Shown piece after piece: positions 1 through 64,000 of a stretch of 64,000 nt of DNA. The translations under genes and the position numbers were made by a program. Source of the DNA: Acinetobacter phage Acba_11. The first letter of the stretch is position 1. Each line of letters starts with the position of its first letter. A model generated the notes under the pieces. That model ran no database searches. It was not told where the DNA came from and worked only from the letters and a program-made list of their open reading frames with translations. Location of the stretch: the sequence record OQ101254.1; one strand, given 5' to 3'.

Positions 1-1
1 G

Positions 2-190
2 CATGCGACTGAGCCTTTCACAATGAAGGATTTACGTGACTATGTGTTAGATGCACCTAACAACACTATTCAATGCTATGTCCAAGAGCTAATCAAAAGT
101 GGGTACCTAGAAAAAGATTCATATGCAACCTACAAGGCTACGCAATACGCAAAAGACATCCTGAATGTTAAAGGGGAGCTGAAAGCATGA
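2..190 (+). CDS. hypothetical protein, 5'-partial at window edge (or small ORF from ATG 23)
   Basis: Open frame from the window edge to TGA 188-190; compact operon context with the following small genes. Confidence 0.3.
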   Translation, partial: HATEPFTMKDLRDYVLDAPNNTIQCYVQELIKSGYLEKDSYATYKATQYAKDILNVKGELKA

Positions 191-363
191 ACGAATTTGT
201 AGATTACACCTCAATGATGAAGCTGCGCAGAGCGTACAACCTCGGTACTCGCAATAAAGAAACAAGAGCAGCAGCGAACCTCTACGAGAAATTAAGAAAG
301 CTGAAAATGCTAGACCAGCTTAAGCAGGAAGCCATTACTAAACGTTACAAGGAGGCGGTATGA
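187..363 (+). CDS. small hypothetical protein (58 aa)
   Basis: ATG 187 overlaps the upstream stop (ATGA). Own translation: MNEFVDYTSMMKLRRAYNLGTRNKETRAAANLYEKLRKLKMLDQLKQEAITKRYKEAV. Ends overlapping the next start. Confidence 0.3.
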   Translation: MNEFVDYTSMMKLRRAYNLGTRNKETRAAANLYEKLRKLKMLDQLKQEAITKRYKEAV

Positions 364-692
364 GTGGGTTATTTAATGTTTATAGCGCTTCGCGAACAGG
401 GCATTTAATTGAAGGTTTAACGCCATTCGAAGTGTTAAGAGATATGGATAAGAAGGGGGAATTAGTCGTTGGGGGGATATTTTACAGCAGGGGGCAAGTA
501 AGAAAAGAGGGCATTGATAAATGTGCTGATCTAGTACTTATGCAAACTGATACTCCAAAAATGGAGTTTGATTGGAGTTCCAAGTACCTAAAGGTGTTCT
601 TTTTTCAGCTTGAGAGTTCCAGGCCAATAGTTATTACACAGGATCTCTTAGATGCCTATGCCATCGTTAAACGTGACGGAGAACAACAATGA
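360..692 (+). CDS. hypothetical phage early/nin-region protein
   Basis: Track ORF; translationally coupled (ATGA overlaps) with its neighbours. Confidence 0.5.
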   Translation: MSGLFNVYSASRTGHLIEGLTPFEVLRDMDKKGELVVGGIFYSRGQVRKEGIDKCADLVLMQTDTPKMEFDWSSKYLKVFFFQLESSRPIVITQDLLDAYAIVKRDGEQQ

Positions 693-1063
693 AACCAGAA
701 CATTTTATTCGTGAGCAAGGATTGGATAAGGCGCGAGAGGTTGTTGCTGCTTCTGCCAATGCTTTAGTGCAATGCAGTGATGGCACAACGTTTCATGTGA
801 ATGATCTAAAGCGTCTAGTGGAGTCAGCAGACCTTATTGAATCACTTGGGGGCTATGAAGCTGCTGTTAATGAGTTGTACCACCAGAAAGATCAACATGC
901 GTGGGAACACAAATTAGGTCATGGAGAGGTTTTCGCTCATCCATGTTGGGAGTGGGATGACGTGATGCGTTTGGATCAAGCAATTAAGGATGATGAAGCA
1001 ATTTATGCATTAGGCATCGAAAGCAAAGACCACGAATCAATATACGGAGGCGGGGATGAGTAA
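689..1063 (+). CDS. hypothetical phage protein
   Basis: Track ORF, start overlaps the upstream stop. Confidence 0.5.
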   Translation: MKPEHFIREQGLDKAREVVAASANALVQCSDGTTFHVNDLKRLVESADLIESLGGYEAAVNELYHQKDQHAWEHKLGHGEVFAHPCWEWDDVMRLDQAIKDDEAIYALGIESKDHESIYGGGDE

Positions 1064-1201
1064 TAAAAAAGACACTCCAGATGGCGCTACACACTTCTTT
1101 ACTTCGTTGGGTGGTCAAACAAGATTCTTCAAAATAGAAAGCGGCAATCTAATGTGTTGGTACGAAGAACTAGGCGCTTGGAAACATCCGGCAGCTTCTA
1201 A

Positions 1202-1486
1202 TTGGCTTATGAAAAATATAAAGGTGATTCCGTGAGTAGTAGAAAAATTAGATCAGAACTCAAGAAGAAAGGGATTCCCGCAGAAGTTCATTGGGAATAC
1301 ATGTCTGATTGTTATGGTGGTGGTGGTGCTTACTTTATTGACATAGACGCCGATACTGAAAACAAACTCTTAGATGCGGACCCTGATTGTGAGCCACAAC
1401 TCGATGTTGGGTATGCAGAGAGCCTTGAAGAAGCTTTGGAGTTTATTGATCAATTGCCAAGTTTAAAAGGAGCCAGCCATGCGTGA
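1202..1486 (+). CDS. hypothetical phage protein
   Basis: Track ORF, same-strand operon. Confidence 0.45.
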   Translation: MAYEKYKGDSVSSRKIRSELKKKGIPAEVHWEYMSDCYGGGGAYFIDIDADTENKLLDADPDCEPQLDVGYAESLEEALEFIDQLPSLKGASHA

Positions 1487-1811
1487 TTTTAAAGAGTTTG
1501 AACGTGGTGACTGGGTTGTCTTTGATACTTCAAAGCCATATTGCCGTTTACTGCCACCTTGCTTAATGAAATTTATTCAGATTGAAGACGGTGATGCTGT
1601 AGTTGAATCACAAGGCCGATGGAGCTTAGTAAGCCTGGCTGCGTTAAAACCTGCGTCAGAAGATGACATTGAAGCAGGCCACCGCATTGATAAACCCTCG
1701 AATTCAAGGGAATTAGAAATCCTAGACAAGCCAGAAAACCACATTTCGCCTAACTGCAAAGTAACTGAGGCGCACATTAACGAGGCTGACAAGCTCAATA
1801 GATTGGGGTGA
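1479..1811 (+). CDS. hypothetical phage protein
   Basis: Track ORF overlapping the previous stop; preferred over antisense ORF 1577-2167. Confidence 0.5.
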   Translation: MRDFKEFERGDWVVFDTSKPYCRLLPPCLMKFIQIEDGDAVVESQGRWSLVSLAALKPASEDDIEAGHRIDKPSNSRELEILDKPENHISPNCKVTEAHINEADKLNRLG

Positions 1812-1814
1812 AGA

Positions 1815-2225
1815 ATGGATAAGTGTAGAGAAGAGTTTGAAAAGCAAAGGTACTGGATAGGGCTATTTAGAGCAGATGTCGACTTTGATGTGACTCTTGG
1901 GGAATTTGGAAGATATGTTTCAAATGGTTCAAGAAGAGTTGATGCAATGTGCTTGGAGTCATTTAACGAAAAATGGGAAGCATGGGCCAATGCATGGCAG
2001 TCACAGCAAGCGAAAGTGGAGGAGCTGCAAACCCTATATACCCAACAAGGAATAAACATGTTGAAGATGCAAAAGCGGGTGGATGCAGTAATTATCGAAA
2101 TTGAAAATATGTATTTATCAGGTGCCATTGGTTTTGACACGGTTAAGAAGTTAGAGCAAGCGCTCAAGGGGGATCAATACGATGAACATCGCAAGAAAGC
2201 AGAAGAGGCCATCTCAGAGAAATGA
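1815..2225 (+). CDS. hypothetical phage protein
   Basis: Track ORF. Confidence 0.5.
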   Translation: MDKCREEFEKQRYWIGLFRADVDFDVTLGEFGRYVSNGSRRVDAMCLESFNEKWEAWANAWQSQQAKVEELQTLYTQQGINMLKMQKRVDAVIIEIENMYLSGAIGFDTVKKLEQALKGDQYDEHRKKAEEAISEK

Positions 2226-2458
2226 CTAGACCGCAAAACGACACTTTGGAAAACATGAATCCAGCGTGTGTTCCTTGTAATACAAACAAGTCGTCTATGC
2301 CCTTGGAAGGGTGGCGGAGGATGCTCACACATTATCGTGATGTTCAGTTGTTACGAGATAGCACACATGCTCGTCATTTACTACGTTTTGGGCTGATTGA
2401 AATCAAATCTGAGCCTGTGAAGTTTTTCTTTGAGAGTTATAAAGAGGGCCAGTCATGA
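2222..2458 (+). CDS. HNH-endonuclease-like small protein (C-terminal HNH motif only)
   Basis: Motif NPACVPCNTNKS resembles the N...CxxCNxxK half of the HNH ββα-metal motif; the upstream His half is absent, so it may be a remnant or divergent. Confidence 0.4.
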   Translation: MTRPQNDTLENMNPACVPCNTNKSSMPLEGWRRMLTHYRDVQLLRDSTHARHLLRFGLIEIKSEPVKFFFESYKEGQS

Positions 2459-2637
2459 ATAAACCATTAGAAACTTTTGATATAGACGCAGCAAAGGCTC
2501 GCTACGAAAAATTACGAGGCCGATATAACCGGAGTGGGCTATCTAATACTGATTACAACGAGCTACTTCAATTAGAAAAGGCAATCGAGCAAGCAAAGAA
2601 AGTTAATGAAGGAGCGCCGATTGATGAGCGAAAATAA
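2455..2637 (+). CDS. hypothetical small protein
   Basis: Track ORF, coupled starts. Confidence 0.4.
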   Translation: MNKPLETFDIDAAKARYEKLRGRYNRSGLSNTDYNELLQLEKAIEQAKKVNEGAPIDERK

Positions 2638-3025
2638 GTTATCACCAAGACAGTTGGTACTCATTCGACGGGCAGCTGAAGATGCTATACATGCTTGCAA
2701 TAGACATTACGGCCCATTTGTTGACTATGTTGCTCACCCATTAAATATCATTTCATTGGTTGATATGGCGCAAGAAAGCCTACACCAGCAAGAGCTAATA
2801 AAACAAAAGGATACAGTAATAAAATTTGCTAACAGTATGGCGAATTTAGATCAACAGAAGTTCAAGGAATTACAAGAACGGATAAATCTTGCCCTGCAAC
2901 AAATACAAGGCAATTTGCAATATGTTGAGCAGGATAAGAGAGAAAACTTTGAATTTCTGCAAATGGCTATGATTCGAGCATTTAAAGAATTAGAGAAAGT
3001 GCTCAATGGTGGTGAGCCTAAATGA
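2624..3025 (+). CDS. hypothetical phage protein
   Basis: Track ORF 2606-3025. Start refined to ATG 2624 (MSENK...) because GAAGGAG lies 8 nt upstream. Confidence 0.5.
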   Translation: MSENKLSPRQLVLIRRAAEDAIHACNRHYGPFVDYVAHPLNIISLVDMAQESLHQQELIKQKDTVIKFANSMANLDQQKFKELQERINLALQQIQGNLQYVEQDKRENFEFLQMAMIRAFKELEKVLNGGEPK

Positions 3026-3429
3026 CATCGATGAGTTTAGCGGATTATCACTCTAAATTTCCAAACGGCCATAAAGCTAAAAAGGGCCGTAATAAATTTA
3101 ATGCTTCAAAAGTCACATTAGATGGGATGACTTTCGACAGCAAAAAAGAACTCAAGCGATATATCGAACTTAAAGCCATGCAGCAACGCGGTGAAATCTT
3201 TGGATTAGAGCACCATGCAAAATTTGAATTGGCTCCTAAAACTAAGATAGAGGGGGAAAAGAGAACAAAGCCGGCACTTAGATATTTTGCTGATTTTACT
3301 TACTACCTCATCAATGGCGAGTACATCGTTGAGGACGTTAAGTCTATTGCTACTAGGAAATTACCTAGTTATCGCAATAAGAAACATTTAATGAAAACTG
3401 TACACGGTATTGATATTAGAGAGGTTTGA
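3022..3429 (+). CDS. DUF1064-like phage protein (putative Holliday-junction resolvase-like, nin region)
   Basis: ~135 aa; FDSKKELKRYIEL and basic N-terminus typical of DUF1064 proteins in the nin-type region; recalled from memory. Confidence 0.55.
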   Translation: MTSMSLADYHSKFPNGHKAKKGRNKFNASKVTLDGMTFDSKKELKRYIELKAMQQRGEIFGLEHHAKFELAPKTKIEGEKRTKPALRYFADFTYYLINGEYIVEDVKSIATRKLPSYRNKKHLMKTVHGIDIREV

Positions 3430-3438
3430 GAAAAGTTT

Positions 3439-3723
3439 ATGAGCGACATTGAAACGGTAGGCTGGACGGCAGATAAGCGGTTTTTCATATTAAAAATTAA
3501 TATGGAAACGAGTTTGACTACAGATGATTGTGAGGTTTTAGCAGGATTGTTTGTTGAAAAATATAGTCTGGAATTTTCAGGCTGCCAGTTTCATGGAAAG
3601 CTCGCAGTGATATGTGGAGATAAAGTTTACGTGAATCCTTGGGCGCTTGATCAAGAAGCAAGTGTAGATGAACCAGTTGAGGAACTGTCATTTAGTGAGT
3701 TCCAAACGTTATTGAATAATTAA
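3439..3723 (+). CDS. hypothetical phage protein
   Basis: Track ORF with RBS GAGAGG. Confidence 0.5.
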   Translation: MSDIETVGWTADKRFFILKINMETSLTTDDCEVLAGLFVEKYSLEFSGCQFHGKLAVICGDKVYVNPWALDQEASVDEPVEELSFSEFQTLLNN

Positions 3724-3744
3724 GGTATAGGGGGTGCTTATCTT

Positions 3745-4308
3745 ATGACTACAGTTGTAATGGATTGGTCAAGATTTTCTATTTTTGAATGGTTCGTTTG
3801 TGGCTTAAACCCGAAATCACCTTCATTTGGTGCTGCGAACGTTAGATGTACTGATGGGAGGTCAATAGACTTTCATGACAAATTAGGGGTGGTAGCTGCA
3901 ATGGGTGATCAACTAACAAAATCAGTTGCAATGGTCATTATGACCGAAGGAAAGTCCCAACGGGATTATGAATATGTTCGCAATCATTTAGCTAAAATAA
4001 TGATTGATGGAGCAGAGAAAGATAAAAGAAGAGAGCCTAAGGGGATAGCTATTTACCACTTAGCTTGGTTAATTGCTCGTATTGTTATTGATTTTGCTTT
4101 AGATCCCGAATTAGAAAACGCACATAAGGATCCTGGTCGACTTGTTTATGCCGGCATTAGAAGTTTCCAAATGGATCCGGAGGTATACCGCAAAACATGG
4201 AAACGATACGAAGATATGATGATTGCCGCGCTTAATGAAGAAATTTTAAAAGCTACTGTAATCGCTGAACGCTATAAGAAAGAAACCTTAAATGAAGCAA
4301 GAAATTAG
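3745..4308 (+). CDS. hypothetical protein, last gene before the terminator-rich late region (positional candidate for a late regulator)
   Basis: Track ORF; position analogous to lambda Q; no convincing motif. Confidence 0.5.
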   Translation: MTTVVMDWSRFSIFEWFVCGLNPKSPSFGAANVRCTDGRSIDFHDKLGVVAAMGDQLTKSVAMVIMTEGKSQRDYEYVRNHLAKIMIDGAEKDKRREPKGIAIYHLAWLIARIVIDFALDPELENAHKDPGRLVYAGIRSFQMDPEVYRKTWKRYEDMMIAALNEEILKATVIAERYKKETLNEARN

Positions 4309-4426
4309 TTTCCACTTTTGTGCTATTTGAGGTATAGTTTTATTAAATTGGTCGAAGTATAAATTAGACCAAATTGCATTTAAAAGCTCATCTAAACAGG
4401 TGGGCTTTTTTATGGCCTCATTAAAA

Positions 4427-4458
4427 GCTCGGGTCCTTAAGGATACCGAGTTTTTTTA
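4427..4458 (+). terminator. rho-independent terminator
   Basis: Stem CTCGG...CCGAG followed by T7. Confidence 0.55.
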
Positions 4459-4488
4459 TTTTTAGTCTTAATTCTAGGAATAAACAGC

Positions 4489-4719
4489 ATGACTATGACA
4501 AACGCTGAATTAGAGAATGAAATCAAAGCTCTAAAAACTCAAATTACATCTCTTCAAGGAACTGTTAGCAATAAAGCTGATGCTACAGCAGTAAGTGCTT
4601 TGAATGCCCGAGTTACTAGTGTGGAAGGTGTAAATACAAGCCAAGGTAATTCAATCACTACTTTGAATAATGGCTTAAATGCAGTTTCGACACGTGTTAC
4701 TGCATTAGAAAATAAATAA
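4489..4719 (+). CDS. free-standing 76-aa coiled-coil protein homologous to the repeat unit of the giant tail fibre
   Basis: SQGNSITTLNNGLNAVSTRVTALE and KADATAVSALNARVTSVEG match the 3489-aa protein's repeats (TSQGNSITQLNNSVTSING...KADATALNALTNRVSTAEG). Own RBS AGGA; flanked by terminators. Confidence 0.5.
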   Translation: MTMTNAELENEIKALKTQITSLQGTVSNKADATAVSALNARVTSVEGVNTSQGNSITTLNNGLNAVSTRVTALENK

Positions 4720-4727
4720 ATAAAAAA

Positions 4728-4757
4728 CTCGGTCCCAAATGGAGACCGAGTTTTTTT
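4728..4757 (+). terminator. rho-independent terminator (A-run upstream, T-run downstream; possibly bidirectional)
   Basis: Stem CTCGGTC/GACCGAG followed by T7. Confidence 0.6.
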
Positions 4758-4904
4758 ATATCGAGTAAAACCGGGGACGAAGTACTGCGGTAACAGCACT
4801 TCGACCTCCTGACAGATGTAGCCTGCCAAAAGCCAAGCCCAGCTATCGTGCACACGATTTGCGAAGGCTATCAAAAATATAAGCTTTTGCACAGGAAAAT
4901 TTTT

Positions 4905-5675
4905 ATGAAATCAAAACCAATAATTCCATGGCAAGGTGGTAAAACCCGTTTGGCTAAGGATTTGTTGTGTAAGTTCCCAGAACATTCATGTTATGTGGAA
5001 TTATTTTGTGGTGGAGCAGCATTATTCTTCTTAAGAGAAGGACCAGCAAGAACTGAAGTAATAAATGATCTGAATGACGAGTTGGTAAATCTGTACCGGG
5101 TAGTGCAGAACCATTTAGAAGAATTTGTGCGTCAATTCAAATGGTGCATTTCAAGTCGCCAGATTTTTGAATGGGAAAAACTAAAAGTACCAGACACACT
5201 AACGGATATTCAGCGAGCTGCAAGATTTTATTACCTTCAGCAACATGCGTTTGGTGGTAAGGTTTCTGGGCAGACATTTGGATATGCAACAACAGGCCGC
5301 TCTTTAAATCTCTTGCGGATAGAGGAAAGTTTAAGTGCAGCACATTTGCGTTTGAATGGAGTCTATATTGAAAACCTGTCCTGGGATATTTGCTTTGATA
5401 AGTATGACCGGGAACATACATTTTTTTATGCTGATCCGCCGTATCTAGATACAGCAGGTTATGGAGTAGATTTTCCATTAGATCAGTATGAACTTCTTTC
5501 TGAAAAGATGAAGACTTGCAAAGGGAAGGTAATGCTATCAATTAATGATCATGAAAAGATTCGTGAAATCTTTAAAGGTTTTAATTTTGCATGTACTTCA
5601 ATTAATTATTCTGTTGGTCGTGATTTGGCTGCTAAGAGTAAGAAAAGTAATGAGCTGATAATTATGAATTATTGA
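4905..5675 (+). CDS. dam: DNA adenine methyltransferase, D12 class (Dam family)
   Basis: Motifs PIIPWQGGKTRL (AdoMet/FxGxG-like, N-terminal) and FFYADPPYLDT (DPPY catalytic). Start refined to ATG 4905 with AGGA RBS. Confidence 0.85.
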   Translation: MKSKPIIPWQGGKTRLAKDLLCKFPEHSCYVELFCGGAALFFLREGPARTEVINDLNDELVNLYRVVQNHLEEFVRQFKWCISSRQIFEWEKLKVPDTLTDIQRAARFYYLQQHAFGGKVSGQTFGYATTGRSLNLLRIEESLSAAHLRLNGVYIENLSWDICFDKYDREHTFFYADPPYLDTAGYGVDFPLDQYELLSEKMKTCKGKVMLSINDHEKIREIFKGFNFACTSINYSVGRDLAAKSKKSNELIIMNY

Positions 5676-5723
5676 TCTCATAATTTGGTTTAAAAGTTTG
5701 CCGTAATAATTGCGGCGCAAACG

Positions 5724-5760
5724 GCCCCTCTAAAAAATGGTTATTGGAGGGGCTTTTTCT
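5724..5760 (+). terminator. rho-independent terminator
   Basis: Stem GCCCCTC...GAGGGGC followed by T5. Confidence 0.55.
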
Positions 5761-5782
5761 TTTTGGAGAAATAAAAGTGCGT

Positions 5783-5980
5783 ATGAGCCGATTATTACTA
5801 GCCACAACTGCTGGATTAATGGCCTTAAATACAAAACTAAGTGTTTTAAGCGCCTTGGTTGCATCATGTGGACACGCATCACCTTTGAGCTGTAAGGCAA
5901 ATACAGTAAAGAGTAAACCTAACAAACTAAGTCAAAAGAAAAAACGCCTTATTGCTCGTCGTCTTAATAAACATAAGTGA
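5783..5980 (+). CDS. small basic protein with N-terminal hydrophobic segment (hypothetical)
   Basis: MSRLLLATTAGLMALNT... then a K/R-rich tail. Confidence 0.35.
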   Translation: MSRLLLATTAGLMALNTKLSVLSALVASCGHASPLSCKANTVKSKPNKLSQKKKRLIARRLNKHK

Positions 5981-5989
5981 GCTGGATAA

Positions 5990-6163
5990 ATGGACAAAAA
6001 CGAAGCTAAAAAAAATCTGGATAAATATTCACAGGAACTTGAGCGTTATCAAAATCTCTCCAGATCGGGTCTTAGCCGTGATGAAATGTTAGTTATCGAT
6101 AGAATAATTCTTAGATTAAAAAAGCAAGTTAATAATTTACGGACGGCCTTATATGGACAGTAA
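5990..6163 (+). CDS. small hypothetical protein (57 aa)
   Basis: Own translation: MDKNEAKKNLDKYSQELERYQNLSRSGLSRDEMLVIDRIILRLKKQVNNLRTALYGQ. Overlaps the next start. Confidence 0.35.
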   Translation: MDKNEAKKNLDKYSQELERYQNLSRSGLSRDEMLVIDRIILRLKKQVNNLRTALYGQ

Positions 6164-6620
6164 CGATTATTTTTGGCTTACAAGAAAAAAAGAACCAAGA
6201 ACAAAACCAAAAAGCCGCCCATTACCCAAAGCAACTCAAAAATACCTAGAAGCTGAAGAAGAATTTATTCATGCATTAGATGTGCTTGAAATCAAATATG
6301 AAAAGAAATTTAAGTTTAAATCTACAAAACATTGGCGATTTGATTTTCATTTAATTGAACATCGTATTCTGGTCGAAATTGCGGGTGGTCCATGGTCAGG
6401 TGGTCGAAAAGGTAAGCTCAAAGATAAAGCTTGGAGTATGGATCGATACGATGATGCTGAAGCAATGGGATATACGGTTGTTCGGTTAGAGGCAGCACCA
6501 AGTTTTAAAATTAATGAATCTGGCCCGTTACAGATACAAGCTCATTTTGCTAGTCAGTGGCTTAAAAACTTAAAGAGGCAAATATTTAATGGATCAGATC
6601 AGACCGTTTCCACCAACTGA
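6153..6620 (+). CDS. conserved phage protein with DUF559/Vsr-like endonuclease-fold signature (copy 1)
   Basis: RFDFHLIEHRILVEIAGGPWSGG...DRYDDAEAMGYTVVRL resembles the DUF559 'DF...IE.DG...R...G..V.R' core. Paralogue at 18613. Confidence 0.55.
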   Translation: MDSNDYFWLTRKKEPRTKPKSRPLPKATQKYLEAEEEFIHALDVLEIKYEKKFKFKSTKHWRFDFHLIEHRILVEIAGGPWSGGRKGKLKDKAWSMDRYDDAEAMGYTVVRLEAAPSFKINESGPLQIQAHFASQWLKNLKRQIFNGSDQTVSTN

Positions 6621-7230
6621 TTTTATTGATCAAGCTGAAGAAGAGGAAGCAATTCGTTTAATACCGGCTCCAGACCTAAAAAAATGGGTTGTGGCTAATT
6701 ACTTAACGATTGGTGGGCCTCTTTATAATCCAGATCATGATCATATTGCTGAGTTACTTCATGATAATGAAGAGTTCTTGGCATTTGCTTGGGCCTCTTC
6801 TGCATATAAAAGCAAGCAGGCGATGGTGCTGGGGCAGTGTGAAAAAGTAATGTTTAACGTCGGTGGCTGGCGTAAAGCTAGACAAGAGCAACAGATGCGT
6901 GACTGGTTCGGTTTTGTGCCAACATACTTAATAACTGTCGACGCTTCTTTCTGTGAGCGTGCAAACGATACAGAGTTCTGTTATTTGCTTGAACATGAGC
7001 TTTACCACATTGGAGTGATGAGAGACGAGGACGGAGAAATTGTTTATAGCGATAGTTCTGGTCTGCCTAAGCACTATCTTGCTGGTCATGACGTTGAAGA
7101 GTTTATTGGCGTAGTTAAACGGTGGGGACCAAGTAAGAATGTTAAGCGACTTATTGAGGTCGCAAAAAATCCGCCGTTTGTTTCTGATTTAGATATTGCG
7201 AGATGCTGCGGGAACTGTGTAATCAATTGA
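6589..7230 (+). CDS. putative phage metallopeptidase-like protein (HExxH), copy 1
   Basis: HELYH motif; conserved position just upstream of terS in both copies; C-terminal CCGNC. Confidence 0.55.
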   Translation: MDQIRPFPPTDFIDQAEEEEAIRLIPAPDLKKWVVANYLTIGGPLYNPDHDHIAELLHDNEEFLAFAWASSAYKSKQAMVLGQCEKVMFNVGGWRKARQEQQMRDWFGFVPTYLITVDASFCERANDTEFCYLLEHELYHIGVMRDEDGEIVYSDSSGLPKHYLAGHDVEEFIGVVKRWGPSKNVKRLIEVAKNPPFVSDLDIARCCGNCVIN

Positions 7231-7250
7231 GCCTTATGGCTCTTTTTTTT
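7229..7250 (+). terminator. rho-independent terminator
   Basis: Stem GAGCC ttat GGCTC followed by T8. Confidence 0.55.
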
Positions 7251-7261
7251 GTCCTGTTTGC

Positions 7262-7278
7262 TGTACGTAGCTGTACGA
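7262..7278 (+). promoter_or_regulatory. direct repeat TGTACG-TAG-C-TGTACG upstream of terS; candidate late promoter/regulator site
   Basis: TGTACGTAGCTGTACGA. The same pattern (TATACGTAGTTATACGA) occupies the equivalent position in copy 2. Confidence 0.4.
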
Positions 7279-7288
7279 AGGGGAATTT

Positions 7289-7759
7289 ATGGCAGCACTA
7301 AAAGAGCCTGTGAAAATATTTATTGTTCAAGCTCTTGCATGCCGTGATACCCCTCAAGAAGTGGTTGAACAGGTCAAGCAAGAGTTTGGAGTTGATATTA
7401 GTCGTAGCCAATGCGAATGCTATGACCCAACAAAATATTCGGGCAGAAACTTAAGCAAGAAGTTTGTTGAGCTTTTTGAATTAACCAGAGAGAAGTTTGA
7501 TAAAGGCTTAATTGATATTCCTATTGCTAATAAGTACTACCGACTGAAGCAATACCAAAGACAGCTTGAGAAGACTAGAAACGTCAAAACAGCCTTAAAA
7601 ATTCTTGAGCAAGCCGCTAAAGACATTGGTGGTCAATTTACTAATCGTCAAGAAATTACAGGCAAAGACGGCGGACCAGTTCAAACAGTTAATTCTGAAA
7701 TTCCAGTTCCAATGGAAGATTACTTAAAAGCGCGGAGGGAAGTCTTAGATGAGTACTGA
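7289..7759 (+). CDS. terS: terminase small subunit (DUF2280-like), copy 1
   Basis: 156 aa, immediately upstream of and overlapping terL; DUF2280 family recalled from memory. Confidence 0.55.
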   Translation: MAALKEPVKIFIVQALACRDTPQEVVEQVKQEFGVDISRSQCECYDPTKYSGRNLSKKFVELFELTREKFDKGLIDIPIANKYYRLKQYQRQLEKTRNVKTALKILEQAAKDIGGQFTNRQEITGKDGGPVQTVNSEIPVPMEDYLKARREVLDEY

Positions 7760-9176
7760 TGCGGCTCGGGATAAAGCCATCCAGATCGAGGCGCAAGAAG
7801 ATTTATATTTCTTTACAAGGTACATGTTTAAGGAGCGCCGAGGCTACAAATGGATGCAAAATTGGCACCACTTAGAAATCTGCGAAGCATTAATGAAAGT
7901 TTATCGCGGTGAGACTAAGCGGTTAATTATTAACGTACCACCTCGATATTCAAAAACTGAAATTGCTGTAATTAATTTTATGGCTTGGTGTTTTGGAAAG
8001 AAACCTGACTGTGAGTTTATTCATATCAGTTACTCGGCAATGCTTGCCGCAAATAATGCATTTCAGACTCGTAATATGGTTCAAGAAAAGGCTTATAAAA
8101 AGGTCTTTCCTGATCTTAAATTACGTGAGGATAGTAAAGCTAAGGATTTCTGGCGCACAGATGCAGGCGGAGTCTGCTATGCGACTGGTACTGGCGGTAC
8201 CATTACAGGTTTTGGTGCAGGCAAAATGCGTGAAGGCTTTGGTGGTTGCATCATCATTGATGACCCGCATAAGGCCGATGAAGCCAAATCAAAAACTATC
8301 CGTGAAGGTGTAATTGACTGGTTCCAAAATACTCTCGAGTCTCGTACTAACTCACCAGAAACGCCAATTATTGTCATTATGCAGCGTCTTCATGAAGATG
8401 ATTTGGCTGGATGGCTGCTAGGTGATAGAAAAGACGGCGTTCCTGTAGCTGGTGGTAACGGTGAAGTGTGGGAGCATCTATGTCTTTCGGCTATTCAAGA
8501 AGACGGATCTGCATTGTGGCCAGCAAAACACAATATTCAAAAGTTGAAGCAAATGGAGCAAGCTGCGCCGTATGTTTTTGCCGGGCAATATCGTCAAATG
8601 CCATCACCGCCAGCAGGTGGTTTTTTTAAGCCTGACAATATTGAAATTGTGGATGCTTTACCTGCTGATGTAGTGAAGCAAGTAAGGGCTTGGGACTTTG
8701 GTGCTACTGAGAATGAAGGCGACTTTACAGCAGGTGTTAGAGAAGCTCTTGGCGCAGATGGTTTTACTTACATTGTCGATGTTACAAGAGGACAGCTTGG
8801 TCCAGACAATGTTAATAAGCGCTTAAAACAAGTCACAGAGTTAGATGGGATGGGCGTAACGGTAAGGATTCCTCAAGATCCTGGTCAAGCTGGTAAATCA
8901 CAAGCTAGTGCATTCGTAAAACTTCTTGCAGGATATGACGTCAAAGCCAAACCAGTTTCGGGAGACAAACTCACACGTGCACAACCTTTTGCGGCGCAAG
9001 TTAACGTGGGTAACGTGAGAATGCTTAGAGGTGATTGGAATAAAGACTTTATTGAAGAGCTTCGCAATTTTCCAAATGGAACGCATGACGACCAAGTTGA
9101 TGCTGGTTCAGATGCATTTAATGAATTGAATGGAGGTTTTGAGGCCTTCTTTGCTGATATGGGATTTGCTCGATGA
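7749..9176 (+). CDS. terL: terminase large subunit, copy 1
   Basis: 475 aa; ATPase region includes IIIDDPHK; C-terminal nuclease half; phage-typical context. Confidence 0.9.
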   Translation: MSTDAARDKAIQIEAQEDLYFFTRYMFKERRGYKWMQNWHHLEICEALMKVYRGETKRLIINVPPRYSKTEIAVINFMAWCFGKKPDCEFIHISYSAMLAANNAFQTRNMVQEKAYKKVFPDLKLREDSKAKDFWRTDAGGVCYATGTGGTITGFGAGKMREGFGGCIIIDDPHKADEAKSKTIREGVIDWFQNTLESRTNSPETPIIVIMQRLHEDDLAGWLLGDRKDGVPVAGGNGEVWEHLCLSAIQEDGSALWPAKHNIQKLKQMEQAAPYVFAGQYRQMPSPPAGGFFKPDNIEIVDALPADVVKQVRAWDFGATENEGDFTAGVREALGADGFTYIVDVTRGQLGPDNVNKRLKQVTELDGMGVTVRIPQDPGQAGKSQASAFVKLLAGYDVKAKPVSGDKLTRAQPFAAQVNVGNVRMLRGDWNKDFIEELRNFPNGTHDDQVDAGSDAFNELNGGFEAFFADMGFAR

Positions 9177-10624
9177 GTGACGTAACTTTTAAACATCCTG
9201 AATATGTTAAAAACTTGCCATATTGGCAGAAGCTAGATGATGTGTGTGAAGGCGAGGATGCTGTAAAGGCTAAAGGAGAAAAGTATCTTCCGAAACCCAA
9301 TGCTCATGATCAATCACCTGCAAATAAAAGTGCTTATGAGGCTTATCGTACTCGGGCAGTCTTTTATGAAGTAACGGGGACTACATCTAATAGTTTAGTT
9401 GGTGCAGCTTTTGCAACCGATCCAAGTTTTAAATTTCCTCCAGAACTAGCTCACTTAGAACGCAATGCTAACGGCGCGGGATTAAGTGCTTATCAATTGG
9501 CACAGAACGGGATCCGACATTTATTAAAGCATTATCGTTGTGCTTTATATGTTGACTATCCTGCAGTTACACCGGCTCGAAATCTTGCGGAGTTTAAACA
9601 GCAAAAAGCCTACCCGATGATTCACTTATTGAATGCCATTGATGTGATCAATTGGGATTCAATGATGATTGATAACCAGAAAAAGCTTTGCTTGGTGGTC
9701 ATCCGTGAATTTACTTCAGAACGAGGCGCTGATGGCTTTAGCAAATCTGAGGTAGAGCAATACAGAGTACTTCGTTTAGAGCCTGATAATGAAGGAAACT
9801 TCATCTATACAGTTCAAGTTTACACAAAAGGCGACAAGGGTACATGGAAGGGCGAAGATAAGAAGTATCCCACTGATAATAACGGGGATTTCTGGTCTTA
9901 TATTCCATTCACTTTTGTGGGGGCTATTGATAACTCTGAAGAGATTAAAAAGCCTCCATTGCTCCCATTGGCTAATCTTAATTTAGCTCATTATAGAGAT
10001 AGTGCGGACTTTCAAGAGTCCGTTTTTTATATGGGCCAACCACAGTTTTATGCTAAGGGAGTTAATTGGGCTTGGTATGACGAGGCTAAAAAGCGTGGCA
10101 TTTATATCGGTGCGAAAGTTCTATTACCTTTACCTGAAAACGGTGATTTGGGGATTGTACAAGCAGATCCAAACACATTAGCACGGGAAGCTATGAAGGA
10201 TAAGTGGGAGCAAATGAAGGAGCTTGGTGCTCGACTTATTGAAAAAGGTTCCGCAGCTAAAAAGACTGCTACTGAATCTAACAGTGATGATGCCGTGCAG
10301 CATTCCGTTCTTTCACTTTGTGTTGTGAATATGAATGAAGCTTTGTCTATGGCTTTACGTTGGGCTGCTAAATTTGTAGTACCTAATGTTGATGTTCTGA
10401 CTAAAGATGAACTGATGTTCGAAATTAGTCAGGAATTTAACAAGCAAGGTTATTTAGCTGAGTTGGCTCGTCAATTGTTTGAAGCAGCTTTACAAGGTAG
10501 ATCTTCATTCAAATCTTGGTGGGAATACAACCAAACAGGAATGTTTCCTAAACAAAAATATGAAGAAGAAATCCTAAATGTTGAAGCTGAACAGGATGGG
10601 ACTTTGAATCAAGGAGTGAATTGA
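9173..10624 (+). CDS. portal protein, copy 1
   Basis: 483 aa, follows terL with overlap; DUF1073-type portal. Confidence 0.85.
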   Translation: MSDVTFKHPEYVKNLPYWQKLDDVCEGEDAVKAKGEKYLPKPNAHDQSPANKSAYEAYRTRAVFYEVTGTTSNSLVGAAFATDPSFKFPPELAHLERNANGAGLSAYQLAQNGIRHLLKHYRCALYVDYPAVTPARNLAEFKQQKAYPMIHLLNAIDVINWDSMMIDNQKKLCLVVIREFTSERGADGFSKSEVEQYRVLRLEPDNEGNFIYTVQVYTKGDKGTWKGEDKKYPTDNNGDFWSYIPFTFVGAIDNSEEIKKPPLLPLANLNLAHYRDSADFQESVFYMGQPQFYAKGVNWAWYDEAKKRGIYIGAKVLLPLPENGDLGIVQADPNTLAREAMKDKWEQMKELGARLIEKGSAAKKTATESNSDDAVQHSVLSLCVVNMNEALSMALRWAAKFVVPNVDVLTKDELMFEISQEFNKQGYLAELARQLFEAALQGRSSFKSWWEYNQTGMFPKQKYEEEILNVEAEQDGTLNQGVN

Positions 10625-10625
10625 T

Positions 10626-11729
10626 ATGGCGGCAACTATCAAAGAACTCTTAGAGGCACTAACTCAACACCAAGCATATCTTTTTCGCGCTTCATCAAAA
10701 ACAGTTAATGAATTATTAGGTTTATTTAATGATGATACAAAAGCAATGCTTTCAAAGCTGCGTGATCTATTAGAGGAACTTAATGATTCAGAGAAAATTG
10801 CTTTAGCTGGTGGGAAGTATACAACGTCAAACCTCAGAGAGATTAAAGATTTGATTGACCAATGGTTTGCTAGTGTAAATACAAGCTTACCTGAAGCTTT
10901 CACCGTCTCTGCTACCGCTTTAGCGGTTTATGAAGCTAATTACATAGCCAAGCTATACGGAGCGAAAAATAAAACTCTTAGCGGTGACAAGTTCTATTCT
11001 GCTGCTAAAAAGGTACCATTGGCTGGTGGTGCCCTAGTTGATGATCTTTTATCAAGAATTACTGAAGCTGCCCGTCAAAAAGTTGAATATGCAATCAGAG
11101 ATGGTATTAACACTGGCAAAACTAATAGTGAGATTATTCAGCGTATCCGTGGTACCAAGAAGCTAAATTATGAAGACGGATTACTCAACAGCACAAAATC
11201 AGACATTGAGCGCACTGTAAGAACGGTTCGGAGCCATGTAGCTAACCAGGCATATTTAAAAAGTTTTGATCAAATTGGCTTCAAATATGTGCGATTTGTG
11301 AGTGTTCTTGATGGAAGAACTTCAAAACTTTGTGCATCCCTTGATGGAAGCTTTTGGGAAATAAATGACCCAGCAAAGCGCGTTCCTCCATTACATCCAA
11401 ATTGTCGAAGCATTCTGGTACCAGTTGAGAAAGACGGTTCTTTAGCTGGTCAGCGTCCTTTTGTGATGGATGAGAGAAGAGTGAAAGACATCCCCAAAGA
11501 AGAGCGTGATCAGTTGATTGGGCAAATGGATGCAAACATAACATTTAAAGAGTTCTTCAAAAAGACAGATGACTTCTTTCAAAAAGAATGGTTGGGACCA
11601 AAGCGTTACAAACTCTTCAAAGAGGGAAAATTTGATTTTGAAAAGTTCTTCGATCCGGATGGACGTCTTTATACACTCGACCAACTTCGCATGTTGGACG
11701 AACAATTGTTCAAGAGGTTGGGAATATGA
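10626..11729 (+). CDS. head morphogenesis protein (Mu F / SPP1 gp7 family), copy 1
   Basis: 367 aa directly after portal; conserved block VSVLDGRTSKLC...PPLHPNCRS typical of the F-like minor capsid family. Confidence 0.85.
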   Translation: MAATIKELLEALTQHQAYLFRASSKTVNELLGLFNDDTKAMLSKLRDLLEELNDSEKIALAGGKYTTSNLREIKDLIDQWFASVNTSLPEAFTVSATALAVYEANYIAKLYGAKNKTLSGDKFYSAAKKVPLAGGALVDDLLSRITEAARQKVEYAIRDGINTGKTNSEIIQRIRGTKKLNYEDGLLNSTKSDIERTVRTVRSHVANQAYLKSFDQIGFKYVRFVSVLDGRTSKLCASLDGSFWEINDPAKRVPPLHPNCRSILVPVEKDGSLAGQRPFVMDERRVKDIPKEERDQLIGQMDANITFKEFFKKTDDFFQKEWLGPKRYKLFKEGKFDFEKFFDPDGRLYTLDQLRMLDEQLFKRLGI

Positions 11730-11986
11730 ATTTTACTTTAAGTGGTGAGGGGAAAATTCAACTATCTACTCGAGCAAAATACAGATTGCGTAGATGGCTT
11801 AGAAAACTTGAAAAGAGGTCGAAGTTATGAAGCAAATAACTATGACTCAAGCACAATACATCCTAAGTACAAATCTTATTGTTGTGCCTTTTGTAAGGAA
11901 GTTGATTCCAAGATATATGGCTATTTTAGGATACAACTTCAAACAGCCCACAGCACAGATTCCGCATTAAACCTAATTCAAACCAT

Positions 11987-12009
11987 AGCACCTTCGGGTG
12001 CTTTTTTTA
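11987..12009 (+). terminator. rho-independent terminator
   Basis: AGCACC ttcg GGTGCT followed by T7. Confidence 0.6.
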
Positions 12010-12021
12010 TATGAGGTCATC

Positions 12022-12534
12022 ATGACAAAGCAACCGCAAACACTTCAAGAGCTAGTTCAAAATGTTGAATATTTCAATGTGGACCAAGCATCACCAGATG
12101 CACTACCTAAACGCATTATATGCATCCTAAAACTTCACTCTGGAGTGCAAGTAAACGGCGAGTATTTGATTCCTGAAGGTTCACCTGTTGGTGATTACAA
12201 TCCGTTTGCACTTACATCTGCCATTGAAAATTTAAAAAAGCTCGGATTTGAAATTATTGAACCACCTTCTGAACCACAAGTAATCGAAGGTGAGGCAGTT
12301 GAGGTTGGCCAGAATTTAGATGACCCATCACTTAAAGCGGTTGAAGCACCAAAAATTAAAAGTCTGGAATCCCATGTAACTGTTACGGGCGCAGGGGTTA
12401 ATACTTATGATGTTCGTCATGCAAATCTGCATTCAATTGAAGCATTGACCTCACTTTTGAAGGTTACGAAGTTAAATACTGATGTGTCGAATGCTGCAAA
12501 CTCTAAGCTTGTTGAACTTATTAATGGACTCTAA
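12022..12534 (+). CDS. hypothetical protein in moron slot (copy-1 specific)
   Basis: Track ORF, start refined to ATG 12022 (MTKQPQ) with GAGG RBS. No paralogue in copy 2. Confidence 0.5.
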   Translation: MTKQPQTLQELVQNVEYFNVDQASPDALPKRIICILKLHSGVQVNGEYLIPEGSPVGDYNPFALTSAIENLKKLGFEIIEPPSEPQVIEGEAVEVGQNLDDPSLKAVEAPKIKSLESHVTVTGAGVNTYDVRHANLHSIEALTSLLKVTKLNTDVSNAANSKLVELINGL

Positions 12535-12602
12535 GTTTCAGGCGTCTTGAGCATATTTTAATTTTAACCAGCACACTAAGGTGCTTTTTTTGTGAGAAAG
12601 AA

Positions 12603-12917
12603 ATGACCAAAGAAGTAACAGAGCAAGAGTTAGCGGAAAAGTCTGTGGCACCCCGAGTAACTAAAGCGCAAATTGATGCGATGATGGACCGCGTTACATA
12701 TACAGTGGAGCAGCGCCCTGGAGGTACAACATCTACTTTTGTACATGCATTTTTAGATGGAAAATTTTTTCTAGCAACGGGTTTTAGCGCATGTGTGAAT
12801 GCAGAAAACTTTGATGCTGAAATGGGTGAGCGTATAGCTCGAAGCAACGCAGAAAAGTCAGCCGAAAATAAACTTTGGGAACTCGAAGGCTATCGTTTAT
12901 TTGCCACAAACTTCTAA
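12603..12917 (+). CDS. small phage protein, possibly N4 gp49/Sf6 gp66-like (copy-1 specific moron)
   Basis: 104 aa; ATGFSACVNAENFDAEMGERIA...KLWELEGY pattern recalled for that family; flanked by terminators. Confidence 0.4.
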   Translation: MTKEVTEQELAEKSVAPRVTKAQIDAMMDRVTYTVEQRPGGTTSTFVHAFLDGKFFLATGFSACVNAENFDAEMGERIARSNAEKSAENKLWELEGYRLFATNF

Positions 12918-12933
12918 GTTTTTAATCGAAATA

Positions 12934-12957
12934 AAGCGTCCTTAGGGGCGCTTTTTT
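12934..12957 (+). terminator. rho-independent terminator
   Basis: AGCGTCC tta GGGGCGCT followed by T6. Confidence 0.55.
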
Positions 12958-12960
12958 AAT

Positions 12961-13020
12961 GTCTGCCGGAAGCGGATGCGGACGGTGAATCCGGGCGGAT
13001 GCCCACTTGTGTATATAGGT
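12961..13020 (+). promoter_or_regulatory. conserved element upstream of scaffold gene: GCGGATGC x2 within CCGGA...TCCGG, then TATATA
   Basis: The same element is conserved at 25386-25446 in copy 2. Confidence 0.35.
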
Positions 13021-13030
13021 TGGATGACCA

Positions 13031-13798
13031 ATGAAACTTAAAACAGTAACGATCGACGGTAAAGTTTATGCGGAAGTAGACGGCGATAAGCCGATCTATA
13101 TTCATGATGACGGCAAAGAAATGCCACATGATGCACCTCATTCGGTAGCAACAATTGCACGCTTAAACAATGAAGTTAAAACACATCGTGAAGCCAAAGA
13201 AGCAGCTGAAAAAGCATTAAAAGCTTTTGAAGGAATCGAAGACCCTGCGGCAGCTAAAAAGGCCTTACAAACAATCCAAAATCTCGATGATAAAAAGCTG
13301 GTGGATGCCGGTGAAGTTGAGAAAGTTAAAGCTGAAGCTATCAAAGCAGTTGAAGAAAAATATGCCCCGATTGTTGAGCAACGTGATGCTCTTGAGGCCT
13401 CATTGCATAAAGAGCTAATCGGCGGTGGTTTTGCTCGTTCTAAGTACATTCAAGACAACATTGCAGTACCTGTGGATATGGTGCAAGCGACCTTTGGTCA
13501 TCACTTCAAAATCGAAGAGGGCAAGGTGGTTGCATATGACCAGAACGGCGAAAAGATTTATTCACGTGTACGCCCAGGTGAACTTGCAAATGTTGATGAA
13601 GCTTTAGAGTCATTGGTTGGTGGATACCAGCATAAAGACTTAATTCTTAAAGGTGGTAAAGGGACTGGTGGAGGTTTCCAAAGCGGGGGCAAAGGTGGAG
13701 CACCTACTGGAATGAAACGCAGTGAAATGTCTGTTTCTCAGAAAGCAGATTACATCAAAGAACATGGCAATGATGCCTTCCTAAAACTACCGAACTAA
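13031..13798 (+). CDS. putative scaffolding protein, copy 1
   Basis: 255 aa, acidic/helical, Gly-rich C-terminus, immediately upstream of the capsid gene. Confidence 0.55.
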   Translation: MKLKTVTIDGKVYAEVDGDKPIYIHDDGKEMPHDAPHSVATIARLNNEVKTHREAKEAAEKALKAFEGIEDPAAAKKALQTIQNLDDKKLVDAGEVEKVKAEAIKAVEEKYAPIVEQRDALEASLHKELIGGGFARSKYIQDNIAVPVDMVQATFGHHFKIEEGKVVAYDQNGEKIYSRVRPGELANVDEALESLVGGYQHKDLILKGGKGTGGGFQSGGKGGAPTGMKRSEMSVSQKADYIKEHGNDAFLKLPN

Positions 13799-13825
13799 TC
13801 ATTAAATATTTGGAGATAAGTAGTT

Positions 13826-14782
13826 ATGACTACGACAGTTAATTCAGACATGATCATCTATAATCAATTTGCTCAAACTGCTTATTTAGAGCGTTTGCAA
13901 GATAATTTGAATGTATTTAACCAAGCCTCTAATGGTGCAATTGTTTATCGCAATGAGATCATTGAAGGTGATTTCAATAAAGAAGCATTCTACAAAGTGG
14001 GCGGTAGCATCAAACATCGTGATGTGAATTCAACCGCCAAAGTAGTTCCAGAGAAAATTGGTTCTGGTGAGTCTGTAGGCGTAAAAGTCCCATATAAATA
14101 TGGTCCTTATGCATCAACTGAAGAGGCATTTAAGCGCCGTGCTCGTACACCAGAAGAATTTGCTATGGTTGTTGGTTACGATCTTGCAGATGCATTGGTT
14201 GCAGGCCGATTAGAGTACAGTTTAGCTTCTTTAAAAGCTGCTATTTCTAGCAATCCAGACATGGTTGCAAAAGGTAGTATCGTTGTTGATGGCCGCAAAG
14301 CATTGACTCGTGGTATGCGAAAGTTTGGTGATAAGTTTGGCCGCATTGGCTTATGGGTGATGAACTCAGATACATATTTCGATATTGTCGATGATGCAAT
14401 CACTAAGCAAATTTATGGTGAATCTGAAATCGTTATCTACGGTGGTTTACCGGGAACCTTAGGAAAGCCGGTCTTGGTGACGGACGCTGTAGGTGATAAC
14501 GATGCTTTTGGTTTGCAGTATGGCGCTGTCACTGTAACTGAATCACAAGTACCGGGCTTCCGAGCTTATGACATGAATGATGAAGAAAACTTAGCAATCG
14601 GTATGCGTGCTGAAGGTGCATTTAACTTAGATATTCTTGGTTATAGTTGGGATACATCGAAAGGTGAAAATCCTGACCTTACATTACTTGGTTCAAGCGC
14701 TAACTGGATCAAATATGCAACCAGCAACAAAATGACAGCAGGTACCTTACTTGATTTATCGGGTACAGCGACAACTGGTTAA
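13826..14782 (+). CDS. major capsid protein, copy 1
   Basis: 318 aa; position after scaffold; strong RBS GGAGATAAG. Confidence 0.7.
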   Translation: MTTTVNSDMIIYNQFAQTAYLERLQDNLNVFNQASNGAIVYRNEIIEGDFNKEAFYKVGGSIKHRDVNSTAKVVPEKIGSGESVGVKVPYKYGPYASTEEAFKRRARTPEEFAMVVGYDLADALVAGRLEYSLASLKAAISSNPDMVAKGSIVVDGRKALTRGMRKFGDKFGRIGLWVMNSDTYFDIVDDAITKQIYGESEIVIYGGLPGTLGKPVLVTDAVGDNDAFGLQYGAVTVTESQVPGFRAYDMNDEENLAIGMRAEGAFNLDILGYSWDTSKGENPDLTLLGSSANWIKYATSNKMTAGTLLDLSGTATTG

Positions 14783-14802
14783 AACCTAAAAATTAAAACC
14801 TA

Positions 14803-14828
14803 AGGGGGCTAATAAGCCCTCTTTTTTA
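14803..14828 (+). terminator. rho-independent terminator
   Basis: GGGGGCT aat AAGCCCTC followed by T6. Confidence 0.5.
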
Positions 14829-14847
14829 TTATTAAGAGAAAAGCGCC

Positions 14848-15513
14848 ATGAAGATTATCTATACACGCATTGCAGCAGCGGCTGCATTAGAGACAGGCAT
14901 TATTGCTAACCCTGACTATTATGAAAACCCAAATTTGAAAGCAAAAGAGGTAATTATTTACGGTAATTATCCAAAGATTCAAAAGGATTATGAATCTTTG
15001 GAAGTTCCAGTTGAAGTTCGTAAGTTGGAAGTGCCACAAAAAACGACTTTGGCCACAGTAAATGTCGCAGTGGGAATTACCCCTGAACTTCAAGCTGTGA
15101 TGGATGATGCAAAAGCTGAATGTGAAAAGGTAGTTGAAGAAAACACTCAGCTTAAGCAGAAAATTGCCATCTTAGAGCAGGCCGGTGGTAACCAGTCAGA
15201 GTTGTTATCTGAAAATTCACGATTAAAAGATGCAGCAGTTTTAGCAGATAAAGCTCTCAAAGATGCTGAAGCTCAAGTGGTCGGTATAAAAACTGAATTT
15301 GAAGCTTTTAAAAATGATATTCCTGCAATGCAGGCACGTATTGCTGAATTGGAAGCTGGAAAAGCGGCAGAAAACCCAGCTACAGAAACGGCAGCTAATG
15401 ATTTTGAAAACTGGTCAAATGATCAATTAAAAGAGTATTTGGCTAGTAAAAACATTGGTTACAAGCCGTCTGCAACAAAAGCAGAACTTCTTAAATTAAT
15501 CCCGAAGGAATAA
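14848..15513 (+). CDS. head-associated protein with coiled-coil and C-terminal HeH/Rho-N-like motif, copy 1
   Basis: Central coiled coil; C-terminus WSNDQLKEYLASKNIGYKPSATKAELLKLI resembles SAP/HeH (Rho N-terminal) motifs. Confidence 0.5.
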   Translation: MKIIYTRIAAAAALETGIIANPDYYENPNLKAKEVIIYGNYPKIQKDYESLEVPVEVRKLEVPQKTTLATVNVAVGITPELQAVMDDAKAECEKVVEENTQLKQKIAILEQAGGNQSELLSENSRLKDAAVLADKALKDAEAQVVGIKTEFEAFKNDIPAMQARIAELEAGKAAENPATETAANDFENWSNDQLKEYLASKNIGYKPSATKAELLKLIPKE

Positions 15514-15517
15514 TGCA

Positions 15518-15907
15518 ATGAGCTTTATTACTGTAGATGACGCAAATTCAATTTTGGGCAGCGATTTTGCACCAGACAGTGATAAGGCTCGTCTGGTGAA
15601 GCTGGCAAATGTGTGGATGAAAAACAGAATTGGTTTTGTACCAGATCCAATTGATCCACTTCTTAAGGACGCGGCTTGTGAAATTATCAAAGGAATTCTG
15701 GCCAAAGTAATTTATAACGGCAAAGAGCAGCAGTTGAAGCGTAAGAAAGTTAAGGCTGATTCTGTTGAGTCAGAAAAAGAATTTCAAGACGGATCTGAAG
15801 CAATCTCTAGCTTTGAACAGATAGCAATTGATTTTATTGATTCACTTGATTTGAAAGATCCAAATGCAAGTTTTAATGGCTTTGGCATACCACTTTACAG
15901 GGCATGA
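15518..15907 (+). CDS. head-tail connector (gp6-like), copy 1
   Basis: 129 aa, position after capsid/decoration genes. Confidence 0.5.
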   Translation: MSFITVDDANSILGSDFAPDSDKARLVKLANVWMKNRIGFVPDPIDPLLKDAACEIIKGILAKVIYNGKEQQLKRKKVKADSVESEKEFQDGSEAISSFEQIAIDFIDSLDLKDPNASFNGFGIPLYRA

Positions 15908-15908
15908 T

Positions 15909-16277
15909 ATGGGCTTACGTGACGAAATTCAGGCAGACATTGCTGAAGCATTTAATGATGATTTAGCAGATGCCATTCATACCTTTACATGTGAGCGGAT
16001 CTCTAAAACGAATTGGGATCCTAAAACTGAAACTTATGTTGAAGTTAAAGAAAACTATTCTGGCCGTGGCGTTCTGTTTGGCTCATACAGTCAATATGAG
16101 ATCCAAACACTTGGAGTACTGGCCACGGATAAAAAGGCAACCGTGCTTCAAAATGAAGTAACTATGACTCCAAAAATTGAAGATGAATGGTTAACTGCCT
16201 TAGGCTCATTCCGGGTAATTAATATTCAACAGGATCCAGCTAATACTATTTGGAAATGTCAGCTTCGAAAAGTGTAG
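15909..16277 (+). CDS. head-tail joining/hypothetical structural protein, copy 1
   Basis: Start refined to ATG 15909 (MGLRDE) immediately after the upstream stop. Confidence 0.5.
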   Translation: MGLRDEIQADIAEAFNDDLADAIHTFTCERISKTNWDPKTETYVEVKENYSGRGVLFGSYSQYEIQTLGVLATDKKATVLQNEVTMTPKIEDEWLTALGSFRVINIQQDPANTIWKCQLRKV

Positions 16278-16285
16278 GGGCTAAA

Positions 16286-16690
16286 ATGGTTAATCCTGAT
16301 TATGTTCCTGAATGGTATATCTCGCCTTTTCAACATGTGCAGTACACGCTTGCTCGAAATCAACTACACATGGATTTGTTATTTGAAGATATGGATAAGG
16401 CCGATCAATTTTTGGATATGGGAGCGGATGCGCAAGTTAGTACTTTTTCTGATGGTGCATATGCAATCGTCCAAATTGGTGATACGGCGGATAAAGACCG
16501 AATTCAAGTTTATGGATTGCTTTTACATGAAGCTGTTCATGTCTGGCAAAAGATTAAAAAGCTCATGGGTGAACGAGAACCGAGCTCTGAGTTTGAAGCT
16601 TATTCAATTCAGGCGATCGCTCAAGACCTTTTTAAAATGTATGAAGAAAGCGAGGTGAATGATGGGATGGAAGGGGAAAAAGCCAACTGA
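16286..16690 (+). CDS. hypothetical structural protein with HEAVH motif, copy 1
   Basis: Start refined to ATG 16286 with AGGGG RBS. Confidence 0.5.
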   Translation: MVNPDYVPEWYISPFQHVQYTLARNQLHMDLLFEDMDKADQFLDMGADAQVSTFSDGAYAIVQIGDTADKDRIQVYGLLLHEAVHVWQKIKKLMGEREPSSEFEAYSIQAIAQDLFKMYEESEVNDGMEGEKAN

Positions 16691-17030
16691 ATTTAGTTTT
16701 GATGTGTCTAAAGCAGCAGAAGACCAGGTGAAGCATATTGTTATGGATACTGTGCAATCCTTAGTTAATTTAAGTCCTGTTGATACTGGAGCATACCGTG
16801 CTTCACATATTGTTTCGGTTGGATCTGCTGATTTCGGCGTGCGTGAACCTGAAACAAACCCTATTAACGACGCAGCGATTCAGGCAATGAAGATTAAGTT
16901 AGGTAATTTGGTTTATATCCAGAACAATAAAGCTTATGGACCGCGCTTAGAAAACGGCTGGTCTGATCAAGCACCACAAGGTATTTATGGCCTCACGTTT
17001 AACTTTATTTCTCAAAAGTACGGTGGCTAA
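16659..17030 (+). CDS. HK97 gp10-like head-tail protein, copy 1
   Basis: SPVDTGAYRASH motif typical of the gp10 family; recalled from memory. Confidence 0.55.
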   Translation: MMGWKGKKPTEFSFDVSKAAEDQVKHIVMDTVQSLVNLSPVDTGAYRASHIVSVGSADFGVREPETNPINDAAIQAMKIKLGNLVYIQNNKAYGPRLENGWSDQAPQGIYGLTFNFISQKYGG

Positions 17031-17031
17031 A

Positions 17032-17430
17032 ATGGCAATGACTTTAGAGCAGACAAGGCAAGCTATTATTGATCGCATGCAAAGCTTTACGGGTATTGCT
17101 CAAGAACGGATTCAGTATCCAAATGCACCTGACTTTACTGTTCCAACAAAAGGTGTATGGTGCCGTTTAACGATTGCAGGTGGCCCGAGTTTTACCTCAG
17201 GCATTGCAGATAAGCCATGTACACGCCGTACCGGTAATATCATGATCCAATGCTTTGACCGATTACATACTGGAGAGAAGGCCGTAACGGTTCTAAGCGA
17301 TGCATTGCTGGCTCATTTTGAATATTTCACAATCGAACACTTAGAATGTTTGAATGGCCAATCTATTTATGCGGGTAAAGATGCTGATTTCATTCAGTAT
17401 AATGTGAGCATTGGGTACAAGGTGAATTGA
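17032..17430 (+). CDS. tail-completion/terminator-like structural protein (DUF4128-like), copy 1
   Basis: Start ATG 17032 immediately after the upstream stop. Confidence 0.5.
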   Translation: MAMTLEQTRQAIIDRMQSFTGIAQERIQYPNAPDFTVPTKGVWCRLTIAGGPSFTSGIADKPCTRRTGNIMIQCFDRLHTGEKAVTVLSDALLAHFEYFTIEHLECLNGQSIYAGKDADFIQYNVSIGYKVN

Positions 17431-17431
17431 T

Positions 17432-17650
17432 ATGTCATGTATGCTGACTTTAGAAGAAATCGAAATTAAACGGCAAGAACTGGAACGGCATCTTGAAGAT
17501 GTTATGTCTGTTGAGTTGAGCAAATGGCAATCTGAAAACAAGCTATGTGTTTCTGATGTGAATATACGCTTGGCTAATGTTGTTAGTCTCGGAGGGCCTA
17601 AACATAACGTTGTTACTGGAGTAAGTGTCGATTTAGATAATGAGCTTTGA
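17432..17650 (+). CDS. small structural/hypothetical protein, copy 1
   Basis: Track ORF, coupled. Confidence 0.4.
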   Translation: MSCMLTLEEIEIKRQELERHLEDVMSVELSKWQSENKLCVSDVNIRLANVVSLGGPKHNVVTGVSVDLDNEL

Positions 17651-17793
17651 GTTCAAGAAAAAGCTACTGCAAGGCGATTATTTTTAATGACCTCAGCATA
17701 TTATCATTTGTGATTACATTCTGTTACAGATAATCTTTCATTTAATGAGTTAGATGAATTGAAAAGACAGTTCTTTGATGAAAAATAGAATAA

Positions 17794-17816
17794 AGCCACC
17801 CTCGGGTGGTTTTTTA
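17794..17816 (+). terminator. rho-independent terminator (end of head module copy 1)
   Basis: CCACC ctcg GGTGG followed by T6 then ATTGCGAGG. Confidence 0.6.
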
Positions 17817-17829
17817 TTGCGAGGTCAAA

Positions 17830-18321
17830 ATGGAATTCAGACAAGTTGTTAAGAACCATTGCGACATTGCGCCAGTCACTAACTTTCTTAATGTGAATCA
17901 TGGTAAGGCAGCGAGTGAAGGGAAGCCGTTAGTTGTATTGATTGCACCTCAAGAGAAAGACCGGACGAAAGCTCAAAACCGTTTGTACTGGATGTGGCTA
18001 AATCAGTGGGCTAAGAAGCAGGGAACGGATAAAGACTATGAACATCTGTTCTTTAAGAAGAACTTCTTATCCAAAATCTATGATCGTGATGACGTTGGCC
18101 AATACAAGAAAACATTCAAGGCTGTTAGAGAGTTGAAGGATTCTAAGCATCCTCTTTATCAAGATGTAGCAAACGGCCTATGCGAGCTAATGAGCACTAC
18201 AGACGCAAGTACAGCTCAATTCACAGAATACCTAAACGACATTCACGCATTCTGCAATAAAAACGGGTGTTATTTGGAAACGCCTGATGATTTAAAATGG
18301 TGTTATAGTGATCCTTTATAA
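17830..18321 (+). CDS. NinB/Orf-family recombination protein-like
   Basis: RTKAQNRLYWMWL matches the NinB signature (lambda NinB RSLDQNRKLWACL). Start refined to ATG 17830. Confidence 0.55.
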   Translation: MEFRQVVKNHCDIAPVTNFLNVNHGKAASEGKPLVVLIAPQEKDRTKAQNRLYWMWLNQWAKKQGTDKDYEHLFFKKNFLSKIYDRDDVGQYKKTFKAVRELKDSKHPLYQDVANGLCELMSTTDASTAQFTEYLNDIHAFCNKNGCYLETPDDLKWCYSDPL

Positions 18322-18338
18322 TAAATAAGGGTCTATAA

Positions 18339-18572
18339 ATGTCAGAAAAGCGTGAATTTTCGGTAAAAGCTAAAGCAGAAGATGGCACTACAAACGGTTA
18401 TGTAGTTGAGTTTGATATTTTTGATACACTAAACTTGGATGATGGGGAATTTAAAAGCAAATCCTTCATTCCAAATGTAGTCATAATTGATCAAAATCGG
18501 ATCCCAGTTTATTCAAAGAAATTTAGAGATCCGAGAGACGATAAAGAATATACGATTCAAGGTAATTTTTAG
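18339..18572 (+). CDS. hypothetical small protein
   Basis: Track ORF. Confidence 0.4.
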   Translation: MSEKREFSVKAKAEDGTTNGYVVEFDIFDTLNLDDGEFKSKSFIPNVVIIDQNRIPVYSKKFRDPRDDKEYTIQGNF

Positions 18573-18576
18573 TAGA

Positions 18577-18599
18577 ACCGCCCAAGTGGCGGTTTTTTA
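18577..18599 (+). terminator. rho-independent terminator
   Basis: ACCGCC caagt GGCGGT followed by T6. Confidence 0.6.
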
Positions 18600-18612
18600 A
18601 TGGGCGAGAATA

Positions 18613-19047
18613 ATGGATTCTACAGAATACTTTTGGCTTACTCGGAAAAAAGAACCTAAAACTAAACCTAAAAGCCGGCCACTGCCAAAGCCTACACAAA
18701 AATATCTCGAGGCTGAGGCAACACTTAAGGAAGAGCTTGAGGATTTGTCGATTGGATTTGAACAGAAGTTTCAGCCGATCCATACCAAACACTGGCGCTT
18801 TGATTTTCATATTGTGAAATTGCGTTTGCTCATTGAAATTGAGGGTGGGCCCTGGTCTGGTGGACGTGGTGGAAAGCTGGCAAATAAAGCATGGAGTCTT
18901 GATCAATATGATCAAGCTGAAGAGATGGGTTATAAAATAGAGCGCTTTCATCCAGATTCTATTTTGTCGGGATATGTCATCAACTGGATAAAAAGTGAAT
19001 TAGCGAGAATTGAAGATGGAGCAGATCAGACCATTTCCACCGACTGA
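18613..19047 (+). CDS. DUF559/Vsr-like endonuclease-fold protein (copy 2)
   Basis: Paralogue of 6153-6620 (RFDFHIVKLRLLIEIEGGPWSGG). Confidence 0.55.
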   Translation: MDSTEYFWLTRKKEPKTKPKSRPLPKPTQKYLEAEATLKEELEDLSIGFEQKFQPIHTKHWRFDFHIVKLRLLIEIEGGPWSGGRGGKLANKAWSLDQYDQAEEMGYKIERFHPDSILSGYVINWIKSELARIEDGADQTISTD

Positions 19048-19657
19048 TTTTATTGATCAAGCTGAAGAAGAGGAAGCAATTAGACTAACACCAGCACCGG
19101 ACTTAAAAAAATGGGTTGTGGCTAATTACTTAACTATTGGGGGTCCTATTTATAATCCAGATCATGATCATATTGCTGAGCTGCTTCATGATAATGACGA
19201 GTTTTTAGCATTCGCGTGGGCCTCTTCTGCATATAAAAGCAAGCAAGCTATGGTGTTAGGCCAGTGCGAAAAAGTCATGTTCAATGTTGGTGGCTGGCGT
19301 AAAGCTCGACAAGAGCAACAGATGCGTGATTGGTTTGGTTTTGTACCTACTTATTTAATAACTGTCGACGCTTCTTTCTGTGAGCGTGCAAACGATACAG
19401 AGTTCTGTTACTTACTTGAACATGAGCTTTACCACATTGGAGTGATGAGAGACGAGGACGGAGAAATTGTTTATAGCGATAGTTCTGGTCTTCCTAAGCA
19501 CTATCTTGCTGGTCATGACGTTGAAGAGTTTATTGGCGTAGTTAAACGTTATGGACCAAGCAAAAATGTTAAGCGACTTATTGAAGTCGCAAAAAATCCG
19601 CCGTTTGTTTCGAATCTTGATATTTCAAAATGCTGCGGCAACTGTGTAATCAATTGA
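19016..19657 (+). CDS. putative phage metallopeptidase-like protein (HExxH), copy 2
   Basis: Paralogue of 6589-7230; start aligned to MEQIRPFPP. Confidence 0.55.
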   Translation: MEQIRPFPPTDFIDQAEEEEAIRLTPAPDLKKWVVANYLTIGGPIYNPDHDHIAELLHDNDEFLAFAWASSAYKSKQAMVLGQCEKVMFNVGGWRKARQEQQMRDWFGFVPTYLITVDASFCERANDTEFCYLLEHELYHIGVMRDEDGEIVYSDSSGLPKHYLAGHDVEEFIGVVKRYGPSKNVKRLIEVAKNPPFVSNLDISKCCGNCVIN

Positions 19658-19688
19658 GCCTAATGGCTCTTTTTTTTGCCCATTTTGT

Positions 19689-19705
19689 TATACGTAGTTA
19701 TACGA
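19689..19705 (+). promoter_or_regulatory. direct repeat TATACGTAGTTATACGA upstream of terS (copy 2)
   Basis: Same architecture as 7262-7278. Confidence 0.4.
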
Positions 19706-19715
19706 TGAGGAAGTT

Positions 19716-20186
19716 ATGGCGACACTAAAAGAGCCTGTGAAAATCTTTATAGTTCAGTCTCTTGCTTGTCGTGATACACCTCAAGAAGTGGCTGAACTCG
19801 TAAAACAAGAGTTTGGCGTTGATATAGATCGTGTTCAAGTTGCAACTTATGACCCTACAAAGGTTGCTGGTAAGAACTTAAGCAAAAAGTATGTCGAACT
19901 ATTTGAAAAAACCAGAGATGAGTTTGATAAAGGCTTAATTGATATTCCAATTGCTAATAAGTACTACCGATTGAAGCAATACCAAAGACAACTTGAGAAG
20001 ACTAGAAACGTCAAAACAGCCTTAAAAATTCTTGAGCAAGCCGCTAAAGACATTGGTGGTCAATTTACTAATCGCCAAGAAATTACAGGCAAAGACGGCG
20101 GACCAGTCCAAACAGTTAATTCAGAAATTCCAGTTCCAATGGAAGATTACTTAAAAGCGCGGAGGGAAGTCTTAGATGAGTACTGA
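19716..20186 (+). CDS. terS: terminase small subunit, copy 2
   Basis: Paralogue of 7289-7759. Confidence 0.55.
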   Translation: MATLKEPVKIFIVQSLACRDTPQEVAELVKQEFGVDIDRVQVATYDPTKVAGKNLSKKYVELFEKTRDEFDKGLIDIPIANKYYRLKQYQRQLEKTRNVKTALKILEQAAKDIGGQFTNRQEITGKDGGPVQTVNSEIPVPMEDYLKARREVLDEY

Positions 20187-21603
20187 TGCGGCTCGGGATA
20201 AAGCCATCCGGATCGAGGCGCAAGAAGATTTATATTTCTTCACAAGGTACATGTTTAAGGAGCGCCGTGGTTATAAATGGATGCAAAATTGGCACCACTT
20301 AGAAATCTGCGAAGCTTTAATGAAAGTTTATCGCGGAGAGATAAAGCGGTTAATTATTAACGTTCCACCACGATATTCTAAAACTGAAATTGCTGTAATT
20401 AATTTCATGGCTTGGTGTTTTGGTAAGAATCCAGACTGTGAGTTTATTCATATCAGTTACTCGGCAATGCTTGCCGCAAATAATGCCTTCCAAATACGAA
20501 CTCTTGTACAAGAAGAGGCGTATAGAAAAGTCTTTCCTGAGCTTACATTGCGTGATGATAGTAAGGCTAAAGACTTCTGGAGAACTTCTCAAGGCGGTGT
20601 CTGCTATGCGACAGGTACAGGCGGTACGATTACTGGTTTTGGTGCAGGAAAACTTCGTAAAGGCTTTGGTGGCTGCATTATTATTGATGACCCACATAAA
20701 GCACATGAAGCTTCATCAAAAACTATTCGAGAAGGGGTAATTGATTGGTTTCAGAACACACTCGAATCGCGTACTAACTCGCCAGATACGCCGATCATTG
20801 TGATTATGCAGCGACTTCATGAAGATGATTTAGCTGGATGGTTGCTAGGTGATAGAAAAGACGGCGTTCCTGTAGCTGGTGGTAACGGTGAAGTGTGGGA
20901 GCATCTATGTCTTTCAGCTATTCAGGAAGACGGATCCGCACTGTGGCCAGCAAAACACAATATCCAAAAATTGAGGCTAATGGAGCAAGCAGCACCATAT
21001 GTATTTGCCGGGCAGTACCGACAAATGCCATCACCGCCAGCAGGCGGTTTTTTTAAGCCCGACAATATTCAAATTGTTGATGCTTTGCCTGCGGATGTAG
21101 TGAAACAAGTTAGGGCTTGGGATTTTGGGGCTACCGAAAATGAGGGCGACTTTACAGTAGGTGTGCGAGAAGCTCTAGGCGCAGATGGTTTTACTTACAT
21201 TGTCGATGTAACTAGAGGACAGCTTGGACCTGACAATGTGAATAAGCGCTTAGAACAAACAGCAAAAATAGATGGGAAAAACGTTTCTGTGCGTCTACCA
21301 CAAGATCCCGGTCAAGCTGGTAAATCACAAGCTAGTTCATTTGTGAAGCTTCTTGCGGGTTATAGCGTGATAGCTAAGCCAATTTCAGGTGACAAGCTTA
21401 CACGTGCACAACCATTTGCGGCCCAAGTTAACGTAGGAAATGTACGAATGCTCAAAGGTGAATGGAATAAGGATTTTATTGATGAGCTTCGTCATTTTCC
21501 TAATGGCACACATGACGACCAAGTGGATGCAGCTTCAGATGCGTTTAATGAATTACATGAAGGTTTTGAAGCCTTCTTTGCTGATATGGGATTTGCTCGA
21601 TGA
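20176..21603 (+). CDS. terL: terminase large subunit, copy 2
   Basis: About 90% aa identity to copy 1. Confidence 0.9.
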   Translation: MSTDAARDKAIRIEAQEDLYFFTRYMFKERRGYKWMQNWHHLEICEALMKVYRGEIKRLIINVPPRYSKTEIAVINFMAWCFGKNPDCEFIHISYSAMLAANNAFQIRTLVQEEAYRKVFPELTLRDDSKAKDFWRTSQGGVCYATGTGGTITGFGAGKLRKGFGGCIIIDDPHKAHEASSKTIREGVIDWFQNTLESRTNSPDTPIIVIMQRLHEDDLAGWLLGDRKDGVPVAGGNGEVWEHLCLSAIQEDGSALWPAKHNIQKLRLMEQAAPYVFAGQYRQMPSPPAGGFFKPDNIQIVDALPADVVKQVRAWDFGATENEGDFTVGVREALGADGFTYIVDVTRGQLGPDNVNKRLEQTAKIDGKNVSVRLPQDPGQAGKSQASSFVKLLAGYSVIAKPISGDKLTRAQPFAAQVNVGNVRMLKGEWNKDFIDELRHFPNGTHDDQVDAASDAFNELHEGFEAFFADMGFAR

Positions 21604-23051
21604 GTGATGTAACTTTTCAACATGCTGAATATGTTAAGAACTTGCCATACTGGCAAAAACTTGATGATGTTTGTGAAGGTGAAGATGCAGTTAAGGCTAA
21701 AGGTGAAAAATATTTGCCGATGCCAAATGCACATGATAAATCACCTGCAAATAAAAGCGCTTATGAGGCTTATCTTACCCGTGCAGTCTTTTATGAAGTA
21801 ACAGGGACTACATTAAATAGTTTAGTTGGTGCAGCTTTTGCAACCGATCCAAGTTTTAAATTTCCTCCGGAACTTGCTCATTTAGAACGTAATGCAAATG
21901 GTGCTGGTTTAAGTACTTATCAATTGGCTCAAAATGGAATTCGCCATTTATTGAAGCATTATCGTTGTGCTTTATATGTAGATTATCCTGATGTGCCGCC
22001 AGCTCGTAATCTAGCGGAATTTAAAGCACAAAAAGCCTATCCGATGATTCATTTACTAAATGCCCTTGATGTAGTGAATTGGGATTCAGTAATGATCGAT
22101 AACCAGAAAAAGCTTTGCTTAGTGGTTATACGTGAATTTAAGTCTGAGCGCGGTGCTGATGGATTTAGTAAAACCGAACAAGAGCAATATCGTGTACTTC
22201 GTTTAGAGCAAGAGGGAAATGGGGAATATATTTATTCCGTTCAGGTGTACACAAAGGGTGAAAAGGGTAACTGGGTTGGCGGAGAGAAGAAGTTTCCAAC
22301 AGATTACAACGGGAATTTCTGGACCTATATACCTTTTACATTTGTAGGTGCAATTGATAATTCAGAAGAGATTAAAAAGCCACCATTACTTCCTTTGGCT
22401 AATCTCAATTTAGCCCATTACAGAGACAGTGCGGACTTTCAAGAGTCCGTTTTTTATATGGGGCAACCTCAATATTATGCGAAGGGTGTTAATTGGGAGT
22501 GGTATGACCAAGCCAAGAAACGTGGCATCTACATTGGAGCGAAAGTACTTTTGCCTTTACCTGAAAATGGTGGTTTAGGAATTGTACAAGCCGACCCTAA
22601 TACTCTTGCCCGGGAAGCGATGAAAGATAAGTGGGAAAAAATGAAGGAGATGGGGGCGCGTTTAATTGAGAAGGGCTCGGGAAGTAAAAAGACCGCTACC
22701 GAAGCGAATAGTGATGACGCCGTTCAGCATTCAGTTCTTTCGCTCTGTGTCGTTAATATGAATGAAGCCTTGTCAGCAGCATTACGATGGGCTGCTAAGT
22801 TTGTAACGCCTAATGTGGATGTTCTAACTAAAGATGATTTGATGTTCGAAATCAGTCAAGAATTTAACAAACAGGGTTATTTAGCTGAGTTAGCTCGACA
22901 GTTATTTGAAGCAGCTCTACAAGGCCGATCTTCATTTAAATCATGGTGGGAATACAACCAAACAGGTATGTTCCCTAAACAAAAATATGAAGAAGAGCTT
23001 CAGAATGTTGAAGCAGAGCAAGATGGGACTTTAAATCAAAAGGTAGAGTGA
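21600..23051 (+). CDS. portal protein, copy 2
   Basis: Paralogue of 9173-10624. Confidence 0.85.
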   Translation: MSDVTFQHAEYVKNLPYWQKLDDVCEGEDAVKAKGEKYLPMPNAHDKSPANKSAYEAYLTRAVFYEVTGTTLNSLVGAAFATDPSFKFPPELAHLERNANGAGLSTYQLAQNGIRHLLKHYRCALYVDYPDVPPARNLAEFKAQKAYPMIHLLNALDVVNWDSVMIDNQKKLCLVVIREFKSERGADGFSKTEQEQYRVLRLEQEGNGEYIYSVQVYTKGEKGNWVGGEKKFPTDYNGNFWTYIPFTFVGAIDNSEEIKKPPLLPLANLNLAHYRDSADFQESVFYMGQPQYYAKGVNWEWYDQAKKRGIYIGAKVLLPLPENGGLGIVQADPNTLAREAMKDKWEKMKEMGARLIEKGSGSKKTATEANSDDAVQHSVLSLCVVNMNEALSAALRWAAKFVTPNVDVLTKDDLMFEISQEFNKQGYLAELARQLFEAALQGRSSFKSWWEYNQTGMFPKQKYEEELQNVEAEQDGTLNQKVE

Positions 23052-23052
23052 G

Positions 23053-24156
23053 ATGGCAACAGATATCAAAAAACTATTTGAAGTACTCACTCAGCACCAG
23101 GCCTATCTTTATCGTGCTTCATCAAAAACGGTAAATGAGTTATTGGCTTTATTCAATGATGATACGAGCAAGATGCTATCTAAGCTTCGGGATTTATTGG
23201 ATGAGCTTAATGAGTCGGAGAAAGTTGCTTTAGCTGGTGGTAAATATACAACTTCAAATTTAAGGGAAATTAGGGATTTGATTGCCCAATGGTTTGCCAG
23301 TGTTAATTTAGCATTACCTGAAGCTTTTGCCGTTTCTGCTACGGCGCTGGCTGTTTATGAGGCCAATTACGTATCTAAGCTCTATGGAGCAAAAATTAAT
23401 AAGTCTGATGGGGAAAAACTATTCTTATCCGCTAAAAAAGTTCCGTTGGCAGGTGGCGCTCTTGTCGATGATCTGCTTTCAAGAATTGCTGAAAGTGCCC
23501 GTCAAAAGGTTGAGTATGCAATTCGAGATGGTATTAATTCAGGCAAAACTAACCAAGAAATTGTTCAGCGTATTCGTGGTACCAAACGGCTTAACTATGA
23601 AGATGGGATCTTAAATGGTACCAAAACTGATATTGAGCGAACGGTAAGAACTGTGCGAAGTCATGTAGCTAATCAAGCCTATCTAAATAGCTTCAACCAA
23701 ATTGGCTTTGAATATGTCCGATTTGTGAGTGTTCTTGATGGACGAACTTCTAAGCTTTGCGCTTCATTAGATGGTTCAGTGTGGGAAATAAATGATCCGG
23801 CAAAGCGAGTGCCGCCGTTACATCCTAACTGTCGCAGTATCTTGGTTCCGGTCGAGAAGGACGGTCAACTTGTTGGCGAACGGCCATTTGTAATGGACGA
23901 ACGTAGAGTTAAAGACATCCCCAAAGAAGAGCGAAGCCAGTTAATAGGACAGTTAGATGCAAACACCACATTCAAAGAGTTCTTTAAGAAAACAGATGAT
24001 TTCTTTCAAAGGGAGTGGCTAGGGCCAAAGCGCTTTAAGCTCTATAAAGATGGGAAATTTGATTTTGATAAGTTCTTTGATCCTGAAGGCCGTTTCTATA
24101 GCTTAGATGATTTGAGAAAGTTGGATGAAAAAGCTTTTAAAAAGTTGGGTCTGTAA
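23053..24156 (+). CDS. head morphogenesis protein (Mu F-like), copy 2
   Basis: Paralogue of 10626-11729. Confidence 0.85.
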   Translation: MATDIKKLFEVLTQHQAYLYRASSKTVNELLALFNDDTSKMLSKLRDLLDELNESEKVALAGGKYTTSNLREIRDLIAQWFASVNLALPEAFAVSATALAVYEANYVSKLYGAKINKSDGEKLFLSAKKVPLAGGALVDDLLSRIAESARQKVEYAIRDGINSGKTNQEIVQRIRGTKRLNYEDGILNGTKTDIERTVRTVRSHVANQAYLNSFNQIGFEYVRFVSVLDGRTSKLCASLDGSVWEINDPAKRVPPLHPNCRSILVPVEKDGQLVGERPFVMDERRVKDIPKEERSQLIGQLDANTTFKEFFKKTDDFFQREWLGPKRFKLYKDGKFDFDKFFDPEGRFYSLDDLRKLDEKAFKKLGL

Positions 24157-24200
24157 TTTTTCTTATGTTATATTTTTTAAAACATCAGAATTTATACAAT

Positions 24201-24593
24201 ATGAAAACAATAGCTTTTGTATGTCTAACCCTAATTTCCATCACTTGTTTAGCTGAACCAAGTCAAAAATATCTTAAAGAATATGATCGATTGTCTGAAG
24301 CTTTGGAGTCAGCAATGGCAAATGCATATTCTTTTGATCCTGCAACTGGTCAAGTAAAACAGGCTACTCAAGGTTTAGAAGCTAAAAATAATTTATGTAG
24401 AGCTGCCCAGGCGAAACTAAACCTCACCACGTTTTTAAAAGACAATTTAGAGGAATCTAAAGAGCTTTATAAATCTATTGATGGTGCAGAGACTCTAGAT
24501 AAAAATTATCTTAGTGGAAAACAGCAGGAACAACAAAATCTCGTTTCAAATTTGAAAAAAGACCTTGTTGGAACTGGATTTAACTGTGAGTAA
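24201..24593 (+). CDS. secreted protein with signal peptide (copy-2 specific moron)
   Basis: MKTIAFVCLTLISITCLA signal peptide; no paralogue in copy 1. Confidence 0.5.
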   Translation: MKTIAFVCLTLISITCLAEPSQKYLKEYDRLSEALESAMANAYSFDPATGQVKQATQGLEAKNNLCRAAQAKLNLTTFLKDNLEESKELYKSIDGAETLDKNYLSGKQQEQQNLVSNLKKDLVGTGFNCE

Positions 24594-24650
24594 TTATTGC
24601 CGATTACAGGTAATTCTAAACTCACTTAAGACACAATTTTCACCTATATA

Positions 24651-24671
24651 AGCGCCCAAATGGCGCTTTTG
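24651..24671 (+). terminator. rho-independent terminator
   Basis: AGCGCC caaa TGGCGCT followed by TTTTG. Confidence 0.5.
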
Positions 24672-24691
24672 TCATTTATGGAGTTTGGCTT

Positions 24692-24934
24692 ATGAGTGAA
24701 TCAAAAGTTAGACATTTGGTACTTAAAAGAGTTTCAGATAAATCTTCTCATCTTGCTCTTTGTGACGAGGAAACAGGTATTCCATTAGCTGGATTAACCG
24801 CTGTAAAAATGAATTGTAGTGTTTTTGAGGGTCCAGCGACTATCACGGCAACATTTGATGTAGGTGGTCCTCAAGGCATCCGCTTAGTTGGTGATGAACC
24901 TAGACAAAAGGTTTGGAGTGCAAAGGAAACGTAG
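24692..24934 (+). CDS. hypothetical protein (copy-2 specific moron)
   Basis: Track ORF with RBS GGAG. Confidence 0.4.
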   Translation: MSESKVRHLVLKRVSDKSSHLALCDEETGIPLAGLTAVKMNCSVFEGPATITATFDVGGPQGIRLVGDEPRQKVWSAKET

Positions 24935-25118
24935 CGAAAGGCACTACAAATGCCTGAAAAGCAAATCAATATGTCAGATGCTCAATATATTCTGAGCACA
25001 AAATGAATTCTGGTGCCATTTCTTCAAATTAAGGTTTCAAGCCATGGCAATTTATGGTTTTACTTTTGAAAGATTAAAATCAATCGCACTCATCAAATAG
25101 AACTTAATTTTTAACCAT

Positions 25119-25141
25119 AGCACCTTCGGGTGCTTTTTTTG
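25119..25141 (+). terminator. rho-independent terminator
   Basis: AGCACC ttcg GGTGCT followed by T7; the same hairpin sequence occurs at 11987. Confidence 0.6.
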
Positions 25142-25151
25142 CGAGAAGAAA

Positions 25152-25343
25152 ATGCCAAGCCCTATTATCCAATATTTCCAATATGAACATTTACCTGAAC
25201 ATTTGCAGCAAGTTAGTAAGCCAATTGGTGATTTAGCTCGGCAAATGGATGAGCAACTTCCTGACGGGCCTGAAAAATCCACAGGATTAAGAAAGCTACT
25301 TGAAGCAAAAGATGCATTTGTACGCCAAGCTTTAAGTAAATAA
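25152..25343 (+). CDS. hypothetical small protein (copy-2 specific moron)
   Basis: Track ORF between two terminators. Confidence 0.35.
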   Translation: MPSPIIQYFQYEHLPEHLQQVSKPIGDLARQMDEQLPDGPEKSTGLRKLLEAKDAFVRQALSK

Positions 25344-25359
25344 TCATTTATAGAAATGA

Positions 25360-25385
25360 AGCGTCCTAAAGGGCGCTTTTTTATT
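25360..25385 (+). terminator. rho-independent terminator
   Basis: GCGTCC taaa GGGCGC followed by T6. Confidence 0.5.
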
Positions 25386-25456
25386 GCCTGCCGAAAGCGG
25401 ATGCTAACGGCGAATCCGGGCGGATGCCCATTTTGTATATATAGGTTGGATGACCA

Positions 25457-26224
25457 ATGAAACTTAAAACAGTAACAATCGACGGTAAAGTTTATGCGGA
25501 AGTAGACGGTGATAAGCCGATCTATATTCATGATGACGGCAAAGAAATGCCACATGATGCACCACACTCGGTAGCAACAATTGCACGCTTAAACAATGAA
25601 GCTAAAACACATCGTGAAGCCAAAGAAGCAGCCGAAAAAGCATTAAAAGCTTTTGAAGGAATTGAAGACCCAGCGGCAGCTAAAAAGGCATTACAAACAA
25701 TCCAAAATCTCGATGATAAAAAGCTGGTGGATGCCGGTGAAGTTGAGAAAGTTAAAGCTGAAGCTATCAAAGCAGTTGAGGAAAAATATGCCCCGATTGT
25801 TGCGCAACGTGATGCTCTAGAAGCCTCTTTACATAAAGAACTTATCGGCGGTGGTTTTGCTCGTTCTAAGTACATTCAAGACAACATTGCAGTACCTGTG
25901 GACATGGTTCAGGCAACCTTTGGTCATCACTTCAAAATCGAAGAAGGCAAGGTGGTTGCATATGATCCGAACGGCGAAAAGATTTATTCACGTGTCCGCC
26001 CGGGTGAACTTGCAAATGTTGATGAAGCTTTAGAGTCATTGGTTGGTGGATACCAGCATAAAGACTTAATTCTTAAAGGTGGTAAAGGAACTGGTGGCGG
26101 TTTTCAAGGTGGGGGCAAAGGTGGAGCGCCTGCAGGAATGAAACGCAGTGAAATGTCTGTTTCTCAGAAAGCTGACTACATCAAAGAACATTGCAATGAT
26201 GCCTTCCTAAAACTGCCGAACTAA
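25457..26224 (+). CDS. putative scaffolding protein, copy 2
   Basis: Paralogue of 13031-13798. Confidence 0.55.
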   Translation: MKLKTVTIDGKVYAEVDGDKPIYIHDDGKEMPHDAPHSVATIARLNNEAKTHREAKEAAEKALKAFEGIEDPAAAKKALQTIQNLDDKKLVDAGEVEKVKAEAIKAVEEKYAPIVAQRDALEASLHKELIGGGFARSKYIQDNIAVPVDMVQATFGHHFKIEEGKVVAYDPNGEKIYSRVRPGELANVDEALESLVGGYQHKDLILKGGKGTGGGFQGGGKGGAPAGMKRSEMSVSQKADYIKEHCNDAFLKLPN

Positions 26225-26251
26225 TCATTAAAAATTTGGAGATAAGTAGTT

Positions 26252-27208
26252 ATGACTACAACAGTTAATTCAGACATGATCATCTACAACCAATTGGCTC
26301 AAACTGCTTATTTAGAGCGTTTGCAAGACAATTTGAACGTATTTAACCAGGCCTCTAATGGTGCAATTGTATATCGCAATGAGATTATTGAAGGTGATTT
26401 CAATAAAGAGGCATTTTACAAAGTGGGCGGTAGCATCAAGCATCGTGATGTGAATTCAACCGCCAAAGTAGTGCCTGAGAAGATTGGGTCTGGTGAATCT
26501 GTAGGCGTAAAAGTCCCATATAAATATGGTCCTTATGCTTCAACCGAAGAGGCATTCAAACGCCGTGCACGCACACCTGAAGAGTTTGCCATGATTCTTG
26601 GTTATGATTTAGCAGATGCATTAGTTGCAGGACGTTTACAGTACAGTTTAGCCTCCTTAAAAGCAGCTATTTCTAGCAACCCGGATATGGTTGCCAAAGG
26701 CAGTATTGCTGTAGATGGGCGTAAAGCATTAACACGTGGTATGCGTAAGTTTGGCGATAAGTTTGGACGTATTAGTTTATGGGTAATGAACTCAGATACT
26801 TATTTCGATATTGTCGATGATGCAATCACTAATCAAATTTATGGCGAATCTGAAATCGTTATCTATGGTGGTTTACCGGGTACCTTAGGTAAGCCGGTAT
26901 TGGTTACAGATGCCGTAGGTGATGATGATGCATTTGGTTTGCAAATGGGTGCAGTTACTGTTACAGAATCACAAGTACCAGGCTTCCGCGCGTATGACAT
27001 CAATGATGAAGAAAACTTGGCAATCGGTATGCGTGCTGAGGGTACATTTAACCTAGATATTCTTGGTTATAGCTGGGATACATCAAAAGGTGAAAACCCT
27101 GACCTTACTTTACTTGGTTCAAGTGCCAACTGGAAAAAACATGCTACTAGCAACAAAATGACAGCAGGCACATTGCTTGATCTATCTGGCACAACAACAA
27201 CTGGTTAA
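26252..27208 (+). CDS. major capsid protein, copy 2
   Basis: Paralogue of 13826-14782. Confidence 0.7.
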   Translation: MTTTVNSDMIIYNQLAQTAYLERLQDNLNVFNQASNGAIVYRNEIIEGDFNKEAFYKVGGSIKHRDVNSTAKVVPEKIGSGESVGVKVPYKYGPYASTEEAFKRRARTPEEFAMILGYDLADALVAGRLQYSLASLKAAISSNPDMVAKGSIAVDGRKALTRGMRKFGDKFGRISLWVMNSDTYFDIVDDAITNQIYGESEIVIYGGLPGTLGKPVLVTDAVGDDDAFGLQMGAVTVTESQVPGFRAYDINDEENLAIGMRAEGTFNLDILGYSWDTSKGENPDLTLLGSSANWKKHATSNKMTAGTLLDLSGTTTTG

Positions 27209-27229
27209 CTCATAAACATCTCACTATAA

Positions 27230-27255
27230 GAGGGCTATTAAGCCCTCTTTTTACA
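27230..27255 (+). terminator. rho-independent terminator
   Basis: GAGGGCT att AAGCCCTC followed by T5. Confidence 0.5.
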
Positions 27256-27272
27256 TTTAAGAGAAATGCATC

Positions 27273-27938
27273 ATGAAGCTAATTTATACACGTATTGCTG
27301 CTGCAGCTGCGTTAGAGGTTGGAACTATTGCCAATCCTGATTATTACGAACATCCGAATCGAAGTGCTGAAGAAGTAATTATTTACGGTGATTACCCGAA
27401 AATCCAAAATGATTACCAAGCTCTGGATATTCCTGTTGAAGTTCGCAAATTGGAAGAGCCTGCAAAAACGACATTGGCCACTGTAAATGTAGCGGTTGGA
27501 ATTACTCCAGAGCTGCAAGAAGTTATTGATAAAACTAAAGCTGAGTGTGAAAAGGTTGTTGAGGAAAACGGGCAACTTAAACAGAAAATCGAAATCTTGG
27601 AACAAGCTAGTGGTGATAGTTCGGAGTTAATTTCTGAAAACTCACGTTTAAAAGATGCTGTACTCCAAGCTGACAATGCTACTAAAGCGGCTGAAGAAAA
27701 GGTAGTAAGCATTCAAGCAGAGTTTGATGCTTTTAAAAATGATGTTGCTGCTATGCAAGCGCGTATTGCTGAATTGGAAGCTGGAAAAGCGGCAGAAAAT
27801 TCAGCAACAGAAACGGCAGCTAATGATTTTGAAAACTGGTCAAATGATCAATTAAAAGAGTATTTGGCTAGTAAAAACATTGGTTACAAACCGTCTGCAA
27901 CAAAAGCAGAACTCCTTAAATTAATCCCGAAGGAATAA
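27273..27938 (+). CDS. head-associated coiled-coil/HeH protein, copy 2
   Basis: Paralogue of 14848-15513. Confidence 0.5.
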   Translation: MKLIYTRIAAAAALEVGTIANPDYYEHPNRSAEEVIIYGDYPKIQNDYQALDIPVEVRKLEEPAKTTLATVNVAVGITPELQEVIDKTKAECEKVVEENGQLKQKIEILEQASGDSSELISENSRLKDAVLQADNATKAAEEKVVSIQAEFDAFKNDVAAMQARIAELEAGKAAENSATETAANDFENWSNDQLKEYLASKNIGYKPSATKAELLKLIPKE

Positions 27939-27942
27939 TGCA

Positions 27943-28332
27943 ATGAGCTTTATTACTGTAGATGACGCAAATTCAATTTTGGGCAGCGATTTTGCACCAG
28001 ACAGTGATAAAGCTCGTCTGGTAAAGCTGGCTAATGTTTGGATGAAAAAACGGATTGGTTTTGTACCAGATCCTATTGATCCACTTCTTAAAGACGCGGC
28101 TTGTGAAATTATCAAAGGAATTCTGGCCAAAGTAATTTATAACGGCAAAGACCAGCAGTTGAAACGTAAGAAAGTTAAAGCTGATTCTGTTGAGTCAGAA
28201 AAAGAATATCAGGACGGATCTGAAGCAATCTCTAGCTTTGAACAGATAGCAATTGATTTTATTGATTCACTTGAATTGAAAGATCCAAATGCAAGTTTTA
28301 ATGGCTTTGGCATACCACTTTACAGGGCATGA
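27943..28332 (+). CDS. head-tail connector (gp6-like), copy 2
   Basis: Paralogue of 15518-15907. Confidence 0.5.
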   Translation: MSFITVDDANSILGSDFAPDSDKARLVKLANVWMKKRIGFVPDPIDPLLKDAACEIIKGILAKVIYNGKDQQLKRKKVKADSVESEKEYQDGSEAISSFEQIAIDFIDSLELKDPNASFNGFGIPLYRA

Positions 28333-28333
28333 T

Positions 28334-28702
28334 ATGGGCTTACGTGACGAAATTCAGGCAGATATTGCTGAAGCATTTAATGAGGATCTGGCGGATGCGG
28401 TCCAAACATTTACATGTGACAGGGTTGTTAGTACCAACTGGAACCCTAAAACAAACACCTCTGAAAATGTCATTGAGCATTATGAGGGGCGTGGCGTTCT
28501 GTTTGGCTCATACAATCAATATGAAATACAAACTCTCGGAGTACTGGCCACAGATAAAAAGGCAACTGTGCTGCAGAATGAAGTTACCAAAGAGCCGATG
28601 ATTGATGACGAATGGAGTACGGCGCAAGGTACATATCGCATCATGCATATCAAACAAGATCCAATCAGTGCAAGCTGGAAATGTCAGCTTCGAAAAGTGT
28701 AG
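28334..28702 (+). CDS. structural protein, copy 2
   Basis: Paralogue of 15909-16277. Confidence 0.5.
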   Translation: MGLRDEIQADIAEAFNEDLADAVQTFTCDRVVSTNWNPKTNTSENVIEHYEGRGVLFGSYNQYEIQTLGVLATDKKATVLQNEVTKEPMIDDEWSTAQGTYRIMHIKQDPISASWKCQLRKV

Positions 28703-28710
28703 GGGCTAAA

Positions 28711-29115
28711 ATGGTTAATACCGAATATGTTCCAGAGTGGTACATCACACCTTTTCAGCATGTGCAATACACGCTTGCTAGAAATCAGCTTCACATGGAT
28801 TTGTTATTTGAAGATATGGATGAAGCTGATCAATTTTTGGATATGGGAGCGGATGCACAGGTTAGTACTTTTTCTGATGGTGCATATGCAATCGTCCAAA
28901 TTGGTGATACGGCGGATAAAGACAAAATTCAAGTATATGGATTGCTTTTACATGAAGCGGTTCACGTTTGGCAAATAGTAAAGAAGCGAATGGGTGAAAG
29001 TGAACCAAGTGTTGAGTTTGAAGCATATTCAATTCAAGCGATCGCTCAAGACCTATTTGAAATGTACGAAGCAAGCGAGGTGAGCAATGGGATGGAAGGG
29101 GAAAAAGCCGACTAG
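28711..29115 (+). CDS. HEAVH-motif structural protein, copy 2
   Basis: Paralogue of 16286-16690. Confidence 0.5.
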   Translation: MVNTEYVPEWYITPFQHVQYTLARNQLHMDLLFEDMDEADQFLDMGADAQVSTFSDGAYAIVQIGDTADKDKIQVYGLLLHEAVHVWQIVKKRMGESEPSVEFEAYSIQAIAQDLFEMYEASEVSNGMEGEKAD

Positions 29116-29455
29116 CTTTAGTGTTGATGTGGTGAAAAATGCTGAAGAACAAGTAAAGAAAATCACGATGGATACCGTGCAATCACTTGTAGTTTCGAGT
29201 CCAGTTGATACAGGTGCTTACAGAGCTTCTCATATCGTATCTATTGGAACTGCTGATTATGGTGTTCGTGAACCATCAACTAATCCAGTTCAAGATGCAG
29301 CAGTTCAAGCAGTCAAGTTTAAGCTTGGAAATCTGATCTTTATTCAAAACAACAAAGCCTATGGTCCGCGATTAGAAAACGGTTGGTCTGATCAAGCACC
29401 TCTTGGTATTTACAGCACTACTTTCACTTACATTACTCAAAAATATGGTGGCTAA
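29087..29455 (+). CDS. HK97 gp10-like protein, copy 2
   Basis: Paralogue of 16659-17030. Confidence 0.55.
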   Translation: MGWKGKKPTSFSVDVVKNAEEQVKKITMDTVQSLVVSSPVDTGAYRASHIVSIGTADYGVREPSTNPVQDAAVQAVKFKLGNLIFIQNNKAYGPRLENGWSDQAPLGIYSTTFTYITQKYGG

Positions 29456-29456
29456 G

Positions 29457-29855
29457 ATGCCAATGACATTAGAGCAAGCTAGACAAGCAATAGTCGACCG
29501 TATGATGGCCTTTACAGGAATTTCTCAAGAAAGAATCCATTATCCAAATGCACCAGGCTTCTTAGCACCAGCAAAGGGCTTATGGTGCCGCTTAACCATT
29601 AAATGGGGTCCAAGTTTCATTGCTGGGTTAGCCGATACACCCTGTACTCGACGTACTGGGAATATCTTGATTCAATGCTTTGCAAGACCAGACACGGGAG
29701 ACCAGGCAATAACCATTCTAAGTGTTGCATTACTTTCACATTTTGAATATTTCAGGATTGGGCATTTAGAATGCTTTCAAGGTCAAACGATAGATGCGGG
29801 TAAAGATGCTGACTTTCTGCAGTACAATGTGACGATTGGATTTACGGTGAATTGA
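29457..29855 (+). CDS. tail-completion-like structural protein, copy 2
   Basis: Paralogue of 17032-17430; start ATG 29457. Confidence 0.5.
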   Translation: MPMTLEQARQAIVDRMMAFTGISQERIHYPNAPGFLAPAKGLWCRLTIKWGPSFIAGLADTPCTRRTGNILIQCFARPDTGDQAITILSVALLSHFEYFRIGHLECFQGQTIDAGKDADFLQYNVTIGFTVN

Positions 29856-29856
29856 T

Positions 29857-30069
29857 ATGTCTTACATGCTGACGCTAGAAGAAAGTGAAATTAAAAAACA
29901 AGAGCTTGAACGACACTTGGCAGATGTAATGGCTAAGGAGCTAAGTAAATGGCAGTTGTCTAATAAATTATGTATTTCTGATGTAAAAATTCGCCTCGCT
30001 AATGTTAATAGCATAAATGGACCAAATTTAAATATTGTTACTGGAGTAAGTGTTGATTTGGATGATTGA
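29857..30069 (+). CDS. small structural/hypothetical protein, copy 2
   Basis: Paralogue of 17432-17650. Confidence 0.4.
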   Translation: MSYMLTLEESEIKKQELERHLADVMAKELSKWQLSNKLCISDVKIRLANVNSINGPNLNIVTGVSVDLDD

Positions 30070-30089
30070 TATTAAGTTTTAAAGAAGTT

Positions 30090-30111
30090 ACCGCCTGAGG
30101 GCGGTTTTTTT
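30090..30111 (+). terminator. rho-independent terminator (first of a tandem pair)
   Basis: CCGCC tgag GGCGG followed by T7. Confidence 0.6.
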
Positions 30112-30127
30112 ACGTCCCTAATTTTAT

Positions 30128-30152
30128 AGCCACCTTCGGGTGGCTTTTTTTA
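30128..30152 (+). terminator. rho-independent terminator (second of the pair)
   Basis: AGCCACC ttcg GGTGGCT followed by T7. Confidence 0.6.
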
Positions 30153-30176
30153 TGCCTAACGTCGGAGTATATAGAT

Positions 30177-31106
30177 ATGTCGAGTGGTGCACGTCAGATA
30201 ACACAAATCGCGAAGGAAACCACTGTTGGTACCACACCTTCACCCTTCGCACGTACGACCTTTGAATTTACTGAAAATGGCCTTGATGCGACAGTAACAA
30301 AGGAAGACTCTAACTCAATCACAAGTGGCCGTATTGCACGTTCATCAATGATTACCGGTGCAGAGTATGCCGGTGAATTAAAATGTGAAGCGAAGTACAG
30401 TTCATTAGTTCAAGACTTAATGGCTGCAGCTGCTTTTAATAACTGGTCGTCAAATGTATTAACTTTTGGTGGCACACTTCGTCAAACATTTTCTGTTTTA
30501 CGTGGCTTTGAAGATGTTAATGACTACCATGTTTTCCGTGGATGTCATGTAAACACTTTTGGAATTGATATTCCTGAAGCTGGCTTAATTACAATGACTT
30601 TCGGCCTTATGGCTCTTGGTCGTACAAACTTTTCTTCAGCACCGGCTGGAACAATTACAGCGGCAGATAACAATCCTAAAATGTCGAATGTCTCTGTAGG
30701 TGACATTTTAATTGACGGCGTTTCTCAAGCTGGGATTTCATGCTTGACCGCTTTTACATTTAATTGGGATAACACTATGCAGCTACAACGCTGTTTAGGT
30801 GGTGGTATTGATGCACGTGCAATCCTAGAAATGCTTGCAACAGGTACAGGTTCATTTACCGCAGCTTGGTCACGCAATACATCCGATATGTATGAAAAGC
30901 AATTCACTAACAAAACGATTTCATTAAAAGTTCCAATCACTGATACAGATGGGAATAAATATGAAATTTTTATTCCTAAAGCTGAAATTACTGCCCCATT
31001 ACCTAGTGGTGGTAATTCAGATCTTTTAAATGCTTCATTCGAATATAAAGTCGTAGAAGTAGCCCCAACCATCACTCGTACACCAGCAGCAGTTCCTGCG
31101 TCTTAA
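30177..31106 (+). CDS. major tail (tube) protein
   Basis: 309 aa immediately upstream of the G/GT-type chaperone pair; lambda-like tail gene order. Confidence 0.7.
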   Translation: MSSGARQITQIAKETTVGTTPSPFARTTFEFTENGLDATVTKEDSNSITSGRIARSSMITGAEYAGELKCEAKYSSLVQDLMAAAAFNNWSSNVLTFGGTLRQTFSVLRGFEDVNDYHVFRGCHVNTFGIDIPEAGLITMTFGLMALGRTNFSSAPAGTITAADNNPKMSNVSVGDILIDGVSQAGISCLTAFTFNWDNTMQLQRCLGGGIDARAILEMLATGTGSFTAAWSRNTSDMYEKQFTNKTISLKVPITDTDGNKYEIFIPKAEITAPLPSGGNSDLLNASFEYKVVEVAPTITRTPAAVPAS

Positions 31107-31116
31107 TCAATCTGAT

Positions 31117-31140
31117 AGCAGCCTTAGGGCTGCTTTTTTT
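31117..31140 (+). terminator. rho-independent terminator
   Basis: AGCAGCC ttag GGCTGCT followed by T7. Confidence 0.6.
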
Positions 31141-31150
31141 GGAGTTTAAA

Positions 31151-31684
31151 ATGGCTTTAAAAGTAAGCATTCAGACTAGTAAAACAGTTAGTAAATGGCG
31201 TAAGTATATTGATGGTGAAGGGAATGTATTAGCTGAATTTAAAGTACGTGGTATCTCATATAAACCATATCAAGTGGCCCTTGAGCGTGCAAATAATCAG
31301 ATTGCATCAAAAGGTTATGATGTAACTAAAGCTAGTAAAGACGACAAGCTATATCATGAATTGCTTCTTGAAGCTGCGGCCTGCCATTTAATTGAGGACT
31401 GGAAAGGCGTAGTTTTTGAAGAAGTAACCGAAAATCAAGAACTGATTGTGTCTGAACCAGAATATTCGCAGGAAAATGCAATTAAGTTGTTGAATCTAGG
31501 CGATCTTGGTGTGGCAATTTGGTTGTTTGTGAGACAAGAGGCGGAAAATATCCAAAAAGAAGCTGATGCATATAAGGATGAAGTAGTGGGAAAGTCATTA
31601 ACCTCTACAACTGGACCAAGTTCAACTCAGAAGAAGAAGCGAGCGACTACAACAAGAAACAAACAGCAATTGCAAAAGCCTTAA
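31151..31684 (+). CDS. tail assembly chaperone (lambda gpG-like), zero-frame product
   Basis: Position after the tube gene; contains slippery heptamer G GGA AAG (31588-31594) in the correct zero frame. Confidence 0.6.
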   Translation: MALKVSIQTSKTVSKWRKYIDGEGNVLAEFKVRGISYKPYQVALERANNQIASKGYDVTKASKDDKLYHELLLEAAACHLIEDWKGVVFEEVTENQELIVSEPEYSQENAIKLLNLGDLGVAIWLFVRQEAENIQKEADAYKDEVVGKSLTSTTGPSSTQKKKRATTTRNKQQLQKP

Positions 31685-31938
31685 ATTTAAAAATAGCTGA
31701 AACCATCCAAAAGCCTGAATACTCATTTACAGCCAATGCCATTCTTTCAGCATATAACGTAATTTCCCGTTCAAGGCGTTATGAGCAAGGCATTCCCTTG
31801 GCTTTGGATATTGCAGCTATATCTGCCTATTGTGATCATTATGAGATCCCAGTCGAAAGAGATATTTTTAACGACTGTATTTTTGCATTGGATAATTTGT
31901 TTTTGGATGAGGTGCATAAGAAAGCGAGTAAAAAATAG
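31151..31938 (+). CDS. tail assembly chaperone -1 frameshift fusion product (gpGT-like)
   Basis: The -1 frame is open from 31588 to TAG 31936-38 (own translation GKVINLYNWTKFNSEEEASDYNKKQTAIAKALNLKIAETIQKPEYSFTANAILSAYNVISRSRRYEQGIPLALDIAAISAYCDHYEIPVERDIFNDCIFALDNLFLDEVHKKASKK). Canonical lambda G/GT heptamer. Confidence 0.5.
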
Positions 31939-32067
31939 AAATCTATATTGCATTTGGCAAAAATCAAAGATAAATTGATGTCTCATACTTCTCACTCTTT
32001 GAGTAAGGGCCGCCGGTCGAATGTCGGGCTTTTTTTGTTAAGTGGTAATTCACCTACAAAGGAAAGC

Positions 32068-32211
32068 ATGATGAAGAACCTTACTCATGCAGAACCCTAT
32101 TTCATCATGCGTGAAAAAAAGGAACTGCAAAAGAGACTTTTAGATAAGAACAATGAACTATTGGAATTGATGCAAAGAGTTGAAAAATACTTGATGAGGA
32201 TAGAAAAATAG
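32068..32211 (+). CDS. small hypothetical protein (47 aa)
   Basis: RBS AAGGAAAG then ATG 32068; the longer track ORF 31948 spans a terminator-like hairpin, so the short form is preferred. Confidence 0.3.
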   Translation: MMKNLTHAEPYFIMREKKELQKRLLDKNNELLELMQRVEKYLMRIEK

Positions 32212-32227
32212 AGAGTTGTCTTTCTAC

Positions 32228-32258
32228 AAAAAAGCCCGCCTAATCAGCGGGTTTATTT
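32228..32258. terminator. bidirectional rho-independent terminator
   Basis: A6 CCCGC ctaatca GCGGG TTTATTTG; on the minus strand it overlaps the stop of the Mnt-like gene. Confidence 0.55.
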
Positions 32259-32506
32259 GTTTCTAGCTCTTCAATTCGTGCCATTAGTTTTTCAATTAAA
32301 ACAGTTGCGCGATCTAAATTCTTATTGCTCATATCTATAAGCTTCATAACTTCAGTTGGGATTTTCTCATTTATATCAAGGCTTTCTTCAAGTCTTGCAA
32401 CTATTTCAGCAGTTAAAGATCTTTCATTGTCTTTAGCCTTCTCTTCTAATAATTCTTTGAGCTTGCTAGGCATTCTAAAATTCACTTGAGAATAATCTTT
32501 AGCCAT
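32240..32506 (-). CDS. Mnt-like ribbon-helix-helix repressor (Arc/MetJ family)
   Basis: MAKDYSQVNFRMPSKLKELLEEKAKDNERSLTAEIVARLEESL versus P22 Mnt MARDDPHFNFRMPMEVREKLKFRAEANGRSMNSELLQIVQDAL. ATG refined to 32506 (the track start is TTG). Confidence 0.65.
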   Translation of the reverse strand: MAKDYSQVNFRMPSKLKELLEEKAKDNERSLTAEIVARLEESLDINEKIPTEVMKLIDMSNKNLDRATVLIEKLMARIEELETNKPAD

Positions 32507-32628
32507 GGACCATATACCGCAAATTGACAATTAACTAATCATATATAGCAAAAGTGCTTTACACAATGAAGCAAGAGTGCTATAAAGTAAAAATGCTATA
32601 TAGCAAAGGTGCTTTATTGGAGGTAAAA
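32507..32628. promoter_or_regulatory. divergent promoter/operator region between Mnt-like and Arc-like genes
   Basis: TTGACA (32524-29), 17 nt, TATATA. Direct repeats TATAGCAAAAGTGCTTTA (32544-61) and TATAGCAAAGGTGCTTTA (32599-616). Perfect palindrome TGCTATATAGCA (32594-605). Extra TGCTATA half-site at 32578. Confidence 0.6.
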
Positions 32629-32790
32629 ATGACAAGGCATGATAAGCAAATGAACGTTCGTATGGCACATGAAACAGTAAGTGAATTAAAGGAGGTAGCA
32701 AAGAAAAATCGTCGATCGGTAACGGCTCAGTTAAATCAAATCATAGAAGACTGGCTAAAAGAACAGAAACAACAGGATGCGAAAGCATGA
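32629..32790 (+). CDS. Arc-like ribbon-helix-helix repressor
   Basis: MTRHDKQMNVRMAHETVSELKEVAKKNRRSVTAQLNQIIEDWL versus P22 Arc ...FNLRWPREVLDLVRKVAEENGRSVNSEIYQRVMESF. ATG 32629 with GGAGG RBS. Confidence 0.6.
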   Translation: MTRHDKQMNVRMAHETVSELKEVAKKNRRSVTAQLNQIIEDWLKEQKQQDAKA

Positions 32791-32869
32791 AATTAACAGA
32801 CAACAAAAAAGCCCCTGAATCTTGGCGGATGCGGAGCTTGATTGAAGTCATAACAGTGAGATATGAACT

Positions 32870-33256
32870 ATGTTAAATATACCATTCGAATTTGATAAAG
32901 ACAAGGTTCTAGATATTACCGATCTACTGCCAACCATTCCTATTGAGATTCTTGAGAAAGTAACAGATCAAAACGGTTCTGTTTCGGCAGATGAAGAAAA
33001 TTTTCTAAAATCTGTAGGCCGTGCTGCGGAAAATGCAAACCTTCCAGTTTTAAAGGGATTAAGTGCTATTGGTGTGTTGCTTGCCAACGCAAATGAAGAA
33101 ATACCGTTAGGAACATTTAATGATGTTGGCTGGTTAATACAATCGCTTAGCGAACAAGTTTTAGCTATAAGCCATATGCAAGGGTTCGCTGACTTACTTC
33201 TTGATGCAAGTAATAAGAACAAAATCTCTAAGGGCAATGGAGGGCTAATGTCATGA
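32870..33256 (+). CDS. hypothetical protein between the arc-like and ant-like genes
   Basis: Track ORF; stop overlaps the ant start. Confidence 0.45.
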   Translation: MLNIPFEFDKDKVLDITDLLPTIPIEILEKVTDQNGSVSADEENFLKSVGRAAENANLPVLKGLSAIGVLLANANEEIPLGTFNDVGWLIQSLSEQVLAISHMQGFADLLLDASNKNKISKGNGGLMS

Positions 33257-33792
33257 ATATGCTTATTAACCAAGAAACTTTAATTCCAGTTGTTGATAGA
33301 GATATTGGCGGAGAGGTTCAGCCTTCTGTTGATGCACGTGAATTGCATAAGTGGCTTAAATCTGGGGAAATGTTTGCCACATGGATAAAAAAACGGATTA
33401 AGACCTATAAATTTATTGAAAATGAAGACTATATTAGTTTTTTGGTAAACCCCAAAAAACCTAATGGTGGGCGTTCTTCAAGAGAATACATATTAACTAT
33501 TGATATGGCTAAAGAGCTGTCAATGGTTGAAAACAATGAACAAGGTCGGGTTGCAAGACGTTATTTTATTAACTGTGAAAAAGCATTGCGACAAACAGCA
33601 TTTGGATTAATGAACCAATTCAACAGAGCTGTATTAGAGTTTGAGAAGTTTACTGAAATTGCTTCAAATGCTGGAAGAACATTATGTTTGGTTGGTAAGC
33701 AGTACAAACCTCAAGCATTAAGTAAGGTTGAGGAGCTGAAGCAAAAGATTACGCCTTTGCTCCCATTCGAAGAAGACGAGATGCAAGCTTAA
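33253..33792 (+). CDS. antirepressor-like protein (AntA/AntB N-terminal domain)
   Basis: VDARELHKWLKSGEMFATWIKKRIKTYKFIENEDYI matches the AntA-domain pattern DARELH..L.....F..WI..RI..Y.F.E..DY recalled from memory. Confidence 0.6.
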   Translation: MNMLINQETLIPVVDRDIGGEVQPSVDARELHKWLKSGEMFATWIKKRIKTYKFIENEDYISFLVNPKKPNGGRSSREYILTIDMAKELSMVENNEQGRVARRYFINCEKALRQTAFGLMNQFNRAVLEFEKFTEIASNAGRTLCLVGKQYKPQALSKVEELKQKITPLLPFEEDEMQA

Positions 33793-33803
33793 AAGAATTA
33801 AGA

Positions 33804-33827
33804 ACCCGCCAAGTGCGGGTTTTCTTC
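33804..33827 (+). terminator. rho-independent terminator
   Basis: ACCCGC caagt GCGGGT followed by TTTCTT. Confidence 0.55.
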
Positions 33828-33888
33828 ATGTGACATTTAGTAACCAGTTTGTTAAAGTTAGTACACTTTATAACAAACGGTGAAATTC

Positions 33889-34395
33889 ATGAAAAAGATT
33901 ATTTTTATTCTAGCTGCACTAGGAATTATTACAAGTCATGGGTGTATTACTATTCCTTCTCCAGAAGAAGTCCAAAGAAATGCTTATAAAGGATATTCTG
34001 AAGTGGTAGAACTGAATAGTATTCCTAAAGATCAAATATTTGAACTTTCAAAAATCTGGATTGCTAAATCTTTTAATTCTGCAAACAATGTCATTCAGTA
34101 TGCGGATAAAAATACTGGAATAATCATAGGGAAAGGTAACTTTTCTCTTAAATGCCCTGACAATGTAAAAGGTATGAATTGCTTAGCTTATACATCAACT
34201 AAAGCAGAATTTACTTTGAAAATAGAGATAAAAGATGGCAAATCCAGATTGACCTTTAGTGATGTACACCAAGCTGTAAATAACTACCCATTTTATGACA
34301 ATATTTCTAAACCTATTATTGATTCCCAGATTAAAGGGATAGTTAAGAACTATGGTCTTGATATCATAAATCAAAAGAATGATTCAAATTGGTAG
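33889..34395 (+). CDS. putative lipoprotein/secreted protein (moron)
   Basis: MKKIIFILAALGIITSHGC is a signal peptide with a Cys at the lipobox position; flanked by terminators. Confidence 0.5.
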   Translation: MKKIIFILAALGIITSHGCITIPSPEEVQRNAYKGYSEVVELNSIPKDQIFELSKIWIAKSFNSANNVIQYADKNTGIIIGKGNFSLKCPDNVKGMNCLAYTSTKAEFTLKIEIKDGKSRLTFSDVHQAVNNYPFYDNISKPIIDSQIKGIVKNYGLDIINQKNDSNW

Positions 34396-34445
34396 TAATT
34401 TGCTAATAAATAAAAGGTTAAATACTCATACTTAATAGTTTTTAA

Positions 34446-34470
34446 ATACCAAATAGCCCACTCATCGAGT
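34446..34470 (+). terminator. rho-independent terminator
   Basis: CCCACTC atcg GAGTGGG followed by T6. Confidence 0.6.
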
Positions 34471-34485
34471 GGGTTTTTTAATACC

Positions 34486-34516
34486 CAAAACAAAACCCCA
34501 GTAGCGCTAACTACTG
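34486..34516 (+). terminator. rho-independent terminator (tandem with the previous one)
   Basis: CCCCAGTAG cgctaa CTACTGGGG followed by T5. Confidence 0.6.
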
Positions 34517-34565
34517 GGGTTTTTCATTCCACCCACCGACGAAAGTAAGAGGAAAGTAAATCTAT

Positions 34566-34715
34566 ATGGAGCATTTTAAACCAATAGTGGAGCTTATGAA
34601 AGTGTCTATTGAAAAGTATGGCTTATGGCAGACAATTATTGCCTTTTTAATTTTGTTTTCCATACCAATTCTAATCTGGAAATTACCTGAAATCATTGCA
34701 GCGATTAAAGCCTAA
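34566..34715 (+). CDS. small membrane protein (49 aa), stand-alone moron
   Basis: RBS GAGGAAAG. Own translation: MEHFKPIVELMKVSIEKYGLWQTIIAFLILFSIPILIWKLPEIIAAIKA, with one predicted TM helix. Terminators on both sides. Confidence 0.4.
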   Translation: MEHFKPIVELMKVSIEKYGLWQTIIAFLILFSIPILIWKLPEIIAAIKA

Positions 34716-34743
34716 AACCGACCTATCAATGGTCGGTTTTTTA
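34716..34743 (+). terminator. rho-independent terminator
   Basis: ACCGACC tatcaat GGTCGGT followed by T6. Confidence 0.6.
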
Positions 34744-34766
34744 TTACCGAAATTTTGGAAGCAAAT

Positions 34767-35114
34767 ATGACGGATAAATCCAAATGGTTTGTTTTTAAGA
34801 AAAATGATCAAGTTTTTGGATGTTTCAGGATTAAGCCTTTTTCCGATCCTGAATTTGGTAAAGCCTATAAAATGCTTTGTACCAAAAAAAGTATTTTTAG
34901 AATGAGTGCCATGCGATCTGCCCAAGAGTTTGCAAAAATTATCGCAACTCATCTTATACAGGATTGGGAAAATATTGAACTTTCAAAAACAGGAATAGCT
35001 GGAGAAAAGGAAACACGGTATTCGCCTCAATCGGCCTATCAGCTATTGATGTATGGAGATCTAGGGGCTGAGATAACTTCATGGATCTTGGAAAAGTCCA
35101 AAAGTATTGCCTAG
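34767..35114 (+). CDS. second tail assembly chaperone paralogue (gpG-like, no frameshift extension)
   Basis: Shares HLIQDW and LLMYGDLGAEITSW with chaperone 31151 (HLIEDW, LLNLGDLGVAIW) and N-terminal SKW...F+I+; sits immediately upstream of the tape measure gene. Confidence 0.5.
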   Translation: MTDKSKWFVFKKNDQVFGCFRIKPFSDPEFGKAYKMLCTKKSIFRMSAMRSAQEFAKIIATHLIQDWENIELSKTGIAGEKETRYSPQSAYQLLMYGDLGAEITSWILEKSKSIA

Positions 35115-35132
35115 TTAAGACTCGATTTATTG

Positions 35133-35155
35133 CCGCCGCTTAAGGTGGTTTTTTA
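35133..35155 (+). terminator. rho-independent terminator
   Basis: CCGCC gcttaa GGTGG (one G:U pair) followed by T6 then ATTGCC. Confidence 0.45.
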
Positions 35156-35174
35156 TTGCCTGAAGGAAAGTCAA

Positions 35175-38100
35175 ATGGCTCAAGAAGCTCGCTTAGTAAT
35201 TGTTATTGATTCGGAACGTGCGAAACGCACTGCACAAGACTTATCAGTTGAATTGGATAGCATCACCAAAAAAGGGGATTTCGCCTCGAAATCTATGGAC
35301 CGGATGTCTGTAGCAACTCGTGCACTAGCAGGGTATATGGCTGGTTTATTAACAGTAGGTTCAGCCATTTCAAAGATGGATACATATACTGGACTACAAA
35401 ACCGCCTTAAGTTGGTCACTAATAATCAAGTTGAACTAAATAAAGCTACGGAAGACACTTTCCGAATTGCTCAAAAAACCTATTCAGCATGGGATTCTGT
35501 TCTACAGGTCTACCAGCGTTTTAGTGATAATGCCAAAACTTTAAACCTCACAATGGATGACACAGCACGTTTAACTGAAACAGTTTCTAAAGCTGTAGCA
35601 ATTAGTGGTGCAAGTGCAGAAGCTGCTGATGCAGCTTTAGTTCAGTTCGGGCAGGCCTTGGCTAGTGGAACGTTGCGTGGAGAAGAACTTAATTCTGTAA
35701 TGGAGCAAACCCCAGCACTAGCAAAGGCTATTGCTAAAGGTATGGGTATTACTGTAGGTGAATTACGTTCAGTAGCAGCTGAAGGAAAAATTACTTCACA
35801 AGAAATTGTAAAAGCGCTTAGAAATGTAGAATCTGATGTTGATGCTCTTTTTGCTAAAACAGATATCACAATCGAGCAGTCTCTCACACTCCTAAACAAC
35901 GAGATCACAAAATTTGTTGGCGAAGCAGGTAAGGGAAGTGGTGCGGCACAGGTATTAGCTGGATCAGTTCAAACTCTTGCAAGTAATTTAGATTTAATTG
36001 CTGATGGGGCTTTAGTAGTTGGTATTGGATATATCACTCGTGCAATTTTGATGAAGAGCGCTGCTATTAAAGAGGGAATGGCTTCAACTTTAGCGAGCCG
36101 CCAAGCATCTGTATTAAATGCTCAAGCAGAATATGCAGAAGCTACCGCTGCTTTGAATGCAGCAAAAGCTCATCTCGCGAATGTGCGAGCAACAAATGCA
36201 GAAACCCAAGCTAAATTTGGCGCAACAGCGGCAGCAACTCGATACGCACAAGCACAGGCAGCAGTAACTGCTGCTACAAATGCACAAACAGCAGCTCAAA
36301 TTAAGCTAAATACTGCAACTTCAATTGCAGGGAGACTAGCTAAAGGGGCGTTTGGATTAATTGGTGGGTGGGCTGGAGTTGCAACATTAGGAGTAATGGG
36401 ATTAGCGGCAGCCTATTCTTATTTTAATAATAAGGCAGAGGGGGCAAAGCAAAAGCTTGCTGAACAAGCTAAAGTTGCTGAGAAAGCTGATGAGGAGTTA
36501 AAAAAATTAACTGGCAATGATAAGGCTAAAGCAGTTAATGATTTAACTACTGCTTTTAATGCACAAAATAAAGCATTAGAGAAATCATCGCGTGCTGTAG
36601 GGTCTGCATTAATTGATATCGAGAACTATGCACGAGGAAATAGGGAGGTTGAAAAAATTTCCCAAGAAGCGAGAACTGGAACTATCAGCTATACAGAAGC
36701 CATTGAACGTCTAAATAAAATTAAGTTGCCTACAGATCTATATGAAAATCTGAAAAAACAGGCTGCGCAGTATGATGACAATGCATCTAAAGCAAGTTTA
36801 TCAGCTGAGAAACTTAAATTATTAAGAGTTGAAGTGAAACTTGGAGGTAATGAAGCACAAAATGCGGCAATTCAGCATCAAAAACAAGCGGATGCTTTAG
36901 GAAATACTGCTACTGAAGCAGAAAAGGCAACTAAGGCTTTGCAAGATTATCAAGCCAAGCAAAAAGATAGCGTTATTGATTCAATCTATAAATCAGGTTG
37001 GCTTGATAAAGGTTACACTGTTGCTCAAGCTAATGCCATTTTAGAACTGCAAAAAGCTAAAGGAATGAGTGCAATTTTGTCTAAAGATGAAATTGATAGC
37101 GCACTTAGAAATCTCAAGATCATCGAAGAACAACAGGAGCGAGAAGATAAATTAACTGAAGCTAAAAGAAAGCAAACCAAGGAAAGTGAGAAAAAACTTA
37201 AAATCACACAAGCTGAATTGGAAGTAGCCAAGCGATCTGCTGCTTTAATTGAATCGAGTGGTTTAGGTAAATATGCTGAAAGCAAAGGGATACCATCAAG
37301 TGTAATTGCAGGCTTATTGGCTCAAGAATCTAAAGGTATTCGAGAAGCTAAGAGTCATACTGGTGCAATAGGATATTTTCAAACAACCAGTGGTTATCGT
37401 AAACAGAACAATATGTCTGTTGCTGATAGTTATGACTTGGAAAAGTCGGGCAAAATTGTAATTGATAATATCGCCAAGGTTTATGAAAAAACAGGTGACT
37501 TGGCTCAGGCAATACTTTCCCATAATGCAGGTGAGGGTGGAGCAAGACAGTTTACTAAAACTGGCAAGGTTAAAGGCAGTGCAGAGCGAAATAAGGAGGT
37601 TTCGCAGTATGTAGCTAAGGTTTCAAGGTATTCCGATATCATTGCTGGTGGTGTTGGCAAAGGCGGTTTATCCGATGGTGATAGCGATAGAGCCTATGGA
37701 AAGCAAATCAAGGCACGTTTAGAGTTAGTTAAGCAAGGTCTAAACCTTCAAGAGCAATATGAGGAGGAGCAAGCGAAGCGAACCAAGGCTCGTAACGAAG
37801 AAATTAACCTTGCGCAACAAACGGGTCAAACAGCCTTAATCCCAAAAATTAATGAGCGTTATGATGCTGAAGATAAGTTAGCTCAAAAACAATTTGATTT
37901 TGAGGTAAATGGTTATAAGTGGACTGAAGAACAAAAGCTTGATTACACATATGAAACCAATTCATTACGTCTGGTTACTGAGGGGAAATTAACAGAAGAA
38001 CAGCGCAAAATTGCGATTGATTCGTTTAAGTTACAGCAGCAACAAGAATTAGGTTTACTAAAACTTGCTCAAGAGCAACGTCTTTTTCAGGCTAAACAAG

Positions 38101-39197
38101 CTCTACTGACAGAAACCCAAGCCATGCAGGAACGTTACAGACTCGAACGGGAGGAAATTCTTAAGAATACCAAGCTTTCTATAGAAGAGCGGCAAAAGCT
38201 AATCGCATTATCTAAAGCCAATCAGGATAAAGAGACACGCGATAAAGTGAATAATGCTGTTCAAAACTGGGGTGGTATTCAGGCGAGTATCACTGGTAAT
38301 AGTGGTCAATTCGCTTTAGAACAGGAGCGCTTTCGCCGTTATGATGCTTCTCAAAAAGTATTTGATAGCCAGCTTGCTGATATTGAAACTCAGGAACAAG
38401 ATCCAAATGCAAATATGGTAGCTCTAAATGCACAACGTGAACAAATCATGAAGGAGCACTTTGAGCGTTTGAAATTGATTGAATCTACTTATCAAAATGA
38501 TTCAATGAATCTCCAGTTGGGTTATGGAGCTAGTGTCACAGGGGCATTGGCTGGCATGTTTAAAAATATGCTTGGTGAGTCATCAAGTGCTTATCACGTT
38601 CTTTATGAAAGTCAACGTGCATTCGCATTGGCGCAGGCTGGAATGAACATGTGGAAAGCTGCTTCAGATGCTTACGCAAATGAGCCAGGTACTTGGTACC
38701 AAAAAGCGGCAGCAGCAGCGATCGCGACAATTAAATCAGGTACATTTGTATCTCTCATCCAAGCTGCAACCCCGCAAGGATTTGCGGATGGTGGTTATAC
38801 AGGTAACGGCCTAAAACACACTCCAGCAGGGATTGTGCATAAAGGCGAAGTCGTATGGTCGCAAGAAGATATCAAACGCTGGGGTGGTGTTAGCGTTGTT
38901 GAAAGTATGCGTCAAAGCAATCCAAGTGGTTATGCGAACGGAGGTTACGTTTCTAATAATCAGTCTGATGCTATTGCAATACGTAGAGAGTCTAGACAGT
39001 TTGAGGCAATCAACTCTAATCAATCTCAATTGAATACGAACGAAAAGCCAATAAATGTGTATGTCACTGTTAATGCCGATGGCACAAGTAAAACAGAGAC
39101 AGAAAACGACTCAAAACAATTGGGCCAAATGATTGGTAATGCAGTAAGAACTATTATTCGCCAGGAACAAAGACAAGGTGGTTTGTTATCTAAGTAA
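35175..39197 (+). CDS. tape measure protein with internal lytic transglycosylase (SLT) domain
   Basis: 1341 aa, coiled-coil rich. LLAQESKGIREAKSHTGAIGYFQ matches the SLT family-1 E-S...GA.G.MQ motif. Start refined to ATG 35175 (the track start lies inside the terminator hairpin). Confidence 0.85.
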   Translation: MAQEARLVIVIDSERAKRTAQDLSVELDSITKKGDFASKSMDRMSVATRALAGYMAGLLTVGSAISKMDTYTGLQNRLKLVTNNQVELNKATEDTFRIAQKTYSAWDSVLQVYQRFSDNAKTLNLTMDDTARLTETVSKAVAISGASAEAADAALVQFGQALASGTLRGEELNSVMEQTPALAKAIAKGMGITVGELRSVAAEGKITSQEIVKALRNVESDVDALFAKTDITIEQSLTLLNNEITKFVGEAGKGSGAAQVLAGSVQTLASNLDLIADGALVVGIGYITRAILMKSAAIKEGMASTLASRQASVLNAQAEYAEATAALNAAKAHLANVRATNAETQAKFGATAAATRYAQAQAAVTAATNAQTAAQIKLNTATSIAGRLAKGAFGLIGGWAGVATLGVMGLAAAYSYFNNKAEGAKQKLAEQAKVAEKADEELKKLTGNDKAKAVNDLTTAFNAQNKALEKSSRAVGSALIDIENYARGNREVEKISQEARTGTISYTEAIERLNKIKLPTDLYENLKKQAAQYDDNASKASLSAEKLKLLRVEVKLGGNEAQNAAIQHQKQADALGNTATEAEKATKALQDYQAKQKDSVIDSIYKSGWLDKGYTVAQANAILELQKAKGMSAILSKDEIDSALRNLKIIEEQQEREDKLTEAKRKQTKESEKKLKITQAELEVAKRSAALIESSGLGKYAESKGIPSSVIAGLLAQESKGIREAKSHTGAIGYFQTTSGYRKQNNMSVADSYDLEKSGKIVIDNIAKVYEKTGDLAQAILSHNAGEGGARQFTKTGKVKGSAERNKEVSQYVAKVSRYSDIIAGGVGKGGLSDGDSDRAYGKQIKARLELVKQGLNLQEQYEEEQAKRTKARNEEINLAQQTGQTALIPKINERYDAEDKLAQKQFDFEVNGYKWTEEQKLDYTYETNSLRLVTEGKLTEEQRKIAIDSFKLQQQQELGLLKLAQEQRLFQAKQALLTETQAMQERYRLEREEILKNTKLSIEERQKLIALSKANQDKETRDKVNNAVQNWGGIQASITGNSGQFALEQERFRRYDASQKVFDSQLADIETQEQDPNANMVALNAQREQIMKEHFERLKLIESTYQNDSMNLQLGYGASVTGALAGMFKNMLGESSSAYHVLYESQRAFALAQAGMNMWKAASDAYANEPGTWYQKAAAAAIATIKSGTFVSLIQAATPQGFADGGYTGNGLKHTPAGIVHKGEVVWSQEDIKRWGGVSVVESMRQSNPSGYANGGYVSNNQSDAIAIRRESRQFEAINSNQSQLNTNEKPINVYVTVNADGTSKTETENDSKQLGQMIGNAVRTIIRQEQRQGGLLSK

Positions 39198-39277
39198 CGC
39201 CTGAACTGTTTCCACTTTTCCGTTAATTGGGGTATAGTTTAATTAATATGGTCATACTTTAGTTATGGTCCTTAAAA

Positions 39278-39303
39278 GCTCGCTTATTGCGGGCTTTTTT
39301 TGT
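39278..39303 (+). terminator. rho-independent terminator
   Basis: AGCTCGC ttatt GCGGGCT followed by T7 then GTGAGAAAT. Confidence 0.55.
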
Positions 39304-39314
39304 GAGAAATAATC

Positions 39315-39656
39315 ATGAGTGACTTAAAATTTACCTTTGAGTGTGATCTTGAAGGTAATAATCAAACCCAACGTTTTAATACGTTATCAACAAAATTTGG
39401 TGACGGATATGAACAAAATACTTCAATTGGTATAAACAATCGATCTGGTGAATGGACCTATCAGCGCACAGCTAAGAAAGCTGAAATTTTGGAAATTAAA
39501 GCATTCTTTGATAAGCACAAGGGTGCTAATTCTTTTCTATGGGATTCGCCGTTAGATGGTGAAGTGCGCGTTAAAGCAGGGGATTATCAACCTGTTTGCT
39601 TGGGTGGAGATACGTGGCGCATTACAACCACATTTACTCAAGTTTTCTATCCATAA
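39315..39656 (+). CDS. minor tail protein, lambda gpM homologue
   Basis: KFGDGYEQ and SFLWDSP match lambda M RFGDGYSQ and SFLWTPP; 113 aa versus 109. Confidence 0.7.
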   Translation: MSDLKFTFECDLEGNNQTQRFNTLSTKFGDGYEQNTSIGINNRSGEWTYQRTAKKAEILEIKAFFDKHKGANSFLWDSPLDGEVRVKAGDYQPVCLGGDTWRITTTFTQVFYP

Positions 39657-39666
39657 TTTTTTCTCA

Positions 39667-39689
39667 ACGGCTCCTTAAGGAGCTTTTTT
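39667..39689 (+). terminator. rho-independent terminator
   Basis: GCTCC ttaa GGAGC followed by T6. Confidence 0.55.
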
Positions 39690-39710
39690 ATTGCTTATTG
39701 GAGCAGAAAC

Positions 39711-40061
39711 ATGGCTATTAAAACTTTAGATCTTGCTGAAGCATATATTGTCGGTGAATTACGCACTCAATTATTAGATGCACGTAGTTTCGGGAATAAT
39801 TTGCCTGCTGGCAGAATTGAAACTTTAGCGATTAATTATGATCGACCTTCTGATTCAGTGAATATTGCTGTTACACCAGGTGGTGGTTTAAACGGAAGTA
39901 TGACTTTACTTGATGCTGACATCACAAAGTGGGCAATTCAAACGATCTTAAACACAGCTTATCTCTATCAGGTAGATGTAAACACTTTAAGCCTTAAATA
40001 TGACTTGGCTGCTAAAAAAATTACTATTGAATATACTCCAGTTGTTTCAGGTCAAGCTTAA
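39711..40061 (+). CDS. hypothetical tail protein (no lambda counterpart between M and L)
   Basis: Track ORF. Confidence 0.5.
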   Translation: MAIKTLDLAEAYIVGELRTQLLDARSFGNNLPAGRIETLAINYDRPSDSVNIAVTPGGGLNGSMTLLDADITKWAIQTILNTAYLYQVDVNTLSLKYDLAAKKITIEYTPVVSGQA

Positions 40062-40070
40062 GGAGGTCTC

Positions 40071-40769
40071 ATGACTTTACAAAGTGACTTCCAGAAACTT
40101 GAACCAGGTGGATTAATTCACCTGTATGAATTAGATGCCAGCTCGTATGGAGTTGGCATTCTTCGATTTCATGGCCATCAGCAAATGGAAAGTATTTTTT
40201 GGCAGGGTCAGGAGTTTGAAGCTATTAGTCTGGATGTCTCTGGTTTAGAAATGAGATCAGATGGTAAGGCTTCGGCTCCCACATTAACAATCGCCAATAA
40301 CCTGAACGGAATACAAGGTGCAATTTCAGCTTACTGTCTCCAATGTAAAGATTTCGTTGGAGCTAAACTCAAAGTTATAACCACACTCACCAAGTATCTT
40401 GATGCCAAGAACTTTCCTGAAGGCAATCCAACAGCATCAAATGAATCAAAAGAGCAGATTTGGTATATCGAGCAGAAAACATCTGAAAATGCTCAACAAG
40501 TAACTTTTGAGCTTTCAAACCCGATTGATTTTGAGGGGTTGAGAATACCAGTTCGTCAAATTACTTCATTGTGCCATTGGTGCACGATGGGGAAATATCG
40601 TGGTGAAGAATGTGGTTATACCGGCGCTGCTATGTTTACAGAAAAGGATGAGCCAACTGATAACCCTGCATTAGATCGATGTGGAGGAAGGTTGCGCTCT
40701 TGCCGATTACGCTTTGGAGAAAACAAGCCCCTTCCTTTTGGAGGATTCCCAGCATCAAGCTTAGTTTGA
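40071..40769 (+). CDS. minor tail protein, lambda gpL homologue (Fe-S cysteine cluster)
   Basis: 232 aa, as lambda L. CHWCTMGKYRGEECGYTG...DRCGGRLRSCRLRFGENKPLPFGGF versus lambda CTWTYRGDECGYSG...DKCSKCLSGCKFRNNVGNFGGF. Confidence 0.8.
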   Translation: MTLQSDFQKLEPGGLIHLYELDASSYGVGILRFHGHQQMESIFWQGQEFEAISLDVSGLEMRSDGKASAPTLTIANNLNGIQGAISAYCLQCKDFVGAKLKVITTLTKYLDAKNFPEGNPTASNESKEQIWYIEQKTSENAQQVTFELSNPIDFEGLRIPVRQITSLCHWCTMGKYRGEECGYTGAAMFTEKDEPTDNPALDRCGGRLRSCRLRFGENKPLPFGGFPASSLV

Positions 40770-40775
40770 GGTCCT

Positions 40776-41531
40776 ATGAAACTAACAGCAAAAATCAAAA
40801 AAGCGGTAATGGCCCATGCTGATGAATGCTATCCGCATGAATGCTGTGGGGTCATTGTAGACAAGGAATATATCCCTTGTCGAAATGTAGCAAACAAATC
40901 AGATCAGTTTGAAATACATCCTGAAGACTTAGCTTTTGCAGAAGACCAGGGCGAGATATTAGCGTATGTGCATTCCCACCCTGACGGAACTACAAGAGCC
41001 TCAGAACTAGACTTAATTCAAATTGAGTTACATCAAAAGCCTTGGGTAATTTGTTCCTATCCGGATCTAGATTTTCAAATATATGAACCATGTGGTTATC
41101 GCGCCCCTTTAGTGGGGCGTAATTATTTTCACGGTTGGCAGGATTGCTACGCTCTTATACGCGATTTTTATAGTCGTGAATTAGGAGTCGAACTTATGGA
41201 TTTCGAGCGTAAAGATGCTTGGTGGGAAGATAAAGATCATCCATCACTTTATCTTGAGAATTATGAGAAAGCAGGCTTCTATGAAGTAGATACGCCGCAA
41301 TATGGCGATATGCTTGTTTGTCGTGTTGGGCGTACTGAACATCCCAATCATGCGGTTGTTTGGCTTGGGGATAATGGGCAGCTTAAATCGGAACAAACTG
41401 AGCAATGCATAGGTTCAAGTCTAATTCTTCATCATCCATATAATCGTAAATCTGTTCGTGAAATTTATGGCCAACAATGGCAAGAGCGAACAGTAAAGAT
41501 ATTGAGGCATCGAGATGTTAAAAACCATTAA
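40776..41531 (+). CDS. tail assembly protein, lambda gpK-like (JAB/MPN + NlpC/P60)
   Basis: JAMM motif ...HSHPDG...; gene order L-K-I. Confidence 0.7.
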   Translation: MKLTAKIKKAVMAHADECYPHECCGVIVDKEYIPCRNVANKSDQFEIHPEDLAFAEDQGEILAYVHSHPDGTTRASELDLIQIELHQKPWVICSYPDLDFQIYEPCGYRAPLVGRNYFHGWQDCYALIRDFYSRELGVELMDFERKDAWWEDKDHPSLYLENYEKAGFYEVDTPQYGDMLVCRVGRTEHPNHAVVWLGDNGQLKSEQTEQCIGSSLILHHPYNRKSVREIYGQQWQERTVKILRHRDVKNH

Positions 41532-42186
41532 ACTGTATGGAGTATTGGGACAAAAGTTTGGCCGTGAATTTAAACTTGATGTTTTAAATACACGTGAAGC
41601 TATGCGTGCAGTAGCAGTACAAGTTGAAGGTTTCGAGCAGTTCATGTTGAAAGCACATGAGCAGGGACTCCAGTTTGCTGTATTTCTTAAGAGTAAAAAT
41701 TCAAGCAAAAAGCGTGGAAAGAAAAGCCCATCAATTTATGACCATGAATCAAAACGACTGATTACTGGAGACAATATCAGTGAAGACCAGCTTGATATGA
41801 CTACACAAGCTGAAGTTATTCATGTTGTGCCTAGAGTAGTTGGAGCGGGCGGGGGTGGTGGCCTTCAAACAATTATCGGGGCTGTTATGGTAGTTGTAGG
41901 GGTGGTTGTAGGGGTGTTTGCTGGATGGACTGGTGTTGGTGCAGTTGTGGCACAAGGGTTAATCGGGTCGGGTATCGGCATGATGCTTGGTGGTGTGGCA
42001 ATGATGCTTATGCCAAAGGTCGATAATACTCAGGACCAAAACCAAGATGGTAATAGGGCAAACCAAGGATTCGGTGGAGCTGTAACTACGGTTGCCCAAG
42101 GGAACCCTGTTCCAGTTTTATCTGGCCAACGTGAAGTTGGTGGATTCATTGTGAGTGCTGGTCAGTATCCTGAAGACCAGATGTAG
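41515..42186 (+). CDS. tail assembly protein, lambda gpI-like
   Basis: 223 aa (lambda I is 223 aa); Gly-rich hydrophobic segment; gene order. Confidence 0.7.
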   Translation: MLKTIKLYGVLGQKFGREFKLDVLNTREAMRAVAVQVEGFEQFMLKAHEQGLQFAVFLKSKNSSKKRGKKSPSIYDHESKRLITGDNISEDQLDMTTQAEVIHVVPRVVGAGGGGGLQTIIGAVMVVVGVVVGVFAGWTGVGAVVAQGLIGSGIGMMLGGVAMMLMPKVDNTQDQNQDGNRANQGFGGAVTTVAQGNPVPVLSGQREVGGFIVSAGQYPEDQM

Positions 42187-42210
42187 AAAATTTGTTGTGA
42201 TGTTTTTTTA

Positions 42211-42233
42211 AGGCGCTTTAAGCGCCTTTTTTA
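42211..42233 (+). terminator. rho-independent terminator
   Basis: AGGCGCT tta AGCGCCT followed by T6 then ATTGCGCGAG. Confidence 0.6.
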
Positions 42234-42252
42234 TTGCGCGAGATTTAAACCT

Positions 42253-45200
42253 ATGGCGATTGTAAAAGGCGCGAAAAAGGGCAAAGGTGAGGCAAGAAAA
42301 CCTGTAGTTGCTCCAGATTCCGCACAATCTAAAACCTATATAAAAATCTTATATGGTTTAGGTGAAGGCGAAATTGAAGGATTAGCCAATGGCAATCAAT
42401 CAATATTTCTTGAAGGAACTCCACTACAAGATGCCAATGGGAATCTGAATTATTCAAACGTAAAACTAGATTTCCGTAAAGGAACTAATGATCAAGATTA
42501 CATTGAAGGTTTTCCTTCAGTAGAAAGTGAAACTGCTGTCGATGTCGAATTGAAGTCAGGTGCTCCATGGGTACGAGCTTTTAATAATATTGATCTTGAT
42601 GCCGTTCGTATTCGCTTAAAGTGGGGACCACTTCGCCAGCAGGACTCAAGCACTGGTGATGTTAGTGGTATAACAATTGAATATGCTATCGATATACAAA
42701 CTGACGGTGGTGCCTGGACAGAAGTATTAAAAACAAAAATATCCGATAAGACTTCTGCAAATTATGAACGAGCTCACCGTATTGATTTACCAAAGGCCGA
42801 TAGTGGTTGGTTAATCCGGGTACGTCGCATTACACCTAATTCAACCTCTGAGTTTGTAAGCGACAAAATGTATGTTGAGGCATTTACTGAAGTTGTTGAT
42901 GCAAAATTAAGATACCCAAATACGGCATTATTAGGTCTGCAATATGATGCCGAAACTTTTGGAAATGTGGCGAAATTAGCTGTAGATCTGAAAGGTCGAT
43001 TGCTTTTAGTACCAACCAATTACAACCCGCAAACGCGACAATATACTGGAATTTGGGATGGTACTTTTAAAAGAGCTTACACAAATAACCCGGCATGGAT
43101 TTACTACGACCTTTGTACAAATGATCGTTATGGTTTAGGAAATCGCTTAACCCCATTCATGATTGATAAATGGTCTTTGTACCGTTTAGCTCAATACTGC
43201 GATCAAAGCGTTTCCGACGGACTTGGCGGCCAAGAACCTAGATTTACATGTAATGTGTACATTCAAAATGCTGAAGATGCTTTCAGTATATTAATGAAAT
43301 TGGCTGGTGTCTTTCGAGCGATTGCCTTCTGGGATGGTACAAGCATTATATGTGATGCCGATATACCACAAGACACATATTTCACCTATACCCGTGCAAA
43401 TGTGGTTGGTGGTGTTTTCGAATACTCAGGAACACGTGCACGTGATCGGCATAATGTAGTTAAGGTTGCGTGGGATAATCCTGCAAATCACTATAAAACA
43501 GAATACGAATTTGTTCGCGATGAAAATGCTATTGCTGAGTCTGGCCAAGTACGCATTCTTGAATTAGATGCGTGGGGATGTACTTCTCGTGGCCAGGCTC
43601 AACGTGCAGGCCACTGGGCTTTAAAATCCGAGCAAAAGGAGACTCGTACAGTTTCGTTTAAAGTCGGTTTAGATGGGCATATTCCACTGCCAGGAAGAGT
43701 AATTGAAATTGCGGATGAACTGTTTGCAGGACGTGCTAATGGCGGACGTGTATCTAAAATTTCTGCTGATCTCAAAAGCATAACCATTGATCGAGATGAC
43801 GTTATTGCTAAAGCTGGTGATCGTCTGGTTATCAATGGCGAAAATGGCAAAGCACAAACGCGAATTGTTCAGTCGATCTCTGGTCGGGTTATCACAGTAA
43901 CACTTCCATTCGATGAGAATTCAATTGCTGTACAAAACGTATGGGTTCTTGATGCTCAAGATTTAGCGACAATGAAGTTCCGCGTAATTTCAATCTCGCA
44001 AGAAGAAAAACACCAATTTAGCATTACAGCGCTTCAGTACAACCCGCAAAAATTTGATGAAATTGATAACGGGGCATTCTTTGAAGATGCACCTATTTCA
44101 ATTATTAATCCTTCAATCCAGGAACCGGTTAAAGATGTTTTGATTACGACTGAAAGTCGTGTTGATCAGGGTATTAATATCACCACAATGATTGTGTCTT
44201 GGATGCAAGCGAAAGGTGCCGTTAAGTATCTGGTTGAGTGGCGAAAAGATGATGGATCGTGGATCCGGTTACCGCAAACAGGAAATAATTCAGTCGAGGT
44301 ACCTGGTGTTTATTCAGGTCAATATCAAGCTCGTGTTACCGCAATTTCTGCTTTTGAAATCGCATCTTTACCGGTTACATCTTCCTTAACTGAAATTACT
44401 GGAAAGCAGGGATTACCGCCGAAAATAGCTTTTATACGTGCCACAGGTATTTTGTTTGGAATGAAGCTTGATTGGGGATTCCCTCCAACAGGTGCAAAAG
44501 ATACAGCTTATACCGAAATTGAAGTTTCACCTGATGGCATCAACAATATTGCTCAATTAGGATTGTTTGCATATCCGACTACCACTACCACAATCCAAGG
44601 TTTACAACCTAATCTTAGACAGTTTTATCGCGGTCGATTAATTGACCGGATTGGCAATGTTGGTCCTTGGTCTGAATGGGTCAATGGTACGACCACAGCA
44701 GATCCGGAAGCGGTTCTTGATCTTATTTCTGGTCATATTAATGAGAGTGATCTTGCCCAAGAGCTTCAAGGTAAAATTGAAAATTCAGTCGATGTATCTG
44801 AAGCAGCCCAAGCTGCAGCAAATAATGCCCAAGCTGTTGCTAGTAGCGCCCAAACTGCAGCTAACAATGCCCAGGCTGTGGCCTCTGAAGCTAAGACGGC
44901 GGCCTCGAGTGCTCAATCGGCAGCAACCACTGCTCAAACACAAGCTTCTTCAGCCCAAAAAATAGCAAATGATGCGAGTGTTATAGCGACCAATGCTAAA
45001 AATACTGCTGATCAGGCAGCTGAAGATGCGTCTTCAGCAATAACGGCAGCAGCAGAAGCAAAAACTACTGCTACTAATGCGAATACGACCGCAACGAATG
45101 CACAAACAACCGCAAATAATGCTTCTTCGGCAGCATCAAAAGTTGCTTCAGATTTAACAACCTCAACAAATCAGTTGAATAAGAAAATCGCTGATGAAAC

Positions 45201-48200
45201 TGATGCACGCACAGCGGCAATTTCTAAACTGAATGATGGTCTCACCACAGAAACGTCTCAGCGCAAGTCAGAAGATGCTGCACTGTTAAACAATATTGAG
45301 ACTTATAAGTCGAGCACCAATGGCACTTTGTCTAGTCTGCAAACGCAAATTAATACCAACGCGACAAATACAAGTGCAAATACATCAAAAATTTCTTCGC
45401 TTGACTCTCGTTTAACCACAAACGAAGGCAAAACCGCAGATGCGATTAATGCAGCGGCAACAGCTCAACAAACTGCCAATACCGCCGTTACTAATGCGGC
45501 AGCAGCAGCTTCGGCAGTTACCTCACTAAAATCAGAGTTGAGTACAGGCAAAGGCATCAACAATATCATTGCGCCTTTTTCTGATCCGCAAGAACTATCA
45601 CCTTACATTATCGGTGCGTCGAGAACCGTTGCCTTAGTAAAATCACCAATGCGTATTAAGGGTAATGCTTATGACGTTACATTTAATGCGGTGGCTGGCA
45701 GTATTTATTTTGGTTCCTCGTCACTAGCAACAGTCAATACTGCGGCGGCAGGTGTTGTCAGTGGCGGAAAGCGTTACATGCTAAGCGCTTATTTAAAGAA
45801 CCTCGATGCCACTAAACAGGCAGATGTTTACTTTACATTGCATTGGTTTAAACGTGCAGCAAACGGCACTTTCACGGCTTCTCAAAGTGTTTTATTAAAT
45901 CAGGCAACTAACAACACACGAGTAACACCTTCAAACGACGGCGGTACAATTAGCTGTAAAGCTGTAGCAGCACCACCAGATGCAGTTGCCTTTGCGGTTA
46001 TCTGTTCTGGCAACGGCGTTTATAACGTCGCTGGTTCACGCATTCTCATTGACATGTTAATGCTTGAAGAGGTCGTTGGTGTCGATGTACCTGCTTCAAC
46101 ATGGACAGCAGGACCAACTGATTTAAGTGCTATTAAATCCGCTCTTGATGCCAATGCTTCTGCTATTAGCAAAATCGATACCCGTGTAACAAATGCCGAA
46201 GGCACCATTACAAGCCAAGGCAATTCAATTACTCAATTGAATAACAGCGTTACGTCAATCAATGGCGAACTTACGAAGAAAGCTGATGCTACGGCTTTAA
46301 ATGCCTTAACCAACCGAGTATCGACAGCAGAAGGCACAATTACAAGTCAAGGCAATTCAATTACGTCTTTACGTAATGATTTAAACGCAACCAATGACAA
46401 GGTTTCGTCAAAAGCGGACTCAAGTGCATTAAATTCCTTAGATTCTAAGGTTACAAGCATTGATGGAAGAGTAACTAGCAATACGAGTGCTGTGACCTCA
46501 TTGCAAGGTCGTGTTTCAACCGTCGAGGGTGGACTTTCATCGAAAGCAGATGCCTCGGCATTAAACAATTACTACACCAAAACAGAGGCGGATTCTGCCG
46601 CTTCTGGCGCAATCGATAAGTTCAACAGTCAATTGACGATCGGCGGAGTAAACGCTGTTGCGAACTCAGAGGCTCCACGTACTTCAACGGCAGCGACTAA
46701 CAAAGAATACTTGCTGTACGAACGCAGCGCCGAATTAAAAACGTTCTATGACGAGAACCTTGAGAAGCCAATCACGATTTCGTTTGAAATGAGCGTTCCT
46801 GTGGCTGGACCAGTTCAAGTTTATTCGTCAAATGGTTCTGCTCACCAATTCGTTACTTCCGTTAACGCGGTTATCGTCAATCAGTTTGCCAAATACTCAG
46901 TAACAGTTAGTCCAAAATCGCACACCGCAAGTACAACTGTTTCAACAATTGAGTTCTATGGAACGTATGGAACTGGTCGTATCCCGACGATTCGTAAATT
47001 ACAAATTGAAGCGGGCACAAAGGCTACCGCTTGGAGTCCAAGCCCTCGTGATACAAAGGCTGCAATTGACGCCAATGCTTCTGCAATTCAAACGACCCAA
47101 ACAAAAGTTGACAATATCGATGGTCGGCTAACCACTGCTACAGATTCGATTACGTCACTAAATTCGCGCATGTCTACAGCCGAAGGGAATATCAACAGCA
47201 CAAATACTGCGGTTGGTGGACTTTCGACACGCATGGCAACCGCTGAGGGCAAGATCACCAATCAAAGTGATTCAATTGCATCGCTACAAAATAGCGTCAC
47301 CTCAATCAATGGAACACTGGCAAACAAAGCCGATTCAAGCGCGGTCAATAACTTAACTAGCCGAGTGGAAACAGCCGAGGGCAAGATTTCAAGTCAAAGC
47401 GGGCAGATTACTTCGCTTAGCAATAGCCTTGATCTAACAAACAGCAACTTGAACGACGTAAATGTTCTGGCGCGACTGTTATCGCTTGGTAAGCCTCTAC
47501 GCGAGGATCCAACTTTTAAAACTACCTCTTCGGGCGGTTTGTCTGCATACAATTTCCCTGCGGGAACCTCATGGATTAAGCAAGCCAAGTCAACAGACAA
47601 CCCAACTGGCTCAACCCATGAAATGCTTATTAAGGCAACTCAAGCGTTGGGTGGTGGTTGGTATCCAACTGCTCCAACGCTCGTGCTTACTGCTAATAAG
47701 ACATTCTTAATTAACCAAATTATTAAGATGCCAGTAGGCACGAGATTGCTACCTGTAGGTAACACCACTGGTACGGGTGGTTATATCAGAATCTTGGGTA
47801 ACGATCTTGGGACTGGCAAATTTGAAACGTACTACTCGGTCGTTCAGGGTGGATCTGACTTAAGCAGCTCTATTCAGGGTCATTTCCGTGTAATTGCTGG
47901 GACCAACCCGCCAGTACCAACCGTTGATAGTCCAGTTTTTGTAATCCTCGCTTCATACGAAGTGTTTGATGTTACGGCTGTAAATGACACCATTCCAAAA
48001 GCGTATAGCGATGCTATTGCAGCCAATGCGAATGCTATTAACACGATCTCAAACGCCGTCAGCCAGCAAGGCAATACAATTGCTTCTCACAGCAATTCGA
48101 TTACCCAACTCAACAACAGCATTACTAGCATTAATGGCGCACTTTCGAATAAAGCGGACGCGAGTGCATTACAGTCATTGGATTCAAAAGTAACGCTAAT

Positions 48201-51200
48201 CGATGGCAAAGTTACTTCAAATTCATCGGCCTTAACGGCTTTACAAAGCAGCTTTGAGGGAATTCCAAATCAAGGCGTGAATCTGCTCGGCCCTGAAATT
48301 TCCAACCCAATCGAAAAGCCAAATTGGATTTCAGGCCTTCCATTTGAAGTTATTCAATCACCAGATACGGTGAATGTGCGTGCGTTCCAATTCACGATGA
48401 CTGCTAACACCACTAGCGGCACTTACTTCAATATTGGCGGTGGTCAAGTGCCTCGCCAATGGTTAACTGAAGGCAAATATATCTTTAGTTTTGTTGCTAA
48501 AACAGTTGATGGTGCGCCACCCCACCCGATTGACTGGGTAATGTACAACGTTAGCACTACTCGCCAACGTTTCAATATTACAGCGACATTAACTCGTTAC
48601 AGTGCGGTATTCACCGTTCCTGCCGGCGGCGCGGCAGCATGTATGTTGTTGTACGGAAATCCTGCTGGCAAACCTGCTGGCCAAGTTATCAATATCGAAA
48701 GAATGATGCTTGAACGCCAAGTCGGCAACAACACCACGCCTTCGACTTGGATTGCAGGGTCAGATCCAACTGGAATGATCATTTCCACTCAAGCAAAAGC
48801 GACTGACCTGTTCAATACAGCCACGAATCAAAATAATGCAACTGCGGGACGTGTTACTAGCCTCGAAAGTCGCATGACAACCACAGAAGGCAATTTAAGC
48901 AAAAAGGCTGATGCTTCTGCGCTTCAAAACCTCGACACGAAAGTTACGAATGTCGATGGCAAGGTAACGTCAAATACCAACGCTATCACCTCGCTCAATT
49001 CCGCGTTAAGCAATGCCACATCAAGTATTTCAATGAATGCGGGTAATGCACAGGGCGATTGGACATTCTTTAATACGTCAGGCGAATACTCAATTGTTGC
49101 ACAAGCGGACGGACAAGCTGGTCGAGTTATTCAACTGGGTAACAACGCGGGCAATGACATTGTTTGGATGCATCCAAACAACTTCATTCCGTTTGACGCA
49201 ACCAAAACATATCGCTTACGAGTGCGTTATCGCCGTCGTGCAGGCAATGGCACCATTTATGTCGGTGTCTCGCAGAAAACCCCAGACAAGGCACTATACG
49301 TAACAACAGCCAACGCATTATCGGGCGACATGGGATCTTCTAACTATGTCGTTAATGCCCACGCGCCTGCGATCGATGAATGGCAAGAAATCGTTGCGTA
49401 TATCAAAGGTCGATCAGCAGGAGCGGCATCAGGTTCAGGCTCAAAAACAAGCCCACGTACTGTTTCACAACAAGCAGGCTTCATCACGCCGATGTTTATT
49501 GCAAACTATTCGGCGCAAACGGGCATTGTTGAGCTTGATTACCTAATTCTGGAAGATGCAGAGGCAATTGTTGCCAATGATGCAAATGCATCAGCGATTA
49601 GCGCTCTTGATACCAAAGTATCAGAAGTTGATGGACGCTTAACGACAGCAACAAATTCAATCACTTCGCTTAACTCTCGTATGAGTGCAGCAGAAGGGAA
49701 TATCTCAGCGGCAAACTCGGCTCTAAGCGGGCTTTCGACAAGAATGACGGCTGCTGAAAATGGTTTAACAAATCAAAGCAACGCGATTACTAATTTAAGT
49801 AACAGCTTGACGGTTACAACCAATACAGCCAACGCTGCATTGCCAAAGATTCAGGGCGGCACTGGCGCAGCTAAGTTATTTAGAGGCGTGCTGGTGTGGC
49901 AACAAAACGGCGCAAATCTAACTGGCAATATCGTAATCCAAACGCCAATTACGTTCACAAATAAAATGTTCCGACTTTCACTTACTGGCTATAACTACTT
50001 GGCCGCTAAGAATGAAATTAATCTGAACATTGGGGGTTATGCATATTCGGGCACCTCTCTACTTCAACATGGTGTAGTGAATTCGGGCACCATGCCAATT
50101 CGAGTTCGCATGGGCGTCCGTAATGGCACAGTAGTCATTATTTTGACGTCCCAAGCGCCCGGTGCTTATTGGCAGTATCCAAAATTCAACATTGATGCCG
50201 AAATCGGCTATACAACTCCGCCAGACGAATGGATGAATGGTTGGTCTGCAAGCTTCATGGCAGAGGCAGACCTCGCATCTAATGGCATTTCGGCGATCAT
50301 TGAGCCGTCTTTATTAGACATTTCAACAACGCTTAATGCCACTGCATCTGCAATTAGCAATCTGACAAATACTGTGTCTCAACAGGGTAATACAATTACT
50401 TCACAAAGTAATTCTATTACCACCTTAACCAACAAGATTACTAACAACGATTTATCGAATCTTGTTCTTAATCCTGATTTCGTAGACCCGAAAAGCGATT
50501 GGACATCTGGCGTAATTGTTGATGCGACTGACGCAGCACCTAACCCGCCTTCTCCAAAAGCATTAAGACTGAATAACCGCGATAGTTATTACGGTCCTTT
50601 TGTCAAATGTAATGTTGGCGACATGTTCTACGTTTCGGCTTGGTTTGCAACGCCAAATACATCAGTAATCGCTTCTGCTGTACTTGGTTTCAATACTCGA
50701 AACAGTGCAGGTACTTATACTTGGTATAGTGTTGCCGTCAAGTCTACAGATAAAAATGCTTGGGGTATGGTGGAAGGTTATTTCACTGTGCCAAATGGCA
50801 TGGTTGAAATTCGACCTTGGCTTCAAGTAAGTATTGCTGCGTCAGAGGCAGCGGGGCAGCAATGGCATGTTACGAACATTCAAGTACGTAACATTACAGG
50901 TAATAAGAAATTAGCAACCGACTTGCAAGCAACCTCGTCTGCATTAAGTACGCTTGATTCCAAAGTTGCAAACATTGACGGCCGTGTAACTTCCGCATCT
51001 AACAATATTGTTTCGCTCAACAATAGCGTCACAAACATCAATGCCGCACTTTCTCAGAAAGCGGATGCGGCGGCATTGAATTCCCTTTCTAACCGTGTAA
51101 CCACTGCCGAAGGGAATATCACTAGTCAGGGTAATTCAATTACCTCATTGACCAACTCGTTAGCTGTGAGCGGAAAGGCGGGCACAAACCTTCTCATCAA

Positions 51201-52722
51201 GTCAAATCAAGTCGGTACATATGATGGTGTCTCTTATCCGCATCACACCTACAAACTCGGTGAAGATTGGGAAATTGGGGCTACCTATACTTTAATTTGG
51301 TGCGCTGAACATAAACGAGGGACTGGTGATACAAACTCATCACTTGCTGTATACGCAGGTGGTGGCTCACAACATCTACAAGCCGTAGTAAATACGAATG
51401 GTAAGGTTGTCAGCAAAGTTACCTTTGTTAAAAACAGCGCAGTTGCCTCTGGCCCAATTATCCACTTCTACATGCTCAACCGTCCGACAGCCGACAAGGG
51501 TAGCGTTGGTACGGTTTATTGGGCAGTTCTTGTTAAAGGCGATGTACTCACTACGGACGCGTGGATTCCGAGCCCATATGATTACATCCCTGATAGCAAT
51601 GCAAACGCTTCTGCTATCGCAAATCTCACTAATACAGTAAGTCAGCAAGGCAATACTATTACCTCAAATAGCAGCAGCATTACCTCGCTAAACAATAGCA
51701 TCACCAATATTAACAGCACATTAGCAACAAAAGCAGATAGTTCTGCGCTTACAAACCTCGCAAGCCGCGTAACCGCAACAGAAGGTGCAATTACATCCCA
51801 CGGCTCAAGCATTACTTCACTGAATGCATCTGTGAATGGTTTATTAAAGGATGTTTCAGTATCCGATACGCGGTCAACAAATCAGCCGCCGTCATGGTAC
51901 TGGTCAAACTATCCATTACGTATCGTTCGCGAGTTCAAACAAGCATCTGTGCTAGGTTTAACTGGCATGGGCACTTATGTCTCTCTTGAAACATACGTTT
52001 ATTGGACTGACGCATCTGGTGGCCCAATTATTCAAATTGCACGCGGCACAGATTCGAAACTTACTGCTGAACGTCGTAGTGCGAGTACAGCGGCATGGAG
52101 TACATGGACACAAGATATAAAAGCAATAAGTGATGGGCTTGCAAATAAGGCTGAAGCATCCGCACTTTCATCACTTGACTCGAAAGTGTCGGTTATTGAT
52201 GGGAAAGTTTCTACTCAGGCCTCAAGTATTACTACACTGCAAACTACAGTTGGTGGTAATACAGCCTCTATTCAATCTCAACAACAATCAATTGATGGCC
52301 TGAAAGCAAGAGCAACATTGAAGCTGCAATCCGGCAATTTGGTTGGTGGCGTTGGCATTGAGAATGACAGCAAAACAGTCGATTTCATCATCCAAGCTAA
52401 TAAGTTTGCAATTGGTGCGCCTTCAACTGTTTCCGGCTCTGTGACGCCTAAATATGCATTCGTCTATCAATCAACAGCAACAACTCTGCCGAATGGGACA
52501 GTGATTCCTGCTGGCTTGTACTTAGACAGCGCGTCTATTAGCTATATCAACGCCAACAAAATTTATGCAGATAGTTTAAGTGCTATTAGTGCAAATCTTG
52601 GTACCTTTACCTCATTGGCAGATCAATCAAAACCAAATGGTGCTAGGACTGTAATTAGTGGTGAGAGGATCGAAGTTTACGACGAAAACAATGTTATGCG
52701 TGTACGGATTGGGAGATGGTAA
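42253..52722 (+). CDS. giant host-specificity/tail fibre protein (lambda gpJ-like N-terminal ~1000 aa plus ~2500-aa repetitive fibre)
   Basis: 3489 aa; position after I. Dozens of ~35-aa periodic repeats (NASAIS..DTRVT.AEG.ITSQGNSITSLNN...KADASALNSL) alternate with non-repetitive globular segments. Confidence 0.85.
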   Translation: MAIVKGAKKGKGEARKPVVAPDSAQSKTYIKILYGLGEGEIEGLANGNQSIFLEGTPLQDANGNLNYSNVKLDFRKGTNDQDYIEGFPSVESETAVDVELKSGAPWVRAFNNIDLDAVRIRLKWGPLRQQDSSTGDVSGITIEYAIDIQTDGGAWTEVLKTKISDKTSANYERAHRIDLPKADSGWLIRVRRITPNSTSEFVSDKMYVEAFTEVVDAKLRYPNTALLGLQYDAETFGNVAKLAVDLKGRLLLVPTNYNPQTRQYTGIWDGTFKRAYTNNPAWIYYDLCTNDRYGLGNRLTPFMIDKWSLYRLAQYCDQSVSDGLGGQEPRFTCNVYIQNAEDAFSILMKLAGVFRAIAFWDGTSIICDADIPQDTYFTYTRANVVGGVFEYSGTRARDRHNVVKVAWDNPANHYKTEYEFVRDENAIAESGQVRILELDAWGCTSRGQAQRAGHWALKSEQKETRTVSFKVGLDGHIPLPGRVIEIADELFAGRANGGRVSKISADLKSITIDRDDVIAKAGDRLVINGENGKAQTRIVQSISGRVITVTLPFDENSIAVQNVWVLDAQDLATMKFRVISISQEEKHQFSITALQYNPQKFDEIDNGAFFEDAPISIINPSIQEPVKDVLITTESRVDQGINITTMIVSWMQAKGAVKYLVEWRKDDGSWIRLPQTGNNSVEVPGVYSGQYQARVTAISAFEIASLPVTSSLTEITGKQGLPPKIAFIRATGILFGMKLDWGFPPTGAKDTAYTEIEVSPDGINNIAQLGLFAYPTTTTTIQGLQPNLRQFYRGRLIDRIGNVGPWSEWVNGTTTADPEAVLDLISGHINESDLAQELQGKIENSVDVSEAAQAAANNAQAVASSAQTAANNAQAVASEAKTAASSAQSAATTAQTQASSAQKIANDASVIATNAKNTADQAAEDASSAITAAAEAKTTATNANTTATNAQTTANNASSAASKVASDLTTSTNQLNKKIADETDARTAAISKLNDGLTTETSQRKSEDAALLNNIETYKSSTNGTLSSLQTQINTNATNTSANTSKISSLDSRLTTNEGKTADAINAAATAQQTANTAVTNAAAAASAVTSLKSELSTGKGINNIIAPFSDPQELSPYIIGASRTVALVKSPMRIKGNAYDVTFNAVAGSIYFGSSSLATVNTAAAGVVSGGKRYMLSAYLKNLDATKQADVYFTLHWFKRAANGTFTASQSVLLNQATNNTRVTPSNDGGTISCKAVAAPPDAVAFAVICSGNGVYNVAGSRILIDMLMLEEVVGVDVPASTWTAGPTDLSAIKSALDANASAISKIDTRVTNAEGTITSQGNSITQLNNSVTSINGELTKKADATALNALTNRVSTAEGTITSQGNSITSLRNDLNATNDKVSSKADSSALNSLDSKVTSIDGRVTSNTSAVTSLQGRVSTVEGGLSSKADASALNNYYTKTEADSAASGAIDKFNSQLTIGGVNAVANSEAPRTSTAATNKEYLLYERSAELKTFYDENLEKPITISFEMSVPVAGPVQVYSSNGSAHQFVTSVNAVIVNQFAKYSVTVSPKSHTASTTVSTIEFYGTYGTGRIPTIRKLQIEAGTKATAWSPSPRDTKAAIDANASAIQTTQTKVDNIDGRLTTATDSITSLNSRMSTAEGNINSTNTAVGGLSTRMATAEGKITNQSDSIASLQNSVTSINGTLANKADSSAVNNLTSRVETAEGKISSQSGQITSLSNSLDLTNSNLNDVNVLARLLSLGKPLREDPTFKTTSSGGLSAYNFPAGTSWIKQAKSTDNPTGSTHEMLIKATQALGGGWYPTAPTLVLTANKTFLINQIIKMPVGTRLLPVGNTTGTGGYIRILGNDLGTGKFETYYSVVQGGSDLSSSIQGHFRVIAGTNPPVPTVDSPVFVILASYEVFDVTAVNDTIPKAYSDAIAANANAINTISNAVSQQGNTIASHSNSITQLNNSITSINGALSNKADASALQSLDSKVTLIDGKVTSNSSALTALQSSFEGIPNQGVNLLGPEISNPIEKPNWISGLPFEVIQSPDTVNVRAFQFTMTANTTSGTYFNIGGGQVPRQWLTEGKYIFSFVAKTVDGAPPHPIDWVMYNVSTTRQRFNITATLTRYSAVFTVPAGGAAACMLLYGNPAGKPAGQVINIERMMLERQVGNNTTPSTWIAGSDPTGMIISTQAKATDLFNTATNQNNATAGRVTSLESRMTTTEGNLSKKADASALQNLDTKVTNVDGKVTSNTNAITSLNSALSNATSSISMNAGNAQGDWTFFNTSGEYSIVAQADGQAGRVIQLGNNAGNDIVWMHPNNFIPFDATKTYRLRVRYRRRAGNGTIYVGVSQKTPDKALYVTTANALSGDMGSSNYVVNAHAPAIDEWQEIVAYIKGRSAGAASGSGSKTSPRTVSQQAGFITPMFIANYSAQTGIVELDYLILEDAEAIVANDANASAISALDTKVSEVDGRLTTATNSITSLNSRMSAAEGNISAANSALSGLSTRMTAAENGLTNQSNAITNLSNSLTVTTNTANAALPKIQGGTGAAKLFRGVLVWQQNGANLTGNIVIQTPITFTNKMFRLSLTGYNYLAAKNEINLNIGGYAYSGTSLLQHGVVNSGTMPIRVRMGVRNGTVVIILTSQAPGAYWQYPKFNIDAEIGYTTPPDEWMNGWSASFMAEADLASNGISAIIEPSLLDISTTLNATASAISNLTNTVSQQGNTITSQSNSITTLTNKITNNDLSNLVLNPDFVDPKSDWTSGVIVDATDAAPNPPSPKALRLNNRDSYYGPFVKCNVGDMFYVSAWFATPNTSVIASAVLGFNTRNSAGTYTWYSVAVKSTDKNAWGMVEGYFTVPNGMVEIRPWLQVSIAASEAAGQQWHVTNIQVRNITGNKKLATDLQATSSALSTLDSKVANIDGRVTSASNNIVSLNNSVTNINAALSQKADAAALNSLSNRVTTAEGNITSQGNSITSLTNSLAVSGKAGTNLLIKSNQVGTYDGVSYPHHTYKLGEDWEIGATYTLIWCAEHKRGTGDTNSSLAVYAGGGSQHLQAVVNTNGKVVSKVTFVKNSAVASGPIIHFYMLNRPTADKGSVGTVYWAVLVKGDVLTTDAWIPSPYDYIPDSNANASAIANLTNTVSQQGNTITSNSSSITSLNNSITNINSTLATKADSSALTNLASRVTATEGAITSHGSSITSLNASVNGLLKDVSVSDTRSTNQPPSWYWSNYPLRIVREFKQASVLGLTGMGTYVSLETYVYWTDASGGPIIQIARGTDSKLTAERRSASTAAWSTWTQDIKAISDGLANKAEASALSSLDSKVSVIDGKVSTQASSITTLQTTVGGNTASIQSQQQSIDGLKARATLKLQSGNLVGGVGIENDSKTVDFIIQANKFAIGAPSTVSGSVTPKYAFVYQSTATTLPNGTVIPAGLYLDSASISYINANKIYADSLSAISANLGTFTSLADQSKPNGARTVISGERIEVYDENNVMRVRIGRW

Positions 52723-53046
52723 ATGCCCACAGGAATGATAATAAATTCTGAATCAGGGGAAGTTGTTTTTGATGGAACTGTGAAGATCCCTAAAATACTA
52801 GGGAAGGTTCTAATCGAGAATGGACAAACTTCAGCAGTATTAAACCTTAACAAGCCACTTGATGGCACGATGTTTTTTATTCCAAAAGGATTAGCAACTA
52901 CAGTCGATTCAATCTATGCCCCTTTGGGAATTAACTATGAAGTAAGTCTTAGTTCTAACAAGCAGGTTGTAACGGTTAAATACATCGCGACCAGTGAGCA
53001 GCCAAAAGCAGGGACTGATTTTGAAGTTTATATTGGTGAATATTGA
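52723..53046 (+). CDS. hypothetical protein after tail fibre
   Basis: ATG overlaps the J stop (TAAATG). Confidence 0.5.
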   Translation: MPTGMIINSESGEVVFDGTVKIPKILGKVLIENGQTSAVLNLNKPLDGTMFFIPKGLATTVDSIYAPLGINYEVSLSSNKQVVTVKYIATSEQPKAGTDFEVYIGEY

Positions 53047-53771
53047 TGGATAACTATTTCTTAGTAAAGAATGACTTCATAAATGCTATTGATGATGACT
53101 ATTTCAATCTTGCATTTATTAGAAAACAACGTTTTAACTTCACATCTGAACCTGGGATTACCTATTACTATCGTACTTTTGAAGTAGATATAACAGGGAT
53201 AGATTTTCCTGTTATTGCAATTAGTTGTGTTTGTCCTTCTGCTTATTTAAGTATGAAAGCCAATACGCTTTCTATTGTTTGCTCAGCAAGTAATTATGAT
53301 GGTGTGGCTAATTCAGTTAGCAATTTAAATAATTCATCTAAGTATTTAGATGTGTTTGTTTTTGGTCGATTGCCTAGAAGCAGTATTCCAGAACATGGTA
53401 TTGGTGTAGTCTGTTTAGATGCATCAAGTAAAGTAGTTTATTACAGTGGTGCAGAGTATTTGAAACCCATAAAAATGTTTATTGATCCCAATACTTATCG
53501 ACCAATGTTTAATTCAAACTACAATACTCAGGTCGAGTATTTGCCGATTGGCAAGTCTTATGCATGTATTCCCTTAAATAGAGTAAATACTGTTTATTCG
53601 GAGTGGACGCCTGAAGGTCAAGATGTCATAGCAATGTCATCAGTTTGTGCTATTGAGGGCAATACTATTACTTATACCTCAAATCAGGTGCAAGTCGCAC
53701 AAGATATTAGTGCTGTTTACAATGGATATTGTAGACATATGTACATGTTAATCGATGTATCGAACTATTAA
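53043..53771 (+). CDS. hypothetical protein (tail-fibre-associated position)
   Basis: Coupled to the previous gene. Confidence 0.5.
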   Translation: MMDNYFLVKNDFINAIDDDYFNLAFIRKQRFNFTSEPGITYYYRTFEVDITGIDFPVIAISCVCPSAYLSMKANTLSIVCSASNYDGVANSVSNLNNSSKYLDVFVFGRLPRSSIPEHGIGVVCLDASSKVVYYSGAEYLKPIKMFIDPNTYRPMFNSNYNTQVEYLPIGKSYACIPLNRVNTVYSEWTPEGQDVIAMSSVCAIEGNTITYTSNQVQVAQDISAVYNGYCRHMYMLIDVSNY

Positions 53772-53787
53772 TAAACCTTTAATTATC

Positions 53788-53812
53788 AGCACCCAATTCG
53801 GGTGCTTTTTTA
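53788..53812 (+). terminator. rho-independent terminator
   Basis: AGCACCC aatt CGGGTGCT followed by T6 then AATGCC. Confidence 0.6.
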
Positions 53813-53838
53813 ATGCCTAAAAATATCTGGAGAAATTT

Positions 53839-54228
53839 ATGGAACCAGTTTCCACTAGCGGTTTTACAGCACTTTTAAAATTATATGGGATTGCAATCAT
53901 GGTGACTTTAGCAGTCGGTTTGGTTGCAGCAGTTGTATTAATGACTCGTATGCCACGCTCACCACAAGAGTGGGCAGTTGGTTTGATCTGTACGGTTGTA
54001 TCAAGTTTGGCTGGCGGCTCATTCATTATTGTGAAGTGGGGACTTCATGAATGGGTTACTGATGTATGGGGGATGATTGCTCTAGGTGGGTTCTTCTTTG
54101 TTTGTGGTTTACCCGGTTGGGCTTTAGTCCGTTGGATTTTTAATTTTATAGATAAACAGGAAGGTAAAACGATCGTTGAAGTGATCAAAGAGTTTAAGAA
54201 TGCCAGAAAAGACATTGAAAACAGTTAA
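53839..54228 (+). CDS. putative holin (3 TM segments)
   Basis: 129 aa with three hydrophobic helices and a charged C-terminus; directly upstream of the endolysin. Confidence 0.55.
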   Translation: MEPVSTSGFTALLKLYGIAIMVTLAVGLVAAVVLMTRMPRSPQEWAVGLICTVVSSLAGGSFIIVKWGLHEWVTDVWGMIALGGFFFVCGLPGWALVRWIFNFIDKQEGKTIVEVIKEFKNARKDIENS

Positions 54229-54230
54229 TA

Positions 54231-54253
54231 CCGCCTTCGGGCGGTTTTTTTAT
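54231..54253 (+). terminator. rho-independent terminator
   Basis: ACCGCC ttcg GGCGGT followed by T7. Confidence 0.6.
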
Positions 54254-54270
54254 ATCTGAAGGAAACCGAA

Positions 54271-54813
54271 ATGAATATTGAAAAATATCTTGATGAATTA
54301 ATTAAGCGTGAAGGCGGGTATGTAAATAACCCAGCTGATCGGGGCGGTGCAACTAAATATGGCATCACACAAGCTGTTGCGCGTGAAAATGGCTGGAATG
54401 GCAATATGAAAGATTTGCCGCTTGATGTGGCCAAAGCTATTTACAAGAAGCAATACTGGACAGCTCCGCGATTTGACCAAGTAAATACAATCAGCTCAGC
54501 AGTGGCCGAAGAGCTTCTAGACACTGGTGTGAATTGCGGTACCGGCTTTGCAAAACCTCTTTTACAACGAGCTTTGAACTTACTAAACAACCAAGGTAAA
54601 GCTGGATATGCAGATTTAGAGGTTGATGGTGTTTATGGATCTGAAACTCTTAGAGCTCTAAAAACATACTTGTCAAAACGTGGGAAAGAAGGTGAGAAGG
54701 TTCTGGTGCGAGTGCTCAATATTATGCAAGGGCAACGCTACATTGAAATCTGTGAGCGTAATCCAAAGCAGGAACAGTTTTTCTATGGCTGGATTGCTAA
54801 CCGGATCGGCTAG
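54271..54813 (+). CDS. endolysin: GH108 lysozyme-like domain + PG_binding_3 domain
   Basis: N-terminal EGGYVNNPADRGGATKYGIT is the GH108 signature; C-terminal peptidoglycan-binding repeat. Confidence 0.8.
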   Translation: MNIEKYLDELIKREGGYVNNPADRGGATKYGITQAVARENGWNGNMKDLPLDVAKAIYKKQYWTAPRFDQVNTISSAVAEELLDTGVNCGTGFAKPLLQRALNLLNNQGKAGYADLEVDGVYGSETLRALKTYLSKRGKEGEKVLVRVLNIMQGQRYIEICERNPKQEQFFYGWIANRIG

Positions 54814-54814
54814 C

Positions 54815-54952
54815 ATGAAAATCTTTCACAGTAAGCGAACTAAGTTTGCTTCGATTATTACTGTGCTGTGTATTCTATTATCGGGCTGCACAGCCCATAC
54901 GATCAAAAATAATATTAGAGTCAGCATTTGCGTACAGTGTGTTGTTAATTGA
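54815..54952 (+). CDS. small lipoprotein (45 aa), o-spanin-like or truncated spanin
   Basis: ATG overlaps the lysin stop; ...ITVLCILLSGC is a classic lipobox (LSGC); the mature part is only ~20 aa. Confidence 0.4.
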   Translation: MKIFHSKRTKFASIITVLCILLSGCTAHTIKNNIRVSICVQCVVN

Positions 54953-55132
54953 CATTTTGTACCAACTACCTAAGGTTGGCCAAAGCAGCTGCAGTATTTG
55001 GCCAACTTCTCGATATTAATTTAAGTTATTGAAAAATAGTAACTAGAGAAAAAATAACATTTATGTTTGATTGGCATTTTGTATCAAAAAATAGAAGAGT
55101 AATTAAAATAGCCTTTTTCTTCTGAGAATAAT

Positions 55133-55182
55133 TTTGCGCAAAAATATCAATATTAAGCAAATATGAGCATAAATTTGCGCAA
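55133..55182. promoter_or_regulatory. two copies of palindrome TTTGCGCAAA in the AT-rich inter-prophage junction; candidate att/IHF-region element
   Basis: TTTGCGCAAA at 55133-42 and TTTGCGCAAT at 55174-83. Confidence 0.3.
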
Positions 55183-55246
55183 TACACTTAACTTACTTGA
55201 ACGATGGATTGATGTATCATTATTAAAATTACTTTGAATTATTGTT

Positions 55247-55441
55247 ATGTCTTCACAGTTAATCAAAATTCATTATCATGCATATTCTCGCGTTGCAGAT
55301 CTATTAGCAGATCTAGATAAGAAAGGAGAGGTCACTAAAATTTATGACCTCAATGGCAACGAATTAAAAATTAATTTCTTGCGTGACGAAGTTTATTATA
55401 AAAAAGTCTGGTGGCATTTTCAGAAGAAGCAAGGCGGTTAA
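55247..55441 (+). CDS. hypothetical small protein convergent with int
   Basis: Track ORF overlaps the int 3' end by 4 nt; weak. Confidence 0.3.
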   Translation: MSSQLIKIHYHAYSRVADLLADLDKKGEVTKIYDLNGNELKINFLRDEVYYKKVWWHFQKKQGG

Positions 55442-56634
55442 ACCGCCCAGCTATCCACAATATTAGCCCAGTCCTGTAGCATTTTTCGCCTGCTTTCTAA
55501 ATATTTGGCATGGTTATATGTGGCCCTAGTTTTATTACCATCTGCATGCGCTAATTGTTTTTCAATCCATTTGTCATCGTAATCCTTTTCATTTAACAAG
55601 GTTGATGCAGTGGCACGAAAGTCATGAGCAGTGACATCAGACAAGCCAATGTAATCGAGCATTTTATTCATTGTAGTAGCGGAGAGCATCCCATCTTGAT
55701 AGATGGCTGGAAAAACATATTCACGATTACCTACAATGTTGCGCTGTTCTTGAAGAATATTAAAAACTTGGTCAGACATAGGAACGATATGAATACGTTT
55801 CTTTTTCATCATCTCTTTTGGGAATGTAATTGTTCTAGCTTCAAAATCAACATATTCCCATTTCATGCGGCGGATCTCGATAGTCCTGAGCATAGAGTAG
55901 AGCATTACAAGGCCAGCATTTTTAACTGTAGTAGATCCACCATAGCTATTTAATTTATTTCTAAGTTGCACAGCCTCATATTTTTCCATGGGTCTGGCAT
56001 GTTCTATTTCGGGACGTTCTACAACGTTTTTAACGGCATAGGTTGGATCATAGTCGGCTCTAAGTGTGGCGATTGCATAACGCATTACGCCGCCAATAAA
56101 AGTACGATTTTGAATTGCTGACACTTCGCCAGTACCATGGTTTTTTTGACGCTTAACTCGTGTAATCGTCTTTTTCATAATAGTCAAAACGTCTGCTGAG
56201 GTGACTTCTTTAATATCCTTATCACCAATAACTTTTAAAATATCTTTATCTAAGGCGCGTTGAAAAGCTTCTTGATACCTTTCTGAACGATTATTTAATT
56301 TTTCTGCTTTATATTCTGCAGCAACATGTTTAAAGAGAACCCTATTGTCATACTCATCAGATTTAGCCTTTTTTTGGTTTTCTTTTTCTTCAACTGGATT
56401 TATACCGCTTGCAACTAAAGATTTAGCTTCATCTCTTTTAGTACGGGCTTCAGCTAATCCCACAATAGGGTATTCACCTAAGCTCATCATTTGTGTTTTT
56501 TTGAGCCATTGAAAACGATAGCGCCAATACTTCTTGCCATTAGGTTTTATTTCAACACACAAACCATCGGAATCACCAAGCCTATAAAGCTTTTCTTTCG
56601 GTTTTGCACTTCTAATTTTTGAGTCACTTAACAT
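55438..56634 (-). CDS. int: tyrosine integrase, P4-type (N-terminal DUF4102 arm-binding domain)
   Basis: N-terminus LSDSKIRSAKPKEKLYRLGDSDGLCVEIKPNGKKYWRYRF; catalytic HDFRATAST...(H..R)...Y in the C-terminus. Confidence 0.85.
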   Translation of the reverse strand: MLSDSKIRSAKPKEKLYRLGDSDGLCVEIKPNGKKYWRYRFQWLKKTQMMSLGEYPIVGLAEARTKRDEAKSLVASGINPVEEKENQKKAKSDEYDNRVLFKHVAAEYKAEKLNNRSERYQEAFQRALDKDILKVIGDKDIKEVTSADVLTIMKKTITRVKRQKNHGTGEVSAIQNRTFIGGVMRYAIATLRADYDPTYAVKNVVERPEIEHARPMEKYEAVQLRNKLNSYGGSTTVKNAGLVMLYSMLRTIEIRRMKWEYVDFEARTITFPKEMMKKKRIHIVPMSDQVFNILQEQRNIVGNREYVFPAIYQDGMLSATTMNKMLDYIGLSDVTAHDFRATASTLLNEKDYDDKWIEKQLAHADGNKTRATYNHAKYLESRRKMLQDWANIVDSWAV

Positions 56635-56699
56635 GAAATCTTGAGTATCCGGTTATGATTTTTAGGGTCATACTCAAAATGATACTCAAGATTGGTGAT

Positions 56700-56815
56700 T
56701 TTGCATAGTTTGCTTAGATTTGCCTAGATTTGTAATTTTAATAAATTTCAATAATTTGTGATTTTCAAAATTTTGCTAGATTTTTTTAGATTTGTTCAAT
56801 ACTTCTTTTCGATCA
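56700..56815. promoter_or_regulatory. four direct repeats YTAGATTT(G) in the xis-int intergenic region
   Basis: gcTTAGATTTGcCTAGATTTG ... gCTAGATTTTTTTAGATTTG. Confidence 0.35.
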
Positions 56816-56939
56816 TTAGAAGCATTTTAGATTCAACTCACTAATATATAAAGGGATTTTATTTTGGGGTGATTTTGATACTCAATTTGGTACTCAATAT
56901 TGAAAAAGTACCTATCTCATTGTATAAAATAAAGCCACC

Positions 56940-57209
56940 TCAATAGGTGGCTACTTTACCAGATTCTTTTGTGTCTGTAACGACAGATTGCACGTAGGAC
57001 AATAACCAAAAACTTTTTCGCCCATCCTTGTATGGCCTTTGGTATCTGCCTTCACGAATCCGAGCGTCTAGAGTTTCAGGTTCGATATTGAGCATGTGTG
57101 CAAATTCTTCACGACCAACTCGGCGTTCTTCTTTTGACTGAGCAATACGTTCAGCTACAGCAACAATCTTTTCTAGAATGCTAGCCTCTATTTTAACTAT
57201 TTGTCCCAT
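56940..57209 (-). CDS. excisionase/AlpA-like DNA-binding protein
   Basis: Immediately upstream of int; ...FAHMLNIEPETLDARIREGRYQRPYKDGRKSFWLLSYV resembles the Xis/AlpA HTH-wing pattern. Confidence 0.45.
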   Translation of the reverse strand: MGQIVKIEASILEKIVAVAERIAQSKEERRVGREEFAHMLNIEPETLDARIREGRYQRPYKDGRKSFWLLSYVQSVVTDTKESGKVATY

Positions 57210-57692
57210 TCACCCCTCCTTACTTTCCGCTTTCATAAAAGTAATCCAATGTGTGTTGCTGCGCTTTCCGCTTATGTGGCCAAACAATGGCTTTTGATCT
57301 GTTAGCTCTAAAAGTTCACTAACTTTGATCTGTGTTTCATTCCATTTGAAAATTAAAACACCGCCATTGGTCAACACACGGAAGCACTCTGCAAAACCTT
57401 TGCGAATATCTTCGCGCCAATCTTCTGACAACTTCCCATACTTGGCAGCTAACCAACTTTGTTTACCAGCTTTCACCAGGTGAGGAGGATCAAACACAAC
57501 TAAAGTGAATTGGCCATCCTTAAAAGGCATGTCGCGAAAGTCCATCATTACATCCGGTTCAATCACTAAAGAACGACCATCACATAATGTATGTTCTTCT
57601 TTTCTGATATCGCCATACACTACATTTGGATTATTCCGATCAAACCACATCATGCGAGAGCCACAGCATGGATCTAAAATTTGTGCATTCAT
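57210..57692 (-). CDS. small phage DNA N6-adenine methyltransferase (phage Dam family)
   Basis: N-terminal ILDPCCGS (motif I-like) and VFDPPH (motif IV); ~160 aa, typical of small phage Dam proteins. Confidence 0.6.
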   Translation of the reverse strand: MNAQILDPCCGSRMMWFDRNNPNVVYGDIRKEEHTLCDGRSLVIEPDVMMDFRDMPFKDGQFTLVVFDPPHLVKAGKQSWLAAKYGKLSEDWREDIRKGFAECFRVLTNGGVLIFKWNETQIKVSELLELTDQKPLFGHISGKRSNTHWITFMKAESKEG

Positions 57693-58078
57693 CCCTCAGC
57701 TCCCGATTCGCTTGCTTCAACCATTGCCTTGTATCCAGTTTTACTAAGCGCTGACATTGGCGCGACTGAATAACGTTCATATGCTTGGAACATCTTTTCT
57801 GTAGGCACCTTTGGCATTAGCACATAACCCTCTGGCACCGCCTGAGCTTTGGCTTTTTCTAGCTCTGCTCTAAGTCTGTCAATTTCACATGCTGCATGGT
57901 GACAAATAACACGTAATTCATCTTCGTTATATTCATCTGCATGCATCATCATTAAATGACTGATTTCCGTTCCTTGCTGGCTATCACCATCAAACACCCA
58001 AACAGCACCATCATCTTGCTCAAAACGTAGATTAACTTCTCTTTCCTTATTCAAATCTGTCATGCTGCTGCTCCTCAC
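57689..58078 (-). CDS. hypothetical early protein
   Basis: Track ORF, coupled. Confidence 0.45.
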   Translation of the reverse strand: MRSSSMTDLNKEREVNLRFEQDDGAVWVFDGDSQQGTEISHLMMMHADEYNEDELRVICHHAACEIDRLRAELEKAKAQAVPEGYVLMPKVPTEKMFQAYERYSVAPMSALSKTGYKAMVEASESGAEG

Positions 58079-58956
58079 GCATTGCCTTGTGTACCAATTA
58101 AAGAATGCTTGCGACTACTACAAGCGCTAACGATTTCAGCTTCACAATTAGTGCCTTTGAACTGTGAATAGATGATTCCAAGTTCAGCGACATCTGTAGT
58201 TGCATTGATACGCTTGATAGCTTCATCAAAAGCTGCTTGAAGCGCTTCTTCTTGACTACGACCATCGTTAAGCCAAGCAATAAGCTTTTCACCTGTTTCC
58301 TTTGTGATTACTTCACCGGCAGGATTAAATAGTTTGGTACGGTCTTTGGTTGGTAAAACAACATGGCTTTCATGCACTACATCAAGCGCAACTGTTAGTT
58401 CATACTCATAGCCATCACGTTGCTCAGCCTTCATACCAAGCTTCATGATTTTCTTGTTTTCACCTTGAACTGTCTCAGTTTTAGCGCGAGTAGTTGAGAT
58501 GATGTGCATATCTGTTTGAAGGATTGCATCAATGAATTTACGGTGACGCGGTGTAGTTTCAGACCATGCTGACCATGTGTTACCACGGAATTTGTTCGCT
58601 GCTGTCTGATCATTAATTTCCAAACATCCACCAGTTCCAATCCATTCATGACTAGCACTATCAATGATAAGAACTTCATAGCCCATGTTATGTGCTGCAT
58701 GGATCGCACCAGCAAAGCGTTCAGGACTATAGGGCGGCTTTAATGGCAATGTGTCAAAGGTAAATTCATTTGCATATAAAGATGCAGATTCATTTTCTGT
58801 ATCAATAACTGCAATCTTTTTGCCAAGACTTGAAGCCAACACAAGGGCAGAGTAGGTTTTACCCGAACCACTGGCGCCATTAAGATTTAGCTTAAGCTTT
58901 GCTTTTTTACGTTCTGCTTTAGTGAAAGAGAACTGTTCTTTACTTTGCATGTTCAT
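58075..58956 (-). CDS. AAA_24/Sak4-like RecA-fold ATPase
   Basis: Walker A GASGSGKT near the N-terminus; Walker B LIIDS; typical of the phage early-left operon. Confidence 0.6.
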   Translation of the reverse strand: MNMQSKEQFSFTKAERKKAKLKLNLNGASGSGKTYSALVLASSLGKKIAVIDTENESASLYANEFTFDTLPLKPPYSPERFAGAIHAAHNMGYEVLIIDSASHEWIGTGGCLEINDQTAANKFRGNTWSAWSETTPRHRKFIDAILQTDMHIISTTRAKTETVQGENKKIMKLGMKAEQRDGYEYELTVALDVVHESHVVLPTKDRTKLFNPAGEVITKETGEKLIAWLNDGRSQEEALQAAFDEAIKRINATTDVAELGIIYSQFKGTNCEAEIVSACSSRKHSLIGTQGNA

Positions 58957-58958
58957 CT

Positions 58959-59279
58959 TTAATCACCTTTATATTTCGAATTTGAATAAATCGGAGACAG
59001 TTCACGAGTCGTTTCTTCTTTCTTAACTACGACTTGATTAACTGGTCCGCATTTGTAATTTGGTTCTTTCTCGCCGATTGGTGTGCAATGCTCTAAAGTT
59101 AATGCCCATCTCTTCCAAGACTTTGAAAGTGCATCCCAGTAGAACATCTGGTCTTTATTTGCTTTCAGTTTCCAATCGCTGCCACCAAAAGTGCTGTAGT
59201 GAGTTGCTTCATCTTCTTCACCAACACAGCAACCAAATTGTTCAAGAAATTCTGCATTGAAGAAAAAGCCCATACACAC
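58959..59279 (-). CDS. hypothetical Cys-rich protein
   Basis: Track ORF. Confidence 0.4.
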   Translation of the reverse strand: MCMGFFFNAEFLEQFGCCVGEEDEATHYSTFGGSDWKLKANKDQMFYWDALSKSWKRWALTLEHCTPIGEKEPNYKCGPVNQVVVKKEETTRELSPIYSNSKYKGD

Positions 59280-59280
59280 C

Positions 59281-59490
59281 TCACGCTTTAATAGTTGCTA
59301 AAAGTTTTGCAGTGTGTTGGCGCTCCATTTCTGCAATCTTGCGTTGCCAGTTGCGGTATTCTTTAGAGTCGATGTCACCACGTTGGAAAGCATATTCAAC
59401 TGCACCTGCTAGAAGCTCGGGATGTTTGCTTAAGTCTTTCAAAAGCTTTGATTCAGCAGCATCAAACGAGATATTGGCTAACATATTCAT
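59281..59490 (-). CDS. hypothetical small protein
   Basis: Track ORF. Confidence 0.4.
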   Translation of the reverse strand: MNMLANISFDAAESKLLKDLSKHPELLAGAVEYAFQRGDIDSKEYRNWQRKIAEMERQHTAKLLATIKA

Positions 59491-60275
59491 GAGTTAGTAC
59501 CTCTCAGCTTGTCTGCAAATGCATTGCGTTCTTCGCGAGTTTTGAACTCGTAAGTGACTGCATACACCAATGAATTGTGTTGAGTTTCTTTGTTTGGTTT
59601 AGGAAGCTCAGCGTTTACGGTTAGTGTGGTTGGTTTGAGGCGATACTTAAAACCACTTTCCTTAATGCGCTCTTCATCAATGAAGTTCTTAGCATTAATG
59701 TTTGTGATATCTAAGTCTGTCCAATTAGGAAAGTCTTTACTGATCCATTGAACAAGGCGTCCACATGCTATATATCGCAACGCCTCCGCACCGCTAATCA
59801 AGGCTGGGTCTTGGGTAATTGGTTTTAACTTTGCTAGTGTTTCTGCATTTCCACTTAAGTCAGAAATTACCCATTCATTTGCTGATTCAGCATAGAAAAA
59901 TAAACGGTTATCACTTGTCTGATATAAGTTATAGTGCGTCCCATCACTTACATTCGCATCCTTCACATCATTCCGATGCAAAACAACAAGGTCTCGAAGC
60001 TGAGGAAGGGTGAGTTCTTTAAATACAAGTGGAGAATCAATATGAGTGCCACTTGAATATGCAATTTCACCTTTCTCTTTAGCTAGAATCCAATGTGCTT
60101 TTAGCAAGCAATCTTGTTCATCAAACTTCTTTGGTGTCCATACATAGCCAAGGTCATTAAGGGCCTTGATAATCTCATTTGTGTGAGTATTAATGATTTT
60201 GTAGTTATCCATGAGAGGGCTCCTTGTCTTGCTCACCCTCACTAAGCTCTTTAAGTCCTTTAAGGGTTTGTTCAA
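59487..60275 (-). CDS. hypothetical early protein (262 aa)
   Basis: Track ORF. Confidence 0.5.
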   Translation of the reverse strand: MNKPLKDLKSLVRVSKTRSPLMDNYKIINTHTNEIIKALNDLGYVWTPKKFDEQDCLLKAHWILAKEKGEIAYSSGTHIDSPLVFKELTLPQLRDLVVLHRNDVKDANVSDGTHYNLYQTSDNRLFFYAESANEWVISDLSGNAETLAKLKPITQDPALISGAEALRYIACGRLVQWISKDFPNWTDLDITNINAKNFIDEERIKESGFKYRLKPTTLTVNAELPKPNKETQHNSLVYAVTYEFKTREERNAFADKLRGTNS

Positions 60276-60432
60276 CTAAGTGTGAGAAATCAACTTCATA
60301 ACTAATTCTTGAACCATCTTCAGATTTAAGCTTCAATGAGATGCTTGGAAGCTCTATGCCTTCATGTTCAACAAGCATCATTAGGGCTTCAATTACCACA
60401 ACTGAAACGGTTGCAACTGATTTTGTATCCAT
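60205..60432 (-). CDS. hypothetical small acidic protein
   Basis: Track ORF. Confidence 0.35.
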   Translation of the reverse strand: MDTKSVATVSVVVIEALMMLVEHEGIELPSISLKLKSEDGSRISYEVDFSHLVEQTLKGLKELSEGEQDKEPSHG

Positions 60433-60653
60433 TAGTTAGCTCCTTCCACTTGCACACGCACATACATGTTCTGTTTTGCTTTGAGTTCGTTGACGTGTTG
60501 CTCGTCGGCACATGAACGAAGAAGACCAACAAACAAGAAGAAAACAATCCAAAACAATAAGAAGCCTGATGTGCCATCAATGAAAGCCTGCTTGATTGAA
60601 TATTTATTCTGAATCATTGCTAGTCTCCTCAACTGGATGAACGTAGCTATCAC
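60432..60653 (-). CDS. hypothetical small membrane protein
   Basis: One hydrophobic helix (FLLFWIVFFLFVGLL). Confidence 0.35.
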   Translation of the reverse strand: MIATFIQLRRLAMIQNKYSIKQAFIDGTSGFLLFWIVFFLFVGLLRSCADEQHVNELKAKQNMYVRVQVEGAN

Positions 60654-61422
60654 ACATATTCAAAAGCATTGATTTATGCTGATTCCAGAATTCAAGTGCT
60701 TCGCTATCCATGCGTGTGATACGTGCATCGTCAAATGACTTCCAATCTGCAACCGCATGTTCTTGGCAGCCAATACGCATCTTGCCTAAGCCACTGATAA
60801 TCACATCCCAGCGCAACCCGTAGACAATAAGTGGGGCAGCTTTAGCACAGCTAAGGTTGGCACCGCGAAGGTCGGCATCGCGAAGGTTGGCACAGCTAAG
60901 GTTGGCACCGCGAAGGTCGGCATCGCGAAGGTTGGCATAGCTAAGGTTGGCATAGCTAAGGTCGGCATCGCGAAGGTTGGCACAGCTAAGGTTGGCATAG
61001 CTAAGGTTGGCATAGCTAAGGTCGGCATCGCGAAGGTCGGCATCGCGAAGGTTGGCATAGCTAAGGTCGGCATCGCGAAGGTTGGCACAGCTAAGGTTGG
61101 CATAGCTAAGGTTGGCATAGCTAAGGTCGGCATCGCGAAGGTTGGCATAGCTAAGGTTGGCACAGCTAAGGTTGGCATAGCTAAGGTTGGCATAGCTAAG
61201 GTCGGCATCGCGAAGGTTGGCATAGCTAAGGTTGGCATAGCTAAGGTTGGCATAGCTAAGGTCGGCATCGGCAGCTATCGCAGCCTCAGCCGCATGACGA
61301 GCAATCATTCCTGATCCCATTCCTTCTGGAACATCACAGGTAAAAAGGACTTCTTCTGTCCAGCGATTTTTAATTTCGAATTTCTGTGTCATAATCTTCT
61401 CACTCATTGAGTAGCCCTGCAT
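60604..61422 (-). CDS. pentapeptide-repeat protein (about 28 x A[D/N]LSY/RDADL units) with unique N- and C-terminal domains
   Basis: Repeats ADLSYANLSYANLSCANLRDADL... fit the A(D/N)LXX pentapeptide consensus. Alternative starts at 61407 (AGGG RBS) or 61392 (GTGAGAAGATTATG). Confidence 0.7.
   Translation of the reverse strand: MQGYSMSEKIMTQKFEIKNRWTEEVLFTCDVPEGMGSGMIARHAAEAAIAADADLSYANLSYANLSYANLRDADLSYANLSYANLSCANLSYANLRDADLSYANLSYANLSCANLRDADLSYANLRDADLRDADLSYANLSYANLSCANLRDADLSYANLSYANLRDADLRGANLSCANLRDADLRGANLSCAKAAPLIVYGLRWDVIISGLGKMRIGCQEHAVADWKSFDDARITRMDSEALEFWNQHKSMLLNMCDSYVHPVEETSNDSE
60847..61270. repeat. 15-bp tandem DNA repeat (AGCTAAGGTTGGCAT / CGCGAAGGTCGGCAT variants), about 28 units, inside the pentapeptide-repeat CDS
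   Basis: Directly visible periodicity; each unit encodes three pentapeptide... strictly 15 nt = one LSYAN-type unit of 5 aa. Confidence 0.8.
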
Positions 61423-61455
61423 CCGCCAAGATTGTTCAGGGCTTTTTAATATTCG

Positions 61456-61516
61456 GTAGAGTTATGTTCAACTAATTGAACGTTAATGTCAATACTTTGT
61501 TCAATAAATTAATTAA
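61456..61516. promoter_or_regulatory. operator-like sites of a PL-like early-left promoter
   Basis: Perfect inverted repeat GTTCAA-CTAA-TTGAAC (61456-71) plus further GTTCAA half-sites at 61489 and 61511, between the cI-operon terminator and the first early-left gene. Confidence 0.5.
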
Positions 61517-61540
61517 AAATGTTCAATATTCTGAATTCAT

Positions 61541-61568
61541 GCTTTAATAGACAAAAGAAAACCCACGC
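61541..61568 (-). terminator. rho-independent terminator ending the cI-cargo operon (minus strand)
   Basis: AACCCAC gcagg GTGGGTT with a T-run on the minus strand (complement of 61543-51). Confidence 0.55.
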
Positions 61569-61596
61569 AGGGTGGGTTATTTGGAGGGTGATAACG

Positions 61597-62319
61597 CTAT
61601 GAAGAGAGAATGCTACTTGCAGGCATGATGCTTGCTATATTTCCCAAAATTTCAGCCTCGCGCTTAAAATGATCTTTGTTGACTCTATCCTCAAGAATAA
61701 TCTGAAACTCAGCATCATTTTGAAGATTCTGCACATCAAACATTTTTCTGAGTAACTTTCCTGTTTTTTCTGCCTCAGGTTTTGCATAATCAATAAACTT
61801 AGAGCCACATTGGTAGTTAAAATCATAAGATGTGCCCGTATGGCCAATTACTTTTGGTTTTAAGATTAAGTTATCTTTTCCAAATTTATAGAGCAAAAAG
61901 GTTTCAATTTCAGAAAGGATTTCTTCCAGTTCTTGGTCAGTAGATGGTTTGGCTTCATAGGAAGTTAGTCTTCCAAGCACATTTAAATAATGACCTATAG
62001 CAAACTCCAAATCCTGAACACCAGCTTTACACCAGATGCGATGTTTTTCAAATCTAATTAAGCCATTTGTATGGGTGTTTCTCACCAATCGAGAAATAAT
62101 ATTTTCAGTTTTTTCAGGCTGAGGTAGGCAATCACTCATAGCATGAAAATTTAAGCTAAAGTCATTTAAAATAATTTTATTATTATTTTGCGAAATAAAA
62201 TAACATGCCGGCTTTCCGGACGAAAAGGTCTGGGGCGTGGTTACACATAGATGCTCATCATCAGCATGATAGACATGAAAACCAAGCTTCTCGATTGAAT
62301 CTTTTATACTTGAATTCAT
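61597..62319 (-). CDS. hypothetical protein (240 aa), distal gene of the cI operon (rexB position)
   Basis: Track ORF; start ATGA-overlaps the upstream gene. Confidence 0.55.
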   Translation of the reverse strand: MNSSIKDSIEKLGFHVYHADDEHLCVTTPQTFSSGKPACYFISQNNNKIILNDFSLNFHAMSDCLPQPEKTENIISRLVRNTHTNGLIRFEKHRIWCKAGVQDLEFAIGHYLNVLGRLTSYEAKPSTDQELEEILSEIETFLLYKFGKDNLILKPKVIGHTGTSYDFNYQCGSKFIDYAKPEAEKTGKLLRKMFDVQNLQNDAEFQIILEDRVNKDHFKREAEILGNIASIMPASSILSS

Positions 62320-62798
62320 TAGAATAGCTCTCCTATAAAAGGTTCATATTTATTACCAAAACACTGCAAATTGGTCTGTCTTTCAAATTCTGAAAGCCAC
62401 TGAAACCATGTCCAATTATCAGTATCTCTATCATAGCCTATCGTTTGTGTGGCCTTCAATAAATGAGATCCGTGTAAAGTTAAGCCTGGCTCCCTGTGGG
62501 TTGGGTGCTGAAGGTCAAATGGAAGCACTTCAATTTGAAGCACTATGTTTTCTACATTTAGATGACGTACTCGAAGGTCTAGGGAGTGTCGCATGAACCC
62601 CGGTGTCTTAATACTCCTAAAAACAACAGAGGCGCCAGGTATTGTCGCTCCCGTATCTAGCCTAAAGACTTGGTTTGCACGAAAATGGATGTAATCAGAG
62701 CCCGGCTCATGTGAAAAATCAATATCATCATAAACACATTTTGTTTCTTGAAGAATTTCAAGCATACGCTCTTTAGATATTGAATATTCTCTTCCCAT
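62319..62798 (-). CDS. hypothetical protein (159 aa), middle gene of the cI operon (rexA position)
   Basis: Start refined to MGREYSIS with a poly-G RBS (AAGGGGGGGG). Confidence 0.55.
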   Translation of the reverse strand: MGREYSISKERMLEILQETKCVYDDIDFSHEPGSDYIHFRANQVFRLDTGATIPGASVVFRSIKTPGFMRHSLDLRVRHLNVENIVLQIEVLPFDLQHPTHREPGLTLHGSHLLKATQTIGYDRDTDNWTWFQWLSEFERQTNLQCFGNKYEPFIGELF

Positions 62799-63014
62799 TA
62801 TCCCCCCCCTTAATGCTCTCAATTAAAATATTTGGATAACTATCAATCCCATGTTAATTAAATCTTTTACTGTAATACAGGGTGTTGCTGGAGATGTCTA
62901 AATTCACCTCTTCAAGCATTGCATTCCGTACATTGTCATTTAAATCTAAAAAATTAAAACCCATGTTCTTCTCCACCCGATCTGTTGTTAAGACTGTGTC
63001 GGGTTCACAGTTTA

Positions 63015-63236
63015 TTAATCTTTGGTGTTATTAATCTTCTGCCCCAACTTTCCTTCTTTTGCCAACTGAACGACTTGTTCATTCGTAAGTACAGGAATAA
63101 AGACCTTATCGCCGATATCTTTTGAAAGGATTCTCACTTCCTCAGCAGTTAGAACTAACGCCTCTCCATTTTTCGCAGCATCATTAATACGGGCAATAAT
63201 CTGGTTGATTGGTAGTTTTGAATTGTCCAATTCCAT
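63015..63236 (-). CDS. hypothetical small protein immediately downstream of cI
   Basis: Track ORF 10 nt after the cI stop. Confidence 0.45.
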   Translation of the reverse strand: MELDNSKLPINQIIARINDAAKNGEALVLTAEEVRILSKDIGDKVFIPVLTNEQVVQLAKEGKLGQKINNTKD

Positions 63237-63245
63237 TCTCCTTTT

Positions 63246-63992
63246 TTAACCTGCACGCCAAAATTGGCGACCCATAACTTTAAAATTCAATCCATTTTGC
63301 TCCGTGACTTCACGATCTCTGTATTTAGGATTTAGGCTGTGCAGAATCAGTTTCCCGCCTTCTTCCTTGAAAATCTGCTTAATCATGCCTTCACCCTCAA
63401 AGTAAACAGCATAAATTTGACCATCAATAATGTCGGTTTGGGATATATCAATGCCAACCAAATCCCCATCCTCAATCTTGTCCGCCATACTGTCGCCTTT
63501 AGCCTTGATGATGCGCATGCAATCAGGATGAACATTTTTTTGTTTAAAAAAACTAGGTGGGAATGGCTGTTTTCCATTGATCACATCAAAGTGAAACTCT
63601 ATAGATTCTCCTGTGCCACAAGAAAAACTTGCCTCTACCACATCAATCCAGATAAATCCATCATCCCCACCATACTCAACTACTGACGGGCTTTGAATAT
63701 CATTCACATCAAATGATGATTCATCTTTCTTGGATAGACCGTGCTTATCCATAAATTCTTGCATGTTGAAGTTGGTTAAATTTTGTTTTTCTTTTCCAGT
63801 AAGAATCCATCTGGATGTTGTTTTTAATGCGGTTGCTAGCGCCTCAATGTGCTTTGCGCTCGGATTATTACTTCCATTTACCCAACCAGAAACAGTTCCT
63901 CTAGCAGCGCCAGTGAGCCTCATTAAATCCGCTTGAGATAACTTTAATTCAGCCATTCGAGATTGAATGCGATCAGAAACAGAATTATCCAT
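63246..63992 (-). CDS. CI-like prophage repressor (HTH_XRE + S24 LexA-like peptidase domain)
   Basis: N-terminal HTH (LKLSQADLMRLTGAARGTVSGWVNG); C-terminal AKGDSMADKIEDGDLV (catalytic Ser) ... IYAVYFEGEGMIKQI (Lys). Confidence 0.8.
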   Translation of the reverse strand: MDNSVSDRIQSRMAELKLSQADLMRLTGAARGTVSGWVNGSNNPSAKHIEALATALKTTSRWILTGKEKQNLTNFNMQEFMDKHGLSKKDESSFDVNDIQSPSVVEYGGDDGFIWIDVVEASFSCGTGESIEFHFDVINGKQPFPPSFFKQKNVHPDCMRIIKAKGDSMADKIEDGDLVGIDISQTDIIDGQIYAVYFEGEGMIKQIFKEEGGKLILHSLNPKYRDREVTEQNGLNFKVMGRQFWRAG

Positions 63993-64000
63993 CGTTCAAA

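What the first reader, a model, noticed from the sequence alone, without database searches (positions are those of the whole stretch)
32240..33792. P22 immI-like Mnt / Arc / antirepressor module embedded in the tail gene cluster
A divergent pair of ribbon-helix-helix repressors flanks a 120-bp control region. The leftward one is Mnt-like (FNFRMP...RSLTAEIVARLEESL) and the rightward one Arc-like (...RRSVTAQLNQIIEDWL). The control region has TTGACA-N17-TATATA, a perfect 12-bp palindrome TGCTATATAGCA and two 18-bp direct repeats TATAGCAAARGTGCTTTA. An unknown 128-aa gene and an AntA-domain antirepressor follow. This is the P22 immI (mnt / Pant / arc-ant) logic. It sits here as a moron between the tail chaperone and the tape measure gene, alongside a CI-type immunity region elsewhere. 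It implies a second layer of lysogeny control, or an anti-repressor weapon against co-resident prophages such as the tandem neighbour. The extra 128-aa gene between arc and ant is uncharacterised.
Basis: partly seen in the sequence, partly recalled or inferred. Interest (0 to 1): 0.7.

Follow-up and report, generated by a model that had tools for sequence, protein, structure and literature searches.

The report
P22-style antirepressor switch, Acinetobacter phage
An Acinetobacter baumannii temperate phage carries, between its tail-chaperone and tape-measure genes, a self-contained cassette built like the classic P22 immI antirepressor switch; it is a new variant of a known design, not a new kind of system.

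Summary
The described genes and repeats are real. Two divergent Arc-family ribbon-helix-helix (RHH) genes (32240-32506 minus, 32629-32790 plus) flank a 122-bp control region. A 128-aa gene of unknown function and an AntA+ORF11CD3 "antirepressor" follow, bounded by terminators.

One detail is wrong. TTGACA is 12 bp, not 17, from TATATA. The best promoter is TTTACA-N17-TGcTATAAA (32558-32586), back-to-back with a leftward one.

The two 18-bp repeats are really four dyad operators, unique in the 64-kb window.

- Both repressors carry the same Gln/Asn/Arg DNA-reading residues, which co-vary with operator sequence across about 11 related Acinetobacter cassettes.
- A conserved minus-strand promoter inside codons 3-12 of orf128, plus a conserved terminator, predicts a ~69-nt antisense RNA. 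It sits at exactly the offsets of P22 sar.
- orf128 and this RNA unit are constant, while the effector slot swaps between AntA, Bro-N, Rha and ORF6N proteins.

Only the RHH domains are homologous to P22. Function as an antirepressor is inferred, not shown. GenBank records already label these genes "Mnt" and "antirepressor".

Verdict: new variant of a known kind, moderate interest.

The parts
32232..32254 (.). Left boundary: bidirectional intrinsic terminator (A-run, 8-bp GC stem, T-run). It ends the mnt-like transcript on the minus strand and the upstream small ORF on the plus strand.
   Evidence: One search lists it on both strands.: -15.6 kcal/mol, z = -5.2.
32240..32506 (-). Mnt-like repressor, 88 aa. 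It has an N-terminal Arc-family RHH domain (residues 3-44) and a C-terminal helix with an a/d heptad pattern (about residues 64-81).
   Evidence: Pfam Arc 1e-10, 41.7 bits against a 20.4 cut-off; no Repressor_Mnt hit. It aligns to P22 Mnt (1mnt) and Arc (1baz, 1arq) over residues 2-44. Single-sequence AF2 gives a helix at 50-83 with pLDDT 88-96.
32510..32523 (.). Conserved 14-nt element CCATATACCGCAAA in the presumed 5' leader of the mnt-like gene. It is shared by cassettes with different operators and different Mnt N-termini. Role unknown.
   Evidence: Present in the window, L014, L028, L031, L048 and L051.
32538..32566 (-). Predicted leftward promoter (Pmnt-like): TTGTGT (32566..32561), N17, TATGAT (32543..32538). 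An alternative is the extended -10 TGCTATATA at 32550..32542. Operator O1 fills the spacer.
   Evidence: Promoter scan of the intergenic regions. The same back-to-back layout, with TTGTCA-N17-TAT(T/G)AT, appears in L008, L014, L028, L031 and L051.
32544..32561 (.). Operator O1, TATAGCAAAAGTGCTTTA. It is a dyad of TAtAGCA / TGCTtTA.
   Evidence: 0 mismatches to the motif.
32558..32586 (+). Predicted rightward promoter (Pant-like): TTTACA (32558-63), N17, TATAAA (32581-86), with TG at 32578-79. Operator O2 lies in the spacer.
   Evidence: Top-scoring rightward site in the control region. Same design as P22 Pant, TTGACA-N17-TATATT with Oarc in the spacer, and as the other Acinetobacter cassettes.
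32567..32584 (.). Operator O2, TGAAGCAAGAGTGCTATA (1 mismatch).
32583..32600 (.). Operator O3, TAAAGTAAAAATGCTATA (1 mismatch). It overlaps the -10 and the start region of the rightward promoter.
32599..32616 (.). Operator O4, TATAGCAAAGGTGCTTTA. The O3/O4 junction forms the 12-bp palindrome at 32594-32605.
32629..32790 (+). Arc-like repressor, 53 aa, RHH domain only. The Shine-Dalgarno sequence GGAGG lies at 32619-32623. GenBank records annotate a 74-aa version that starts inside the operators; that is probably an over-extension.
   Evidence: Pfam Arc 2.3e-7, 31.0 bits. Aligns to P22 Arc and Mnt. Homologues in the other cassettes are 51-54 aa.
32801..32869 (-). Predicted sar-like antisense RNA of about 69 nt. 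Its 5' end is single-stranded and complementary to the orf128 ribosome-binding site. The 3' terminator hairpin spans 32839..32807 and is followed by U6-G.
   Evidence: Fold. The hairpin plus U-run is conserved with compensatory changes. Model R1 finds the element next to orf128 in all 24 Acinetobacter-type loci searched. No transcript data exist.
32876..32904 (-). Predicted promoter of the antisense RNA: TTGTCT-N17-TGgTATATT. It lies inside codons 3-12 of orf128, at +7..+35 from the ATG.
   Evidence: Synonymous sites are frozen in the two hexamers: 5 of 7 codons invariant, against 4 of 40 elsewhere in the gene, Fisher p = 0.0015. P22 Psar occupies +7..+35 of ant.
32870..33256 (+). orf128, a conserved small helical protein of unknown function. 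It is the constant payload of the cassette. Its stop codon overlaps the effector start (ATGA).
   Evidence: No Pfam hit; PHROG 14904, function unknown. AF2 pLDDT 81, with two long helices at 40-72 and 80-123. No PDB fold match at E<=0.001 (best E 0.44). Only 42 representative clusters at E <= 1e-3 among 1.8 billion proteins.
33253..33792 (+). Effector: AntA N-terminal domain plus ORF11CD3 C-terminal domain, 179 aa, an 'antirepressor' by family name. This slot is interchangeable.
   Evidence: PHROG 5817 'anti-repressor Ant', 1.4e-64. Other cassettes carry Bro-N, Phage_pRha or ORF6N proteins in the same slot.
33803..33828 (+). Right boundary: intrinsic terminator after the effector gene.
   Evidence: hairpin 33803-33821.: -13.6 kcal/mol, followed by UUUUCUUC.

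Best explanation
This is a terminator-insulated accessory cassette (about 32232-33828) that controls a phage 'antirepressor-class' payload by the same logic as the P22 immI region. Only the anatomy, the conservation and the co-variation are shown here; every functional step below is inferred.

Inferred mechanism:
- In a lysogen, the 88-aa Mnt-like RHH protein is made from a weak leftward promoter. It probably oligomerises through its C-terminal coiled coil. It binds the four 18-bp dyad operators and keeps the strong rightward promoter shut.
- On infection of a cell that lacks this protein, the rightward promoter fires. It transcribes arc-like, orf128 and the AntA/ORF11CD3 effector.
- The 53-aa Arc-like protein then accumulates and shuts down both promoters, so the payload is made only as a burst.
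- A cis-antisense RNA of about 69 nt starts 1 nt upstream of the orf128 ATG. It pairs with the orf128 ribosome-binding site.
- The effector ATG overlaps the orf128 stop codon, so blocking orf128 translation should also lower effector translation. This would silence read-through from the tail (late) operon.
- The payload most likely inactivates a CI-type (HTH-S24) repressor, either the phage's own or that of a co-resident prophage.

Unlike in P22, both repressors appear to read one shared operator class.
For: Anatomy and domains:
- Gene layout and domain hits.
- The operator cluster is unique and non-random: 4 hits against 0.14 expected.
- The window's best promoters on each strand are back-to-back, with operators in both spacers and downstream. 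8 of the other 9 cassette types have a TTGAC-type rightward promoter and 6 a TTGTCA/TTGACT leftward partner overlapping its -35. P22 Pant also carries an operator in its spacer.

Shared specificity:
- Arc Gln9, Asn11 and Arg13 align to Gln, Asn and Arg in both window proteins.
- Within each of 11 cassette types the two RHH proteins share the triad, or differ only at the first position.
- The triad co-varies with the operator half-site: QNR with TAGCA, QKR with GTACCT/ACCTA, and T/D-R-R with AGCCTCA.

Antisense RNA:
- A conserved extended -10 promoter on the minus strand, with frozen synonymous sites.
- A conserved minus-polarity terminator with compensatory changes.
- The element is present in 24 of 24 Acinetobacter-type loci.
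- Its offsets match those of P22 Psar and sar.

Context:
- The cassette sits in a variable cargo slot of the late operon, like the P22 'ant moron'.
- The same 55-kb phage genome type (Acba_14) carries both CI and the cassette.
- In Ab105-2phi, which carries the same mnt/arc/orf128 core, deletion of CI gives a lytic phage. CI is therefore the primary repressor (PMC6921023).
- The AntA domain is 50% identical to the N-terminal part of proteins annotated 'antirepressor' in Stx-converting phages. Whether these include the Phi24B Ant, whose deletion lowers induction-driven late transcription (PMC3064807), was not checked.
Against: - No experiment or transcript data exist for any part.
- The effector and orf128 are not homologous to P22 Ant. 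The name 'antirepressor' is inherited from family labels.
- AntA, Bro-N, Rha and ORF6N N-domains look like DNA-binding modules, so the payload could be a transcription factor rather than a repressor binder.
- The Mnt-like C-terminus is not the Mnt tetramerisation domain.
- Promoter calls are consensus matches in AT-rich DNA. The scan found 14 sites in the region against 13 expected by chance.
- The leftward promoter is weak (-35 matches 3 of 6), and the mnt-like gene lacks a clear Shine-Dalgarno sequence.
- Neither Rfam nor a covariance model links the predicted RNA to P22 sar.
- Frozen codons at a gene's 5' end can also reflect constraints on translation initiation.
Confidence: 0.7

Rival explanations
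1. Same regulatory shell, different payload function. The RHH pair and the antisense RNA gate a burst of a Bro/Rha/AntA-type DNA-binding regulator, together with orf128. This regulator reprograms host or phage transcription, or excludes other phages. It does not bind a repressor.
For: The effector slot holds AntA, Bro-N, Phage_pRha and ORF6N N-domains interchangeably. None has P22_AR domains. orf128 has no informative fold match. In Phi24B, the Ant knock-out did not change superinfection immunity (PMC3064807).
Against: 776 phage records carry AntA-domain homologues, and those listed that carry a product annotation nearly all read antirepressor. The tight multi-layer repression, with two repressors and an antisense RNA, is what is known for a gene whose leaky expression would induce the prophage. 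Trans-acting antirepressors are documented in polylysogens (PMC3121763, listed).
Confidence: 0.2
2. It is a toxin-antitoxin or abortive-infection moron. An RHH antitoxin or regulator controls a toxic small protein (orf128) and/or the effector.
For: RHH proteins are common antitoxins. The same slot carries HicA/HicB in phage phi1_092021. orf128 has no known function.
Against: None of the six proteins hits a PADLOC model. There are two divergent RHH genes, not one co-transcribed antitoxin. A 79-nt spacer carrying a terminator and an antisense RNA separates arc from orf128. orf128 has no toxin-like domain. The effector belongs to the antirepressor-named families.
Confidence: 0.06
3. The RHH proteins are ParG-like centromere binders and the four repeats are a partition site.
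For: PHROGs 2685 and 795 are labelled 'partition protein ATPase'. Pfam ParG gives a weak hit to the 53-aa protein, 2e-4. Iterated binding sites are present.
Against: No ParA/ParF ATPase is nearby. The phage encodes an integrase. The repeats coincide with promoter elements. P22 Mnt itself carries the same misleading RefSeq label, 'partition protein ATPase'.
Confidence: 0.02

Closest known systems
Salmonella phage P22 immunity I region (mnt, Pmnt/Pant, arc, sar, ant), as annotated in NC_002371.2
   Same: - Divergent RHH genes (83 and 53 aa in P22; 88 and 53 aa here).
- A rightward -35/N17/-10 promoter with an operator in the spacer and another just downstream.
- An arc-to-next-gene spacer of 68 nt in P22 and 79 nt here.
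- An antisense promoter at +7..+35 of the next gene, with an RNA of 70 nt in P22 and about 69 nt predicted here.
- A terminator after the payload.
- A position as a moron inside the late operon.
- P22 Arc and both window proteins use Gln/Asn/Arg on the beta-strand, and the half-sites begin with TAG.
   Different: - Only the RHH domains are homologous.
- There is no Repressor_Mnt domain and no P22_AR_N or P22_AR_C domain.
- An extra gene, orf128, is the direct target of the predicted antisense RNA.
- There are four copies of one operator class, not separate Oarc and Omnt sites.
- The promoters are back-to-back with overlapping -35 hexamers. In P22 they overlap almost completely (14793-14821 against 14826-14798).
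- The sar covariance model gives no cross-hit.
- The host phage is an Acinetobacter siphovirus, and the slot lies between the chaperone and the tape measure rather than before the tailspike.
'ant moron' of P22-like phages (Villafane, Casjens et al. 2008, PMC2629481)
   Same: A highly variable cargo slot in the late operon that often holds mnt, arc and ant with other unrelated genes. Ten types were seen in sixteen genomes. Here the slot between the chaperone and the tape measure holds this cassette, or HicAB, or Arc+BRO+Rha, in related phages.
   Different: It is a different slot, in a different morphotype and host. The Acinetobacter cassette itself has three parts, and recombination joints fall at the 3' end of arc and at the orf128/effector overlap.
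Phage P1 immI operon (c4 antisense RNA, icd, ant1/ant2), from my own knowledge and not retrieved here
   Same: A small ORF precedes the antirepressor gene and overlaps its start, so the antirepressor depends on upstream translation. RNA-level control acts on that upstream ORF.
   Different: P1 c4 is processed from the same transcript and acts on separate target sites, and P1 has no RHH repressors. Homology between orf128 and Icd was not tested.
Trans-acting antirepressors of polylysogens (Gifsy/Fels prophages, PMC3121763) and Stx phage Phi24B Ant (PMC3064807)
   Same: Small phage proteins that inactivate CI-type repressors and can act across co-resident prophages. Antirepressor-annotated genes of Stx-converting phages share the AntA N-domain at about 50% identity over residues 4-115.
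   Different: Those genes are controlled by LexA or otherwise, not by an Arc/Mnt pair. Their C-terminal domains differ.

Membership tests
P22 immI region | Two divergently transcribed RHH repressor genes flanking a shared control region | tested here: met
   32240-32506(-) and 32629-32790(+). Both hit Pfam Arc above its cut-off.
P22 immI region | Mnt made of an Arc-type RHH domain plus the Repressor_Mnt (PF11423) tetramerisation domain | tested here: not met
   P22 Mnt hits Arc and PF11423. The window protein hits Arc only, even at E <= 1. Its C-terminus is helical with heptads, so it is analogous at best.
P22 immI region | 53-aa Arc repressor with Gln9/Asn11/Arg13 on the beta-strand | tested here: met
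   The protein is 53 aa. Gln7, Asn9 and Arg11 align to Arc Gln9, Asn11 and Arg13.
P22 immI region | Separate operators for Arc (Oarc) and Mnt (Omnt) | tested here: not met
   Only one dyad class, in 4 copies, was found. Both proteins carry the same reading triad. Binding was not measured.
P22 immI region | Pant with an operator between -35 and -10 | tested here: met
   TTTACA-N17-TATAAA has O2 in the spacer. P22 has TTGACA-N17-TATATT with Oarc in the spacer. This rests on sequence prediction only.
P22 immI region | sar antisense RNA, with its promoter inside the 5' end of the downstream gene and its terminator at the end of arc | tested here: inconclusive
   A promoter and terminator lie at the same offsets, are conserved, and show frozen synonymous sites. 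However, there is no transcript evidence, no Rfam hit, and model R1 does not hit P22 sar.
P22 immI region | Payload homologous to P22 Ant (P22_AR_N + P22_AR_C) directly after arc | tested here: not met
   The effector is AntA + ORF11CD3. P22 Ant is P22_AR_N + P22_AR_C. orf128 intervenes and is unrelated to Ant (hhalign probability 0.2%).
P22 immI region | Payload binds and inactivates the c2/CI repressor | not testable with these tools
   This needs binding and induction assays.
Pfam AntA/AntB antirepressor (PF08346) with ORF11CD3 (PF10549) | Domain hits above the gathering score | tested here: met
   95.7 bits against 27, and 67.5 bits against 25.
Phage moron in the late operon ('ant moron' type) | Own promoters and terminators; present or absent or replaced among otherwise syntenic relatives | tested here: met
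   Terminators lie at both ends. Relatives carry HicAB or other cargo in the same slot. Mosaic joints were mapped.
Toxin-antitoxin / anti-phage defence systems (PADLOC) | A hit to any defence-system model | tested here: not met
   No hits for the six proteins.
P4 epsilon / ORF106 (helper derepression, DUF5375) | Sequence relationship with orf128 | tested here: not met
   hhalign probability is below 1% for both. The distant orf128 homologues have no DUF5375 hit.

The most novel reading that the evidence does not exclude
The constant core of the system is the antisense-guarded small helical protein Orf128, not the 'Ant' gene. Orf128 would be a new family of derepression or adaptor proteins that either is the true antirepressor or licenses interchangeable AntA/Bro/Rha/ORF6N partners. 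Its distant relatives, which sit just upstream of the primase in AlpA-type P4-like islands, would then do the equivalent job against helper phages. In addition, the Arc-like and Mnt-like proteins would compete for one shared set of four operators. The switch would then be set by oligomeric state and dosage rather than by two DNA specificities as in P22.
Probability: 0.18. Interest if true: 0.7.

Novelty: new variant of a known kind. Interest (0 to 1): 0.45.

Why it matters
A. baumannii strains are commonly polylysogenic, and temperate phages of this group (for example Ab105-2phi) are being engineered for therapy by deleting CI. A second, antirepressor-type immunity layer could affect three things: whether such phages induce resident prophages, whether they escape homoimmunity, and how stable lysogens are.

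The family of cassettes offers a natural experiment in RHH DNA-recognition specificity. At least three reading triads go with matching operators.

It would also be a second, independently evolved example of the P22 sar arrangement. The many interchangeable effectors under one regulatory shell point to an arms race over repressor targets. Each of these points can be tested with simple binding, reporter and RNA-mapping experiments.

Tried and rejected
TTGACA-N17-TATATA was rejected on counting: the spacer is 12 bp.
- **Literature.** I found no paper that describes this cassette in Acinetobacter phages. The microarray table for Ab105-2phi uses another ORF numbering and does not cover these genes.
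- **Fold search for orf128.** The only PDB matches are generic helical hairpins such as CorA, at E > 0.4.
- **orf128 and P4.** The idea arose from the position of distant homologues upstream of a primase. orf128 is related neither to P4 epsilon nor to ORF106/DUF5375.
- **orf128 as a split-off part of P22 Ant.** Rejected.
- **Homology of the predicted RNA to P22 sar.** No Rfam hit and no covariance-model hit on P22.
- **Defence or TA reading.** No PADLOC hits. NCBIfam gave only sub-threshold RHH hits.
- **Distant orf128 homologues in viral contigs.** Three scans found nothing. The broad alignment A2 was too divergent to use for locus searching.
- **AF2 of the Mnt-like protein.** The single-sequence model gave one long helix and cannot confirm the RHH fold. 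The RHH assignment rests on Pfam and the PDB alignments.
- **Recent duplication of the chaperone gene around the insert.** Rejected. The two paralogues share only 33% identity over 58 aa.
Full report
**What the window is**

The region is 100% identical to Acinetobacter baumannii temperate phages Acba_3, Acba_13, Acba_14, Acba_18 and Aclw_9. In all, 40 Acinetobacter phage records match some part of the 31100-35200 query; about 16 of them cover the cassette itself.

Gene order around the finding is as follows:

| Coordinates | Strand | Feature |
|---|---|---|
| 30177-31106 | + | tail tube |
| 31139-31684 | + | tail assembly chaperone |
| 32071-32211 | + | 46-aa ORF |
| 32240-32506 | - | 88-aa RHH protein |
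| 32629-32790 | + | 53-aa RHH protein |
| 32870-33256 | + | orf128 |
| 33253-33792 | + | 179-aa AntA+ORF11CD3 protein |
| 33880-34395 | + | DUF4468 lipoprotein |
| 34755-35114 | + | second, distant chaperone paralogue |
| 35130-39197 | + | tape measure |

**Checking the observation**

Both small proteins pass the Pfam Arc gathering score. The 179-aa protein passes AntA and ORF11CD3. Against solved structures, both small proteins align to P22 Arc and P22 Mnt across the RHH domain. Their Gln7, Asn9 and Arg11 sit on Arc Gln9, Asn11 and Arg13.

The repeats are in fact four copies of one 18-bp dyad, TAWAGCA-N4-TGCTWTA, at 32544, 32567, 32583 and 32599. At one mismatch or fewer these are the only matches in 64 kb, against 0.14 expected.

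The claimed TTGACA-N17-TATATA is a miscount, because the spacer is 12 bp. The best rightward promoter is TTTACA-N17-TATAAA with an upstream TG (32558-32586), and operator O2 lies in its spacer. The best leftward one is TTGTGT-N17-TATGAT (32566..32538), and O1 fills its spacer.

Intrinsic terminators bound the unit at 32232-32254 and 33803-33828.

**Relatives**

orf128 homologues above 57% identity are confined to Acinetobacter. I fetched their loci from genomes, viral contigs and metagenomes. Nearly all of them show the same cassette: an Mnt-like gene on the minus strand, an Arc-like gene on the plus strand, orf128, and an effector whose ATG overlaps the orf128 stop codon. The exceptions are L015/L050 and L009, described under "The constant and the variable parts".

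The 700 bp upstream of orf128 fall into 12 sequence types, so the repressor-operator part is highly diverse.

In every type, the two RHH proteins carry the same beta-strand triad or differ only at its first position:

| Triads (Mnt-like / Arc-like) | Loci | Operator half-site |
|---|---|---|
| QNR / QNR | window, L012, L027, L039 | TAGCA / TGCTA |
| QKR / QKR | L008, L014, L028, L031, L048, L051 | GTACCT / ACCTA |
| TRR / DRR | L006, L011 | AGCCTCA |

The repeated dyads in each control region change with the triad. P22 Arc (QNR) reads TAGA boxes in ATGATAGAAGCACTCTACTAT.

This co-variation is the main evidence that the repeats are the operators and that both proteins of a cassette read them. 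P22 differs here, because Arc and Mnt have separate annotated operators. This point is inferred; no binding was measured.

Most cassette types also share a promoter layout. It consists of a near-consensus TTGACA-N17-TAnnnT rightward promoter with an operator in the spacer and another downstream, placed back-to-back with a TTGTCA-N17-TAT(T/G)AT leftward promoter whose -35 overlaps the first.

**A predicted sar-like antisense RNA**

The 3' end of arc (…AKA-stop) and the spacer up to orf128 are conserved across cassettes whose repressors are otherwise unrelated. The spacer holds a hairpin that is always preceded by A6-7 on the plus strand. On the minus strand this reads as a stem followed by U6-7, which is a minus-polarity intrinsic terminator. 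One lineage carries compensatory changes; its stem interior is inverted.

About 65 nt upstream on the minus strand, inside codons 3-12 of orf128, lies TTGTC(T/A)-N17-TGgTATATT.

I compared eight diverged orf128 genes. The codons under the two hexamers show no synonymous change in 5 of 7 informative codons, against 4 of 40 in the rest of the gene (one-sided Fisher p = 0.0015). The two codons that do vary lie in the spacer.

The predicted RNA runs from 32869 to about 32801, roughly 69 nt. Its 5' part is unstructured and complementary to the orf128 ribosome-binding site, and it ends in the terminator. A covariance model built on the element finds it next to orf128 in all 24 Acinetobacter-type loci searched, and in none of the loci that lack orf128.

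In the RefSeq annotation of P22, sar is 70 nt (15090..15021). It starts 1 nt before the ant ATG, and Psar spans 15125..15097, which is +7..+35 of ant. The window promoter spans 32904..32876, which is +7..+35 of orf128.

The geometry is therefore the same. Homology is not demonstrable, since there is no Rfam hit and no model hit on P22. I put the existence of this RNA at about two in three.

**The constant and the variable parts**

Mosaic joints fall at the 3' end of arc (about 32702-32778, or 32866) and at the orf128/effector overlap (33258-33270). The cassette therefore has three exchangeable parts: the repressor-operator module, the antisense-RNA-plus-orf128 module, and the effector.

The effector slot holds:
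- AntA+ORF11CD3 (window, L012, L014, L028, L031, L048);
- Bro-N (Ab105-2phi and Ab105-3phi);
- Phage_pRha (L006, L008, L011, L039, L051);
- ORF6N (L027).

In L015 and L050, orf128 and its antisense unit sit at the end of a different operon. That operon is controlled by an XRE-type repressor and already contains an ORF6N protein. In L009, nothing follows orf128. orf128 is thus the constant payload.

The orf128 protein is predicted to be a helical hairpin (pLDDT 81). It has no fold match and no Pfam family, and it belongs to a rare family of 42 representative clusters.

Distant members of that family (105 aa, GC about 0.63) lie immediately upstream of a Toprim primase in AlpA-type, P4-like islands. 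They are unrelated to P4 epsilon or ORF106.

**Comparison with P22 and membership**

P22 Mnt is Arc plus Repressor_Mnt, and P22 Ant is P22_AR_N plus P22_AR_C. The window proteins lack all three of these non-RHH domains, and orf128 is unrelated to Ant.

The cassette works like immI but is a member only at the level of the Arc RHH family. Its placement as cargo in the late operon parallels the 'ant moron' of P22-like phages (PMC2629481). In related Acinetobacter phages the same slot holds HicAB or DUF4258, an Arc-family gene, BRO and Rha genes.

**Context of the 'second layer' idea**

A CI-type repressor (HTH + S24) is at 63246-63992 and an integrase at 55438-56634. Window 50001-61193 is 99.97% identical to Acba_14 across the lysin-integrase junction, and the CI region is 96.7% identical to Acba_14 CI.

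The window is therefore in phage gene order, and CI and the cassette belong to one genome type. What looks like a neighbour is an extra packaging/head module (6589-17638 against 19016-30063, 85% identical).

In Ab105-2phi, which has the same mnt/arc/orf128 core, deletion of CI alone gives a lytic phage (PMC6921023). CI is therefore the primary repressor, and the cassette is at most a second layer.

No paper in the library describes the cassette. GenBank labels are inconsistent: 'regulatory protein Mnt', 'DNA-binding protein', 'antirepressor' placed on orf128 in Acba_3, and all 'hypothetical' in Ab11510-phi.

**Verdict**

The immI-like interpretation is right as an analogy and is strengthened by the predicted sar equivalent.

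The cassette differs from P22 in four ways: shared operator specificity, an extra conserved gene, non-homologous interchangeable effectors, and promoter geometry. Antirepressor function is inferred from family names and from the design of the control circuit.

It is a new variant of a known kind, of moderate interest.

Noticed in passing
window 6589-17638 and 19016-30063: There are two tandem packaging/head modules about 85% identical to each other (terminase to head-tail connectors). Phage Acba_14 has only one. The rest of the window follows the Acba_14 order, including a contiguous lysin-integrase junction. The window is therefore in vegetative order with a duplicated or hybrid head module, or else it is a tandem or recombinant prophage array.
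   Followed up: partly
window 32510-32523; also L014, L028, L031, L048, L051: A 14-nt element, CCATATACCGCAAA, lies just upstream of the mnt-like start codon. It is conserved between cassettes that differ in operators and in the Mnt N-terminus. The mnt-like gene has no clear Shine-Dalgarno sequence. The element could be a leader or translation element, or a recombination joint.
   Followed up: no
L059, L064, L067, L068, L074, L076, L078, L080-L082, L089, L090 (metagenome contigs): Distant orf128-family proteins (105 aa, with the motif GIxAIGELLA…IGWLIxSLG) sit in a conserved AlpA / winged-HTH / 90-aa ORF / orf128-like / Toprim primase / large helicase-like operon of high-GC, P4-like islands. 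They are not related to P4 epsilon or ORF106.
   Followed up: partly
L028, L039, L034 (about 80 nt upstream of orf128): In one lineage the interior of the spacer terminator hairpin is the reverse complement of the one in the window (AATCTTGGCGGATG against CATCCGCCAAGATT), with a different stem. This looks like an inversion of the hairpin that keeps the structure.
   Followed up: partly
window 31139-31684 and 34755-35114: Two distant tail-assembly-chaperone paralogues (33% identity over 58 aa, both PHROG 313) bracket the cargo slot. Related phages keep both and swap what lies between them: HicAB in one, and DUF4258, DUF4468, Arc, BRO and Rha genes in another.
   Followed up: partly
window 33880-34395, and terminators at 34455-34523: A DUF4468 lipoprotein gene follows the cassette as separate cargo, and a pair of strong bidirectional terminators comes after it. 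A DUF4468 gene also occurs in the same slot of Ab105-2phideltaCI404ad.
   Followed up: no
window 60604-61422 (-): A pentapeptide-repeat protein gene in the early-left region carries internal DNA repeats with a 15-bp period (60842-61270). The window and Acba_14 appear to differ in copy number here.
   Followed up: no
window 61542-61601 (-): There is a weak hit (E = 0.12) of the antisense-RNA covariance model. It consists of a terminator-like hairpin followed by UUUUCUUUUGUCUAUU, between two early-left genes. It is probably just a similar terminator.
   Followed up: no
L001 (Acba_3), L002 (Ab105-2phi), L052 (Ab11510-phi): Public annotation of this cassette is inconsistent. The Arc-like gene is annotated as 74 aa, starting inside the operators. 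In Acba_3 the label 'antirepressor' is attached to orf128 while the AntA gene is called hypothetical. In Ab11510-phi every gene is hypothetical.
   Followed up: yes
L009 (A. junii CP099548), 4394-5595: Here the cassette ends after orf128. The next called gene is a distal tail protein (Prok-JAB/NLPC_P60), so the effector, the tape measure and neighbouring genes seem to be deleted. This is probably a decaying prophage.
   Followed up: no
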